A DNA stretch of 55,708 nt from Opitutaceae bacterium (GTDB taxonomy: Bacteria; Verrucomicrobiota; Verrucomicrobiia; Opitutales; Opitutaceae): the NCBI GenBank assembly GCA_035656575.1, contig DASRSH010000295.1, forward strand, positions 1-55,708, written 5' to 3'. The notes under the pieces are model-generated. The model was not told the DNA's origin and made no database searches. It saw nothing but the letters and a program-made list of their open reading frames with translations. Both the position numbers and the translations under genes were made by a program. Every line of letters starts with the position of its first letter. The stretch's first letter is position 1. Positions 1-55,708 of the stretch are shown here, piece after piece.

Positions 1-349
1 GCACCGCCTCGGGTTCCACGGGCCGGCCCCACTCGAACTTGAGCGCGCCGGCGGCGAAGCCGCAGCGCTGGGCGACGTCGTTCCACTTGTCGGAAAAGGC
101 GCCGTTCATGCAGTTGAGGACCTTCTTGCGCGTGACATTGCGCACCGAGCCCTCCATCGCGCCCCAGGCGCTGCTGGTCGAAAGGTAGACGGGATCCTTG
201 GTTCCGAACAGCGATTGCAGCTCGGGCTGGATCGCCTGATACAGGGCGACAAAATCCGCGCTCCGGTGGCCGATCATCGGCTGGGCCATGGCGCGCAAGG
301 TCTTATCCGATACGGCCACGGGGCCCGGGATGTACAGTTTATAGCTCAT
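1..349 (-). CDS. Class V (serine-pyruvate / phosphoserine type) PLP aminotransferase, N-terminal part; the gene runs off the left edge
   Basis: Absent from the ORF track because no stop lies in the window. Reverse complement from ATG (349-347) reads MSYKLYIPGPVAVSDKTLRAMAQPMIGHRSADFVALYQAIQPELQSLFGTKDPVYLSTSSAWGAMEGSVRN..., a typical class V aminotransferase N-terminus. Confidence 0.7.
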   Translation of the reverse strand, partial: MSYKLYIPGPVAVSDKTLRAMAQPMIGHRSADFVALYQAIQPELQSLFGTKDPVYLSTSSAWGAMEGSVRNVTRKKVLNCMNGAFSDKWNDVAQRCGFAAGALKFEWGRPVEPEAV

Positions 350-430
350 GGAAGGCGGTTGGGTCCGGAGTCGGACGCCCGAAAACAGTTTACGCGCGCT
401 TGCGGGTCAACCTTGATTCTCGGTTGCGTC

Positions 431-1639
431 ATGTTGTCCTGGCTGCGCCGCAAGTTCCAATCGTTCGAACTGTACACGATCGATGTGGTGCTGGGACGCC
501 GGGCGGACACCGGGGCGGCGATCTACGGGGCCTTCCTGCAGGTCCTGTCTTGGGGCTGGAACGCCGCCGCGCAGCTCAAGCTGTGGCTGTACCGCAACCG
601 CATTTTGCGCGATCAGCCCCTGGGCTGCCTGGTCGTCGTCGTCGGCAACCTCACGGCGGGGGGGACGGGCAAGACGCCGGTGGTCGAAAAGCTCGCCCGC
701 GCGCTGCGCGACCGCGGGCGCAAGGTCGCGATTCTCAGCCGCGGCTACAAGAGCAAGGCGCCTCCGCCCTGGAAGAAGGGATGGTACTGGCTGACCCACA
801 CCGCGGAACCGCCGCCGCGGGTCGTGAGCGACGGGACGCGCGTGCTGCTCGACAGCGAGCAGGCGGGCGACGAGCCGTACATGCTCGCGCGCAACCTGCC
901 CGGCGTGGCGGTGGTGGTGGACAAGAACCGGGTCAAGGCCGGCCGTTACGCGATCAAGCGCTTCGGCTGCGACACCCTGGTCCTCGATGACGGCTTCCAG
1001 TACATGCCGATCAAGGGCGCGCTCAACCTGCTGCTGGTGGACAAGACCAACCCGTGGGGCAACGGCCGGCTCCTGCCGCGGGGGATCCTGCGCGAGCCGG
1101 TCAAGCACGTGCGCCGCGCGAACTATGTCTTTCTCACCAAGTCCAACGGGCTTCGGGACTCCGAACTGGAGGCGCTGATCGCCCGGCACAATCCCCAGGC
1201 GGACATCATCGAATGCGCCCACCGTCCGCAATACCTCCAGCGCAGCGACCGCGATCCGGCCGACCCGGCGGGGCGCGAGCCTCTCGCCTGGCTCAAGGGC
1301 CGGCGCGTGTACGCCTTCAGCGGCATCGCGACGCCCGAGAGCTTCGAGAAGTTTCTGCGCGACCTGGGCGCGCTGCTGGTCGGCCGGGAGCGTTTCCTGG
1401 ACCATTACCGCTATCAGAAGTCCGACCTGGTCCGGCTGCAGAGGCATGCGGCCAAGGAGCGCGCGGAGTGCCTGGTGACGACGGAGAAGGACGCGGTGCG
1501 GCTGCCCGCGGGCGGACCGGGACTGCCGATTTTCTATCTGCGGCTGGAAATCGAGATCCTGCGCGGGGCGGCCGACTTTGACGAGGCCGTGAGTCGGATT
1601 TGCTTTCCCGGCGGCGTGGGCGTAAAGGGTTCGGGATAG
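431..1639 (+). CDS. lpxK: Tetraacyldisaccharide 4'-kinase (lipid A biosynthesis)
   Basis: Track ORF 215..1639 trimmed to the internal ATG at 431 (MLSWLRRKF...). P-loop context [15 protein letters not shown] followed by ILSRGY is the LpxK signature. The upstream 72 codons overlap the divergent aminotransferase. Confidence 0.85.
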
Positions 1640-1651
1640 CCAATTTCACGC

Positions 1652-2776
1652 ATGATCATCGATCCCCGATTTGAACGGCTGGCCGAGGGGCTGGCCGGAT
1701 TTTCCACCTCTCTCGCGCGCGGCGAGCGCGTGCTGATCGACGCCTTCGACGTGCCCGACGAGATGGTGATCGCGCTGGTCCGGGCGGTGCGGGCCCGGGG
1801 CGCCATCCCCTATGTGCAGATCCAGCGGGCGCGGATCGGCCGCGAGCTGGCGCTGGAGGCGACCGAGGCGCAGGTGAGCCTGAGCGCCCGGCTCGAATTG
1901 GAGCGGATGCGGCACATGGACGCCTATATCGCCCTGCGCGGTTCGGGGAACATCTTCGAGGCTTCCGATATTCCCGCCGAGCGGGCGCAGCTGGTCAGCC
2001 GGCTCATGAAGCCGGTGCAGGACCAGCGGGTGGGCAAGACCAAGTGGGTGGTCCTGCGCTGGCCCACCTCCGCCATGGCGCAGCAGGCGGCGATGAGCAC
2101 GGAGGCGTTCGAGGACTTCTTCTTCCGGGTCTGCACGCTCGACTACCGGCGCATGGAGCCGGGGATGAAGGCGCTCGGGGACCTGATGCGCCGGACCGAC
2201 CGCGTGCAGATCAAGGGCCCGGGGACGGACCTGCGCTTTTCGATCCGGGGCATCGGAGCGATGGAATGCGGCGGCAAGCGCAACATTCCCGACGGGGAGG
2301 TGTTCTCCTGTCCGGTCAAGGAGTCGGTCGAGGGGGTGGTGCAGTACAACGCCCCCACCGTTTATCTCGGCACTTCCTTCGACAACATCCGGCTGGTCTT
2401 CCGCAAGGGGAAGGTGGTCGAGGCGACGGGCAGCAACACCAAGCGGCTGAACGAGATCCTGGACAGCGACGCGGGCGCCCGCTACGTGGGCGAATTCGCG
2501 CTCGGCTTCAACCCCCACATCCTCGAGCCCATGCGCGATATTCTCTTCGACGAGAAGATTGCCGGCTCGTTCCATTTCACCCCGGGCCAGGCCTACGACA
2601 AGCCCGGCAACGGCAACCGCTCGCAGGTGCACTGGGACATGGTGTGCATCCAGCGGCCCGAATACGGCGGCGGCGAAATCTGGTTCGACGGGAAGCTGGT
2701 CCGCAAGGACGGCCGCTTCGTGCCCGCGGCCCTGCAAAAGCTGAACCCGGAATACCTGCTCGGGCGCAAGCGATGA
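1652..2776 (+). CDS. M29 family (AmpS/PepS-type thermophilic) aminopeptidase
   Basis: 374-aa ORF. Motifs [20 protein letters not shown] and [14 protein letters not shown] are characteristic of peptidase M29. Confidence 0.85.
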
Positions 2777-3768
2777 GCGGCGGGGTGGCCGAATACGTCC
2801 GGGCGCTGCCGAAGACCGAGACCCACCTCCACATCGAAGGCGCGCTGCCGTATGAGCTGCTGATGGCGTGGCAGCCGGAGCGCTACCTGGCGGAGCCGGA
2901 ATTTCGCGGCGTCCGCTACTGCTATCCCAGCTTTCCGCACTTTGAGGACATCCTGCTGGCGCACGCCGTCCCGTGGTTCACTTCGGCCCAGCGCTACCAC
3001 GATACGGCCCGGGCGATCTTCGCGAGCCACGTCGCCCAGAACGTCCGCTACGTCGAGACCAGCTTTCACCTGCCGGCGGTGCAGTTTGCCGGCGTGCCCG
3101 GGCCGGAAATCGTGGCGGCCATCCGTTCGGCCGCGCCGGCCGGTCTGGAAGTGCGCGTTTTTGCCGGCATGAAGCGCAACGACTACGACGGGCCCCTGCG
3201 GCCGGTGATCGACAGCGTGACGGAATGGCCCGGCCTGGCGGGCATCGACCTGCACGGCTTCGAGCAGGTTCCGACCGAGCCGTGGACGGCGCAGGTCTGG
3301 GCGAAGGCGCGCGCCGCCGGGCTCGTGACCAAGTGCCACGCCGGCGAATTCGACGGCCCCTCCCGGGTGCGCGAGGCCATCGAGGAGCTGGGAGTGACGC
3401 GGGTGCAGCACGGCGTGCGGTCGATCGAGGATCCGGCGGTGGTGGAGCTCGCCGCCCGGCGCGGCGTCACGTTCGATGTCTGCCCCATCAGCAATGTGCG
3501 GCTGGGCGTGGTGCCCTCGATCGCCGAGCATCCCCTGCGGCGGCTGCGGGCGGCGGGCGTCCGCTGCACGGTCAGCACCGACGACCCGCTGTGCTTCGGC
3601 AATACGGTGATCGACGAGTACGTCGCCCTGGCCGAAGAGGCGGGCTTCACGCGCGCCGAGCTGGCGTCGGTCGCGCGCGCGGGCTGGGAGGTCGCCGATG
3701 TGCCGGCGGCGGTGCGGGCGGCGAATCTGGCCGAGATCGAGCGGCTGAGCCGGTCCGCTCCGGGCTGA
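2773..3768 (+). CDS. Adenosine/adenine deaminase family metallo-hydrolase
   Basis: Track ORF 2044..3768 trimmed to the ATG at 2773, which overlaps the upstream TGA (ATGA). N-terminal [14 protein letters not shown] (metal-binding HxH), later CHAGE and STDDP motifs typical of the ADA family. Confidence 0.75.
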
Positions 3769-3773
3769 TCGCG

Positions 3774-4823
3774 ATGGCTGCCCTCGTCACGGTTCAAGCT
3801 TCGGGCCGGGCGGACAAGGTTCTGGCCCGCGCGCTGCCCGAACACAGCCGGGCGGGATGGCAGCGGGCCTTCGCGGCCGGGCTCGTGACCCGCGGCGGCC
3901 GGACGCTGGACAAGAACGACGCCGTGAAGGCGGGCGAGGTCATCGCCTACGCGTTTCCGGAGGTGCAGCCCTCGGAACTGACGCCGCGCCCGATCGCGCT
4001 GGATGTCCTGTTCGAGGACCGCTCGCTGCTCGTCGTCAACAAGCCGGCCGGCATGGTGGTGCACCCCGGAGCGGGGACGACGGGGGACACGCTCGTGCAT
4101 GCGCTGCTGGCGCATTGCGCGGGGCAGTTGAGCGGCATCGGCGGGGTCGAACGGCCCGGCATCGTGCACCGCCTCGACCGGGAAACCTCCGGCGCGATCG
4201 TGGTGGCCAAGACCGACGCCGCCCACCGCGGGCTGGCGGAGCAGTTTGCGGCGCGCACCGTGCAAAAGGAATACCTGGCCCTGGTCGCGGGAGTTCCGGC
4301 GCTTTTGAGCGGAAGCATCCGCAAGCCCATCGGCCGGCATCCTCGCCACCGCCACAAGATGATGGCCTTCGAGGAGGATCCCGCGGCGGCGCCCGAGGGC
4401 GACGATACGCCGCACGGCGCCGACGAGGAGAGCGGACCGCGCCGGCGGCACGCCCATACCGACTGGGCGCTGGTGGAGCGGTTCGGCACGGCCGCGGCGC
4501 TGCTGCGCTGCGTGCTGCACACCGGGCGCACGCATCAGATCCGCGTCCACCTCAAGGCCCTGGGGCATGCGATTCTCGGCGATGCCATCTACGGCTTCAA
4601 GGCGGCGCCCGGCCTGCCGGAGATTCCGCGCGTGATGCTGCACGCGGCGCGGCTGGCCTTCGATCATCCCCGGACGGGCCGGCGGCTGGATTTCACGGCG
4701 CCGCCGCCGAAGGATTTCGCGGCGCTTATGAAAGCGCTTCGGCGGCCAGCCCCCAGCGCAGGTTATACAGCGAATGCCGGTAAGCCTCGAAGCCGCCCAA
4801 GTCCGCGACCGCGATCAGCGTAG
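3774..4823 (+). CDS. rluD: RluA-family 23S rRNA pseudouridine synthase (RluD-like) with N-terminal S4 domain
   Basis: Track ORF 2973..4823 trimmed to the ATG at 3774. Catalytic motif GIVHRLDRETSGAIVVAK and C-terminal HQIRVHL. The last ~30 codons (Pro/Arg/Ser-rich) overlap the convergent ppx gene. Confidence 0.85.
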   Translation: MAALVTVQASGRADKVLARALPEHSRAGWQRAFAAGLVTRGGRTLDKNDAVKAGEVIAYAFPEVQPSELTPRPIALDVLFEDRSLLVVNKPAGMVVHPGAGTTGDTLVHALLAHCAGQLSGIGGVERPGIVHRLDRETSGAIVVAKTDAAHRGLAEQFAARTVQKEYLALVAGVPALLSGSIRKPIGRHPRHRHKMMAFEEDPAAAPEGDDTPHGADEESGPRRRHAHTDWALVERFGTAAALLRCVLHTGRTHQIRVHLKALGHAILGDAIYGFKAAPGLPEIPRVMLHAARLAFDHPRTGRRLDFTAPPPKDFAALMKALRRPAPSAGYTANAGKPRSRPSPRPRSA

Positions 4824-5643
4824 CGAGGGCGGCAGGGAAGACGTCCGCGCGGCCCGGCGGAAGCCCCGGCACTTTCCGGCGATCGGCGAGCGGCAGGCCC
4901 CCGACCTGCTCGAGCATGTCGCGCAGCTGCCGGATCGAGATATCCGGCGGCACCTGCTCGTTGACCTGGCCCGCGCGGGCCGCCAGGACGGACCGCACCG
5001 CCGTGAGCGTGCCGCCGGTTCCGATCGCGACCGCCTGGATGGCGAGGGAAAAGTTGGCGGCGGCGACGATGGCGCGCACGTGCGCGGCGATGGCGGCGGC
5101 GGCCTCGGGCCGGAACGGCGCCGCGGCGTCGGGGACGAATTTCTCCGTCAGGCGCACGCAGCCCAGCGGCAGGCTGTCCTCCTGGACGACCCGCCGGTCG
5201 CGAAAGGCCAGGCATTCCAGGCTGCCGCCCCCCAGATCGAAGACATAGAAGTCGCGTTCCCCGGCCAGCTGCGGATCGCACAGCAGCCCGCGCCCGATCA
5301 GGTCGGCCTCCTCCGCCCCGGAGAGGACGCGCACCTCCACGTGGGTCGCGTCCTTGACCCGCGCGCAGAATTCAGCGCCGTTCTCGGCGTCGCGCACGGC
5401 GCTTGTGGCGACGATGATGATCTTGTCCGCGTGGAAGGCCTGGACGTCGGTGGTCAGCTCGGTGACCGCGGCCACGCCGCGCTCCATTCCTTCGGCCCCG
5501 AGCCGCGGGTGGTCGGCGCTGATGCCGGCGCTGATCCGGGCCTCGATGGTCCGGAGCTTTTTCGCGACCACGCGCCCGTCCGCTCCGCGCGCCGCCACGA
5601 GAACCTTGATCGAGTTGCTGCCGATGTCGATGACTCCGACCAT
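4726..5643 (-). CDS. Ppx/GppA family exopolyphosphatase / guanosine pentaphosphate phosphohydrolase (single N-terminal domain, 305 aa)
   Basis: MVGVIDIGSNSIKVLVA... and FDLGGGSLE, the ASKHA-fold phosphate-binding motifs of Ppx/GppA. Confidence 0.8.
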   Translation of the reverse strand: MVGVIDIGSNSIKVLVAARGADGRVVAKKLRTIEARISAGISADHPRLGAEGMERGVAAVTELTTDVQAFHADKIIIVATSAVRDAENGAEFCARVKDATHVEVRVLSGAEEADLIGRGLLCDPQLAGERDFYVFDLGGGSLECLAFRDRRVVQEDSLPLGCVRLTEKFVPDAAAPFRPEAAAAIAAHVRAIVAAANFSLAIQAVAIGTGGTLTAVRSVLAARAGQVNEQVPPDISIRQLRDMLEQVGGLPLADRRKVPGLPPGRADVFPAALATLIAVADLGGFEAYRHSLYNLRWGLAAEALS

Positions 5644-5652
5644 GCGTGATTC

Positions 5653-5718
5653 AAGGGGTCATGTACCAAATTCCAACATGCCGCAACCGGCATGTTGGAA
5701 TTTGGTACATGACCCCTT
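5653..5718. repeat. Perfect inverted repeat: 31-bp arms, 4-nt loop
   Basis: AAGGGGTCATGTACCAAATTCCAACATGCCG-caac-CGGCATGTTGGAATTTGGTACATGACCCCTT read directly. Zero mismatches. Noticeably less GC-rich than the flanks. Fills the rsmI-ppx spacer. Confidence 0.95.
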
Positions 5719-5720
5719 CG

Positions 5721-6389
5721 TCACAGCTCGTAGCCTTCCGGCGCGATCATCAGGACGAACTCGCCCTTCAGCGCCAGGCGGGACAGGCGCGCTTCCACAT
5801 CGGAGGCGGGGCCCGTCAGGAAGGTTTCGTGCACCTTGGTGATTTCCTTGGCGACGCAGACGCAGCGGGCTGGGCCCAGGACCTCGCGGACGTCGGCGAG
5901 CGCGGCGGCGATCCGGTGGCAGCTTTCGTACAGGACCAGGGTGACGTCGCAGGTCCGGTGCTTGTCGAAGAAGGCCCGGCGCGCGCTTGTCTTGGGGGCC
6001 AGGAATCCGGCGAAGAGGTAGCCGTGGGTCGGCAGTCCGCTCGCGCTCAGGGCGGCGACGGCGGCATTGGGGCCGGGCACCGGCACGACAGGCAGCCCCC
6101 GGCGGCGGCAGGCCCGGACGAGGCGGAAGCCCGGATCGCTCAGGGCGGGGGTTCCCGCATCGGTGATCAGGGCGACGCTGCGGCCCGCGCCGATTTCGGC
6201 GGCGATCTGTTCGGCCGCCTCACGCTCGTTGTGTTCGTGATAGGCGATGCGCGGGCGGTCGATGCCCAGCCGGCCCAGCAGCGCGCCGCTCGTGCGCGTG
6301 TCTTCGCAGGCAATCACATCGACCCGCGCCAGCAGCGCCTGGGCGCGGGCGGTCAGGTCGGCCAGGTTGCCGATCGGCGTCGCCACCAC
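5721..6389 (-). CDS. rsmI: 16S rRNA (cytidine1402-2'-O)-methyltransferase
   Basis: VATPIGNLADLTARA..., ACEDTR, ITDAGTP(A)LSDPG and ESCHR motifs of RsmI. GTG start at 6389. The frame stays open up to the TAG at 6449-6447, so the exact start is uncertain. Confidence 0.85.
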   Translation of the reverse strand: MVATPIGNLADLTARAQALLARVDVIACEDTRTSGALLGRLGIDRPRIAYHEHNEREAAEQIAAEIGAGRSVALITDAGTPALSDPGFRLVRACRRRGLPVVPVPGPNAAVAALSASGLPTHGYLFAGFLAPKTSARRAFFDKHRTCDVTLVLYESCHRIAAALADVREVLGPARCVCVAKEITKVHETFLTGPASDVEARLSRLALKGEFVLMIAPEGYEL

Positions 6390-6446
6390 GTACAGATGCC
6401 CCGGAAGCGGGGCCAGGGACGGGTTGTCCAGTGTGATGGATGCAGG

Positions 6447-6623
6447 CTAGTGCCCGCTGGGGTTCGACTGCGGCGTGTCCATGCCCGGGATCTGGCCCTC
6501 CCAGCTGGCGGGCTGATTCCACGGGATCGACGAGTCCTTTTGCGAAGTGATCGAACATCCGCCCGCCAGGAGCGCGCCGGCGGCGGCGAGAAGGAGCACG
6601 AGAATGCGGGTGGGAGAAATCAT
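6447..6623 (-). CDS. Small putative secreted/lipoprotein (58 aa), function unknown
   Basis: Track ORF 6447..6713 trimmed to the ATG at 6623. MISPTRILVLLLAAAGALLAGGC is a signal peptide ending in Cys (imperfect lipobox), followed by a short polar tail. Confidence 0.5.
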   Translation of the reverse strand: MISPTRILVLLLAAAGALLAGGCSITSQKDSSIPWNQPASWEGQIPGMDTPQSNPSGH

Positions 6624-6654
6624 CGGGTGTAGGCGAACGCGGAACGATGCCCGT

Positions 6655-8217
6655 TTACGCCTCGTAAGTCGAGTCGAACCACGGTTCTCGAGCCTGCTTC
6701 TTGACGATCCCATTGGCCGCCAAGTGTTCCAAAATCTTGAAGACGAGCTCAGGGTCGCAACCGATCTCCCCGGCCAGGGCCTCGGCGGTGCGGGGCGGCG
6801 AGCCGGGGCGCAGCGCGGCGCCGATCGTCCGCCGCAGGGAGATGACCGAGGTGGCGGCCTTCTTGCCGGCTTCGACCCCGGGCTGGTGGTAGGCGTTGAT
6901 GCCGATCAAGCTGGCGTACAGCCCGACGACGCGCTCGTACAGCGCGATCAGCGCGCCGACCGTCCGCGGCGACACGTCGGGCACCGTGATGGTCACGGAC
7001 GAGCGGTCCTTCTCGCTCAGCGCGTCGCGCGTCCCCAAATAAAACCCCTGCAGATAGTCGCCGCTGGTGATGCCGGGCTCGACGGCGAGCGACGGGCCGG
7101 CCCGGTCCTTCAGCACCTCGATGAAGGTCACGAAGAAATTGTTCACGCCTTCGCGCAGCTGCTGGACGTACGCATGCTGGTCGGTCGAACCCTTGTTGCC
7201 GTAAACGGCGATGCCCTGATTGACGACACGGCCCTGCAGATCCTTTTCCTTGCCCAATGACTCCATCACCAGCTGCTGCAGGTAGCGCGAAAACAGCAGC
7301 AGCCGGTCCTTGTAGGGCAAGACGACCATGTCCTTGGCGCCCCGGCCGTCGGTCGCGAAATACCACATCAGGGCCAGAAGCGCCGCGGGGTTGTCCCGGG
7401 TGACGGGTTTGCGCGTCGCGACGTCCATGGTCGCGGCGCCGACGAGGAGGGAGTCGATGTCGATGCCCTGCAGGGCGGCGGGCAGCAGACCGACGGCCGC
7501 GAGCTCGCTGGTCCGGCCGCCGACCCAGTCCCACATGGGGAAGCGGGCGAGCCAGCCCTCCTTGTCCGCCAGCTGGTCGAGCTTGGAGCCCACGCCCGTC
7601 ACCGCCACGAAGTGGCGGGCGGGAGTAAGGCCGGCGGCCTGGAAGGCCGCGGCCGCCTCCAATTGACCGTTGCGGGTTTCGACCGTGCCGCCCGACTTGC
7701 TGATCACGACCACCAGCGTTTCGGCCAGCCGGCCGCGGAGTCCGCCCAGCACCAGATCCATGCCGTCCGGATCGGTGTTGTCGAAGAAATGCATCGCCAG
7801 CTTGTCCGCGCCGGGCTGCCCGAGCGCCTGGCTGACGAACTGCGGCCCCAGGGCGGAGCCGCCGATGCCGACGATCAGCGCGTGGCGGAACGGCCCCTTG
7901 GGCCCGGCGACCGCCCCGGTGTGCACCTGACGGGCGAATTCCTTGATCGCCTTGACCGTGCCGGAAATCTCCAGGGCGATATCCTTGGTGGGCGCCAGCT
8001 GCGGAGCGCGCAGCCAGTAGTGGCCCACCATCCGCTTCTCGTCGGGGTTCGCCATTTTGCCCCGCTCCAGTTCGGCCATCGCCTTGAAGGCCTCCTGCAT
8101 CGCGGCTTCGCGGCCGGCCAGGAAATCGTCGGGAAAGGGAATGCGGCTGATGTCGAGCGCGAAGCCGAGCTCGGGAACCGGGCAGAAGAAGGTCTTGAAG
8201 CGCGTCCAGGATTTCAT
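6655..8217 (-). CDS. pgi: Glucose-6-phosphate isomerase
   Basis: Track ORF 6655..9576 trimmed to the ATG at 8217 (MKSWTRF...). [22 protein letters not shown] and [12 protein letters not shown] motifs (SIS domain / PGI signatures). The upstream 450 codons are out-of-frame read-through across ilvD. Confidence 0.9.
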
Positions 8218-8255
8218 GGCGGTGCGGGTATGGACAGCGAGACGCCGCCCAAAGG

Positions 8256-9959
8256 CTAAAGATTCTTGTCCGTCACCGCGCCCTCCGACGCGCTTGTGAC
8301 CAATCGGGCGTACTTGGCGAGCGCGCCGCGGGTCTCGCGCGGCGGCCGGGGGCGCAGTTTCTTGAACCGGGCGCGGATCTCGGCCTGCGGCAGGTCGAGC
8401 ACGAGCGAGTTCTTGACCGCGTCGATGGTGATGGGATCGCCGTTGCGGACGATCGCGATCGGACCTCCCGCCGCCGCTTCGGGCGTGATGTGGCCGACCA
8501 CGAACCCGTGGCTGCCGCCCGAGAACCGGCCGTCCGTGATCAGGGCGACATCCTTGCCCAGCCCCTTGCCCATCACCGCGCTGGTGGGGGCGAGCATTTC
8601 GCGCATGCCGGGGCCGCCCTTGGGACCCTCGTTGCGGATCACGATGACGTGGCCGGGCTTCACCTTGCCGTCGAGGATGCCGCGCAGCGCGGTCTCCTCG
8701 GACTCGAACACGATGGCCCGGCCGGAGAAGCGCAGGCCCTCCTTGCCCGAGATCTTCGCCACGGCGCCGTCGGGGGCGAGGTTGCCGTAAAGGATGCGCA
8801 AGTGGCTGTCCGGCTTGATCGGGTTGTCGAAGGGACGGACCACATCCTGATTCTCGGGATAGGGGGCGACGTGGCGCAGATTGTCCGCCACGCTCTTGCC
8901 CGTCACGGTCAGGCAATCGCCGTGCAGCAGCCCGCGGTCGAGCAGCACGCGCATCAGCGGCGGCAGCCCGCCGATGCGGCAGAGGTGGACCATGCCGTAC
9001 TTGCCGGAGGGCTTGAGATCCGCCAGAACGGGCACGCGCCGGCCGATCCGGCTGAAGTCGTCGAGGGACAGCTTGACCCCGGCCGTGTAGGCCATGGCCA
9101 GCAGGTGCAGCACCGCGTTGGTGGAGCCGCCGAGCGCGATTACGACGGTGATGGCGTTCTCGAAGGCGCGGCGGGTGAGAATGTCGCGGGGCCGGATGCC
9201 GGCCTTGAGCAAGGCCAGGGCGGCTTCGCCGGCCTTCCGGCAGTCGGCCTTCTTTTCCGGGCTGATGGCGATTTGGCCGGAGCTGTTCGGCAGCGACATG
9301 CCCAGCGCCTCGATGGCGGAGGCCATCGTGTTGGCGGTGTACATGCCCCCGCACGATCCCGGGCCCGGCACGGAGCAGCCCTCGACGGTCTTGAGGCCGC
9401 GGTCGTCGATCAGGCCGGCGGCATGCTTGCCGACGGCCTCGAAGACCGACACGAGGTCGCATTCCTCGCGGGTCTGGGGATGGATGCCGGGAATGATGGT
9501 CCCCCCGTACACGAATACGGACGGCCGGTTGAGCCGCGCCAGGGCCATGAGGCACCCGGGCATGTTCTTGTCGCACCCGCCGATGGCGACGACCGCATCG
9601 AAGCCCTCGGCGCCCGCGACCGTTTCGATGGAGTCGGCGATGATCTCGCGGGAGACCATCGAATAGCGCATCCCCGGCGTGCCCATGCTGATGCCGTCCG
9701 ACACGGTGATCGTGCCGAAGATGATCGCCTTGCCGCCGGCCCCGTCGGCCCCCGCCGCGGCTTCCCGCGCCAGGGCGTCGATGTGCATGTTGCAGGGGGT
9801 GACCATGCTCCAGGTCGAGGCGACGCCCACGATCGGCTTGGCGAAATCCTCGTCCTTGAACCCGACGGCCCGGAGCATGGACCGGTTGGGGGCCCGGTCG
9901 GGTCCGTCGACCACGATCGAGGAGTGCTGGCGCTGCGATTCACGGGAGGTTTCGGCCAT
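8256..9959 (-). CDS. ilvD: Dihydroxy-acid dehydratase
   Basis: [27 protein letters not shown] and [16 protein letters not shown] (Fe-S cluster Cys ligands). Start taken at the ATG at 9959 (MAETS...). The alternative at 10001 adds 14 aa. Confidence 0.9.
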
Positions 9960-10032
9960 GGCAGGAAGGGGGATTTCATTCGATCGGGTTTGACCCGGCA
10001 AGGGCGAAACGCATCACTCGCGGTCTCCGCGC

Positions 10033-10875
10033 ATGGCGTTTCCGCTCAAGAAGGTCCTCAAGGCCTGGCTCCTCTCCTCCAGCCAGCCGCTGTCCCTCAA
10101 GGACATTCAGGCGGCGTTCGCGCGCTTTCATGATCAGGACGAGGCGGGGCAGGAGCCGGCGGCGCCCGGAGAGGCCGAGGCGGCCGGCGCTTCGCCCCCC
10201 GAGGCCGGCGCGCCGGAAACGGCGGGGGCCCCCGACAGCGCGGAGGAGCCGGCATTGATTCCCGAATCCGCCGAGGAGGCCGAGCTTTACCGCGACGTCC
10301 CGTCGCTGGTCACGGCGGCGCAGATTCGGGAGGCCATGGACGAGATTGCGGCCGAGCTGAAAGCGGCGGACGACGGGCTGCTGCTCATCGAGGGGGCGAA
10401 CGGCTACCGCCTGGCGACGCATCCGCGGTTCGGCCGCTGGGTGCGGATTTTGCGCCAGGAGCCGCCCCCGGTGAAGCTGAGCCAGTCCTCGCTCGAGACC
10501 CTGGCCGTCATCGCCTATCGCCAGCCGGTGACCCGCGGGGAGATCGAGACGATCCGCGGCGTGGCCGCGGAGGCGGGGCTCAACCGGCTGACGGAGCGGG
10601 AGCTGATCGCGATCGTGGGCCGCGCGGAGCTGCCGGGACGGCCGATCCAGTACGGCACGACCGACAAGTTTCTCGAATTCGTCGGCATCCGCAGCCTCGA
10701 CGAGCTGCCCGCCTCGGACGTCCTGTCCTCGCGGCAGATCGACGAATGGCTGCGGAGCGCGCAAAACCCCTCCAAGCCGACGGACCGGGACATGGGCCTG
10801 GACGAGGAGCAGGGAGCCAAGGACGAGCCAACCGGAGTGGAAGCCGGCCGCGAGGCTCCGCCGTCCGGCGCCTGA
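10033..10875 (+). CDS. scpB: Segregation and condensation protein B
   Basis: C-terminal half SLETLAVIAYRQPVTRGEIETIRGV...GRPIQYGTTDKFLEFVGIRSLDELP is the ScpB winged-helix signature. Carries an acidic Pro/Glu/Ala-rich insert. Confidence 0.8.
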   Translation: MAFPLKKVLKAWLLSSSQPLSLKDIQAAFARFHDQDEAGQEPAAPGEAEAAGASPPEAGAPETAGAPDSAEEPALIPESAEEAELYRDVPSLVTAAQIREAMDEIAAELKAADDGLLLIEGANGYRLATHPRFGRWVRILRQEPPPVKLSQSSLETLAVIAYRQPVTRGEIETIRGVAAEAGLNRLTERELIAIVGRAELPGRPIQYGTTDKFLEFVGIRSLDELPASDVLSSRQIDEWLRSAQNPSKPTDRDMGLDEEQGAKDEPTGVEAGREAPPSGA

Positions 10876-10880
10876 CCGCC

Positions 10881-11960
10881 ATGGACCTGACCCCGCTGCG
10901 CGAAAAGATCGACCAGTTGGACCGCCAGCTGGTCGAACTGATCAACCAGCGGCTGGCGCTGGCGGCGGAGATCGGCAAGATCAAGCGCTCGACGGGCGGA
11001 GAGATCTATGTGCCGGAGCGCGAGGACGCGGTCCTGCGCAAGATCTGCGAGCAGAACCAGGGCCCCATCCGCAACGAGGCGCTGCGGGCCATCTACCGGG
11101 AGATCATGTCGGCCGCCATCGCCCTGGAGAAGCCGCTCCTGGTGGCCTACCTCGGGCCCGAGGCGAGCAACACCCACGCGGCCGCGATGCGCAAATTTGG
11201 GGCGAGCGTCGATTACCATGCGATGGCCGCGATCGGCGACATCTTCACCGCGGTCGAGAAGAGCGAGGCGGACCTGGCGGTGATTCCGATCGAGAATTCC
11301 ACCGAGGGCAGCGTGCGCGAGACCCTGGACAGCTTTGTCGAGAGCGACCTGAAGATCGTGGGGCAGCTCTATATGGAAATCACCCACGCGTTGATCAGCC
11401 ATTCGGGCCTCGAGCAGATCCGCCGGGTGTACTCCAAGGACCAGGCGCTGGCCCAATGCCGGAACTGGCTGCAGCGGCACCTGCCGCACGCGCAGCTGCT
11501 GGACGCCCCCAGCACCTCGCGCGCGGTGCAGATCGCCAAGGAGGACCCCGCCGCGGCGGCCGTCGCGGGGGAACTGGCCGCGGACTACTACGGCGTGCCG
11601 GTCGTGGCCCGGAACATCCAGGACCGGCCCGACAACACGACGCGGTTTTTCGTTCTCGGCCGCAAGGCCGCCGGATCGGCGGGGCCGGGCAAGGACCTCA
11701 CCAGCTTCCTGGTTTCGCTCGGCGACGAGGCCGCGAGCCATTCCGGGGCGCTGCTGAAGATGCTGATGCCGCTGGCCGAACGGCAGATCAACCTGTCCAA
11801 GATCGAATCGCGCCCGAGCAAGAAGCGGCCCTGGGACTATTACTTCTTTCTCGACGTGACCGGGCACCACGACGACGCCAACATGAAGGCGGCGCTGGCG
11901 GAATTGAAGCGCTTCTGCCCGATGGTGAAATGGCTGGGCAGCTACCCGGCCGTGAGCTGA
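10881..11960 (+). CDS. pheA: Bifunctional chorismate mutase / prephenate dehydratase (P-protein)
   Basis: Track ORF 10746..11960 trimmed to the ATG at 10881. LREKIDQLDRQLVELINQR (CM type 2), then IPIENSTEGSV, TRFFVL and ESRPSKKRPWDYYFFLD (PDT + ACT). Confidence 0.9.
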   Translation: MDLTPLREKIDQLDRQLVELINQRLALAAEIGKIKRSTGGEIYVPEREDAVLRKICEQNQGPIRNEALRAIYREIMSAAIALEKPLLVAYLGPEASNTHAAAMRKFGASVDYHAMAAIGDIFTAVEKSEADLAVIPIENSTEGSVRETLDSFVESDLKIVGQLYMEITHALISHSGLEQIRRVYSKDQALAQCRNWLQRHLPHAQLLDAPSTSRAVQIAKEDPAAAAVAGELAADYYGVPVVARNIQDRPDNTTRFFVLGRKAAGSAGPGKDLTSFLVSLGDEAASHSGALLKMLMPLAERQINLSKIESRPSKKRPWDYYFFLDVTGHHDDANMKAALAELKRFCPMVKWLGSYPAVS

Positions 11961-12002
11961 GCCGGCCGCGGCCCGCCGTTCCGAATCGGAAAGTCTGGGG
12001 CC

Positions 12003-12872
12003 ATGGTGATCGACGCGCACGTCCACTTGTATTGGCCGGCGCTGAACGCGGATCCGGGGGCCTGGGCGTCGGCCCGCGGCGAGGCGCATTGGGCGGATCT
12101 GGCCACGCGGCGGCGAAAGGATGGCCGGCCCGTGCAGCTGTTCCCCGACGTGGGCGCGCTGCTGCGCGAAATGGACGCCGCGGGCGTCGACCGCGCCGTC
12201 CTGCTCGGATGGTACTGGGAGACCGCGCGCAGCTGCGAGGAGCAGAACGCCTTTTTTGCGGAGTGCGTGCGCGCTCATCCCGACCGGCTGGCGGCGGCCG
12301 TCACGGTGCATCCGCCGTCCGGCGCCGCGCATGTCGAACGCGAGTTTGAGCGCGCCCGGGAGGCGGGATTCCGCGGGGTGGGCGAGCTCTCCCCGCACGC
12401 CCAGGGCCATCCGCTCGATCATCCCGCGTTTGCCCGCGCGCTCGCGCTGGCGGGTTCCGCCGGCTGGCCTGTCACCTTGCATGTGACGGATCCCTCGGCC
12501 CGGCCCTATCCGGGCCAGGTCTCCACCCCCCTTGAAGACTTTGACCGGCTGGCGCGGGAGTTTCCCGCCACCACCTTCATCCTGGCCCACTGGGGAGGTT
12601 TTCCTCCCTGGCGCCAGCCCAACGTCTATTGCGACACCGCCGCCTCGCCGCTGTCGCACGGGCCGGACGTCTGGCGGCGGGGCGTGGGCGCGCTGGGCGC
12701 GGACCGGGTCCTCTTCGGCTCCGATTTTCCGCTCCGGCTGTATCCGCGGCTCGAAGACGGCGCCGGGATGGCCCGCGCCGCGCAGGAGGCCCGGGCGGGG
12801 CTGGCCCCGGCGGAGGCGGCGGCCGTGCTCGGCGGCAATGCGGCGCGGTGGTTCGGCCGGCGGCCGCGCTGA
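12003..12872 (+). CDS. Amidohydrolase-2 family metal-dependent TIM-barrel hydrolase
   Basis: MVIDAHVHLYWP... (HxH metal motif), ...ILAHWGG..., ...VLFGSDFPL..., the typical PF04909-like pattern. Confidence 0.7.
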   Translation: MVIDAHVHLYWPALNADPGAWASARGEAHWADLATRRRKDGRPVQLFPDVGALLREMDAAGVDRAVLLGWYWETARSCEEQNAFFAECVRAHPDRLAAAVTVHPPSGAAHVEREFERAREAGFRGVGELSPHAQGHPLDHPAFARALALAGSAGWPVTLHVTDPSARPYPGQVSTPLEDFDRLAREFPATTFILAHWGGFPPWRQPNVYCDTAASPLSHGPDVWRRGVGALGADRVLFGSDFPLRLYPRLEDGAGMARAAQEARAGLAPAEAAAVLGGNAARWFGRRPR

Positions 12873-13096
12873 TCGCCGGTCACCGCCGCCAGGATCTGGC
12901 GGGCGGCCGACACGCTGCGCCAGGCATGGCCGGCGACCAGGTCCAGCTGGCGGCGGGCGTCGGGATCGGCGACGCGGCGCCGGAGGACCTCGACCGACAG
13001 CAGGATGGGGGCGAGGGAGTTGTTCAGTTCGTGGACGGTTTCGCCCAGATCGAAGCGGAGGGCGTCCAGGGCGGCGGCGGGGGAAAGCAGGGTCAT
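12626..13096 (-). CDS. Stand-alone HisKA/DHp-like ORF (histidine-kinase phosphoacceptor helix pair with no ATPase domain); possible remnant
   Basis: From the ATG at 13096: MTLLSPAAALDALRFDLGETVHELNNSLAPILLSVEVLRRRV...ARRQLDLVAGHAWRSVSAARQIL. The H-box HELNNxLxxI resembles the HNLNNLL box of the kinase at 35716..36921. GC3 is high in this part. The C-terminal ~80 codons overlap the 3' end of the convergent amidohydrolase gene and look like a stop-free low-complexity run. Confidence 0.35.
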   Translation of the reverse strand: MTLLSPAAALDALRFDLGETVHELNNSLAPILLSVEVLRRRVADPDARRQLDLVAGHAWRSVSAARQILAAVTGDQRGRRPNHRAALPPSTAAASAGASPARASCAARAIPAPSSSRGYSRSGKSEPKRTRSAPSAPTPRRQTSGPCDSGEAAVSQ

Positions 13097-13298
13097 GGCA
13101 GCACCCAGGGCGCCGCCTCCGGGCCCCCCGTGCAAGCGGCCCGATTACCGTGAATCCGGTAGCGTTGTTCCCATTTCATGAAACGTTTGGCCCGAAAGGG
13201 TGTCTGCCCCGTGCGATGGCCGGGTGCGCGCGGGGATTTTCACTATTGCCAAGCGGGGAGATTTGCCGCGGGCTGACCCTTCGATTTTTCGCTGACTT

Positions 13299-14720
13299 GT
13301 GATCCGCTTCGCCCTGTGCCTGGCGGCGCTGGCCGCCGTTTCCCCTCTTCCCGCGTTTCCCTTCTGGCAGCGGCACGCGTCCGACCGCCCCGTGCTTGAC
13401 GCGGACCCGGACGTGGACGGCACGATGCCGGAGGACTATCTGCCGGGCCTGAAGGATATCGTGGATGCGGCGGGCAAGGAGTCGCCCCAGCTGGTGGCCG
13501 ACGCGCTGAGCGTCGATATCGCCGACGCGCAGAAGCTCTACAACGGCGTCGCCCCGATGCTGCCCAATGTCGCCGGATGGTCCCAATACGGCGACAGCAT
13601 CAGCAAGGTGGCGGCCGACGCCGGCGCCAATACGACCAGCCGGGGGCTGCAGTACGACTTCGCCGCCCACCAGCCGGTGTTCCACTGGGGGCAGCTGCGC
13701 GACCGCCTGGTGCAAAGCCAGATCAGCCTCGCCATGAGCGAGCGCCGGTACGCCACCGGCTACCAGCAGTTCATCGGCGGCCTGCGCCGCCAATATCTGG
13801 CGCTGATCACCGACAAGATCGCCTGGCGCAACACCCAATTCACCCTGGACATCCGCACCCGGGCGCTGCGGGCGCTCGAGGGCCAGGCCAAGGCGGGCGC
13901 CGTGCCGCCCTCGACCCTGCAGGGGGCGCAGCTCGACTACGACGACGCGAAGCTCGCGGCCGACCAGCAGGAAGAGGCCTATGGCTTCGCCCGCCGGCAG
14001 CTCGCCCGGCAGATCGGGCTGGCCGATCTGCCCGACGCCAGCATCCCGCTCGACGTGCCCGAGCCGAAATTCTCCCGGCCGGGAGCGGACAACCTGCTGG
14101 CCGACGTGATGCGCACCGGGGCCCGCTACCTCGGCGACACCCAGATCTCGCTGCTGCAGATCCGCGACTCCGCCCTGGATTACGATTACTGGAAGGTGAA
14201 CCTGATGCCCATGTTCCAGATCGAGGGCGAGCTGAACCAGCAGAATGCGACCAACGCGACGCCGACGTCGGTGCAGCAGACCGCGATCACCCAGGAAAAC
14301 CTCTACTTCCGCGCCGACTGGAACATCTTCGACGGCTTCGGCACCCGCGGGCGCAAGGAGGAGGCGCTGCTGTCCCGGCGCCAGGCTGAGCGCGAATTGA
14401 AGGTGCGCGTCGACCAGGAGCTGGACGCGGCGCAGAACGCCGAGCATAACGTCGAATTCGCCTGGCGCGCGCTGCAAACCACCAGCGTGCGCGCCGCCAT
14501 CGCCCATTCCGCCCTGCTCTTCGCGGAGCAGGACCGGGCCCGCGGGGCGGGGACGGACGAAGCGGTTGCCGCCGCGCGCAGCAACGACTACAACTACCAA
14601 TACAACCTGATGACCGCGCGTACCACTTTTCTGGCGACATGGGCCGATTTCGTCGCCCTGACCGGCCACGATCCCGCGCTCAACGCGCTGCCCGCCCGCT
14701 ATGTCCGCCCCGTCCAATAG
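13299..14720 (+). CDS. TolC-family outer membrane efflux protein
   Basis: GTG start with a signal peptide (MIRFALCLAALAAVSPLPAFP). Two-repeat coiled-coil-rich OEP-like sequence (Q/A/L/R-rich heptads; ...FDGFGTRGR...). First gene of the efflux operon. Confidence 0.75.
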   Translation: MIRFALCLAALAAVSPLPAFPFWQRHASDRPVLDADPDVDGTMPEDYLPGLKDIVDAAGKESPQLVADALSVDIADAQKLYNGVAPMLPNVAGWSQYGDSISKVAADAGANTTSRGLQYDFAAHQPVFHWGQLRDRLVQSQISLAMSERRYATGYQQFIGGLRRQYLALITDKIAWRNTQFTLDIRTRALRALEGQAKAGAVPPSTLQGAQLDYDDAKLAADQQEEAYGFARRQLARQIGLADLPDASIPLDVPEPKFSRPGADNLLADVMRTGARYLGDTQISLLQIRDSALDYDYWKVNLMPMFQIEGELNQQNATNATPTSVQQTAITQENLYFRADWNIFDGFGTRGRKEEALLSRRQAERELKVRVDQELDAAQNAEHNVEFAWRALQTTSVRAAIAHSALLFAEQDRARGAGTDEAVAAARSNDYNYQYNLMTARTTFLATWADFVALTGHDPALNALPARYVRPVQ

Positions 14721-15885
14721 CCCTCCGCCCCGCTCCCGGCGCGGGCTGGTGATCGCCCTGGCGGTGGTCGTCCTGCTCGCGGCCGGCGGCTACGCGGGGT
14801 TCGAGGCCCTGCGCCCCCTGGCGGTGGTGGAGCCGGTGGTGAGCGGCCGGGCGATCGACGCCAAGCCGGGCAGCGTGACCGTGGCCGAGGACTACGCCCT
14901 GGACATCAAGGCGGAGCTGGGCGGGCGCATCCTCGACCAGGATTTCAATCTCCGTCTGGGCCAGACGGTCCGCCGCAACCAGCCGCTGCTGCGGCTGGAT
15001 CCCAAGGACCTGGAGCTGGCGCTGGCGAAAACCGAAATCGACTACCACGCGACGCTCGCCCGCTACCAGGCGGACCAATCCCAGAAGTACGACCTCGAGG
15101 CCGCCAAGGTCGACCTGACCAACGCCGAGCGGGCGCACGCGATCGGCTCCATGTCCGACCAGGACCTGGCGGCCCACCAGCGCAGCTGGGATTTGGCGCT
15201 GCAGACCGCCAAGCTCGACCAGATCAACCGCAAACAGGTCCTGGAGACCTTCGAAAACACAATCGATACGCAGAAGCGCCAGATCGAGAAGATGACCCTG
15301 TACGCGCCGGTCGACGGCGTGGTCAAGGCGGTGATGGCGCATCCGGGCGAACTGATCGACGCCAACACGCCGATCGCGACCCTGATCACCCTGAAGAAGA
15401 ATGTGGTGGGCAAGATCTCGGACGAGAACTTCGCCGAGATCCGGGTGGGGCAGAAGGCCAGCGTCACCTTCATTCCCTATGGCGGCAACGTCTTCAACGG
15501 GACGGTGACGCAGATCCTGCCGACGACCGATCCGCAGACCCAGCGCCACATCGTGTACCTTGACGTGACGGACATCCGCCCGGAGCAGCTCATTCCCGGC
15601 ATCAACGGCGAGCTCAGCGTCACGGTGGGCGAGCATGTCGCGCGCTGCGTGGTGCCGCGGCGCGCGGTCTTCACCACCGACGGCGACAATGTCTACGTCG
15701 TCCAGGACGGCGTCGTGCACCGGCGGCGCATCACCGAGGGCTACGTCTGGGCGAGCGGCGTGGAGGTCCTGTCCGGGCTCGAGCCGGGCGAACAGGTGAT
15801 TGTGGAGGGCCTCGAGGACTTCCGCGACGGCGACCATGTGCGCGTGCAGGCCGTGCCGTCGGACGTCACGCACCGCACGGAATGA
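14701..15885 (+). CDS. HlyD/MacA-type periplasmic adaptor (membrane fusion protein)
   Basis: N-terminal TM anchor (LVIALAVVVLLAAGGY), lipoyl-like halves (...GQTVRRNQPLLRLD... / ...LYAPVDGVV...), a long coiled-coil and a beta-barrel C-terminus. Overlaps the tolC-like gene by 20 nt. Confidence 0.8.
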   Translation: MSAPSNSPPPRSRRGLVIALAVVVLLAAGGYAGFEALRPLAVVEPVVSGRAIDAKPGSVTVAEDYALDIKAELGGRILDQDFNLRLGQTVRRNQPLLRLDPKDLELALAKTEIDYHATLARYQADQSQKYDLEAAKVDLTNAERAHAIGSMSDQDLAAHQRSWDLALQTAKLDQINRKQVLETFENTIDTQKRQIEKMTLYAPVDGVVKAVMAHPGELIDANTPIATLITLKKNVVGKISDENFAEIRVGQKASVTFIPYGGNVFNGTVTQILPTTDPQTQRHIVYLDVTDIRPEQLIPGINGELSVTVGEHVARCVVPRRAVFTTDGDNVYVVQDGVVHRRRITEGYVWASGVEVLSGLEPGEQVIVEGLEDFRDGDHVRVQAVPSDVTHRTE

Positions 15886-17122
15886 CGCCCAACCTGCGCA
15901 TCGCGATCCGCTTCCTGACGGCGAAGAAGCGGTCCATGCTGATGAGCTTTTCGTGCATCATCCTCGGCGTGGGCCTGTACGTCGTCACCCAGGCCACGAC
16001 GAGCGGATTCCAGGGCTATTTCATCAAGACCATCCTGGGGACGGACGGAGCGGTCCGGATCGCGGACAAGCTGCAGGCGACGATGCAGACGATCGCGGCC
16101 GGCGGGTACAATTCCGGCTTCGACATCCAGGACATCGGCTTCAAGCACATCGAGGGCATCGACTATCCGGAGCAGCTCAAGGCGACCCTGCGCACCTTCC
16201 GCAACGTCGACGCCATCTCCGAGGTGCTGCGGGGCTCGAACATCACGATCCGCAGCCCCTTCAAGGACGATGTCGTTCAGGTGTACGGCATCAATGTGAA
16301 CGATCACCGGAGGGTGTCGGACATCGGCAGCCAGATCGTGGCCGGTTCGCTTCTGGCCTTCAGCACGAGCGCGGACGGGGCGATGCTGGGGCGCGACATG
16401 GCCGACCGCCAGCACCTGCAAGTGGGTGACAGCTTCGAACTGGTGACCGCGGATCAGACGCGGCGGTTTTGGGTGCGGGCCATCTATCAGACCGGAGTCG
16501 AGGACATCGACCGGGTCCGGCTTTACCTCAACATGGAGCAGGCGCGCTCGCTGCTGGAGAAGCCCACCGGGGTCTCCTATCTGCAGGTCAGCCTGCACGA
16601 CGTGAACCGGGCGGACCGGGATGCGGGGTGGATGCAGGGCGTGCTGGGCTACGAGGTCGCCGCCTGGCAGTTCCGCGAGCGCACCTGGCTGCAGGTGTTC
16701 AAGATGCTCAGCATCTCGACCGGCATCACGGTGTCGGTCTTCGCGCTGATCGCGGGCCTGGCCATGTGGACGACCCTGGCGATGATCGTCTATGAAAAGA
16801 CCAAGGACATCGCGATCCTCCGCTCGATGGGCTATAGCCGCGCGGACATCTCGATGATTTTCCTGTGGCAGGCGGCCATCGTGCTGGTCGTCGGCTGCAC
16901 CATCGGCTGCATCCTGGGCGCGGGGGTGACCTACGCCGTTTCCCAGGTGCCATTGCAAATTCGCGGCATTTTCGCGGCCAACCACCTGATCGTCCAGTGG
17001 AACAAGTGGCATTATATCCAGGCCGTCGGAATCTCGGTGCTCATGGTGATGGTCGCCAGTCTGGTGCCGGCCCGCCGGGCGGCCCGGCTTGAGCCGGGCG
17101 ACATCATCCGAGGCACCGCGCA

Positions 17123-17126
<4 letters not shown>
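15882..17126 (+). CDS. FtsX/MacB/LolCE-family ABC transporter permease
   Basis: LRIAIRFLTAKKRSMLMSF..., a large periplasmic domain, then C-terminal FtsX TM helices (AILRSMGYSRADI...). ATGA overlap with the upstream gene. Confidence 0.8.
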
Positions 17127-17794
<668 letters not shown>

Positions 17795-18004
17795 CCGGGG
17801 CGAGACGGGGATTGCCTCTGGCCCCGGGGAAGCGCTGGCACGCCGCCGCCACCAAATTAGGTAAACCGCCGGACGCGCCAGTCGGAACTTATTCTTGGCC
17901 GAAACGGGCCCCCGCCTGAAAAAAGGGTTTACATCCTTGGAGGCGAGCCGTTTGGTTTGTCGCTCCTTTTCCCGCACCCGGAGCTCCACGCGAACTCAGG
18001 ATCC

Positions 18005-18658
18005 ATGTCGAAACTTTACCCGAAGTCGGTCAACAAGCTGCCGCTCCAGATCATCGTCTATCTGTTTGTGCTGAGCGGCCTGATCACCGCCGGGGCGACG
18101 TACTACATGACCCCGAAATACACGCGGGTCGGTTACAGTCCCATCCAGCCGGTGCCTTACAGCCACGCCATTCACGCCGGCCAGCTCGGGATCGATTGCC
18201 GGTACTGCCATAGCAACGTGGAGACCTCCGGCTTCGCCAACCTGCCCACCGCGCAGACCTGCATGAACTGCCACGACCAGGTCAAGGCGAACAGCCCGCT
18301 GCTGGCGGTGGTGCGCGAAAGCTACCGCACCGGCCGCCCCGTGCCGTGGATCCAGATCCACCAAGTTCCCGATTTCGTCTATTTCAACCACGCCGTGCAC
18401 GTCTCGCGCGGCATCAGCTGCGTCGACTGCCACGGCCGCATCGACCAGATGGATGTCGTCTCCGAGGCCAAATCCCTGGCGATGGGCTTCTGTCTGGATT
18501 GCCATCGCGATCCCGAGGCCCACCTTCGCCCCCGCAACGAGGTGACCAACCTCGCGTGGAAGGCGCCCTCGCCCCAGGCCCAGCTCGCGATGGGCCTCAA
18601 GTTCAAGCACGACTGGAACATCAATCCTCCGCAAAGCTGCTCCGGCTGCCATCGATGA
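18005..18658 (+). CDS. actA: Alternative Complex III pentahaem cytochrome c subunit
   Basis: Track ORF 17957..18658; start taken at the ATG at 18005 (MSKLYPK...). N-terminal TM helix plus five CxxCH motifs: CRYCH, CMNCH, CVDCH, CLDCH, CSGCH. Confidence 0.85.
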   Translation: MSKLYPKSVNKLPLQIIVYLFVLSGLITAGATYYMTPKYTRVGYSPIQPVPYSHAIHAGQLGIDCRYCHSNVETSGFANLPTAQTCMNCHDQVKANSPLLAVVRESYRTGRPVPWIQIHQVPDFVYFNHAVHVSRGISCVDCHGRIDQMDVVSEAKSLAMGFCLDCHRDPEAHLRPRNEVTNLAWKAPSPQAQLAMGLKFKHDWNINPPQSCSGCHR

Positions 18659-21600
18659 AACGCGAAGTCATCCATCCCGCCCCCTCCGAACGCGCCCAGC
18701 GCGGCCCGCGCTATTGGCGCAGCCTCGACGAGCTGGCGGAAACGCCGGGTTTCCGGAAGCACCTGGAACGGGAGTTTCCCGAAGGGGCGTGGAACCTCGA
18801 GGGCGTGGACCGGCGCCATTTCATGAAGATCATGGCGGCCTCCTTCGCCCTGGGCGGCGCGGGGATGGCCGGCTGCCGGCGTCCGGAGAGCAATATTCTG
18901 CCCTACGGCCGCTCGGTTGAGGGGCAGATTCCCGGCCTGCCGCTGTATTATTCGACCGCGATGCCATGGCGACGCTACGCCATGCCGCTGATCGCGGAAA
19001 CCCATCAGGGCCGGCCGACCAAAGTCGAGGGCAATCCGGGTTATGCGCCGCATGGCGGCGCCTCTTCGCTGCACGCCCAGGCGTCGCTCCTGGACATGTA
19101 CGATCCCGATCGCGCCAAGGCCCACACCCAGGACGGACGGACGCTCGAGGTGGCCGAGGTGAACGCGCTGCTCGCGCGCATCGGCTCCGACCATGCGGAC
19201 GGCCAGGGGCTCGCCTTTCTCGCCGGCTTCTCGTCCTCGCCGACCCGCGCCCGGCTGGTCGAAAGCCTCAAAGCCAAGTTTCCCCACGCTGTCTGGGCGG
19301 AATACGAGGCGGTCTCGGAGGATCCTCCGGTCGAGGCGACCCAGACCGTGTTCGGCCGGCCGCTGCGGCCGATCTACCGCTTCGCCGCCGCCAAGCGCAT
19401 CGTCTCCATCGACGGCGACTTCCTCGGCACGGAGGCCGGCAAGCTCTATTATTCGCGCGAATTCGCCAAGGGCCGGCGGGTGAAGTCCAAGGACGACCCG
19501 ATGAGCCGCCTCTATATGGCGGAGAGCGGCTTCACCCTGACCGGCAGCATGGCGGACCACCGGCTGCGCGTGGCAACCAGCCACATGCTGGCCTTCGCCG
19601 CCGCGCTGGCGTCCAAGATCACGGGCGACGCGACCTTCGACCGCCTGGCCCAGGGGCTGGACCTGAATCCCCAATGGATCGAGGAGTGCGCCGCCGACCT
19701 GTCCGCCCACAAGGGCGAATGCCTCGTCGTGGCCGGCTGCCACTTGCCGGCGGCCGTGCACGCGATCGCGCACGCGATCAATGCCGCGCTGGGCAACCTG
19801 GGCAGCACCGTCGATTTCGTCGAATTGACCGAGCCGGCTCCCGCCAGTCTCGCCGATCTGGCCGGCGCCATCCGGGGCGGAAGGGTCAAGACCCTCGTCA
19901 TCCTGGGCGGCAATCCCGTTTACAACGCGCCGGCGGACCTGGATTGGGCCTCCCTGCAGAAATCGGTGCCGCAGGTCGTCCGGCTCGGTTACTATGTCGA
20001 CGAGACGTCGGCGTACGCGTCGGTCAATCTGGCCGAGGCGCATTATCTCGAGTCGTGGGGCGACGGGCGCACCTTTGACGGCACGGTGGTGCCGATCCAG
20101 CCGATGATCCTGCCCCTGTTCGGCGGACTGACCGAGATCGAGGTTTTGGCGCGGATCGCGGGGGAGGCCGATCCCGACCCGCACGCGCTCGTGCAAGCAA
20201 CCTTCGCCACTCTTCCCGGCGGCAAGGAGCCGAAGGCGTTCGAGAAGTTCCTTTACGACGGTTTCCTGGAAGGGACCGCGTATCCGACGGTGTCGCCCGA
20301 TTTCAACGGCGCCGGAATCGCCGCGCTGGCCAATGCCGCGGGAAGGTATCAGGCGCTGTCGCTGGACAGCCTCGAAGTCAGGCTGGTCGCGGACTACAAG
20401 GTCGACGACGGCCGCTTCGCCAACAACGGCTGGCTGCAGGAATGTCCCGATCCGATGACCAAGGTGTCATGGGACAACCTGATCCTGGTCAGCCCCAAGC
20501 TCGGGAAGGCGCTGGGCATCCAGAGCAAGGGATCGGTGCTGCAGGTGGCACGCGACGAGACCGAACAGATCTCGAAGGGCAACGAGGGGGCGCCGATCGG
20601 GGAGCTGACGGTCAACGGCCGTTCGGTGCGCGGGCCGATGCACATCCAGCCCGGGCTGTCGGATTTCACGGTGGTCCTGCCGCTCGGCTATGGCCGCACG
20701 GTCTCGGGGCATATCGGCACGCACGCGGGCTTCAACGCCTATGTGGTGCGCACGAGCGACGCCATGCATGTCGCCACCGGCGGAAAGCTGCGCGTGACGG
20801 GCGAGCACATGCTCGTCGCCAACGTGCAGGAGCATTGGTCGATGGAAGGCCGCGCCCTGGTGCGCGAGGCGAACCTCAGCGATTTCCAGGAGCATCCGGA
20901 TTTCGCCCAGGAGGAGAGCATGGAAGCGGAGACTCCGCCCCTGCTCACGGCCGCCCAAGCCGCAGAGCCGGTGCCGGAGCAGGTCACCAACATTCCCCGC
21001 GGCAATTCGCTCTATACGACGCCGGTGTTCAAGGACCACATCGAGCAGTGGGGGATGAACATCGACCTCAACACCTGCATCGGCTGCAACGCCTGCGTCG
21101 TCGCCTGCCAGGCCGAGAACAATATTCCGATCGTGGGCAAGGACCAGTCGATCCGCGGGCGCCAGATGCACTGGATCCGCATCGACCGCTACTTCTCCGA
21201 TGGCCATGCCTCCACGGCGGCCTTCGGCGGAGAAGGCAACCGCGAGATTCCGGAGGATCCCCAGGTGTCGCTCCAGCCGGTTGCGTGCATGCAGTGCGAA
21301 TTGGCGCCCTGCGAAATGGTCTGCCCGGTCAACGCCACCATCCACGACGACCAGGGGCTCAACGTCATGGCCTACAACCGGTGCATCGGCACCCGGTATT
21401 GCGCCAATAACTGCCCCTACAAGGTGCGCCGCTTCAATTACTTCGACTGGAACGAGCGTTCGATCGACAGCCTGTACATGGGGCCCCTCGGGCCGCACGG
21501 CATGCCCGAGCTGCTGAAAATGGCCAAGAACCCGCAGGTCACGGTCCGGATGCGCGGGGTGATGGAAAAGTGCACCTACTGCGTCCAGCGCATCGAGAAC

Positions 21601-21942
21601 GGCAAGATCAACTGGAAGGTGAAGTCGGCCCGGGAGGGCGATCCCGGCAATGTCACCGTGCCCGACGGCTACATCAAGACCGCCTGCCAGCAGGTCTGCC
21701 CCGTCGAGGCGATCGTCTTCGGCAACATCCTTGATCCGAACAGCGAGGTCTCGCAGGCCAAGGCCCGGGTGCAGGACTATGCGCTGCTGGGTTATCTCAA
21801 CACCCGGCCGCGCACCACCTACCTGGCGCGCCTGCGCAATCCCAATCCGCGCATGCCCGATTACCATGCCCTGCCGCTGAGCCGCGCCGAGCACGACGCC
21901 AAGAGCGACGCCGCCTTCCCGAAAAACAGAGGAGACAACTGA
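18655..21942 (+). CDS. actB: Alternative Complex III subunit B (molybdopterin-oxidoreductase-like domain fused to a 4Fe-4S ferredoxin domain)
   Basis: Track ORF 18346..21942 trimmed to the ATG at 18655 (ATGA overlap with actA). Twin-arginine signal [21 protein letters not shown]-terminal cluster motifs [46 protein letters not shown]. Confidence 0.9.
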
Positions 21943-21944
21943 CC

Positions 21945-23411
21945 ATGGCCCACGCGACCAGCTCGGCCGCCGCCGCGCCCGCCATTCTATCCGAAGTCAA
22001 GCCGTCCGTTCTGCCCCGGCCGGCGCTGGTGGAAAACCGCCGCAGCTTCACCTGGATCAGCGACAAGATCTGCGGGATCGTCGAGGGCAAGACCCCGACG
22101 TGGTGGTGGTGGTGCTTCATCGTCGCCTGCTGCATCGCGAGCTTCACGGTCTGCGGCATCGTCTATGAGGTCGCCACGGGCATCGGCGTCTGGGGCCACC
22201 GCACGCCGATCAACTGGGGCTGGCCCATCGTCAACTTCGTCTTCTGGATCGGCATCGGCCACGCCGGCACGCTGATTTCCGCCATCCTGTGCCTGCTGCG
22301 CCAGAAGTGGCGCACGTCGATCAACCGCTCGGCCGAGGCGATGACGATCTTCGCCGTGGTGTGCGCCGGCATCTTCCCGGTGTTCCACGTCGGCCGCGTC
22401 TGGTACGCCTGGTTCCTCTTCCCGCTGCCCAACTACAACTACATCTGGCCGCAGTTCCGCTCGCCGCTGGAGTGGGACGTGTTCGCGGTCTCGACCTACG
22501 GCACGGTCTCGGTCCTGTTCTGGTACGTCGGCATGATTCCGGACCTCGCGCTGCTGCGCGACCGGTTCGCCGCGGCGGGGCGCATCCTGCGCGCCCGCCT
22601 CTACGGGCTGTTCGCCATGGGCTGGCGCGGGTCGGCCCGGGCCTGGAGCCACTACGAGATGGCCTACCTGATCCTGGCGGGCATCGCGACCCCGCTGGTG
22701 CTGTCGGTGCACACCATCGTGTCGTTCGACTTCGCGGTCTCGCTGATCCCCGGCTGGCACACGACGATCTTTCCGCCCTACTTCGTCGCCGGCGCCATCT
22801 TCTCGGGCTTCGGCATGGTCCTGACCCTGATGCTGCCGCTGCGGGCGATCTACCGGCTCGAGGACCTGATCACGCAGTACCACATCGACTGCATGTGCAA
22901 GATCACTTTGGCGACCGGTTCGATGGTCGGCTACTCCTACGCGATGGAGTTCTTCATCGCCTGGTACGGCGGCAATCCCTTCGAGGGCTTCACCTTCATC
23001 AATCGGGCCTTCGGCCCCTTCGCGTGGGCCTACTGGATCATGGTCAGCTGCAACGTGATCACGCCCCAGTTCTTCTGGTTCAAGGCCGTCCGGCGCAACA
23101 CGACGATGGTCTGGATCCTGTCCCTGTTCGTGAACCTGGGCATGTGGTTCGAGCGCTTCGTCATCATCTGCACGTCCCTGACCCGCGACTTCCTGCCCAC
23201 CAGCTGGGGCTACCTCAGCCCCACGGTGGTCGACATCTTCACCTTCTTCGGCACCTTCGGCGTCTTCTCCGTCCTGTTCCTGCTCTTCATCCGCTTCCTG
23301 CCTCTGATGGCGATCGCCGAGATCAAGGCCGTGACGCCGGCCGCCGACCCCCACGCCGGGCCGCCGCCGCACGGCGGCGTCGACCCGATCGATCTCGCGC
23401 ATCACCACTGA
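21945..23411 (+). CDS. actC: Alternative Complex III membrane subunit C (NrfD/PsrC-like quinol-interacting)
   Basis: 488-aa polytopic membrane protein. ...[25 protein letters not shown]... and ...[23 protein letters not shown]... are typical NrfD-family/ActC motifs. Starts 2 nt after the actB stop. Confidence 0.85.
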
Positions 23412-23417
23412 TCCGCC

Positions 23418-23951
23418 ATGGCCGAACCTACCTACGGACTGATTGCCGCGTTCGACACGCCCGCCGCCCTCTACCACGCGGCGGAGCAGGTGCGCGACGC
23501 CGGCTACCACCAATGGGACTGCATCACGCCCTTTCCCGTCCACGGGCTGGACGGCGCCATGGGCGTCAAGCGGTCCTACGTGCCGCGCATTTCGCTTTGC
23601 GGGGGCATCACCGGTTTCTGCACCGGCATGCTCATGATCTGGTTCATGAACGGGTTCGATTATCGGCTGACGGTGGGCGGCAAGCCGTTCTTCAGCCCGC
23701 TGTTCGCGTTCCCCATCTCCTACGAGCTGACGATCCTGTTCACGGCCTTCGCCACCATCGGGGGCATGTTCGTCGTCAACGGGCTGACCAAGCTCTACCA
23801 TCCGGTGCTGAAGTACGACCAGATCGCGCGCGCGATGTCGGATCGCTTCTATATCGTGATCGAGGCGCGGGACGGACGCTTCACCGCCGCCGACACGCGC
23901 GCCTTCCTCGAGCGGATCGGCGGCAAGGACATCGCCGAATTGGAAGACTAA
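23418..23951 (+). CDS. actD: Alternative Complex III subunit D (DUF3341-type membrane protein)
   Basis: YGLIAAFDTPAALYHAAEQVRDAGY..WDCITPFPVHGLD plus two TM helices; canonical ActD position. Confidence 0.8.
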   Translation: MAEPTYGLIAAFDTPAALYHAAEQVRDAGYHQWDCITPFPVHGLDGAMGVKRSYVPRISLCGGITGFCTGMLMIWFMNGFDYRLTVGGKPFFSPLFAFPISYELTILFTAFATIGGMFVVNGLTKLYHPVLKYDQIARAMSDRFYIVIEARDGRFTAADTRAFLERIGGKDIAELED

Positions 23952-23955
23952 GCCG

Positions 23956-24618
23956 ATGCGCACCCTTTACCTGACGACTTTCCTGACCGCGCTGCTCCTG
24001 GTCTCCCTGCTCGGATTCCGCGGCGCCAAGTTCACCCATCCGCCGGCCGACGTGTTTCCCGAATGGCTGTTCCCGGGAATGAAGCGCCAGCCCAAGTACA
24101 AGCCGATGGGAACAAGCGCCTTCTTCGCGGACGGCCGCGCCGACCGCATGCCCGTGCCCGGGACGGTGCCCAATGACTACGGTCCCGTCGGCCAGCCCTT
24201 CCGCGGCGACGATCATCTTTACCTGGGCAAGAATCCGGACGGCTCCTGGGCCAAGGGCTTCCCGGACTCGATCAAGGTCGACATGAAGCTGATGGAGCGC
24301 GGACGCGACCGCTTCCAGATCTATTGCGCGCCCTGCCACGGCCTGGTGGGCGACGGCAACGGCGTGACCAAGCGTTACGGCATGGGCGCCACCCCCAGCT
24401 ATCACGATGACCGGCTGCGCGGCGTCCCCGACGGCTACATCTTCGACATCATCACCCACGGCAAGCAGCCGGCGAACAACATGCCCCCCTATGCCGACAA
24501 GCTCACGCCCGAGGACCGCTGGGCGGTGGTGGCTTATGTCCGCGCCCTGCAGCGCGCCTCGCACGCCTCGATCGCCGACGTGCCGGCCGATGAGCGGGCG
24601 CAACTAGGCCTCAAATGA
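23956..24618 (+). CDS. actE: Alternative Complex III monohaem cytochrome c subunit
   Basis: Signal/anchor helix, a single CAPCH motif and a distal Met context (NNMPPY); canonical ActE position. Confidence 0.8.
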   Translation: MRTLYLTTFLTALLLVSLLGFRGAKFTHPPADVFPEWLFPGMKRQPKYKPMGTSAFFADGRADRMPVPGTVPNDYGPVGQPFRGDDHLYLGKNPDGSWAKGFPDSIKVDMKLMERGRDRFQIYCAPCHGLVGDGNGVTKRYGMGATPSYHDDRLRGVPDGYIFDIITHGKQPANNMPPYADKLTPEDRWAVVAYVRALQRASHASIADVPADERAQLGLK

Positions 24619-25886
24619 GCAATCCCGCCATACCCGCTCCCAGCGCCGCCCTGTCGGCGACGCCCTCCGCCACCGCCGCGGCGGCGAACCGGGCCCTGCT
24701 CATCGGGCTGGGAGGCATCCTCGTCACCTGGCTGGGCGCCTTCGTCTCGGGCCCCCGCGTCGTGGGCACCGCCTGGCTGGTGGGAGAGGGCTTCTGGACC
24801 GCAGCCGCCATCGGCTTTCTGATGCTGACCATGCTGCTGCACATCTTCGACGCGATGTGGGGCACTGTGCTGCGCCGTCAGCTCGAGCACGGCCTGGTCG
24901 CGTTCAAGTGGCTCGCCCTGCTGTTCGTGCCGATGCTCCTGGTCGCGGTGTTCCGGCCGCACAATCCGGTCTGGGTCTGGATGGACCTCAGCCACCGGAT
25001 GGTCGCGGAGCACACCACCGTGGGGAACGACATCATCTATTGGCGCAAGTCGAGCCTGCTGAATTTCCGCGCCTTCGTCATCTTCACCGCCGTCCTGTTC
25101 GTCTTCTGGATCTGGGTCGCGTCCCGGCTGCGGCGCGCGTCGATCGCGCAGGACTCGGACGGAGATCCGAAGTGGACGGTCAAGAATCGGTTCACCTCCG
25201 GGTTCGGCCTTCCCTTGGGCGGCCTGGCGCTGACGGCCGCCGCCATCCTCTGGTTCAAGAGCCTGGAATACCACTGGTTCTCGACCATGTACGGGGTGTG
25301 GTACTTCGCCGACTGCATGCGCTGCGCGCTCTCCTTTGGCGTGCTGATCATGTTCTGGCTGTGGCACCGCGGCGATTACCAGGGCGTCCTCAATCGCAAC
25401 CACTGGCACAGCATCGGCCAGCTCATGCTCGCCTTCACCGTCTTCTGGGGGTACATCTGCTTCAGCCAGTACTTCCTGACCTGGAACGCGAACGTGCCGG
25501 AGGAGACCTTCTGGTTCAACGAACGCGAATTCGGGGACTGGTACGCGATCGGCATGGTGCTGGTATTCGGCAATTTTCTCCTGCCGTTCCTCCTGCTGCT
25601 CTCGTATCGCTTCAAGATCACCAAGCACATCATCCGGCGGATCGCGATCTGGATATTGCTCACCACCTTCATCGACCTGTGCTGGAACATCCTGCCGGCG
25701 CTGAAGGACGCCAACGGCAACGCCCGGCCGTTCCTTTCGCTCACGCTCGTCTGGGCCATCACTTCGACGATCGGCATCGGCGGCATCTGCATCTGGGCCT
25801 ACCTGCGCGCCCTGCCCGCCACCAAGCTGATTCCCATCCGCGACCCGCGCATCACCGAGACCCTCACATTCCACGAAGATGAGTGA
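24615..25886 (+). CDS. actF: Alternative Complex III membrane subunit F (second NrfD-like subunit)
   Basis: 423-aa polytopic membrane protein directly after actE (ATGA overlap); position and topology match ActF. Confidence 0.75.
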   Translation: MSNPAIPAPSAALSATPSATAAAANRALLIGLGGILVTWLGAFVSGPRVVGTAWLVGEGFWTAAAIGFLMLTMLLHIFDAMWGTVLRRQLEHGLVAFKWLALLFVPMLLVAVFRPHNPVWVWMDLSHRMVAEHTTVGNDIIYWRKSSLLNFRAFVIFTAVLFVFWIWVASRLRRASIAQDSDGDPKWTVKNRFTSGFGLPLGGLALTAAAILWFKSLEYHWFSTMYGVWYFADCMRCALSFGVLIMFWLWHRGDYQGVLNRNHWHSIGQLMLAFTVFWGYICFSQYFLTWNANVPEETFWFNEREFGDWYAIGMVLVFGNFLLPFLLLLSYRFKITKHIIRRIAIWILLTTFIDLCWNILPALKDANGNARPFLSLTLVWAITSTIGIGGICIWAYLRALPATKLIPIRDPRITETLTFHEDE

Positions 25887-26223
25887 CCCCGCGTTTTCCT
25901 CCCCACGCCCGGTCGGGTTGGTGACCATCCTGGCCATCTTCGTCTGCCTGGGACTGTTCTGGCTGGTTCTGCGCTACTCCTACCAGCGCCGCCATCATCC
26001 CGAGCCGTACAACATCCCGGCGCAGAACGAGGCCAAGGAAGACCTGTGGCAGGCGACGCCGGCGGCCCGCCTGGAGTACCTGCACGAGCTTCGCGCCAAG
26101 CACGAGGCGCAGCTCCGCTCCTACGGCTGGGTCGACCGCAAAAATCAGATTGTCCAGATCCCGATCACGCGCGCGATGCAGCTCGTGGTGCAGGATTATG
26201 CCCGCCAATCCTCTTCGCAATGA
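25879..26223 (+). CDS. Single-pass membrane protein (114 aa), unknown; sits where ActG or an accessory subunit would be
   Basis: One N-terminal TM helix (LVTILAIFVCLGLFWLVL) followed by a charged soluble tail. Overlaps actF by 8 nt and the next gene by ATGA, so it is translationally embedded in the operon. Confidence 0.55.
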   Translation: MSDPAFSSPRPVGLVTILAIFVCLGLFWLVLRYSYQRRHHPEPYNIPAQNEAKEDLWQATPAARLEYLHELRAKHEAQLRSYGWVDRKNQIVQIPITRAMQLVVQDYARQSSSQ

Positions 26224-27620
26224 CGCTCGCTTCGACGCCCACCGCCGAAACGCCGGCTGCTCCCGCTGAAGTCACCGTGGTGGAAACCGCGGGACGGGTG
26301 CCGCTGCTGCTCCTGGCCGGCTCCGCCATCGCCTGGCTGCTGGTGAGCGGCATCCTGGCGCTGGCCTCCAGCATCCAGCTCGTGCATCCGGATTTCCTCA
26401 GCGGGTGGTCCTTCCTTTCCTATGGCCGGCTCACGGCTCTGGCGGAAACCGCCTTCATCTACGGTTGGGTCGGCAACGCCGGGCTGACCGTCGCGCTGTG
26501 GATGCTGGGGCGGCTCAGCGGCGAGCCGCTGCGGGCGCCCAACTGGCTCCTGGCCGGGGCCTCCTTCTGGAATTTCAGCCTGCTGCTGGCCCTGATCGGC
26601 ATCGCGATCGGCTACGGCACCGCGGTTCCGTTCTTCGAACTGCCGACCGTGACGATTCCGATCCTTTTCCTGTCCTATGCCGCGATGGCCATTCCGGGCG
26701 TGCTGGCCTGGGTGGGCCGGCGCCGCGATCTGATGTTCGCGTCCCAATGGTACGCCGTGGCCGCCCTCTTCCTGTTTCCGTGGATCCTGGCTGTGGGCTA
26801 CTTCATGCTGGACAAGATTCCCGTCCAAGGCGCCGTGCAGGCGGTGGTGGGCGGCTGGTACGCGCAGGCCCTGTGGACCGTCTGGATGGCGCCGCTCGCC
26901 CTGGCCGGGGCCTATTACGTTGTTCCGCGCGTCACCGGCAAACTGCTGCCGGCCTACGATTCGGCGGTCCTGGGTTTTTGGGTTCTGGTGGTCGTCGGCG
27001 GCTTCACGGGCGGCCGCCACTTGATCGGCGGCCCGCTCCCGGCATGGGTCGCGAGCGTCGCCATCGTGACGACGTTCCTCCTGCTGGTTCATTACGTGGT
27101 GGTGCTGCTCAACCTTCGGGTGGCCTGGGGCGGCGGCGGCACGGCGCTCAAGTTCATCGGCCTCGGGCTGTTCTGCTACGTGCTCGGCGGCTTCGCCGAC
27201 GCGGTGACGTCGGTCCGGGGCGTGGCCGTGAGCACGCAATTCACCTTCTTTGACGTGGCGCAAACCCAGCTGGCCCTGTACGGCGGGGTGACCCTGATGC
27301 TGCTGGGCGCGCTGTACTTCGCGCTGGCCCGCATCCTCGGACGGCCGTGGTGCTCGGCGGGGCTCATCCGCGCGCATTGGGCCCTGACCGTTCTCGGGCT
27401 GGCCGCCGTGGTCATCTGCCTGGCCGTCGCCGGACTCCGCCAGGGGGCGGACCTGAATAACGCGCAGGTCTCGTTCGCCGCGATCGCGGACGATACCCGC
27501 CCCTGGCTGGTGGGCGCGGTCGCGGGCGCGGCGGCCCTGCTCCTGGGCAACATCCTTTGGGCGCTCAACCTGGCCGGCACCGCAGCCGCCATGGTGCGCG
27601 AGGAGCTGTTCGCGTCATGA
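26220..27620 (+). CDS. CcoN-like (cbb3-type haem-copper oxidase subunit I fold) membrane protein lacking most canonical haem/Cu histidine ligands
   Basis: Track ORF 26046..27620 trimmed to the ATG at 26220. 466 aa, about 12 TM helices. Blocks SYGRLTALAETAFIYGW, GGWYAQALWTVW....GAYYVVPR and GFTGGRHLIGGPLP parallel the CcoN blocks SFGRLRPLHTNAVIF, WWYGHNAVGF....MYYFVPK and AGPHHLHYTALP. Only 4 His in the whole protein. Confidence 0.75.
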   Translation: MTLASTPTAETPAAPAEVTVVETAGRVPLLLLAGSAIAWLLVSGILALASSIQLVHPDFLSGWSFLSYGRLTALAETAFIYGWVGNAGLTVALWMLGRLSGEPLRAPNWLLAGASFWNFSLLLALIGIAIGYGTAVPFFELPTVTIPILFLSYAAMAIPGVLAWVGRRRDLMFASQWYAVAALFLFPWILAVGYFMLDKIPVQGAVQAVVGGWYAQALWTVWMAPLALAGAYYVVPRVTGKLLPAYDSAVLGFWVLVVVGGFTGGRHLIGGPLPAWVASVAIVTTFLLLVHYVVVLLNLRVAWGGGGTALKFIGLGLFCYVLGGFADAVTSVRGVAVSTQFTFFDVAQTQLALYGGVTLMLLGALYFALARILGRPWCSAGLIRAHWALTVLGLAAVVICLAVAGLRQGADLNNAQVSFAAIADDTRPWLVGAVAGAAALLLGNILWALNLAGTAAAMVREELFAS

Positions 27621-28255
27621 AAAACGGACTGATGCTTTTTCTCGGCCTGCTGGCCGCGATGCTCATTCCCTGGTCCGCGATCGTCCTCGGGGCGAACCAC
27701 GAACTGGGCCGGCAGCCGGCGTATTACGACGACAACGACAGCCAGGCGTATCCGCTGCGTCCCTCGGGTATCGCCGCCGAAGGCGAGCAGGTGTACCGCG
27801 GGCTGAATTGCGCCGCGTGCCACACCCAGCAGGTGCGGCGCGACGGCTACGGCTCGGACGTGGCGCGCGGGTGGGGCGACCGGCAGAGCGTGGCGCGCGA
27901 CTATATCTTCCGCGCCAACCCCGAACTCGGCGCGCTGCGCATCGGGCCCGACCTGGCCAACCTGGCCGGCCGCAAGCCGACGGCGCCCGACATCGACGAT
28001 CTCTACACCCTGCTTTACGAAGGCCAGGGCGCGATGCCGCCCTACCGCTTCCTGTTCCAGTACCGCAAGATCATCGGCCAGCGCTCGGACGATGCCCTGC
28101 AGCTGGTTGGACGCTATGAGCCCCGGCCGGGCTACGAGGTCGTGCCCACCCGCGCGGCCCAGCGCCTGGCGGGCTATTTGCTCAGCTTGAATTCGACGTA
28201 CACGTATCCGGAAGCGCGCGCCGCCGCGCCGGCTGCCGGGGAGGGCAGGAAATGA
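27617..28255 (+). CDS. CcoO/FixO-like monohaem cytochrome c (cbb3 subunit II homologue)
   Basis: Track ORF 27557..28255 trimmed to the ATG at 27617 (ATGA overlap). N-terminal TM anchor; GEQVYRGLNCAACHTQQVRR...RIGPDLANLAGR...GAMPPYRFLF parallels CcoO (CxxCHSQMIRP...RTGPDLARVGGR...MPSYPWL). Confidence 0.8.
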   Translation: MKNGLMLFLGLLAAMLIPWSAIVLGANHELGRQPAYYDDNDSQAYPLRPSGIAAEGEQVYRGLNCAACHTQQVRRDGYGSDVARGWGDRQSVARDYIFRANPELGALRIGPDLANLAGRKPTAPDIDDLYTLLYEGQGAMPPYRFLFQYRKIIGQRSDDALQLVGRYEPRPGYEVVPTRAAQRLAGYLLSLNSTYTYPEARAAAPAAGEGRK

Positions 28256-28911
28256 GCGTTTCGCCATCCGATCCGCGCTACGACCGGGCTGCCGCCAGCG
28301 ACGACGCGCTGCTCAACGCCCACGAGGCGGCGCTGGCCCCCCAGGGGGACGATCATGCCCATTACCCGCTGCGCCCGCTCGTGCTGCTGTTCGTGACCAG
28401 CGGATTCATCCTCTTCGCCGCGACCTACCTGAATCGCTACGCCGGCCAGTACGACCCGACGGTGTTCAACGAGGACACGCTGCCCAATCATGCGGCGGTC
28501 AGTGCCCCCGCCGCCGACCCGGTGACCTTGGGCAAGCGCCTGTTCAATTCGTCCGGCGCCTGCTTCACCTGCCACCAGCCGACGGGGCAGGGCATTCCCG
28601 GCGTTTATCCGCCGCTGGCGGGATCCGAATGGGCCCAGGGTTCGCCCGACCGTGTCATCCGCATCCTGCTGGCCGGGCTGACCGGCCCGGTCACCGTCGA
28701 AGGCAAGACCTTCAATGCCGCCCAGATGCCCTCCTTCGGTCCCAGCGGATTCAATTGGAGCGACGAGAAGATTTCGCAGGTCCTGACCTACGTCCGCCAG
28801 GAATGGGGCAACAAGGCCCCCCCGATCACGCCCGCCCAAGTGGCCGCGATCCGCGCCACGATCGGCGACCACCCGGCGTGGACGTCGGCGGAGCTGCTGC
28901 AAATCAAGTAA
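28252..28911 (+). CDS. Membrane-anchored class I monohaem cytochrome c
   Basis: TM helix (LVLLFVTSGFILFAATYL), a single CFTCH motif and a Met-ligand context (AAQMPSFG). ATGA overlap with the CcoO-like gene. Last gene of the operon. Confidence 0.8.
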   Translation: MSVSPSDPRYDRAAASDDALLNAHEAALAPQGDDHAHYPLRPLVLLFVTSGFILFAATYLNRYAGQYDPTVFNEDTLPNHAAVSAPAADPVTLGKRLFNSSGACFTCHQPTGQGIPGVYPPLAGSEWAQGSPDRVIRILLAGLTGPVTVEGKTFNAAQMPSFGPSGFNWSDEKISQVLTYVRQEWGNKAPPITPAQVAAIRATIGDHPAWTSAELLQIK

Positions 28912-28924
28912 GGCCGCGCCCCCC

Positions 28925-28950
28925 GTCGCCAGCGTCTCGACGCTGGCGAC
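28925..28950 (+). terminator. Candidate stem-loop terminator after the respiratory operon
   Basis: GTCGCCAGCGTC-tc-GACGCTGGCGAC, 14 nt after the TAA at 28909-28911. 12-nt complementary arms (the innermost pairs must open to form a loop). The downstream tract AATTGACAGATT is only weakly U-rich. Confidence 0.4.
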
Positions 28951-29076
28951 AATTGACAGATTCACCCCCCCGGCGGCGCCGTCCGGCGCCTCGCTGACGG
29001 CCCCCGGCCGGCGAGGGAAAAGAACCATGCCGGAGCCGCTGGCGCTGTGGTCCGGCCGCCGCCGTGCAATCAAACG

Positions 29077-29301
29077 TCAGGCCGCGTCGGTGGCCTCCAG
29101 AATCTCGACGCTCACGACGATGGGCAGGTTGACCCACTCGACTCCCCCATCGGGCTTCTCAATCATCGCGCGCGGCTCCCGGTGAAAAAGAAAGATGAAG
29201 TCGGGATGCGGCACATCCAGCCGCCGCCCGTCAGCCAAGTGCAGCCGCAACGGGCGAAAGGGAGCTTTTTGCAGGAGCTGCCGCAAGGCATCGGAATTCA
29301 T
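29077..29301 (-). CDS. Hypothetical small protein (74 aa)
   Basis: ATG-initiated ORF with a balanced, non-low-complexity composition (MNSDALRQLLQKAPFRPLRLHLADGRRLDVPHPDFIFLF...). I recognise no motif. Confidence 0.45.
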   Translation of the reverse strand: MNSDALRQLLQKAPFRPLRLHLADGRRLDVPHPDFIFLFHREPRAMIEKPDGGVEWVNLPIVVSVEILEATDAA

Positions 29302-29363
29302 CGTAGCGAATAACAGATGCGGGAATTAGGGTTGTAGGCCCCAGCCATCCTGACAATCTCGCA

Positions 29364-30257
29364 ATGATGGCTGGGTGCAGAATATACTGGCGGGCGCTTT
29401 TCGTCGGCATCGCGGCCGCCGTCAGCCTCCAGGCCGACGACGTCCCCACTGTCGTCCCGCCCCTCAACGCGGATCCTTCCCCGGACTATTATGCGGGCAA
29501 GATCGTCTGGGCGAACCTGTACACCACCGACGTCGCGGCGTCGACGAAGTTTTACACCCAGCTCTTTGGCTGGACCGCCCAGTCGGTCCCGGGGCGCGGG
29601 CCGCGGTCGATCCTTGCGCTGAACGGCCGCCCGATCGCGGGCGTCGTCACGCGGTCGGCGCGAATGCGGGACCTGGCCCATGGCCGGTGGGTTCCTTTTG
29701 CTTCGGTGCCGGACGTGGCGGCGGCCCTGTCCGCCGCCGCGGCGGACGGAGGGCGGACCCTGCATGCGGCGCATTCGGTGCCCGACCGGGGCGAACAGGG
29801 AGTCTTCGCGGATGCGGAGGGCGCGCTTTTCGGGGTGATCCATTCGAGTTCGGGCGACCCGGGCGAGTACCTGGCCGAACCGGGAGAGTGGGTCTGGGCG
29901 GAATTGTTCGCCCGGGACACCGAGGCCGAAGCGAAATTCTACGCGGACGTGGCGGGCTACGAGCCCGTCCCCGACCGCCGGACAGCGGAGCCCAATCGCT
30001 TCGTGCTGGTGAGCGGGAGCTATTCCCGGGCCAGCATCGTGCCGGTGCCGAATAGGCCCCGCGCGCATCCGGCCTGGCTCCTGTTTGTCCGGGTGCAGGA
30101 TGTGAAGGCGGCCGCGGATCAGGCCGCGGCGCTGGGCGGACGCGTGATCATCGCCCCGAGCCTGTCGCCTTTGCACCACGAGCAGGCGATTGTCGCCGAT
30201 CCGACCGGCGGGGCGGTGGGACTGGTCGAACTGCCGGCCGCGGAGGATTCACGGTGA
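29364..30257 (+). CDS. Secreted two-domain VOC (glyoxalase/bleomycin-resistance fold) family protein
   Basis: Signal peptide (ALFVGIAAAVSLQA/DD). Two repeats of the pattern ...W(A)(N/E)L(Y/F)..D...(S/A)..FY..(L/V)(F/A)GW/Y... and ...GG(R)...(P)..., typical of tandem VOC modules. Confidence 0.65.
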   Translation: MMAGCRIYWRALFVGIAAAVSLQADDVPTVVPPLNADPSPDYYAGKIVWANLYTTDVAASTKFYTQLFGWTAQSVPGRGPRSILALNGRPIAGVVTRSARMRDLAHGRWVPFASVPDVAAALSAAAADGGRTLHAAHSVPDRGEQGVFADAEGALFGVIHSSSGDPGEYLAEPGEWVWAELFARDTEAEAKFYADVAGYEPVPDRRTAEPNRFVLVSGSYSRASIVPVPNRPRAHPAWLLFVRVQDVKAAADQAAALGGRVIIAPSLSPLHHEQAIVADPTGGAVGLVELPAAEDSR

Positions 30258-30724
30258 ATCCGCGGGCGGCCGTCCTTGCGCTCGGGACCGCGGGCTTGGC
30301 CCTGTGCGCCGCCGCGTTTTGGGGCTGCGCCACCGTCGCGGGCGGCGGCGGCGAGGAATTGATGTACAATCCGCCCGTCGACTACTCGTACGTGGGGGTG
30401 GATTTTGACAGCCCGCCCTACGGCCCGGAATATGCGTACGGTGCCTATCCGAATCGGCCGGGCGGCCGGCCGGCCGGCGGCCATCCGGGGAACGGCCATC
30501 CCGGAGAGGGCGGCAAACCGGGTGGGGGCGGGGGACGGCCCGCGCCCGGTCACGGCTCGCCGCCTTCGATTCCGAGCACGCCCCGCCCCTCGGGCGGCGG
30601 CGGGCATGGCGGCTGGGGTGGCGGCGGCGGTGGCGGCCATTCCGGCGGTGGCGGCGGCGGGGGTGGAGGAGGAGGCGGCCGTGGCGGTGGCGACGGGGGG
30701 AGCAGCGGCGGCAACCGCAAGTAG
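30254..30724 (+). CDS. Secreted Gly/His/Tyr/Pro-rich low-complexity protein (156 aa)
   Basis: GTG start overlapping the upstream TGA (GTGA). Signal peptide with Cys residues (LALCAAAFWGC). Tyr/Pro-rich segment YNPPVDYSYVGVDFDSPPYGPEYAYGAYP, then GHPGNGHPGEGG... and long poly-Gly. High GC3 supports this frame. Confidence 0.55.
   Translation: MNPRAAVLALGTAGLALCAAAFWGCATVAGGGGEELMYNPPVDYSYVGVDFDSPPYGPEYAYGAYPNRPGGRPAGGHPGNGHPGEGGKPGGGGGRPAPGHGSPPSIPSTPRPSGGGGHGGWGGGGGGGHSGGGGGGGGGGGGRGGGDGGSSGGNRK
30593..30712 (+). repeat. (GGN)n low-complexity coding repeat (poly-Gly with interspersed His/Trp/Ser)
   Basis: Read directly: ggcggcggcgggcatggcggctggggtggcggcggcggtggcggccattccggcggtggcggcggcggggg... 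It encodes GGGGHGGWGGGGGGGHSGGGGGGGGGGGGRGGGDGG. Confidence 0.9.
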
Positions 30725-30728
30725 CCGA

Positions 30729-31301
30729 TTGAAGACCATCGCGGTCGACCTGGACGATACCCTCAACAACTTTTCCGAGGTCTTGCACTCGGGGGAGTTC
30801 GCCAACGACCCGGCCGACGCCCTCTCCGAGGAGAAATTCCGAACCTACCGCGACCGCGTCCTGCGGGACGAGGATGAGGACACGGACCTGCTCAGCACCG
30901 AGTTCACCTATTTCCGGGCCCGGCTTCATCTCCGCTGTTTTGCCCGTACGGTGCCGCAGCGGGATGCGGCCCCGTTCATGCGCGGACTGCGCCGCGACGG
31001 CTGGCGGATCGTGATCTGCACCCGGCGCGATCTGCGCCGCGCGCACGGCTATACGCACCGCTGGCTGACCGAACAGGAAATTCCCTTCGACTATCTGTTC
31101 ACGGCCGGCAACAAGATCGCGTTTTGCGCCCTGTGGAAGATACCCTTCCTGGTCGACGACGACCTGTTCAGCATCGAGCACGGCCGCCGCTTCGGGGTGC
31201 AGGTGTTTTATCCGGCGATGGCGAAGCACGCCGGCATCGATCCGCGCGGGGCCAAGGGCTTCGCGGCGTTCGCGGAGGTCCGGCCATGGATCGGCGCCTA
31301 G
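30729..31301 (+). CDS. HAD-superfamily phosphatase, 5'(3')-deoxyribonucleotidase (NT5C)-like
   Basis: Track ORF 30405..31301 trimmed to the TTG at 30729, giving (M)KTIAVDLDDTLNNF. All four HAD motifs are present: DLDDT (I), ICTRR (II), GNK (III), LVDDD (IV). The upstream 108 codons are an Ala/Arg-rich read-through over the poly-Gly gene. Confidence 0.65.
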   Translation: MKTIAVDLDDTLNNFSEVLHSGEFANDPADALSEEKFRTYRDRVLRDEDEDTDLLSTEFTYFRARLHLRCFARTVPQRDAAPFMRGLRRDGWRIVICTRRDLRRAHGYTHRWLTEQEIPFDYLFTAGNKIAFCALWKIPFLVDDDLFSIEHGRRFGVQVFYPAMAKHAGIDPRGAKGFAAFAEVRPWIGA

Positions 31302-32041
31302 AGCTCGTCCGGCGCTATTACGCGCCGCTCTCGACGGCCACCGTGAAGCTGGAAACCACCCAGCACGGGTTCGGCTTCCTGGAGGCGCTGACGCGCCGGG
31401 GCGCCCGGCTGGAGTACGGCGAACTGACGCTGCACGGCGCGTTGCACAAGTACAAGCTATCGGGCGTTCCCCCCGAGCAGTGGGACGAATTGCTGGCGGA
31501 CCACGTCGCCAAGCGCGCCAACGTCTGCCTGTACTTCGGGCCGGCGGAAAACGCGCTGTTCGCATTCAACCTCGACAACAACCGCCGCGAGAAGAACACC
31601 GAGGTGATTCCGGAAATGACCTTGGCGGTGGCGGGCGTGCGCGAGCGCCTCGAGGCCCACGGCCTGCGGCCGCTCGTGATCGCCAGCGGACGCGGTTATC
31701 ATATCTGGTGCCGATTGGACGCGCCCCGTCGCAATGAGGAAATCTACCGCTTCATGCTCAGCCAGGCGGTGCAGACCGCGGCCGGAATCCATTTCCAGGG
31801 TGGGGACCGCCACCGGGTCAAATTCAACTTCTATCCCGATCCCCATACGGACAATTTGGTGTCCCTGCGCCTCTTCGGGTCCGATCACGCCAAGAACCAG
31901 GTCTTCAGCCGGGTGTTCACCCGGGACGGTCTTCTGGATGAGCCGCAGTCCTGGGACTGGTTCGAGCGCCACGTGAACGCCGGCCCGGTTTCGGCAGGCG
32001 TCTTCGACGCGGCGCTGAAGGGGTCGGGCGCCCGTGCTTGA
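31286..32041 (+). CDS. Hypothetical protein with archaeo-eukaryotic primase (AEP / primase-polymerase)-like motifs
   Basis: Track ORF 31124..32041 trimmed to the ATG at 31286 (16-nt overlap with the HAD gene). VCLYFGPAENALFAFNLDNN (motif I-like hairpin, NxD instead of DxD/E), VIASGRGYHIWCRLD (motif II sGxGxHhh), DNLVSLRLFGSDHAKN (motif III-like D...RhxGSxHxK). Confidence 0.5.
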   Translation: MDRRLELVRRYYAPLSTATVKLETTQHGFGFLEALTRRGARLEYGELTLHGALHKYKLSGVPPEQWDELLADHVAKRANVCLYFGPAENALFAFNLDNNRREKNTEVIPEMTLAVAGVRERLEAHGLRPLVIASGRGYHIWCRLDAPRRNEEIYRFMLSQAVQTAAGIHFQGGDRHRVKFNFYPDPHTDNLVSLRLFGSDHAKNQVFSRVFTRDGLLDEPQSWDWFERHVNAGPVSAGVFDAALKGSGARA

Positions 32042-32101
32042 CCGCAACCGCGGCGCGCTGCGGCGCACGATCGCAGCGACGAATTGCCTGCCCGACCCTG
32101 C

Positions 32102-32464
32102 TTAGGATTCGATCGAGCAAACCGCCAACTCATTGCCGCCAGGCTCGACGAAATGAAAGCGGCGCCCGCCGGGATATGAAAAGATGGGCTTGGTAATCCT
32201 GCCGCCCTCGGCGACGACCTTGTCGCAGGCAGCCTCGAGCTGCTGGTTGAAGAGAACGACGAGCGGCCCGCCGGCGGCAATGCTTCCCTGCGCCGATGAG
32301 CGGCAGATGCCTCCGGAAACGGCCGGATCCTGCTCTTCGAATGAGGCGTAGTCCGGCCCGTAGTCCTTGAACGTCCAGCCGAACGCAGCCGTGAAAAACG
32401 CCTTGGTCTTCGCCAGGTCCGCCGTCTGGAATTCGATGTAAATGATCTTGTTGGTGCGGTCCAT
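32102..32464 (-). CDS. Single-domain VOC/glyoxalase-fold protein (120 aa)
   Basis: Track ORF 32102..32599 trimmed to the ATG at 32464. IIYIEFQTADLAKTKAFFTAAFGWTF...GGRRFHFVEPGGNELAV is the typical VOC pattern. Confidence 0.7.
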   Translation of the reverse strand: MDRTNKIIYIEFQTADLAKTKAFFTAAFGWTFKDYGPDYASFEEQDPAVSGGICRSSAQGSIAAGGPLVVLFNQQLEAACDKVVAEGGRITKPIFSYPGGRRFHFVEPGGNELAVCSIES

Positions 32465-32567
32465 GGCCCGATTTTGCGCCCTGGGGCGGGGCCTGGCAAG
32501 AAACGTTCCAACGTTGGTACGCCGAAGGCGTTTGATTTGAAGCCGGGCCCGGCAACGCTGGCGGGAG

Positions 32568-33917
32568 ATGCTTCGGACCGAGAACCTGTTTCGGCTCACC
32601 TGGCCGATCTACGTGCAGCAGATGACGCAGAGCTTCGTGCTCCTGGCGGATTTTTGGTTCTTTTCCCGGCTCTCGGACACCATCGCCGCGACCATCGGCC
32701 AGCTCATGCCGATCGTGTGGATGGGCGCTTTCGTCATTCCCGTGTTCGCCGGAACGGGAGTCGCGGTCGCGACGCAGTTCATGGGCGCAAAGCGCTTCGA
32801 CCGCGTCGTCCCCACCTACCAGACGAACCTCTGCCTCACGGTGGCGATGGGAGCGGTGTTCGCCCTGCTCATGCGCCTGCTTGCATCCGACGTAGGGCCG
32901 TGGATGGGCATGAACGCCCGGGAAAGCGCGATCGGGACGGCCTATCTGGGGACGTTTGCGGCTTACTTCGTCTTCGTGGGCATCCTGGTGGGCTACAATG
33001 CCGTACTCTCCTCCCGCGGGCTGACCCACTGGCTCATGTACAGCTCGGCCGTCGTGGCGACCCTCAACGTGGCGCTCGCGGCCACGTTCGTCCTGGCCTT
33101 TCACTGGGGCGTGCGCGGAATCGCACTGGCCTCGGTCATCAGCGTGGCGGCGGCGGCGGCGCTTTCGGCCTGGCTGGTGCACGGCCCCCTGGGGATTCGC
33201 TTCCATCGCCGGAACGCCTGGCGCGACATGGCCGAGGTGCTGCCGCCGGTGCTGCGGATCGGCGTCGCCAACGCCATGGAGCCCTTCAGCTACGCCGCCC
33301 AGCAGACCATCCTGTCGACCTTGATCGTCGCCCTGGGCGTGAAGGCGATGGCGGCCAACAATTATGCCAGCCGCCCCCAGGTCTTTCAGATCATCTTTTC
33401 GGTGTCGCTGGCCCTGGCGGCGCAAATCCTGATGGGGCACTGGACCGGGGCCAAGCGCTTCGCCGATGTCGACCGCCTGTACTGGACGGCGATCCGCCGC
33501 GCCTGCTTCGTCGCGGCCGTCTACGCGCTCACGCTCTGGTTCTTCTCCGATCCCGTGCTGGGCTTTTTCACGCACGATCCCGCCATCAAGCACCTGGGCA
33601 AGACCCTGCTTCTGATCGCCGCCTTCTACGAGCCCGCGCGCGCCGTGAACATCATCACCGGCAACGCCCTCAAGACGGTCGGCGACGCCCATTTCCCCAT
33701 GATCGTCGCCGTCGTCTTCATTTGGGGCATCGTCCCGGTGGTCCTGTACATCGACCACCGCTGGCACCTTTCCCTGGCCGGCTTCTGGATCTGCTTTGCC
33801 GCCGACGAAATCATCCGCAGCCTGATCAACCTTTGGCGCTGGCGCACGGGCCGCTGGAAATCCATGGGCATCGTCCACCACCTTCCCGTCCCGGTGTTCG
33901 GGGGCGGGGAGGTGTAG
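32568..33917 (+). CDS. MATE family efflux transporter
   Basis: 449 aa, 12 TM helices. N-terminal LFRLTWPIYVQQMTQ... and an internal repeat ...VLRIGVANAMEPFSY..., typical of MATE (NorM/DinF-like). Confidence 0.85.
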   Translation: MLRTENLFRLTWPIYVQQMTQSFVLLADFWFFSRLSDTIAATIGQLMPIVWMGAFVIPVFAGTGVAVATQFMGAKRFDRVVPTYQTNLCLTVAMGAVFALLMRLLASDVGPWMGMNARESAIGTAYLGTFAAYFVFVGILVGYNAVLSSRGLTHWLMYSSAVVATLNVALAATFVLAFHWGVRGIALASVISVAAAAALSAWLVHGPLGIRFHRRNAWRDMAEVLPPVLRIGVANAMEPFSYAAQQTILSTLIVALGVKAMAANNYASRPQVFQIIFSVSLALAAQILMGHWTGAKRFADVDRLYWTAIRRACFVAAVYALTLWFFSDPVLGFFTHDPAIKHLGKTLLLIAAFYEPARAVNIITGNALKTVGDAHFPMIVAVVFIWGIVPVVLYIDHRWHLSLAGFWICFAADEIIRSLINLWRWRTGRWKSMGIVHHLPVPVFGGGEV

Positions 33918-34916
33918 CTAATCGCCCAGCCGCTTGTCCGGGATCAGATAGTTCTGAACGTAGTCGAGAACGGCGTTGGGCAGGGGAGTGATGGGGCGGG
34001 AGAAGCCGGAGGCGCGAAGCTTGCCGATGTCGGCCTGCGTGAAGTACTGGTACTTGCCGCGCAGGGTCTCGGGCATGTCGATGAAGTCGATTTCCGGCCG
34101 GCGGCCGAGGGCGGCGAAGATCGCGCCCACGAGCGCGAGCCAGGTGTTGGCTTCGCCGCTGCCGAGGTTGAACAGGCCCCCGGCCGAGGCGCCGCCCTCG
34201 GCGAAGTGCAGCGTCATCTCGACGGCGTCCTTGACGTAGAGAAAATCGCGCTTCTGCTCGCCGTCCTTGTACTCGGGCCGCCCGCTCTTGAACAGCCGGA
34301 CGCGGCCGGTGTCGCGAATCTGCGCGAAGGCCTTGTTGACCAGGGAGCGCATGTCCCCCTTGTGGTCCTCGTTCGGCCCATAGACGTTGAAGTACTTGAG
34401 GCCGACGATCCGATCGAGCCAGCCCTGCCGCTGGGCGTATTGGTCGAAGCGGTGCTTGGAATAGCCGTACATGTTGAGCGGCCGCAGCCGGCCGAGGTCC
34501 GGCTCGGTGTCGGACATGCCGGCGGAGCCGTCGCCATAGGTGGCGCCGGAGGACGCGTAGATGAAGCGCGAGCCGTGCTTGAGCGCCCACGCCGCCAGCT
34601 CCTGGGTGTAGGCCGTGTTGTTGTCGGCCAGATAGGACGCATTGCGTTCGGTCGTCGCCGAGCACGCCCCGAGGTGAAAGACGCACGCGAAAGGACCGAA
34701 CGCCGCCGGATTGGCCGCCAGCGCCGGCCGAAACCGGTCGGCTTCCACATAGTCGGCGAACTTGAGCGGCGCCAGATTGCGCCATTTCTCATCCTGCCCG
34801 AGGATGTCGCTGATCACGATGTCGTCGATCCCGCGGCGGTTGAGCGCCCAGACGAGCGCGCTGCCGATGAAGCCGGCGCCGCCGGTGACGAGAATTCGGC
34901 CTGCGAGGTGGTCCAT
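33918..34916 (-). CDS. hldD: ADP-L-glycero-D-manno-heptose 6-epimerase
   Basis: Track ORF 33918..35330 trimmed to the ATG at 34916. ILVTGGAGFIGSALV (Rossmann), ASSGATYG, YGYSKHRFD (YxxxK), LKYFNVYGPNEDHKG, the HldD/RfaD signature. Confidence 0.85.
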   Translation of the reverse strand: MDHLAGRILVTGGAGFIGSALVWALNRRGIDDIVISDILGQDEKWRNLAPLKFADYVEADRFRPALAANPAAFGPFACVFHLGACSATTERNASYLADNNTAYTQELAAWALKHGSRFIYASSGATYGDGSAGMSDTEPDLGRLRPLNMYGYSKHRFDQYAQRQGWLDRIVGLKYFNVYGPNEDHKGDMRSLVNKAFAQIRDTGRVRLFKSGRPEYKDGEQKRDFLYVKDAVEMTLHFAEGGASAGGLFNLGSGEANTWLALVGAIFAALGRRPEIDFIDMPETLRGKYQYFTQADIGKLRASGFSRPITPLPNAVLDYVQNYLIPDKRLGD

Positions 34917-34918
34917 GG

Positions 34919-35719
34919 TCAGTCGCGGGAAAGCTCCTCGGAGCGGGCGCGCGCGGTTTGCACGACGTCCGCGATCAGCGCGCGAAAATTGCCCGCGGCC
35001 AGGCGCCGCAGGCCGGCGAAGGTCACGCCGTTGGGCGAGGTCACCTCGTCGCGCAGCTTTTCCGGCGCGACCCCGCGCCGGGCCTGCAGCCGGCCGGCGC
35101 CGAGCACGGTCTCGACCGCGAGCGTTTCGGCGAGCGCCGGCTCGAGCCCGGCGGCCACGCCCGCGTCGCGCAGCGCCGCGGTGAATTCGAACACGAACGC
35201 CGGTCCGCTGCCGCTCACGGCGGTCAACGCGTCCATGCGATCCTCCGGCACCTCGATCTCGCGGCCCATCGCGGCCAGGAGATTCTGCACCAGGTCGCGA
35301 TCGGAAGGATCCAGGGGCCGCAGCGCGCACCAGCCGGTCATGCCTGCGCCGATGCGGCTGGGCGTATTCGGCATGGCGCGAACGATGTTGCGGGCCTGGG
35401 GGAAAACCTTCTGCAGGGCGGACAGGCGCTTGCCGGCCAGAACGGACAGGACGAGCTTGCCCGCCGTCAGGGCGGACAGCTTGGCGTCCGCCGCGGCCAG
35501 GTGCTGGGGCTTGAAGGCGACCACCAGGACGGAGGCAGTCGCCAGCAGCTCCTCCAGGGTTTGGGCGGCGCGGATCCCGGTGCGCTGGGCGAGCGCCTGG
35601 GCCGAGCGCCCGGAGGCGGTGAAACAGCAGAGCGCTTCCGGCCCGCGGGAGGCGAGCAGCCCGTCGACCATCGCGCCGGCCATGTTGCCGGCCCCGAGGA
35701 TGGCGATGGACGGACTCAC
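34919..35719 (-). CDS. proC: Pyrroline-5-carboxylate reductase
   Basis: IAILGAGNMAGAMV, VVAFKPQ, RAMPNTPSRIG, SGSGPAFVFEF and VTSPNGVTFAGL are ProC signatures. Confidence 0.9.
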   Translation of the reverse strand: MSPSIAILGAGNMAGAMVDGLLASRGPEALCCFTASGRSAQALAQRTGIRAAQTLEELLATASVLVVAFKPQHLAAADAKLSALTAGKLVLSVLAGKRLSALQKVFPQARNIVRAMPNTPSRIGAGMTGWCALRPLDPSDRDLVQNLLAAMGREIEVPEDRMDALTAVSGSGPAFVFEFTAALRDAGVAAGLEPALAETLAVETVLGAGRLQARRGVAPEKLRDEVTSPNGVTFAGLRRLAAGNFRALIADVVQTARARSEELSRD

Positions 35720-36921
35720 AGGGGCAGGGAGCGCGTAAACGCCTCGGCGTGCTCCCCTTCGTCCGGCGGCTTGGGCTCCAGGGGATGCAGCAGGATCGCG
35801 CTCGCGCCGCCGCCCGGCCGGTTCACGACCGTGACTTCGCCGCCGAGATTGCGCAGCGCGTGCCGGGCCATGGTGAGACCCATGCCCACGCCCACGGTGG
35901 CCTTGGAGCTGACGAAAGGCTCGAACATCTGGTCGGCCATTTCCGGGTCAATGCCGCGGCCGCGGTCCTCCACGCGGATTTCGGCGAAACGCCCGTCGCC
36001 GGGCCGCTCCGTCAGCCGCACCGAGATCTCGATCGGGCGCCGGTCCGGCGGCGCGTCGCCGTAGGACTCCCAGGCGTTGATCAGCACCTTGGATAACGCT
36101 TCCTCCACCAATTCGGTGTTGGTCTCGAAGCTGAGCTCGGCGAGCGAGCTTTCCACTGTGACCGGCGCGTCCAGCCGGTAGTCGCGGTGAAAGCGTTCGA
36201 TGGCGCTCGCCAGGAGGTCGGCCAGGCGGCACTTGCTCAGCGGCGGCCGCGCCTTCACGACCAGGGAGGTGAGCTGGCGGATGATGGCCACGATCCGCTG
36301 CAGCGCGGAATCCACGTGCTGGATGCAATGGTTGACCTGGTCCGGCCGGTCGAGCGACACCTTGACCAGGTCGAGGTATCCGATGGCGACGCCGAGCAGA
36401 TTGTTGAGATTATGCGCGATGCCCTGGGTGACGGCCCCGATGGTGGCGGCGCGGCGGGCTTCCTCCAGGCGCCGCTGCAGGTCGACCATCTCACGGTTGA
36501 TGGCGACGAAGCGCAGCTGCGTCTGCACGCGGGCGAGCGTCTCGTCGAGGTCGATCGGCTTGGTGATGTAATCGACGGCGCCGACGCCCAGGCCCTCGAG
36601 CTTGCTCTCCTTGGTCGTGCGCGCGGTGATGAAGATGACGGGGATGGCGCGGGTCTCCTCGCTCGCCTGCAGCCGCTGGCAGACCTCGATGCCGTCCATG
36701 TCGGGCATCATGACATCGAGCAGGATCAGGTCCGGCTTTTCGCTCTGGATCCGCTCGAGGCCTTCCTTGCCGTTGTAGGCGGGTATGACCTGGAGGTTTT
36801 CGCGCTCGAGCTTGCGCTTGAGGAGCTGGACATTCACCGGCTGGTCGTCAATGACCAGGATCTTGGGCGCGGGCATGGGGTGGGCGGTCGCAGTTGAAGC
36901 GGATTCAGCCGGGCGAGGCAA
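35716..36921 (-). CDS. Hybrid sensor: N-terminal receiver (REC) domain fused to HisKA + HATPase_c histidine kinase
   Basis: [10 protein letters not shown]...[13 protein letters not shown]...VDYITKP (REC); H-box [10 protein letters not shown]; N/G boxes LINAWES, EDRGRGI, GVGMGL. An alternative start at the ATG at 36876 would remove the 17-nt overlap with folD. Confidence 0.85.
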
Positions 36922-37777
36922 TCCGCGCCTTGAGCGTGTTGCGCATGAGCATGGCGACCGTCATGGGCCCCACGCCGCCGGGAACCGGCGTCAGCCGGGA
37001 GGCGCGCTCGGCGACGCTGGGAAAGTGCACGTCGCCGGTCAGGCGGTAACCGGTCTTGCGCGAGGCATCGGGGACGCGATTCATGCCGACGTCGATCACG
37101 ACGGCGCCGGGCTTGACCATGTCGCCCGTGATCCGTTCAGGCCGGCCAATGGCCGCGATGAGCACGTCGGCCTGGCGGGTGAAGGCGCCGAGATCGGCCG
37201 TGCCCGAATGGCAGACGGTGACCGTGCCGTTCGCCCCGGCCTTCTTTTGCAAAGCCAGCAAGGCCGCGGGCTTGCCCACGATCAGGGATCGCCCGACGAC
37301 GACGACATGGCGGCCGGCGAGATCGACGCCGCTGCGGCGCAGCAGCTCCATGATCCCCGCCGGCGTGCACGACACGAAGCCCGAAGGATCTTCCTGGGCG
37401 ATCTTGCCCAGGTTCAGGGGATGGAAGCCGTCCACGTCCTTGGCCGGCGACACCCGCGCGAAAATGGCGCGTTCGTCCAGCGGCGGCGGGAGCGGGGATT
37501 GAACCAGGATGCCGTCCACCGCCGGATCGGCATTGAGCTCGTCGACCAGCCGGTTCAGGTCCGCCTGGGTGGTGCCCACCGGGCGAAGGATCATCCGGCT
37601 TTGGATCCCAATGGCGGCCGCGGTCTGGTCCTTCTTGCGCACGTACGAAACCGAGGCGGTATCGTCGCCCACGCGCACGAGGGCGAGGCACGGTTTGCGG
37701 CCCGCCAGGGCCGCGGTCTGGGCCGTGAGCTCCGCGATGATGTCCGCCGCGATGCGGTTCCCGTCGATGAGCTCCAT
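36905..37777 (-). CDS. folD: Bifunctional methylenetetrahydrofolate dehydrogenase / methenyl-THF cyclohydrolase
   Basis: [48 protein letters not shown] and [15 protein letters not shown] are FolD signatures. Confidence 0.9.
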
Positions 37778-37781
37778 CGAG

Positions 37782-38546
37782 CTAGCGCAATTGCAGGCTT
37801 TCGACGGTCACCACGACGTCGTGGCTGCGGGGAATCGGCTCGACCGTCCCGTAAACGCTGACCGTATGGCCGATGTATTTTTGCATCTGCTCGGTGAGCA
37901 AAAGCTTGTGGACGTCGAGATAGGCCAGGCGGCTTCCGCTCGCATCGAGCAGTTCCCAGTCATAGGGCCGGGCGGGGCCGATCCAGCGATGCGTCGAGGC
38001 GAAGCGGCCCTCGAAATATTGCGGCCCGGTCAGCGCGGACGTCACATCGACGGGATGGCCGGGTCCGCTGGGCGCGGGGACGGGCGCCTCCGAAGCCCCG
38101 GCCGGGGCGGACGGAAGCGGGGAGGAACCGGCCGCGACGGCCGGCGATGGCCCCAAGGGAATGTAGCCGATGAGCGGCTGCTCCAGGCTGACCTGCGTCC
38201 AGCGGCCGTGCAGGCCGGTGATGGTGATCTTGTCGCCCCGCGCGGCGGAAGCGAGAACGTTGGCGTCGGGCCGGGGCTCGAGGTACAGGGGGGTGCCGGG
38301 TTTGACGTCCAGGTCCTTGGTCAGCGCCGTGCTGGGCACGTACGCGGTGAAGGGTCCGGGAAGGCTGACGGCCATCCACCCGTCAGGCGCGGATCCCGCC
38401 GCTTGGGGCTCGGTGCCGGCCTTGAGGTAGCCGACGATCGGGGCGGCGGCATCGGGCCGGGTCTGCACCGCGGTCGTGGCGGTAAGAGGGGCCGCGCGCC
38501 CGGCGGCGGCGGCCAGAAGAAGAAGGCAAAGGCAGCGAGCGTTCAT
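37782..38546 (-). CDS. Secreted hypothetical protein, possibly with SH3b-like repeats
   Basis: Signal peptide [20 protein letters not shown]. Two similar segments (...[11 protein letters not shown]...WMAVSL / ...[25 protein letters not shown]) resemble bacterial SH3 modules, joined by a Pro/Ala/Ser linker. Packed between rluB-type and folD with gaps of 3-4 nt. Confidence 0.55.
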
Positions 38547-38549
38547 GGA

Positions 38550-39329
38550 TTACGGGAGGGATTCCGCGGACGCAGTCCACGCGGCGCGCGGGGTCCGAGG
38601 CGAATGAAAGAGTTGGTCAATCTCCTTGGTAGAAAGTTGTCTGCCTCCGCGCAATGGGATTCCCTGCAAGCGGATGGCACCTATCTGGTAGCGCCGCAGC
38701 CGCCGGACGTCGTAGCCGAGGACGGTGAGCAACTGGCGGATCTCCCGTTTCTTGCCGTGCTCCATATGCAGGTCCAGATCGCGGGACTCTCCGGCCGGGC
38801 TGGCGTTGACCAGGGACGCCCGCTCGACCTTGAGCCGCTCCCCCTCCACCGTGATGCCCTTCACGAGCAGCGGCAGCCGGGCGGCCGGAAACGGGTTCTT
38901 GAGCGAGACGTGGTAGCGCTTGACCACGCGGTGGGACGGATGCATCAGCCGGTTGGCCAGATCGCCGTCGGTGGTCAGGATCACGAGTCCTTCGCTCTCC
39001 TTGTCCAGCCGCCCGGCGCAAAAGAAGCGCAGGCGTGCCAGTTCGCGCGGCACCAGGCTGAAGACGTTTTCCGGATTGAAGGGGTCGTCGTTGGAGCAGA
39101 CCAGGCCCCGGGGTTTGTGCACGACCAGCGTGATCTTCGGCTGCGCGGTCGCGCGGACCGTCTTGCCCTCGACCGTCACCTTGTCGGCGCCCGGGACGAT
39201 CTTCTGGCCCGGCACCGCGGCCTTGCCGTTCACCCACACCTCGCCGGCGGCGATCAGGGCTTCGGCCGCGCGCCGCGAACAGACGCCGGCGTCAGCGAGG
39301 TACTTTTGCAGCCGGACATCCTCTGACAT
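38550..39329 (-). CDS. RsuA/RluB-family rRNA pseudouridine synthase with S4 domain
   Basis: Track ORF 38550..39458 trimmed to the ATG at 39329. RLQKYLADAGVCSRRAAEALI (S4), GRLDKESEGLVILTTDG (catalytic Asp motif), KREIRQL. Confidence 0.85.
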   Translation of the reverse strand: MSEDVRLQKYLADAGVCSRRAAEALIAAGEVWVNGKAAVPGQKIVPGADKVTVEGKTVRATAQPKITLVVHKPRGLVCSNDDPFNPENVFSLVPRELARLRFFCAGRLDKESEGLVILTTDGDLANRLMHPSHRVVKRYHVSLKNPFPAARLPLLVKGITVEGERLKVERASLVNASPAGESRDLDLHMEHGKKREIRQLLTVLGYDVRRLRRYQIGAIRLQGIPLRGGRQLSTKEIDQLFHSPRTPRAAWTASAESLP

Positions 39330-39403
39330 CGCGCCACGCTGGGGCCGAATTTTGACCTTTTCAATCCCACGCTGAGAAACTATGGCTGACCCTTCGTCCT
39401 GCG

Positions 39404-40567
39404 ATGTCCGAGACCGAAGCCGCTTCCGCGTACACCAAAGACAATCCGTTTCCCGCACGGGTGGTCGAGTCGCGGGTCCTCAACCGGCCGGGCACGGCCA
39501 AGGAGACGCGGCACTTCGCGGTCAGCATCGTGGGCAGCGGCCTGCGCTACAAGGCGGGAGATTCGCTGGGCGTGTTTCCGACGAACCGCCCGGCGGATGT
39601 CGACGAGATCGTCCGGCGCCTGGGCGCTTCGGGGGACGAGCCGGTGATGCTGCCCAAGGCGGCGGGGGCGCTGCCGCTGCGCGAGGTTCTCTTCAGCCGG
39701 GTCGCCCTCAGCGCGCCGACCCGCAAGTTCGTCGAGACGCTGGCCGGCCGCGCCACCGACCCGGCGCAGAAGGCGCGCCTGGCCGGCCTGCTCGCGCCCG
39801 ACGCCAAGGATCTGCTGGCCGAGTATCTGGCCGAACGCGAATTCGTCGACCTGCTGGAGGAATTCCCCAGCGCGCGCCTCTCGCCCCAGGAGCTGGTCGA
39901 GCAGATGCGCCGGCTCATGCCGCGTCTCTATTCGATCGCCTCGTCTCCGCGCGTCTTTCCCGCCGAGGTGCACCTGACCGTGGCGGTCGTGCGCTACCGC
40001 ACGAACCAGCGCGACCGCGTCGGCGTCTGCTCGAGCTTCCTCGCCGACCGGGTCCAGGTCGGCCAGACGCCCGTGCCGGTCTTCGTTTCCCATTCGCATT
40101 TCGGGCCGCCGGAGGACCCGGCCCGGGACGCGATCATGGTCGGGCCGGGCACCGGCATCGCGCCGTTTCGCGCCTTCGTCCAGGACCGCGAGGCGGCCGG
40201 GGCGGCCGGCCGCAACTGGGTCTTTTTCGGCGACCAGCACCGCGCGACGGATTTTCTTTACGAGGAGGAATGGAAGCAGTTCCAGGAGCGCGGGGTGCTC
40301 CACCGCCTGGATACGGCCTTTTCGCGGGACCAGCCGCAAAAGATCTACGTGCAGGACCGGATGCGCGAGCAGGCGGCCGAGATCTGGAGCTGGCTGCAGG
40401 GCGGAGCGCACTTCTACGTCTGCGGCGACGCCAAGCGCATGGCCAAGGATGTCGACACCGCGCTGCTCGACATCGTGGCGGGGCAGGGCGGAATGGATCC
40501 GGCCCGGGCCGCCGATTACGTCAAGCAGCTCAAGAAGGACAAGCGCTACCAGCGCGACGTGTACTGA
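39404..40567 (+). CDS. CysJ-like FAD/NADPH oxidoreductase (sulfite reductase flavoprotein C-terminal module; no flavodoxin domain)
   Basis: RLYSIASSP (FAD RxYS), GVCSSFL, MVGPGTGIAPFRAF (NADPH), YVQDRM, FYVCGDAKRMAKDV and a C-terminal ...RYQRDVY, the diflavin-reductase FNR-like half. No FMN-binding region is encoded upstream. Confidence 0.8.
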   Translation: MSETEAASAYTKDNPFPARVVESRVLNRPGTAKETRHFAVSIVGSGLRYKAGDSLGVFPTNRPADVDEIVRRLGASGDEPVMLPKAAGALPLREVLFSRVALSAPTRKFVETLAGRATDPAQKARLAGLLAPDAKDLLAEYLAEREFVDLLEEFPSARLSPQELVEQMRRLMPRLYSIASSPRVFPAEVHLTVAVVRYRTNQRDRVGVCSSFLADRVQVGQTPVPVFVSHSHFGPPEDPARDAIMVGPGTGIAPFRAFVQDREAAGAAGRNWVFFGDQHRATDFLYEEEWKQFQERGVLHRLDTAFSRDQPQKIYVQDRMREQAAEIWSWLQGGAHFYVCGDAKRMAKDVDTALLDIVAGQGGMDPARAADYVKQLKKDKRYQRDVY

Positions 40568-40570
40568 TTT

Positions 40571-41320
40571 ATGCTGACCTACAATTCCCGGACGGCGCTC
40601 GTCACCGGAGCGGGCCGCGGCATCGGCAAGGCCATCGCGCAGACGCTGGCGCAGGCCGGCGTCGCCGTGATCTGCGTCTCCAAGTCGGCCGAATCCTGCG
40701 GGGCGACGGCGGCGGCCATCACCGCCGCCGGCGGCAAGGCGAAGGCCCTGGCGGTCGACGTGGCGGACGGCGCCGCGGTGGCGGCGGCGGCGGCCAGCCT
40801 CCTGGCGGAGTTCCCGGCCATCGACATCCTGGTGAATAACGCCGGGATCACCCGCGACGGCCTGCTGTTCCGCATGAGCGAGGCGGATTGGAACGATGTC
40901 CTCGCGACGAACCTGACGAGCTGCTTCCACTGGACCAAGGCCCTGGCCCGGCCGATGACCCGCGCCCGCTGGGGGCGCATCATCAACATCGCCTCCGTCA
41001 GCGGCATCATGGGCAACGCCGGCCAGGCGAACTATTCCGCCGCCAAGGCCGGCATGATCGGCCTGACCAAGACCCTCGCGCGTGAATTCGCCTCGCGCAA
41101 CATCACGGTCAACGCGGTGGCGCCCGGCTTCATCAAGACCGACATGACCACCGATTTCGTCAACCAGCCGGAGGTGTCCGCCAAGATCCTTGAAGCCGTG
41201 CCCCTTAAGCGGTTCGGGGAGCCGGCCGACATCGCCGCGATGACGGCTTTTCTCGCTTCCGAGGAAGCCGGATACATTACAGGCCAAGTTTTTACCGTTG
41301 ACGGCGGCATGGCGATGTGA
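40571..41320 (+). CDS. fabG: 3-oxoacyl-[ACP] reductase
   Basis: [30 protein letters not shown]...YSAAKAG (S-YxxxK triad), [12 protein letters not shown]. Confidence 0.9.
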
Positions 41321-41358
41321 AGTGTCCGAACAGCCCGTTTTTTTCATCTTTCCCGCCA

Positions 41359-41622
41359 ATGGCCGACCAAAAATCCATCGAACAACGCGTCAAGGAGATC
41401 ATCGTTAACCAGCTCAATGTTAACGAGGAGCAAATCACTCCCACGGCCTCCTTTCTCGACGACCTCGGTGCCGACTCGCTCGATACCGTGGAGCTGATCA
41501 TGGCGTTTGAAGAGGAGTTCAAGGACGAGATCAAAGGCGAGATTCCCGAGTCGGACGCGGAAAAGCTCCAGACCGTGGGCCAGGTGGTGGACTACATCAA
41601 GGCCAAGGCCGGGCAGTCCTAA
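41359..41622 (+). CDS. acpP: Acyl carrier protein
   Basis: Track ORF 41317..41622 trimmed to the ATG at 41359. [19 protein letters not shown] contains the phosphopantetheine Ser (DSLD) motif. Confidence 0.95.
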
Positions 41623-41626
41623 GCTG

Positions 41627-41655
41627 GTTTCGTTTCCATTTCCGTTTCCGCTTCC
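41627..41655 (+). repeat. Five tandem imperfect hexamers (NTTTCC) in the acpP-fabF spacer
   Basis: gtttc-gtttcc-atttcc-gtttcc-gcttcc read directly. Pyrimidine-rich on the coding strand and in frame with both acpP and fabF. Confidence 0.85.
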
Positions 41656-41679
41656 AACCGCAGAGTCGTCGTCACCGGT

Positions 41680-42891
41680 TTGGGCGTGGTCACGTCCATC
41701 GGCCACGACGTGGCCGGCTTCTGGTCGTCGCTGGTGGCCGGCCGCAGCGGCGTGCGGCGGGTGACGCTGTTTGATCCCGCGGAATTTGCCTGCCAGATCG
41801 GCGCCGAGGTGCGCGACTGGGATCCGGCCAAGCTGTGGGACCCGAAGGAAGTGCGGCGCAACGACCGCTACACGCACTTCGGCTTCGTCGCCGCCCGGCA
41901 GGCCGTCGCCGACAGCGGCATCGACTTCACCCGGGAGGACGGCGACCGCGTCGGCGTGATTCTGGGTTCCGGGATCGGGGGCATGCACTATTACGAGACG
42001 CAGCTGCGCGTCCTGTGGGAGCGCGGCCCGCGCAAGGTGTCGCCCTTCACCATTCCGGCCCTGATCATCAACATGTGCTCGGGCCTGGTCGCCATCGAGT
42101 ACGGCGCGCGGGGCCCCAACTTCGGCGTCGTTTCGGCCTGCTCGTCCGGCACCCACGCCCTGGGCGAGGCCGCGCATGCGATCCGCCGCGGCGACGCCGA
42201 CGTGATGATCGCCGGCGGCGCCGAGGCCGCGATCACGCCATTCGCCTACGCGAGCTTCTGCGCGATGAAGGCGATGAGCACGCGCAACGATGCGCCGGAA
42301 AAGGCGAGCCGGCCGTTCGACCGCCAGCGCGACGGATTCGTCATGGGCGAAGGCGCCGGCATCCTGATCCTCGAATCGCTGGAGCACGCGCAGGCGCGGG
42401 GGGCGCGCATCTATTGCGAGCTGGCGGGTTACGCCGCCACCTGCGACGCCTTTCATATCACGCAGCCCGATCCCGACGGCCGGGGCCTGTCGCTGGCGAT
42501 GCGCCGGGCGCTGGCATCGGCCGGAGTGGGCCCCGGCGAGGTGGACTACATCAACGCGCACGGGACCTCGACCCCGTACAACGACAAGTACGAGACCCTG
42601 GCGATCAAGCGGGTGTTTGGCGACCACGCCGCGCGGGTCGCCATCAGTTCGACCAAGTCGATGACGGGACATTTATTGGGCGCCGCGGGCGCCATCGAAG
42701 GCGTAATTGCCGTCAAAGTGCTCGAAACCGGCGTCATACCGCCGACAATCAACCTTGAAGAGCCAGATCCGGATTGCGACCTGGATTATGTACCCAATGC
42801 CGCCCGCCGTGCGTCAGTCCGTTGCGTGCTGAGTAATAATCTTGGTTTTGGGGGGCAGAATGCGGCTGCGGTGTTTCGCGCGCTGTCCTAG
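41680..42891 (+). CDS. fabF: 3-oxoacyl-[ACP] synthase II
   Basis: ACSSG (active-site Cys), NAHGTSTP and [12 protein letters not shown] motifs. The track start is the TTG at 41680, but the conserved FabF N-terminus RRVVVTGLG is encoded in frame upstream (41659 onward). The true start is probably upstream and non-canonical. Confidence 0.9.
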
Positions 42892-42965
42892 CACCCCACG
42901 TTTCATTCCCTTAGGGAGATTTCCGTTCCGGACCGGCGTGGCGCGCATTAGGTCTGGACCGGAGG

Positions 42966-44330
42966 GTGCATTTGCAAATCCTTACCACTATGCCTGAAGA
43001 GCCGTCTTCATTGAACCCCTCCCGGCGGACGGAGCCGGCCGGCCAGCCTGGCCACGGTGGACACTCCCATCATGGGCATGGCCACTCCCATCATCCGCAC
43101 CATCCCCGCGCGCATTCCGCCGATGGCGGTGAGCGTCACGGGGGCCGGCGCCGCCGGCGCATCTGGCCGTGGATTGTCGGCCTGCTCGCGATCGTATTCA
43201 TCTTTCTGATCATCCGGGGCCTGAAGCCGGCCAAGAAGCCCGCGGGCGGACCCCCGCCCTCGCGGGTCGCGGTGACCGCCGTGCGCCAGGGGAATCTCGA
43301 TATCACGCTGGACACCTTGGGCACGGTGACGCCCACCTACACCGACAATCTGGTCTCCCGGGTCGGCGGCGAGCTGACCGCGGTCTATTACAAGGAGGGG
43401 CAGATGGTGACCAAAGGCCAGTTGCTCGCGGTGGTCGATCCGCGGCCGTACCAGGCCGTCGTCGACCAAAGCAAGGGGCAGCTGGCCAAGGACCAGGCGG
43501 CCCTGAGCAATGCGCGGATCGATTTGCAGCGCTATCAGCAGGCCTACAAGGAGCACGCGATTCCCCAGCAGCAATTGGCGACGCAGCAGGCGACGGTGGA
43601 TCAGGACCTCGGCACGATCCAGGTCGACCAGGCCAACCTGGAGGCGGCCGAACTCAACGTCGACTATACGCAGATTCGCGCCCCGATTGACGGCCGCGTC
43701 GGCCTGCGAACGGTCGACCCGGGCAACCTGGTCGTCGCCAACAGCGGCACGATCGTGACGATCACGCAGATCAAGCCCATCACCGTCATCTTCACCCTGG
43801 CCGAGGACCAGATCGATCAGGTGTCCCGGCCGATGCTGGCCGGCCAGACCCTGCGCGTGGACGCCCTCGACCGCACGCTCGAACATACCCTGGGCCAGGG
43901 CACGCTGATCACGCTGGACAACCAGATCAACACCGCGACCGGCACGGTCCGCGGGCGGGCGAGCTTCGCCAACGCGAACGGCGCTCTCTTTCCCAATCAA
44001 TTCGTCAATGCGCGGCTCTATCTGCGCACGCTCACGAACGTCGCCCTGGTGCCGCTCGGCGCGGTCCAGCGCGACAACGACACGGCCACGGTCTATGTCG
44101 TGGACATGCAAACGAAGAAGGCGGAGCTGCGCACCGTGAAGCTGCTGGCGGTCGAGGGCAATACGGCGGCGCTGTCCGGGGTCAAGGCGGGCGAGGAAGT
44201 GGTCACGGACGGGTTCGACAAGCTCCAGAACGGCGCGCCGGTCCAGATCGGCGGCCAGCCCAAGTCCACGCCCAGCGCACCCGGCAGCCAGAGCAGCAGC
44301 ACCAGCACGGGTCCGGCCGGCCCCGAATGA
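42966..44330 (+). CDS. RND efflux periplasmic adaptor (MdtA-like membrane fusion protein) with a His-rich N-terminal tail
   Basis: TM anchor IWPWIVGLLAIVFIFLII, lipoyl halves (GQMVTKGQLLAVVDPRPY / IRAPIDGRVG), a coiled-coil hairpin and a beta-barrel. Start uncertain (GTG 42966 vs ATG 42990). Confidence 0.8.
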   Translation: MHLQILTTMPEEPSSLNPSRRTEPAGQPGHGGHSHHGHGHSHHPHHPRAHSADGGERHGGRRRRRIWPWIVGLLAIVFIFLIIRGLKPAKKPAGGPPPSRVAVTAVRQGNLDITLDTLGTVTPTYTDNLVSRVGGELTAVYYKEGQMVTKGQLLAVVDPRPYQAVVDQSKGQLAKDQAALSNARIDLQRYQQAYKEHAIPQQQLATQQATVDQDLGTIQVDQANLEAAELNVDYTQIRAPIDGRVGLRTVDPGNLVVANSGTIVTITQIKPITVIFTLAEDQIDQVSRPMLAGQTLRVDALDRTLEHTLGQGTLITLDNQINTATGTVRGRASFANANGALFPNQFVNARLYLRTLTNVALVPLGAVQRDNDTATVYVVDMQTKKAELRTVKLLAVEGNTAALSGVKAGEEVVTDGFDKLQNGAPVQIGGQPKSTPSAPGSQSSSTSTGPAGPE

Positions 44331-47300
44331 ATCCGTCCCGGCCGTTCATTCTCCGGCCCATCGCGACGTCGCTGCTGATGGTGGCGATCCTGTTGGTCGG
44401 GCTGATTTCGTACACCCTGCTGCCGATTGCGGCGCTGCCCGAGGTGGATTACCCCACCATGCAGATCACGACCTTTTACCCGGGCGCGAGCCCGGATGTC
44501 GTGGCCTCGGCGGTGACCGCGCCGCTGGAACGGCAGCTGGGCGAAGTGCCGGGACTGAACCAGATGCTCTCGACGAGCTCGGAGGGGGCGTCGGTCATCA
44601 CGCTGCAATTCACGCTCAGCCTGGACATCGACGTGGCCGAGCAGGAGGTCCAGGAGGCGATCAACGGCGCGCAAAGCTATCTGCCCGCCGGGCTGCCGCA
44701 GCCGCCGATCTACAGCAAGGTCAATCCGGCGGACGCGCCGATCCTGACGCTGGCCCTCACCTCGCAGACCATGCCGCTGGCGAATGTCGAGGACCTGGCC
44801 GACACGCGACTGGCCGAAAAGATCTCGCAGCTGTCCGGTGTCGGCGCCGTCACCATCAGCGGCGGCCAGAAGCCGGCGGTGCGCATCCAGGCCAACCCCG
44901 TGCAGCTCGCGGCCTACGGCCTCACCCTGGAAAACCTGCGCACGGCGCTCAACAACACGAGCCTGGACTCGGCCAAGGGCAGCTTCGAGGGGGCGACTCA
45001 AACCTACCAGATCGGCGCCAACGATCAGCTGACCACGGCCGCGCAGTACCGGTCCGTGATCGTCGCCTACCGCGATGGCGCCCCCGTCCGGCTGAGCGAC
45101 GTCGCGAATGTCCTGGACGGCGTCGAGAACAGCGAGGAGGCGGCCTGGATGAACCGCACGCCCGCGGTGATCCTGAACATCCAGCGGCAGCCGGGCGCCA
45201 ACATCATCCAGGTGGTCGACCGGATCACGGCCCTGCTGCCCAAGCTGAAGGCGACGCTGCCGTCCGCCGTGCACCTGACGATCCTCACCGACCGCACGAC
45301 CTCGGTGCGCGCGTCCGTCTCCGACGTGGAGTTCGAGCTGATGCTGTGCATTGCGCTGGTCGTGGCGGTGATCTTCGTCTTCCTGCGGACGCTGGCCGCG
45401 ACCATCATCCCCAGCGTGGCGGTGCCGCTGTCGCTCATCGGGACGTTCGCGGCCATGTACGCGCTGGGCTACAGCCTGAACAACCTCACGCTGATGGCCC
45501 TCACCATCTCGACCGGCTTCGTCGTCGACGACGCGATCGTCATGATCGAGAACATCACCCGCTACGTCGAGGAGGGCGACAGCGCGCTGGAGGCCGCGCT
45601 GAAGGGGGCCGAGCAGATCGGGTTCACGATCATGTCGCTGACGATCTCGCTCATCGCCGTGCTGATTCCGCTGCTGTTCATGGGCGACATCACGGGGCGG
45701 CTGTTCCGGGAATTCGCGGTCACGCTCAGCGTGACCATCCTGATTTCCGCGGCGGTGTCGCTGACCCTGACGCCGATGCTCTGCGCCAAGCTGCTCAAGC
45801 ACCGGCCGGAGTCGGAGCAGGGCCGCTTCTACCGCTGGTCGGAGCGGCAGTTCCAGCGCATCATCGACTTCTACGCCAGGACGCTGGACTGGGTCCTGAC
45901 CCACACGCGGCTCACCCTGCTGATCGCGGCCGCGACGCTGGTGGTGACGGTGCTGCTGTACCTGGTCATACCCAAGGGCTTCTTCCCCGTGCAGGATACG
46001 GGCGAGATCCAGGGGGTGTCGGAGGCGGACCAAAGCGTTTCCTTTGCCCGGATGTCGGAGCTGCAGCAGCGCCTCGGCGCCGCGATCCTGCAGGATCCCG
46101 CCGTGGCCAATCTCTCCTCGTTCATCGGGGTCGACGGAACGAACACCACGCTGAACAGCGGCCGGATCCAGATCAACCTGAAGGACCTGGCGGCGCGGCA
46201 CCACGTGAACGCGACGGACGTCATTCGCCGGCTCAACCGCCGCCTGGCCTCGATCCCCGGAATCACCCTGTACATGCAGCCGGTGCAGGACATTTCGGTC
46301 GAAGACATCGTCAGCCGGACCGAGTATCAATACACCCTGGAAGATCCGAACCTGGACGAGCTGGAGAAGTACGCCAGCGCCTTCGTCGCCAAGCTCAACG
46401 GCTTGCCCCAGCTGGCCGATGTCGCCAGCGACCTGCAGACCCGCGGCCGCGAGACCGTGCTCAATCTGGACCGCGCGACGGCGATGCGCCTCGGACTCAC
46501 CCCGACGGACATCGACAATGATTTGTACGACAGCTTCGGGCAGCGGGAGGTCTCGACCCTCTTCACCCAGCTCAACCAGTACCATGTGATCCTCGAGGTG
46601 CCGCCCGCCTTCCGGCAGACGCCCTCGGATTTGGCGGACATTTACGTGCAATCGAGCAGCGGCGGCCCCGTGCCGCTCGGCGCCCTGGCCAAAGCCCAGG
46701 ACCAGCTCGCGCCGATCCTGATTTCCCATCTGGGCCAGTTTCCGGCGACGACGATCTCGTTCAACCTGGCGCCCAAGGCGGCGCTGGGGGCGGCGATCAA
46801 GGCGATCGACCAGGTCGCCCGGCAAATGCCGCCGCCGGCGGCGATGCAGGCATCGTTCCAGGGTACGGCGCAGGCGTTCGTCAGCTCCCTGACGAACGAA
46901 CCGATTCTCATCCTGAGCGCGCTGGTGACCGTCTACATCGTCCTGGGCGTGCTCTACGAGAGCTACATTCACCCGATCACGATCCTCTCCACGCTGCCGT
47001 CGGCCGGGGTGGGGGCGCTGCTGGCGCTGCTGGTGTGCGGAACCGAGCTGACGGTCGTGGCGATCATCGGGATCGTGCTGCTGATCGGCATCGTGCAGAA
47101 GAACGCCATCATGATGATCGACTTCGCGCTCGAGGCGGAGCGGCAGCGCCGCAAGCCCGCGCGGGAGGCGATCCGCGAGGCGTGCCTGCTGCGCTTCCGG
47201 CCGATTCTCATGACCACCATGGCGGCGCTGCTGGGCGCCGTTCCGCTGGCCCTGGGACGCGGCATCGGCTCGGAACTGCGCCGGCCCCTGGGCATCACGA

Positions 47301-47461
47301 TCATCGGCGGCCTGATCTTCAGCCAGCTGCTCACGCTGTACACGACGCCCGTCGTGTACCTCTTCTTCGACCGCATTGCGCGGCGGTTCGGCGGCGCCGG
47401 CGGCCCGGTGCCGGTCGGCCAGCCCAAGCCGGAGGCGCAGCCGGCGCACAGCGCGTCATGA
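44327..47461 (+). CDS. RND multidrug efflux permease (MdtB-like)
   Basis: 1044 aa. FILRPIATSLLMVAILL..., 12-TM RND architecture, GIVQKNAIMMIDFA motif. ATGA overlap with the adaptor gene. Confidence 0.9.
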   Translation: MNPSRPFILRPIATSLLMVAILLVGLISYTLLPIAALPEVDYPTMQITTFYPGASPDVVASAVTAPLERQLGEVPGLNQMLSTSSEGASVITLQFTLSLDIDVAEQEVQEAINGAQSYLPAGLPQPPIYSKVNPADAPILTLALTSQTMPLANVEDLADTRLAEKISQLSGVGAVTISGGQKPAVRIQANPVQLAAYGLTLENLRTALNNTSLDSAKGSFEGATQTYQIGANDQLTTAAQYRSVIVAYRDGAPVRLSDVANVLDGVENSEEAAWMNRTPAVILNIQRQPGANIIQVVDRITALLPKLKATLPSAVHLTILTDRTTSVRASVSDVEFELMLCIALVVAVIFVFLRTLAATIIPSVAVPLSLIGTFAAMYALGYSLNNLTLMALTISTGFVVDDAIVMIENITRYVEEGDSALEAALKGAEQIGFTIMSLTISLIAVLIPLLFMGDITGRLFREFAVTLSVTILISAAVSLTLTPMLCAKLLKHRPESEQGRFYRWSERQFQRIIDFYARTLDWVLTHTRLTLLIAAATLVVTVLLYLVIPKGFFPVQDTGEIQGVSEADQSVSFARMSELQQRLGAAILQDPAVANLSSFIGVDGTNTTLNSGRIQINLKDLAARHHVNATDVIRRLNRRLASIPGITLYMQPVQDISVEDIVSRTEYQYTLEDPNLDELEKYASAFVAKLNGLPQLADVASDLQTRGRETVLNLDRATAMRLGLTPTDIDNDLYDSFGQREVSTLFTQLNQYHVILEVPPAFRQTPSDLADIYVQSSSGGPVPLGALAKAQDQLAPILISHLGQFPATTISFNLAPKAALGAAIKAIDQVARQMPPPAAMQASFQGTAQAFVSSLTNEPILILSALVTVYIVLGVLYESYIHPITILSTLPSAGVGALLALLVCGTELTVVAIIGIVLLIGIVQKNAIMMIDFALEAERQRRKPAREAIREACLLRFRPILMTTMAALLGAVPLALGRGIGSELRRPLGITIIGGLIFSQLLTLYTTPVVYLFFDRIARRFGGAGGPVPVGQPKPEAQPAHSAS

Positions 47462-50400
47462 ACCTGTCGGCGCCGTTCATCCGCCGCCCGGTCGCGACCA
47501 CGCTGCTCACGGTCGCGGTCGCGCTTGCCGGCGCGGTCGCCTTCAAATTCCTGCCGGTTTCACCCCTGCCGCAGGTGGATTTTCCCACCATTACGGTCGG
47601 CGCCTCGCTGCCGGGGGCGAGCCCCGAGATCATGGCGTCGTCGGTCGCCACCCCGCTGGAGCGCGAATTCGGCCGCATCTCCGGCGTCACGGAAATGACG
47701 GCGACCAGCACCCTGGGCCAGACGGGCATCACGCTGCAGTTCGACCTGAGCCGCAACATCGATGCGGCGGCGCGCGACGTGCAGGCGGCGATCAACGCGG
47801 CGCGCAGCGACCTCCCGTCAAACCTGCCGAGCAATCCGACCTACCGCAAGGTGAACCCGGCGGATTCCCCGATCATGATCGTGTCGCTGACTTCGGACAC
47901 GGTGCCGCCGCCGATGCTTTACGACGCGGCGTCGACCGTGCTCTCGCAGAAGCTGTCGCAGCTTCCCGGGGTCGGGCAGGTGGTGGTGGGGGGGAGTTCG
48001 GCCCCCGCCGTCCGCATCGACCTCAATCCCCTGCAGATGTACGGGCACGGAATCCAGCTCGAGACGGTGCGGACCGCCGTCGCCGCCCAGACCTCCAATC
48101 TCGCCAAGGGCGCCTTTTCCGATGCCACCGAGCGCTGGATGATCGCGGACAACGACCAGCTCCTGAAGGCGGCCGACTACGCCCCTCTCATCGTGGCCTA
48201 CCAGGGCGGCCAGCCGGTGCGCCTGAGCGACATTGGCAAGGTGTCCGACTCGGTGCAGACGGTGCGGTCGGTCGGTTTCGTGAACGGCAAGAGCGCCGCC
48301 TCGCTGATCATCTTCCGCCAGCCCGGCGCCAACATCATCGATACGGTCGACGCCATCGTCAAGGCGCTGCCCCAGCTGCACGCGGCGATCAACCCGGCGA
48401 TCGGCCTGACTATCGTCATGGACCAGTCCCAGACCATTCGGGCGTCGGTGCGGGACGTCGAGCGGACGCTGGCGATCTCGATCCTGCTGGTGGTGTTCGT
48501 CGTCTTCATCTTTCTGCGCGAAGTGCCGGCGACGGTGATTCCGAGCGTCGCCGTGCCCGTGTCGCTGATCGGAACCTTCGGGGTCATGTACCTGCTGGGC
48601 TACAGCGTCGACAACCTGTCGCTGATGGCCCTCACGATCTCGACGGGGTTCGTGGTGGACGATGCCATCGTCGTCCTGGAAAACATCACCCGCTACCGGG
48701 AGCATGGCGACAGCGCCCTGGACGCCGCGCTCAAGGGCGCCGCCGAGATCGGCTCGACGGTCTTTTCCATCAGCGTGTCCCTGGTGGCGGTCTTCATCCC
48801 CATTCTGCTCATGGGAGGCATCATCGGCCGGCTGTTCCGCGAGTTCGCCGTGACCCTTTCCGTCACCATCCTGGTATCCCTGGCGGTTTCGCTGACGGCG
48901 ACGCCGATGATGTGCTCGCGCCTGCTGCGGGAGCCGTCGAGCCACGGGCGGTTCTATGCCGCCAGCGAGCGGGCGTTCAAGGCCATGCTCGGCGGCTACC
49001 GGCGCAGCCTGGGCTGGGTGCTCGAGCATTCCCTGCTCGTGCTGCTGATCGCCATCGTGACGCTGGCGCTGAACGTGTTCCTGTTCATCAAGGTGCCCAA
49101 GGGCTTCTTTCCCCAGCAGGATACCGGCCGGATGATGGGCATGATCATCGCCGACCAGGACATCTCCTTTGAAGCGATGGCGCAGAAGATGCGCCGGCTG
49201 TGCGCCATCGTGAACGCCGACCCCGCGGTGAGCGCCGTCATCGCCTTCACCGGCGGCGGCGGGGGCACGACGACCAACACGGGCCGCATGTTCATTTCCC
49301 TCAAGCCGCTCAGCCAGCGCAAGGCGTCGGCCGACCAGATCATCGCCCGGCTGCGGCCCAAGCTGGGGAAGGTGACGGGGGCGACCCTCATCCTGCAGGC
49401 CGCCCAGGATGTGCGGATCGGCGGCCGCGCGGCCGCGGGGCAATATCAATACACCATCCAGAGCGATAACATCGCGGAATTGAACCATTGGGGCCCGGTC
49501 CTGCTGCACGCGATGCAGAAGGCCCATCAGCTCGCCGACGCGAACAGCGATGCGCAAAACGGCGGCCTGGCGATGAACGTCGTGATCGACCGCGCGACCG
49601 CGGCGCGGCTGGGCGTCACGCCCAGCACGATCGACAGCGCGCTGTACGACGCCTTTGGGGAGCGCGAGATCGCGACCATGTACGAGTCGCTCAACCAGTA
49701 TTACGTGATCATGGAGGTGGCGCCGCAGTTCTGGCGCGATCCCGATGCCCTCAAGTACGTTTACGTGGGGGCCGCCGGCGGGGGCGTCGTGCCGCTGGCC
49801 GCGATCGCCCATTTCAGCGCCGCCACCGCGCCGATGATGATCAACGACACCAGCGTGTTTCCCTCCGTCACCATCTCGTTCAACCTGATGCCGGGCGTGG
49901 CCCTGGGCGACGCGGTCAAGCTCATCGACGGGATTGAACGGGGGATCGGAATGCCTTCGACGATCACCGGCAGCTTCAGCGGCACGGCCCAGGCCTACAC
50001 GCAATCGCTCTCCACGGAATGGATGCTGATCCTCGCCGCGCTGGCGGCCGTGTATATCGTGCTCGGCATCCTGTACGAAAGTTACATCCACCCGGTGACC
50101 ATCCTCTCCACGCTGCCTTCGGCGGGGCTGGGCGCGCTGCTCGCGCTGCTCATCACCCACACCGAGCTCACCATCATCGCGCTGATCGGGATCATTCTGC
50201 TCATCGGCATCGTCAAGAAAAACGCCATCATGATGATCGATTTTGCGCTGGAGGTGGAGCGGCGGGACGAGACGACCCCGCGGGAAGCCATCTTCGAAGC
50301 CTGCCTGCTGCGGTTTCGCCCCATCATGATGACGACCATGGCCGCCCTGCTCGGCGGATTGCCCCTGGCCCTCGGCACGGGGATGGGGGCGGAACTGCGC

Positions 50401-50568
50401 CGGCCCCTGGGGATCACGATCGTGGGCGGGCTGATCGTGAGCCAGGCGCTGACCCTTTATACGACGCCCGTGATCTACTTGTATATGGATCGGCTGAACA
50501 ACTGGGTGGGCCGGCTGGGTTTTGCCCGGGCTCCCGGAGTCCCCGCCCCCGTGGAGAAACCGGCATGA
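47458..50568 (+). CDS. RND multidrug efflux permease (MdtC-like), paralogue of the preceding gene
   Basis: Track ORF 47035..50568 trimmed to the ATG at 47458 (ATGA overlap). FIRRPVATTLLTVAVAL..., GIVKKNAIMMIDFA. Confidence 0.9.
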   Translation: MNLSAPFIRRPVATTLLTVAVALAGAVAFKFLPVSPLPQVDFPTITVGASLPGASPEIMASSVATPLEREFGRISGVTEMTATSTLGQTGITLQFDLSRNIDAAARDVQAAINAARSDLPSNLPSNPTYRKVNPADSPIMIVSLTSDTVPPPMLYDAASTVLSQKLSQLPGVGQVVVGGSSAPAVRIDLNPLQMYGHGIQLETVRTAVAAQTSNLAKGAFSDATERWMIADNDQLLKAADYAPLIVAYQGGQPVRLSDIGKVSDSVQTVRSVGFVNGKSAASLIIFRQPGANIIDTVDAIVKALPQLHAAINPAIGLTIVMDQSQTIRASVRDVERTLAISILLVVFVVFIFLREVPATVIPSVAVPVSLIGTFGVMYLLGYSVDNLSLMALTISTGFVVDDAIVVLENITRYREHGDSALDAALKGAAEIGSTVFSISVSLVAVFIPILLMGGIIGRLFREFAVTLSVTILVSLAVSLTATPMMCSRLLREPSSHGRFYAASERAFKAMLGGYRRSLGWVLEHSLLVLLIAIVTLALNVFLFIKVPKGFFPQQDTGRMMGMIIADQDISFEAMAQKMRRLCAIVNADPAVSAVIAFTGGGGGTTTNTGRMFISLKPLSQRKASADQIIARLRPKLGKVTGATLILQAAQDVRIGGRAAAGQYQYTIQSDNIAELNHWGPVLLHAMQKAHQLADANSDAQNGGLAMNVVIDRATAARLGVTPSTIDSALYDAFGEREIATMYESLNQYYVIMEVAPQFWRDPDALKYVYVGAAGGGVVPLAAIAHFSAATAPMMINDTSVFPSVTISFNLMPGVALGDAVKLIDGIERGIGMPSTITGSFSGTAQAYTQSLSTEWMLILAALAAVYIVLGILYESYIHPVTILSTLPSAGLGALLALLITHTELTIIALIGIILLIGIVKKNAIMMIDFALEVERRDETTPREAIFEACLLRFRPIMMTTMAALLGGLPLALGTGMGAELRRPLGITIVGGLIVSQALTLYTTPVIYLYMDRLNNWVGRLGFARAPGVPAPVEKPA

Positions 50569-52280
50569 ACGCGCGAATGCTGACGACGGCCGTGGCCGCG
50601 GCCCTGCTGGCGGGCTGCAATTTCGCGCCGCATTACCGTGAGCCGGCGGCGGCTCCGCCCGCGGCCTTCAAGGAGGCCACGCCGAACGACGGCGCCGGCA
50701 CGGAAGGCTGGAAGCTGGCCCAGCCCAGCGACCAGCTCGCCCGCGGAGACTGGTGGGACATTTACGACGATCCCGACCTGAGCGCGCTCGAAGGCCGCGT
50801 GGCGAAAGCCAACCAGAACGTCGTGCAGGCGGAGGCGACCTACCGGGAGGCCTGGGCGGTGTACCGCGAGGCGGTGGCGCAGCTGTTTCCGACCGTGGGG
50901 GTGAACCCGGAGGTGGTGCGGTCGCGCTCGCCCTCGGCCTTGGCCGAGACCGGAGGCGGCGCCACGGCCGGGGAGGCCAATTCGACCGGCAGCGCGGGAA
51001 CCGGCACGACCGGGACGGGCGGCACCGGCGGTGGAACCGGCGCGGCGGCGGTGGCCGGCCCGGGCACGCACACGCTGTTCGAGCTTCCTTTCGAGGCCTC
51101 GTACGAAGTGGATCTGTGGGGGCAGGTGCGCAATACGATCCGCGAAAATCGCGCGCTCGCGCAATCGAGCGCGGCCACCCTGGCCAACGAGATCCTGAGC
51201 ATGCAGGCGCAGCTGGCGCAGGATTACTTCAACCTGCGGGCCGTGGACGAGGAGCGCTTCATTCTCGACACCACGATGGAGGATTACCGGGCGAGCCTGC
51301 GGCTGACCCAGACCCTCTACCGGACGGGAATCGACTCCGCCGAGGATGTTTCCCAAGCCACCACGCAGCTGGAGACGGCGGAGGTGCAAGCCACCGATCT
51401 CGGCATCGCCCGCGCCCAATACGAGCACGCGATCGCCGTGCTGATCGGCGTGCCCCCGGCGCAATTCAGCCTGGCGGTGAAGCGCTTCAAGCCGACGATT
51501 CCGGCGGTGCCGGTGGCCGTGCCTTCCGTCCTGCTGGAGCGGCGGCCCGACGTGGCGGCCGCGGAACGGCAGGTGGCGGCGGCCAACGCGGCCATAGGGG
51601 TCGCGCGGGCGGCCTACTTTCCGCAGCTCACGCTCAGCGCGAGCGCCGGCTTCGAATCGCTCGGCGCGTCGCAGCTTCTCGATTGGTCCAACCGCTTCTG
51701 GTCGGTCGGCGCCGGCGCCGCGCAGACCCTCTTTGACGGCGGCGCGCGCTTTGCCGCGACCGACCGCGCCAAGGCGGCCTACGACCAGACGGTCGCGCAG
51801 TACCGGCAGACGGTCCTGGCCGCCTTTCAGGCCGTGGAGGACAACCTGGTGAGCCTGCGCGTGCTCTCGCGCGAGGTGATGCAGCAGCACCGCGCGGCGG
51901 CCTCGGCGGAGACGACGGTGCGCCTGTCGCTGACCCGCTACCAGCAGGGGGTCGACAGTTACGTGAATGTCATTTCCGCGCAGAACACCTTCTTGAGCAG
52001 CCGCGAAGCCGAACTCCAGACCCAGCTCCGCCAGATTCTGGCGAGCATCGGGCTGGTGCAAAATCTGGGCGGCGGCTGGACCCGCGACGCGATCGGCGGC
52101 GACGAGCGGCTGGCTCGGCACGCGGATCGCGGCGTCGTCCCGCAGCCCGATCAGGCGCCGTCGGGCACCGTGGCCCGGGTCGCCAATCCTCCGCCTTTGC
52201 CGGTGTCGGAAAAGACCCCGGAGGACATGCTCAAGGAGGACAATTCGGTGATGGCGCCCCCGCCGCCCCCGCCCGAGTAG
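50565..52280 (+). CDS. NodT-family outer membrane factor lipoprotein of the RND pump
   Basis: Track ORF 50019..52280 trimmed to the ATG at 50565 (ATGA overlap). Lipobox LLAGC. WW..Y.D..L, RPDV..AE and ...NLGGGW motifs of the NodT/OprM family. Carries extra Gly/Thr and Pro-rich segments. Confidence 0.85.
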   Translation: MNARMLTTAVAAALLAGCNFAPHYREPAAAPPAAFKEATPNDGAGTEGWKLAQPSDQLARGDWWDIYDDPDLSALEGRVAKANQNVVQAEATYREAWAVYREAVAQLFPTVGVNPEVVRSRSPSALAETGGGATAGEANSTGSAGTGTTGTGGTGGGTGAAAVAGPGTHTLFELPFEASYEVDLWGQVRNTIRENRALAQSSAATLANEILSMQAQLAQDYFNLRAVDEERFILDTTMEDYRASLRLTQTLYRTGIDSAEDVSQATTQLETAEVQATDLGIARAQYEHAIAVLIGVPPAQFSLAVKRFKPTIPAVPVAVPSVLLERRPDVAAAERQVAAANAAIGVARAAYFPQLTLSASAGFESLGASQLLDWSNRFWSVGAGAAQTLFDGGARFAATDRAKAAYDQTVAQYRQTVLAAFQAVEDNLVSLRVLSREVMQQHRAAASAETTVRLSLTRYQQGVDSYVNVISAQNTFLSSREAELQTQLRQILASIGLVQNLGGGWTRDAIGGDERLARHADRGVVPQPDQAPSGTVARVANPPPLPVSEKTPEDMLKEDNSVMAPPPPPPE

Positions 52281-52281
52281 C

Positions 52282-52512
52282 TCAGGCCTTGGTCACGAGC
52301 CCGGCCTTGAGGGCTTTGACCGAAACCCACACCCGCTTGGTGGCGCCATTCGGAAGCACGATGCGCACCCGCTGGAGATTGGGCCGGAACTTGCGCCGCG
52401 TGACGCTCGTCACGTGCGTGCCGATGCCCCCGCTCTTCTTGCTCTGACCCTTGCGGTTGATGATGTTGCCCTTGACGGGGCGGCGACCGGTGATTGCGCA
52501 GACTCTGGCCAT
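52282..52512 (-). CDS. rpmB: 50S ribosomal protein L28
   Basis: Track ORF 52282..52542 trimmed to the ATG at 52512. MARVCAITGRRPVKGNIINRKG...RRKFRPNLQRVRI is the L28 signature. Confidence 0.9.
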   Translation of the reverse strand: MARVCAITGRRPVKGNIINRKGQSKKSGGIGTHVTSVTRRKFRPNLQRVRIVLPNGATKRVWVSVKALKAGLVTKA

Positions 52513-52573
52513 GGTGGTGAGGATGGGTTGAAAGGGGTCCATAGTAGGCTGCGGGAAAAGGTCGGCAAGCAGA

Positions 52574-53584
52574 TTATGCCCCGGGACCGCCGCGGCGGCT
52601 GGCCGGACCGGGCGCCGGCTCCTGGCCCGGCCGGAAGGCCGTCAGCACCTGGAACTTGCGCCCCATCAGGGACGGATGCAGCAGGTGCAGCAAGGCCTGC
52701 TTGCGCCCGTCCACGCCGGGCGCAACGGCGGCGGTAATCTCGGCCAGCACCGGGCCCGCGTGCCGCACGAGGAACGCTTCCTGGGACTCCAGGGAGACGG
52801 CGCCGAATCCGCGCTCGGCCAGGGCCTGGCCGATCCAATCCCAGCAGACGTGGCACGTCAGGTCCTGCTCCCCGGGGTGAGCCAGCAAGTCGTTGCTTTG
52901 GCGATGCTCGCGATAGGCCCGAGCCGTGCCCACCGGAGTGCCGTAGGCCAGCTCCTCCCAGCTCTTGCCGTAGTCCGCGGCCACGAAAAGCCCCGACCAG
53001 GGCTGGCCGGCGATGGCTTCGGCCAGTGTCCGGGCCCCGGTGGGAGCATCCAGGCAATAGTCCGTCGGGGCGTCGGCCGGCAGGAAGTCCGCGCCCACGG
53101 CCGGCAATTCGGTTTCTTCCCAGCCGGCGGACCCGGAGCGCACCCCGAGTTCCCGCCAGCCCCCGGCTCGTTTCCGGAAGCGGCGAAAGGGCTGGGCATC
53201 AAAGAGCTCGTTCGAAAACACCACGCACGGTCCGCGCAGGTCCAGGCCCCCGTTCACCCCCGCCTCGAGGCTCGCCCCGAAGGGGTGGGCCACTCCGCGC
53301 AGCACGCCGCCGGGCGGTTCCACGCCCAGCTCCACGAACGTGTATTCGCGGGCCTTTGACGGCCCGCCCACGAGCGCGGCGCAGGCCGCGGCGATAAGCT
53401 CGCCGTAGAGGGGAAGGGAGGCGGCCGTATAGAAGTCCGATCCCCCGCCGCGGCCGATCCGGGGGTGCGGCCGGCGGTAGTAGCCGCAGCCGGGATCGTA
53501 CAGGGCCAGCGCCATGAAGCGCTCGAAGCTCAGCACGCCCTCCGGTCCGGCCGACAGGCGGAACGACTCAGCAAAGGTGCCCAT
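52574..53584 (-). CDS. MidA/NDUFAF7-like (DUF185) SAM-dependent methyltransferase
   Basis: SFERFMALALYDPGCGYY........DFYTA, ...FVELG..., ...VFSNELFDAQP... and ...GEQDLTCHV(C)W... are the pattern of the MidA family. Confidence 0.75.
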   Translation of the reverse strand: MGTFAESFRLSAGPEGVLSFERFMALALYDPGCGYYRRPHPRIGRGGGSDFYTAASLPLYGELIAAACAALVGGPSKAREYTFVELGVEPPGGVLRGVAHPFGASLEAGVNGGLDLRGPCVVFSNELFDAQPFRRFRKRAGGWRELGVRSGSAGWEETELPAVGADFLPADAPTDYCLDAPTGARTLAEAIAGQPWSGLFVAADYGKSWEELAYGTPVGTARAYREHRQSNDLLAHPGEQDLTCHVCWDWIGQALAERGFGAVSLESQEAFLVRHAGPVLAEITAAVAPGVDGRKQALLHLLHPSLMGRKFQVLTAFRPGQEPAPGPASRRGGPGA

Positions 53585-53600
53585 TTACAAATGGAAGCCG

Positions 53601-54989
53601 ATGGACACACTGCGGCCTATGCGCAAACGGATTTTTGCCGGCGCGGTCCTGGCCCTCGGCTTGGCGGTGCCCGCCTTCGCGTTTCACTTTGCCGCCCTGT
53701 TCGGCCTGGTGAAGGGGGACGTCGACCGGGCGGTGGCCTACGTGCGCGACGTGATGGTGATCGTGAATGAGAAGTACGTCGATCCCAAGGCGGTCAACTT
53801 CGCGGATCTGGCCCGCAATGCCCTCCACGGCATGGTCGAATCGCTCGATCCCCATTCCGAATTCCTGGAGAAGAAGGACAACGACGACCTGGCCGAGGAC
53901 CTCAGCGGCGAATTCGGCGGGGTGGGAATCCAGGTGGAAGTCCGCTCCGGCAAGGTCCAGGTGATCGAGCCGATGGACGACACCCCGGCCGCCCGCGCCG
54001 GCATCGAGCGCGGCGACGAAATCGAGAGCATCGACGGCCGCTCGGTCGCGGGCTCGGGGGCGATGGACGCGGTGGTCGACCGGCTGCGGGGCAAGCCGCA
54101 TACGCACGTGGCGATGACCCTGTATCGGCCGAAGGCGCACAAGAGCTACTCCGTCGACCTGGAGCGGGAAATCATCAAGGTCGACAGCGTGATCGACACC
54201 CGGGTCATCGACGACGATGTCGGGTACGTCCTGGTGACGGAGTTCTCCGAGCACACCGGCGAGCAGTTCGCCGCGGCGCTCGACAAGCTGCTCAAGCAGA
54301 ACATCAACAGCCTCATCATCGACCTGCGCAACAACCCGGGCGGAACGCTCGATTCGGCGGTCGAGGTGGCCGAGCCGTTCTTCCGCAAAGGCGACCTGAT
54401 CGTATCGACCCGCGGGCGCCGGGCGGAGGACAACGAGGAGTTCCGCTCCGAGGCCGATGGGGATCCCCTCGACCTGCCCGTCGCCGTCCTGATCAACCAG
54501 GATACGGCGAGCGCGGCGGAGATTGTCACCGGCGCCCTCAAGGACACCGGCAAGGCCGTCGTCGTGGGCGAGCGCTCCTTCGGCAAGGGCTCGGTCCAGA
54601 CCATCATTGATTTCAAGACGGGCGACGGCCTGCGGCTGACGACGGCGAAGTACTACACGCCCAGCGGCGTGAGCCTCCATCAGGTCGGCGTGGCGCCCTC
54701 CGTCGAGGTGGTGCTGTCCGCGGCCGACGACGACAAGATTCGCCAGCAGCAGCTGCGTCCCGATATCAGCGATCCGGCGGACTTCAAGGCGCGCTTCGGA
54801 TTCACGCCGATTGACGACCGCCAGCTGGATGCGGCCGTGGCCGTGCTGCGGGGCGTGGAAGTGCTGGAGAGCCAGGCCGCCGCGAGCTCCCGCGTGGCCG
54901 GCGGGCGCCCCTCGGCGGTGTCTTGCAGCTTTCAGCCGCGCGCCGCCCGCGTCGAGATCTCCGGCCTGCCGCCGCACGACCGCGGATGA
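53601..54989 (+). CDS. Carboxy-terminal processing peptidase (S41 family, Ctp/Prc-like) with PDZ domain
   Basis: Track ORF 53514..54989 trimmed to the ATG at 53601. Signal anchor, GGVGIQV...PAARAGIERGDEI (PDZ), LIIDLRNNPGG, NQDTASAAEIV (Ser nucleophile), SFGKGSVQ (Lys). Confidence 0.85.
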   Translation: MDTLRPMRKRIFAGAVLALGLAVPAFAFHFAALFGLVKGDVDRAVAYVRDVMVIVNEKYVDPKAVNFADLARNALHGMVESLDPHSEFLEKKDNDDLAEDLSGEFGGVGIQVEVRSGKVQVIEPMDDTPAARAGIERGDEIESIDGRSVAGSGAMDAVVDRLRGKPHTHVAMTLYRPKAHKSYSVDLEREIIKVDSVIDTRVIDDDVGYVLVTEFSEHTGEQFAAALDKLLKQNINSLIIDLRNNPGGTLDSAVEVAEPFFRKGDLIVSTRGRRAEDNEEFRSEADGDPLDLPVAVLINQDTASAAEIVTGALKDTGKAVVVGERSFGKGSVQTIIDFKTGDGLRLTTAKYYTPSGVSLHQVGVAPSVEVVLSAADDDKIRQQQLRPDISDPADFKARFGFTPIDDRQLDAAVAVLRGVEVLESQAAASSRVAGGRPSAVSCSFQPRAARVEISGLPPHDRG

Positions 54990-55708
54990 TTCTCGCGCTC
55001 GAGAGCTCGTGCGACGAAACCGCGCTCGCGCTCTTCGATCCCGCCGCCGGCCTGGCCGGCGAATGGATCCACAGCCAGATCGCCCTGCACGAGCAGCACG
55101 GCGGCGTCGTCCCCGACCTCGCCGCCCGCGAGCACCTGCGCCGCCTCGCCCCGCTTTTGGAGCGAGCACTTGCAGTGGAAGCGGCGCCTGGCCGGCCGAA
55201 GCCGGGCGACGGCGGCTCCCGCCGCTTCGGAAACGGCGAGGACGCCGCTTTCACTATAATGGCTATCGCCGTCACCTTTGGGCCGGGGCTGGCGCCGTGC
55301 CTGGCGCTGGGGGTGGCGGCGGCGAAAGCGCTGGCGGCGGCGTGGGGCAAGCCGCTGCTGGGGGTAAACCACCTGCGGGGGCACGTCTGGTCGGTCTTCA
55401 TTCCGGTGCACGCGGAGGAACCGGCGGCTTTTTCCGCGCGGGCCGAATCGCTTTTCCCGCACTTGGCCCTGCTGGTCTCCGGCGGCCACACCTTGCTGGC
55501 GCGCGCCGAGGCGGATCGCACGGTGCGGGTGCTGTCATCGACGCGGGACGATGCGGCGGGCGAGGCGCTGGACAAGGGGGCGAAGCTGCTGGCGCTGGGC
55601 TATCCCGGCGGGCCGCTCATCGAGGAACGGGCGGCCCGGGGCCGGGCGGACGCGTTTGCCTTTCCCCGGGGCCTCGGGCGCAAGGACGAGCTGGATTTCA
55701 GCTTTTCG
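54986..55708 (+). CDS. tsaD: tRNA N6-adenosine threonylcarbamoyltransferase (Kae1/Gcp family), N-terminal 241 codons; runs off the right edge
   Basis: Absent from the ORF track (no stop in window). ATG at 54986 overlaps the upstream TGA. ILALESSCDETA, HGGVVPDLAAREH, VNHLRGH (metal His pair), LLVSGGHT, DDAAGEALDKGAKLL, YPGGP and LDFSFS all match TsaD. Confidence 0.85.
   Translation, partial: MILALESSCDETALALFDPAAGLAGEWIHSQIALHEQHGGVVPDLAAREHLRRLAPLLERALAVEAAPGRPKPGDGGSRRFGNGEDAAFTIMAIAVTFGPGLAPCLALGVAAAKALAAAWGKPLLGVNHLRGHVWSVFIPVHAEEPAAFSARAESLFPHLALLVSGGHTLLARAEADRTVRVLSSTRDDAAGEALDKGAKLLALGYPGGPLIEERAARGRADAFAFPRGLGRKDELDFSFS

What the first reader, a model, noticed from the sequence alone, without database searches (positions are those of the whole stretch)
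26220..27620. cbb3 subunit I (CcoN) homologue stripped of its haem and copper ligands
The 466-aa product has the CcoN fold blocks, and a clear CcoO homologue follows it; CcoO accompanies only C-family haem-copper oxidases.

What the sequence shows directly:
- The protein contains only four histidines in total (in VHPDF, GGRHLIGG, LLVHYVV, RAHWAL). A functional haem-copper oxidase needs six His ligands.

Block-by-block comparison with Pseudomonas stutzeri CcoN as I remember it:
- SFGRLRPLHTN becomes SYGRLTALAET. The haem b ligand His60 is Ala (codon 26442-26444).
- WWYGHNAVGF becomes GGWYAQALWTV. The CuB ligand His207 is Gln.
- AGPHHLHY becomes TGGRHLIG. His257 is Arg; only His258 is kept.
- SHYTDWTIGHVHAG becomes STQFTFFDVAQTQ. 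The haem b3 ligand His345 is Ala and the haem b ligand His347 is Thr.

Inference: this protein cannot bind the binuclear centre or the low-spin haem in the canonical way. It still sits intact and in frame, ATGA-coupled on both sides, inside a respiratory operon. That argues it is a maintained, repurposed scaffold rather than a decaying pseudogene. Possible roles are a CcoO anchor, a proton or quinone conduit, or a docking subunit for ACIII.
Basis: partly seen in the sequence, partly recalled or inferred. Interest (0 to 1): 0.8.

Follow-up and report, generated by a model that had tools for sequence, protein, structure and literature searches.

The report
Haem-less cbb3 subunit beside ACIII
A gene that databases label as the catalytic subunit of a high-affinity (cbb3) oxygen reductase has lost every residue that holds its haems and copper. 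It is nevertheless kept intact at the end of the alternative-complex-III operon in many Opitutae (Verrucomicrobiota), so it cannot be a normal oxidase and is most likely a structural relic that positions two c-type cytochromes.

Summary
ORF 26220-27620 (466 aa) has the CcoN fold: Pfam COX1 E 2.9e-34, and an AlphaFold model with pLDDT 91 and TM 0.88 to PDB 3MK7 chain A. It has only four His. It lacks five of the six metal ligands and the cross-linked Tyr.

It is not a pseudogene. Orthologues are intact in 79 of 79 species genomes, and pairwise dN/dS is 0.04-0.2. The order ActABCDEF, 114-aa protein, CcoN-like, CcoO-like, cytochrome c holds in 80 of 80 loci.

The clade is large. Of 136 full-length 50%-identity cluster representatives, about 125 lack the ligands.

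Canonical six-His relatives occupy the same operon position in Planctomycetota, Chthoniobacterales, Limisphaerales and even Opitutaceae strain TAV1/TAV5. There a ccoS maturation gene always precedes ccoN. ccoS is absent from every ligand-less operon.

After ligand loss, CcoN went from the slowest- to the fastest-evolving gene of the operon (window versus TAV: 33% identity, against 80% for ActC). No new conserved site appeared. The CcoO-like subunit keeps its CXXCH motif and an axial Met or His.

Best reading: a redox-dead structural relic of an ACIII-coupled cbb3 oxidase. I found no description of it in the papers I could search. It is routinely annotated as an oxidase.

The parts
18005..18658 (+). 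actA, pentahaem cytochrome c of alternative complex III. The likely start is the ATG at 18005, inside the ORF that opens at 17957.
   Evidence: Five CXXCH motifs. NCBIfam QrcA-like match, E 1e-23. Conserved upstream of actB in all full-length loci. Its stop overlaps the actB start as ATGA.
18655..21942 (+). actB, the molybdopterin-like plus 4Fe-4S subunit of ACIII.
   Evidence: NCBIfam matches to QrcC/QrcB-like models and to the TAT-variant molybdopterin signal. Synteny.
21945..23411 (+). actC, the NrfD-type quinol-binding membrane subunit.
   Evidence: Pfam NrfD, E 3.8e-24. It is the most conserved gene of the operon: median 82% identity across Opitutaceae and 80.5% to strain TAV.
23418..23951 (+). 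actD.
   Evidence: Pfam ActD PF11821, E 3e-63.
23956..24618 (+). actE, monohaem cytochrome c.
   Evidence: Pfam Cytochrome_CBB3 and Cytochrom_C. One CXXCH in 67 of 68 orthologues.
24615..25886 (+). actF, the second NrfD-like membrane subunit.
   Evidence: phmmer matches to ActF chains of solved ACIII structures: 6f0k_F at E 4e-52, also 6lod_F, 8k9e_F and 6btm_F.
25879..26223 (+). 114-aa protein with a single transmembrane helix and no known family. It lies between actF and the CcoN-like gene.
   Evidence: No Pfam or PDB match. Present in 79 of 80 loci. Homologous to the small protein between actF and ccoS in canonical operons: Telmatocola 153 aa, and TAV 111 aa at E 7e-18.
26220..27620 (+). 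CcoN-like protein: a 12-helix haem-copper-oxidase subunit I fold without haem or copper ligands. This is the finding.
   Evidence: as set out under the observation check.
26442..26444 (+). Codon for Ala75, at the position of the haem b ligand His60.
   Evidence: This column is A, Q or R and variable among 121 family members.
26865..26867 (+). Codon for Gln216, at the position of the CuB ligand His207.
   Evidence: Gln in 121 of 121 close family members.
26997..26999 (+). Codon for Gly260, at the position of the cross-linked Tyr251.
   Evidence: Invariant Gly in alignment A1.
27015..27020 (+). Codons for Arg266 and His267, at the positions of the CuB ligands His257 and His258.
   Evidence: Arg in 121 of 121 and His in 118 of 121 family members.
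27258..27269 (+). Codons for Ala347, Gln348, Thr349 and Gln350, the stretch where canonical CcoN has His345-x-His347.
   Evidence: No His in any register.
27617..28255 (+). CcoO (FixO)-like membrane-anchored monohaem cytochrome c.
   Evidence: Pfam FixO above its cut-off. PDB CcoO chains match. CXXCH in 74 of 75 orthologues. The axial-ligand position is Met in 39 and His in 31 of 70, and nothing else. Orthologous to the FixO that follows six-His CcoN.
28252..28911 (+). Membrane-anchored monohaem class-I cytochrome c, in the position of CcoP.
   Evidence: Pfam Cytochrom_C. Matches c552 and the cytochrome domain of Cu-nitrite reductase, E 3e-18. CXXCH in 70 of 70 orthologues and the MP motif at 90% or more. 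Orthologous to the third gene of the canonical operons.

Best explanation
Proposal. The gene encodes a catalytically dead descendant of CcoN, the haem b / haem b3-CuB subunit of a cbb3 oxidase that was encoded in the same operon as alternative complex III.

Ancestral state. The operon actABCDEF - small TM protein - ccoS - ccoN - ccoO - cytochrome c makes a quinol-to-oxygen chain. This state is still seen in Planctomycetota, Chthoniobacterales, Limisphaerales and Opitutaceae strain TAV1/TAV5.

What changed. In a large Opitutae lineage that includes this window, the cofactor-insertion gene ccoS was deleted. CcoN then lost all haem ligands and two or three of the three copper ligands, the cross-linked Tyr, the propionate-binding Arg residues and the proton-channel residues.

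What remains. A 12-helix membrane scaffold that no longer carries electrons or reduces O2. It is kept because it is a structural piece of the assembly. It holds the CcoO-like and CcoP-like c-type cytochromes, both of which keep their haem motifs, in place next to ACIII. It may also stabilise ACIII itself. Electrons from menaquinol would then leave through ActA/ActE and these two c haems to a separate acceptor encoded elsewhere.

Shown: loss of ligands, retained fold, purifying selection, fixed operon position, loss of ccoS, acceleration of CcoN, retention of the c-haem motifs.

Inferred: physical association with ACIII, absence of haem b and Cu in the protein, the direction of electron flow and the identity of the acceptor.
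For: Fold without ligands:
- COX1 match.
- AlphaFold2 model with pLDDT 91 and pTM 0.91.
- Foldseek top hits are all cbb3 CcoN (TM 0.86-0.88), followed by NorB and then A- and B-family oxidases.
- Ligand columns read from the alignment to 3mk7_A.

Maintained, not decaying:
- 79 of 79 ORFs are intact.
- dN/dS is 0.04-0.2.
- Q216, R266, H267 and A347 are invariant or nearly so in 121 proteins.

Fixed place in the operon:
- 80 of 80 species genomes share the gene order.
- Four very divergent ligand-less representatives have the same neighbours.
- Every junction from actA to the last cytochrome is an overlap or a gap of a few bases.

Descent from a real oxidase at the same locus:
- Six-His CcoN follows ActABCDEF, the small protein and ccoS in five independent canonical operons: L084, L089, L090, L091/92 and L093.
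- ccoS is absent within 10 kb of all 85 or so ligand-less loci, and there is no room for it.

Release of catalytic constraint:
- Every position that is at least 90% conserved in 117 six-His relatives and belongs to cofactor binding or the proton path is lost in 121 ligand-less representatives. These are R57, H60, W203, H207, T215, S240, Y251, H257, H258, H337, H345, H347 and R437.
- No position is newly conserved except conservative swaps such as F/Y, S/A and M/L.
- What stays conserved is shared with real CcoN.

Rate reversal:
- Among canonical lineages, CcoN (52-57% identity) is more conserved than FixO (48-51%).
- Among ligand-less lineages, CcoN-like (28-35%) is less conserved than FixO (33-47%).
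- Window versus TAV: ActC 80.5%, ActF 55%, cytochrome c 48%, FixO 43%, CcoN 33%.

Partners still bind haem c.

Precedent for ligand-less respiratory subunits kept for a structural role: the Acetobacter COX1-like protein and the 'deranged' bc1 complex (PMC10715153).
Against: - There is no direct evidence that the protein is made, that it lacks haem, or that it sits in a complex with ACIII.
- Both c-type cytochromes have their own membrane anchors, so a 466-aa scaffold looks like an expensive anchor.
- With no haem b below it, the CcoO haem is a dead end unless an external acceptor docks there. No such acceptor is encoded within 10 kb.
- Within the Opitutaceae sub-family, the former active site carries invariant polar residues (E76, Q216, R266, H267, Q348, and H291 elsewhere). 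That could mean a new site rather than mere filling of the cavity.
- One Opitutales protein (P0128) keeps both haem ligand pairs while lacking two CuB ligands, so some members may still bind haem.
- The tree used to order events is a quick neighbour-joining tree on saturated distances.
Confidence: 0.55

Rival explanations
1. Neo-functionalised scaffold. The emptied haem-copper cavity has become a new binding or conduction site. The polar cluster E76, Q216, R266, H267 and Q348 would form an ion or proton path, or a pocket for quinone or a small molecule. The protein would then do real work for ACIII and not merely hold its partners.
For: In the 121 close family members, Q216 and R266 are invariant, and H267, A347, E76 and Q348 are nearly so. 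If the fold is as modelled, the residues replacing the three CuB ligands and the b3 ligand must lie within a few angstroms of each other. This follows from the geometry of 3MK7 and is an inference. Purifying selection is as strong as on ActE and ActF.
Against: These residues are not conserved across the wider ligand-less clade. Position 216 is H, N, Q, G or S. Position 266 is P, R, S, H or a gap. No clade-wide gain of a conserved polar residue is seen. The K-channel residues T215, S240, H243 and Y251 are replaced by Ala or Gly.
Confidence: 0.17
2. Assembly or expression helper only. The gene would be kept because ccoO and the cytochrome c gene are translationally coupled to it, or because the protein transiently chaperones membrane insertion of ACIII or the cytochromes. 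It would not be a stable subunit.
For: ATGA overlaps on both sides. The gene order never varies.
Against: Translational coupling alone would not keep a 466-aa ORF under dN/dS of about 0.1 with a preserved 12-helix fold and conserved structural residues in more than 100 divergent clusters.
Confidence: 0.1
3. Still a haem protein or oxidase. The protein would bind haem and/or a metal through non-canonical ligands and retain some O2 or NO chemistry.
For: H267 (the CuB ligand His258) and H386 (His384 of P. stutzeri CcoN) are conserved. P0128 keeps four of the six His.
Against: Only four His exist in the whole protein, and none lies at or near the axial positions on TM2 or TM10. No alternative His, Met, Cys, Lys or Tyr is conserved across the clade. 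The propionate-binding Arg57 and Arg437, Trp203 and Tyr251 are lost. The maturation gene ccoS is gone from the operon.
Confidence: 0.04
4. Pseudogene, or a sequencing or assembly artefact.
For: Five of six ligands are missing, which is what decay of an enzyme gene would also produce. The NCBIfam ccoN equivalog score is far below its cut-off (76 against 583).
Against: No stop or frameshift is present. A 97%-identical protein is found on 8 independent contigs. All 79 orthologues are intact. dN/dS is 0.04-0.2. GC3 is 0.83, as in neighbouring genes. The fold prediction is confident.
Confidence: 0.01

Closest known systems
CcoN of cbb3-type cytochrome c oxidase (C-family haem-copper oxidase; PDB 3MK7, 8SMR, 6XKW)
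   Same: Twelve-helix fold (TM 0.88, rmsd 2.3 A). About 23% identity. Shared structural W/G/P/R residues. Followed by a CcoO homologue and a further c-type cytochrome.
   Different: No haem b ligands, no haem b3 ligand, one of three CuB ligands, no cross-linked Tyr, no propionate Arg, proton-channel residues replaced, and no ccoS next to it. Scores 76 bits against the 583-bit cut-off of the NCBIfam ccoN equivalog.
ACIII-linked canonical cbb3 operon of Planctomycetota and Verrucomicrobiota (for example Telmatocola sphagniphila CP074694, Opitutaceae TAV1/TAV5 CP007053)
   Same: Same gene order and orthologous genes: ActC is 80% identical to TAV, and the small TM protein, FixO and the cytochrome c are all shared.
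   Different: Those operons carry ccoS, and a CcoN with all six His and the Tyr. The window has neither. Its CcoN-like protein is only 33% identical to the TAV CcoN.
ACIII-aa3/caa3 supercomplexes (Flavobacterium johnsoniae 6BTM; Rhodothermus marinus, PMC5928083)
   Same: An oxidase module is encoded directly after actABCDEF, and in those organisms it is physically attached, so that ACIII haems feed it directly.
   Different: There the oxidase is an active A-family enzyme. Here the module is C-family derived and its core subunit is cofactor-less. Association is only inferred.
'Deranged' respiratory subunits of Acetobacteraceae: the COX1-like protein lacking all metal ligands, kept next to ctaB, and the ligand-less cytochrome b/Rieske of bc1 (PMC10715153)
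   Same: A respiratory catalytic subunit that has lost its cofactor ligands but is retained, with a structural role proposed.
   Different: A different HCO family (A-type), a different phylum and a different partner (CtaB or Complex I). No accompanying haem-c subunits and no ACIII.
cNOR NorB/NorC
   Same: The next-best structural match after CcoN (TM 0.80-0.82). It has a monohaem c partner related to CcoO (my own knowledge).
   Different: NorB keeps all six His plus the FeB glutamates. None of these is present here.

Membership tests
Haem-copper oxidoreductase superfamily, subunit I (Pfam COX1 PF00115) | Sequence and fold of the 12-helix subunit I core. | tested here: met
   119 bits against a cut-off of 34.8, covering profile positions 6-434 of 436. 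Foldseek TM 0.88 to 3mk7_A.
Haem-copper oxidoreductase superfamily, functional enzyme | Six invariant His: two for the low-spin haem, one for the high-spin haem and three for CuB/FeB. | tested here: not met
   Only the His258 equivalent (H267) remains. HCO classifiers explicitly discard such sequences (PMC3084760).
C-family oxygen reductase (cbb3 CcoN) | Active-site Tyr on helix 7 (Tyr251), cross-linked to His207. | tested here: not met
   Gly260 at this position, invariant in the family.
C-family oxygen reductase (cbb3 CcoN) | Closest relatives by sequence and structure are CcoN, and the gene is followed by ccoO. | tested here: met
   Orthology to the CcoN/FixO of canonical operons.
C-family oxygen reductase (cbb3 CcoN) | Reaches the NCBIfam equivalog model TIGR00780 (ccoN). 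| tested here: not met
   76.4 bits against a cut-off of 583.
C-family oxygen reductase (cbb3 CcoN) | Maturation genes (ccoS/fixS, ccoI) available for cofactor insertion. | tested here: inconclusive
   Absent from the 55.7-kb window and from within 10 kb of all ligand-less loci, while ccoS is adjacent in all five canonical operons. The rest of the genome could not be searched.
C-family oxygen reductase (cbb3 CcoN) | Reduces O2 with electrons from cytochrome c. | not testable with these tools
   Needs biochemistry.
cNOR (NorB) | Six His plus conserved Glu residues for FeB. | tested here: not met
   His ligands absent. NorB is a weaker structural match than CcoN.
Alternative complex III operon | actABCDEF present and contiguous with the gene. 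| tested here: met
   ActD Pfam at E 3e-63. ActF matches 6f0k_F at E 4e-52. ActC is NrfD-type, ActB is Fe-S/molybdopterin-like and ActA has five haems. Order conserved in 80 of 80 loci.
Retained pseudo-enzyme subunit (dead relic of a catalytic subunit) | Catalytic and cofactor residues lost while fold and purifying selection persist. | tested here: met
Retained pseudo-enzyme subunit (dead relic of a catalytic subunit) | Stable incorporation in a complex where it plays a structural role. | not testable with these tools
   Inferred only from operon linkage and overlapping genes.

The most novel reading that the evidence does not exclude
The cofactor-less CcoN, together with its two retained c-type cytochromes and the 114-aa protein, would be a previously unrecognised functional module of alternative complex III. 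The old oxidase shell would have been converted into a new device: for example an ion or proton path coupled to ACIII turnover, or a docking and exit port that hands electrons to a non-oxygen acceptor. The Met/His dimorphism of the CcoO haem ligand would tune its potential for different acceptors.
Probability: 0.15. Interest if true: 0.9.

Novelty: new variant of a known kind. Interest (0 to 1): 0.7.

Why it matters
1. Annotation. These proteins are named 'cbb3-type cytochrome c oxidase subunit I' by NCBI and JGI. The ACIII-cbb3 linkage in Opitutaceae and other Verrucomicrobia is cited as evidence for high-affinity oxygen respiration (PMC8498564; PMC5615132 supplement). For the large ligand-less clade that inference is wrong. 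The clade includes at least 188 species-level genomes with a relative of the query, and more than 120 clusters at 50% identity. Gene-marker surveys that count ccoN will overestimate microaerobic potential there.

2. Evolution. Closely related operons carry either the live or the dead subunit, with ActC 80% identical between them. This is a clean natural experiment on what happens to a respiratory catalytic subunit once its cofactors go. The maturation gene is lost, the evolutionary rate reverses, and the fold persists.

3. ACIII biology. The result predicts a physical ACIII-(CcoN-like/CcoO/cytochrome c) assembly in which the oxidase core has only a structural role. This makes testable the open question of why oxidase modules are attached to ACIII, and whether that attachment matters beyond electron delivery.

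4. Classification. HCO classifiers filter out sequences without the six His, which explains how such a large clade could go unremarked.

Tried and rejected
- Pseudogene or frameshift: rejected.
- Misalignment as the cause of the missing ligands: rejected. The same hmmalign read-out recovers all six His in 115 of 121 and 106 of 112 canonical relatives. A pairwise phmmer alignment and a structural superposition agree.
- A second, canonical ccoN or an A-family oxidase nearby: none in the window or within 10 kb in 88 related loci.
- ccoS, ccoI, ctaA, ctaB or SCO1 nearby: none.
- Identity of the 114-aa protein: no Pfam, NCBIfam or PDB match. It is only shown to be homologous to the small protein of canonical operons.
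- Promoter and terminator scans at the operon ends: uninformative.
- Rfam and tRNA scans of the window: nothing found.
- Whether the trait covers all Opitutaceae: no. TAV1/TAV5 and some Opitutales and Puniceicoccaceae genomes are canonical.
- Whether the ACIII-linked CcoN of verrucomicrobial methanotrophs (Methylacidiphilum) is canonical: could not be determined. No labelled sequence surfaced.
- Literature: ten full-text searches found no description of a ligand-less CcoN in an ACIII operon. Refojo et al. 2010 (BBA) and Muntyan et al. 2015 (PNAS, whose HCO tree has an 'unknown group') are not in the library and remain unchecked.
- Inspecting the model's interior for filled or empty haem cavities: not possible, because coordinates are not exposed.
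Full report
**What is there.** The window has 67.7% G+C. On its + strand it carries ten tightly packed genes:
- actA (18005-18658)
- actB (18655-21942)
- actC (21945-23411)
- actD (23418-23951)
- actE (23956-24618)
- actF (24615-25886)
- a 114-aa single-helix protein (25879-26223)
- the CcoN-like gene (26220-27620)
- a CcoO-like gene (27617-28255)
- a membrane-anchored monohaem cytochrome c (28252-28911)

Five of the junctions are ATGA overlaps, and the others are an 8-base overlap or gaps of 2-6 bases. The ACIII assignments rest on four results. Pfam ActD matches at E 3e-63 and NrfD matches ActC. ActF matches the ActF chains of four solved ACIII structures, with 6f0k_F at E 4e-52. ActA and ActB give QrcA-, QrcB- and QrcC-like matches. 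The flanking genes are housekeeping and efflux genes. The window holds no other oxidase, no ccoS/G/H/I, no tRNA and no Rfam match.

**Checking the observation.**
- The 466-aa product matches Pfam COX1 end to end (E 2.9e-34).
- Its closest solved relatives are only cbb3 CcoN chains.
- It contains exactly four His: H56, H267, H291 and H386.
- Aligned to P. stutzeri CcoN, H60 is Ala75, H207 is Gln216, H257 is Arg266, H258 is kept as His267, H345 is Ala347 and H347 is Thr349.
- A profile alignment slides helix 10 by one residue, giving Gln348 and Gln350. There is no His in 344-352, so the register does not matter.
- The cross-linked Tyr251 is Gly260, Arg57 is Thr72, and T215, S240 and H243 are Ala, Ala and Gly.
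- An AlphaFold2 model built on 63 family members is confident (pLDDT 91, pTM 0.91, twelve long helices).
- The model superposes on CcoN of 3MK7 at TM 0.88 and rmsd 2.3 A. It fits CcoN better than NorB (TM 0.80-0.82) or A/B-family subunit I (TM about 0.7-0.77).

**It is maintained.**
- A protein search returned 465 relatives. The best 120 are 53-97% identical, and the labelled ones are all Opitutaceae, Opitutus or Verrucomicrobia.
- In these, Gln216 and Arg266 are invariant (121/121), His267 is present in 118/121 and Ala347 in 119/121. The two haem b positions vary.
- A scan of one genome per GTDB species found 188 genomes with a relative. The best 80 are all Opitutaceae, Opitutales or unclassified Verrucomicrobiota MAGs.
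- In all 80, the order ActA-F, 114-aa protein, CcoN-like, CcoO-like, cytochrome c is kept as far as each contig reaches.
- All 79 extractable ORFs are intact at 450-491 aa.
- Pairwise Nei-Gojobori dN/dS for pairs with unsaturated dS is 0.04-0.2.
- Median identity to the window is 54%. That is close to ActF (59%), ActE (61%), the CcoO-like protein (56%) and the cytochrome c (54%), and well below ActC (82%).

**How big the clade is.** A profile search of 1.84 billion 50%-identity representatives gave 2086 clusters at E <= 1e-3 and 436 at E <= 1e-30. The best 150 were returned. Among the 136 full-length representatives examined:
- Five have the full His set.
- About 125 have none or one of the four ligands on helices 2, 6 and 7, and no HxH on helix 10.
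- The residues at the former ligand positions differ from cluster to cluster.

Every labelled ligand-less cluster is from Opitutae or Verrucomicrobiota, including marine ones. Four very divergent representatives have the same ACIII neighbourhood.

**Where it came from.** The nearest six-His proteins sit at the same place in the same operon. This holds in five independent cases:
- Telmatocola sphagniphila (Planctomycetota)
- a Chthoniobacterales MAG
- a Limisphaerales MAG
- an Opitutales MAG
- Opitutaceae strain TAV1/TAV5

In all five, actABCDEF is followed by a homologue of the 114-aa protein. Next comes a 63-86-aa ccoS/fixS gene (Pfam FixS, mutually alignable), then six-His CcoN, FixO and a monohaem cytochrome c. 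Telmatocola also has a P-type ATPase just downstream. The Chthoniobacterales locus continues into a caa3 operon.

ccoS is missing from all ligand-less loci. The distance from the stop of the small gene to the start of the CcoN-like match is at most 42 nt in 81 of 83 loci and never more than 120 nt, so there is no room for ccoS. CcoS is the factor needed to put haem b, haem b3 and Cu into CcoN (established knowledge of cbb3 biogenesis). Its deletion together with the loss of the ligands is what one expects if the cofactors are truly gone.

One Opitutales protein, P0128, keeps H60, H207, H345 and H347 but has Gln and Tyr at H257 and H258, and Ala at Tyr251. It has no ccoS. It looks like an intermediate in which copper was lost first.

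**What selection still sees.** I compared 117 six-His relatives with 121 ligand-less representatives.
- Positions at least 90% conserved in the former and lost in the latter form a catalogue of CcoN function. They are R57, H60, N62, N202, W203, H207, T215, S240, Y251, H257, H258, Y317 (partly), S321, H337, H345, H347, G349, R437 and H448.
- The only positions newly conserved in the ligand-less set are conservative swaps: F53Y, S240A, M278L and the like.
- The residues conserved in at least 75% of ligand-less proteins are almost all Trp, Gly, Pro and Arg that real CcoN also conserves.

Evolutionary rates reversed.
- Across phyla, canonical CcoN (52-57% identity) is more conserved than FixO (48-51%).
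- Among ligand-less lineages, CcoN-like (28-35%) is less conserved than FixO (33-47%).
- Between the window and strain TAV, which belong to the same family, identities are ActC 80.5%, ActD 69%, ActE 57%, ActF 55%, cytochrome c 48%, FixO 43% and CcoN 33%.

The partners keep their chemistry.
- CXXCH is present in 74 of 75 CcoO-like and 70 of 70 cytochrome c orthologues.
- The cytochrome c keeps its MP motif.
- The CcoO axial-ligand position is Met in 39 and His in 31 of 70 orthologues and never anything else. Both residues are iron ligands. From general cytochrome chemistry, the switch should change the haem potential.

**Interpretation.** The evidence fits a redox-dead relic. An ACIII-coupled cbb3 oxidase lost its cofactor-insertion gene and then all cofactor-binding residues of its core subunit. 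The core was retained as a structural membrane piece together with its two c-type cytochromes.

I put this at about 0.55. The loss of function and the persistence of the protein are shown. The structural role, the association with ACIII and the onward path of electrons are inferred.

The main alternative, at about 0.17, is that the emptied site has acquired a new role in the Opitutaceae sub-family. Glu76, Gln216, Arg266, His267 and Gln348 are invariant there, and by homology to 3MK7 they must cluster. The wider clade does not share these residues.

Three other readings are unlikely: a role only in expression or assembly, residual haem binding, and pseudogenisation. The reasons are given under the rival explanations.

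[quoted passage not shown] A study of freshwater Verrucomicrobia MAGs uses the ACIII-cbb3 operon as evidence for oxygen respiration (PMC5615132 supplement). For strain TAV5 the inference holds, because its CcoN is canonical (PMC4358385). For the ligand-less clade it does not.

HCO classification work removed sequences lacking the six His at the outset (PMC3084760). The nearest precedent is the 'deranged' COX1-like protein of Acetobacter and the ligand-less bc1 of Acetobacteraceae. These are proposed to persist for structural reasons (PMC10715153). That is a different oxidase family, phylum and partner.

I found no paper describing a ligand-less CcoN in ACIII operons. The library lacks most subscription journals, and two relevant papers could not be read. 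I leave about a one-in-five chance that it has been noted somewhere.

**Limits.**
- No coordinates were available, so cavity filling and residue distances are inferred from homology.
- Taxon labels exist for a minority of clusters.
- The tree is neighbour-joining on saturated distances. It cannot say whether the ligands were lost once or several times.
- Whether genomes with the dead module carry other oxidases could not be tested beyond 10 kb.

Noticed in passing
window 27617-28255 (residue M140 of the CcoO-like protein, motif GAMPPY): At the position of the canonical axial Met of the CcoO haem c, Opitutaceae orthologues have either Met (39) or His (31) and never anything else. This implies His/Met versus bis-His coordination, and probably very different redox potentials, in otherwise orthologous operons.
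   Followed up: partly
L081 5791-7251 (protein P0128, Opitutales MAG JBBDUJ010000067.1): A possible intermediate. This CcoN keeps both haem ligand pairs and His207, but has Gln and Tyr at His257 and His258, and Ala at Tyr251. The operon lacks ccoS. The protein is 44-49% identical to canonical CcoN, against 30-41% for other ligand-less proteins.
   Followed up: partly
L084 9729-9989; L089 3434-3658; L090 9795-10004; L092 9692-9949; L093 9785-9976: A short ccoS/fixS gene sits between the small TM protein and ccoN in every canonical ACIII-cbb3 operon examined. It is absent from every ligand-less operon.
   Followed up: yes
window 25879-26223: The 114-aa single-helix protein has no known family. 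It is conserved between actF and ccoS/ccoN from Planctomycetota to Opitutaceae. It may be an undescribed subunit of ACIII or of the ACIII-cbb3 assembly.
   Followed up: partly
proteins P0475 (Chthoniobacterales), P0409, P0441, P0458, P0465, P0478: A few members of the otherwise canonical clade read Arg or Asn at the CuB ligand His207 while keeping the other ligands. This may be further partial loss or a local alignment slip.
   Followed up: no
L089 (Chthoniobacterales VEQL01000007.1) 505-13355: ACIII, a canonical cbb3 and a complete caa3 operon with ctaA, ctaB, COX3 and SCO1 are strung together in one cluster.
   Followed up: no
window 29364-30257; L001 about 12729; L085 7700-8122: A glyoxalase-family gene follows the CcoN/CcoO/cytochrome c trio in the window, in its closest relative L001, and also after a canonical trio that lacks ACIII upstream (L085). 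This may be coincidence.
   Followed up: no
window 13299-17794: An outer-membrane factor, an HlyD-type adaptor, a MacB-type permease and an ABC ATPase (a tripartite efflux set) lie directly upstream of actA on the same strand.
   Followed up: no
window 42966-50568: An HlyD-type adaptor is followed by two tandem AcrB-type RND transporter genes. The second ORF, as listed, overlaps the first by about 400 nt, so its real start is probably later.
   Followed up: no
window 3183-4667 (-) and 30405-31301 (+): ORFs of 494 aa and 298 aa with high GC3 but no Pfam match.
   Followed up: no
literature (PMC5492636, Fig. 2 legend): An 'unknown group' in the HCO tree, first introduced by Muntyan et al. 2015 (PNAS), is mentioned. 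That paper could not be read, so I could not check whether the group overlaps the ligand-less clade.
   Followed up: no
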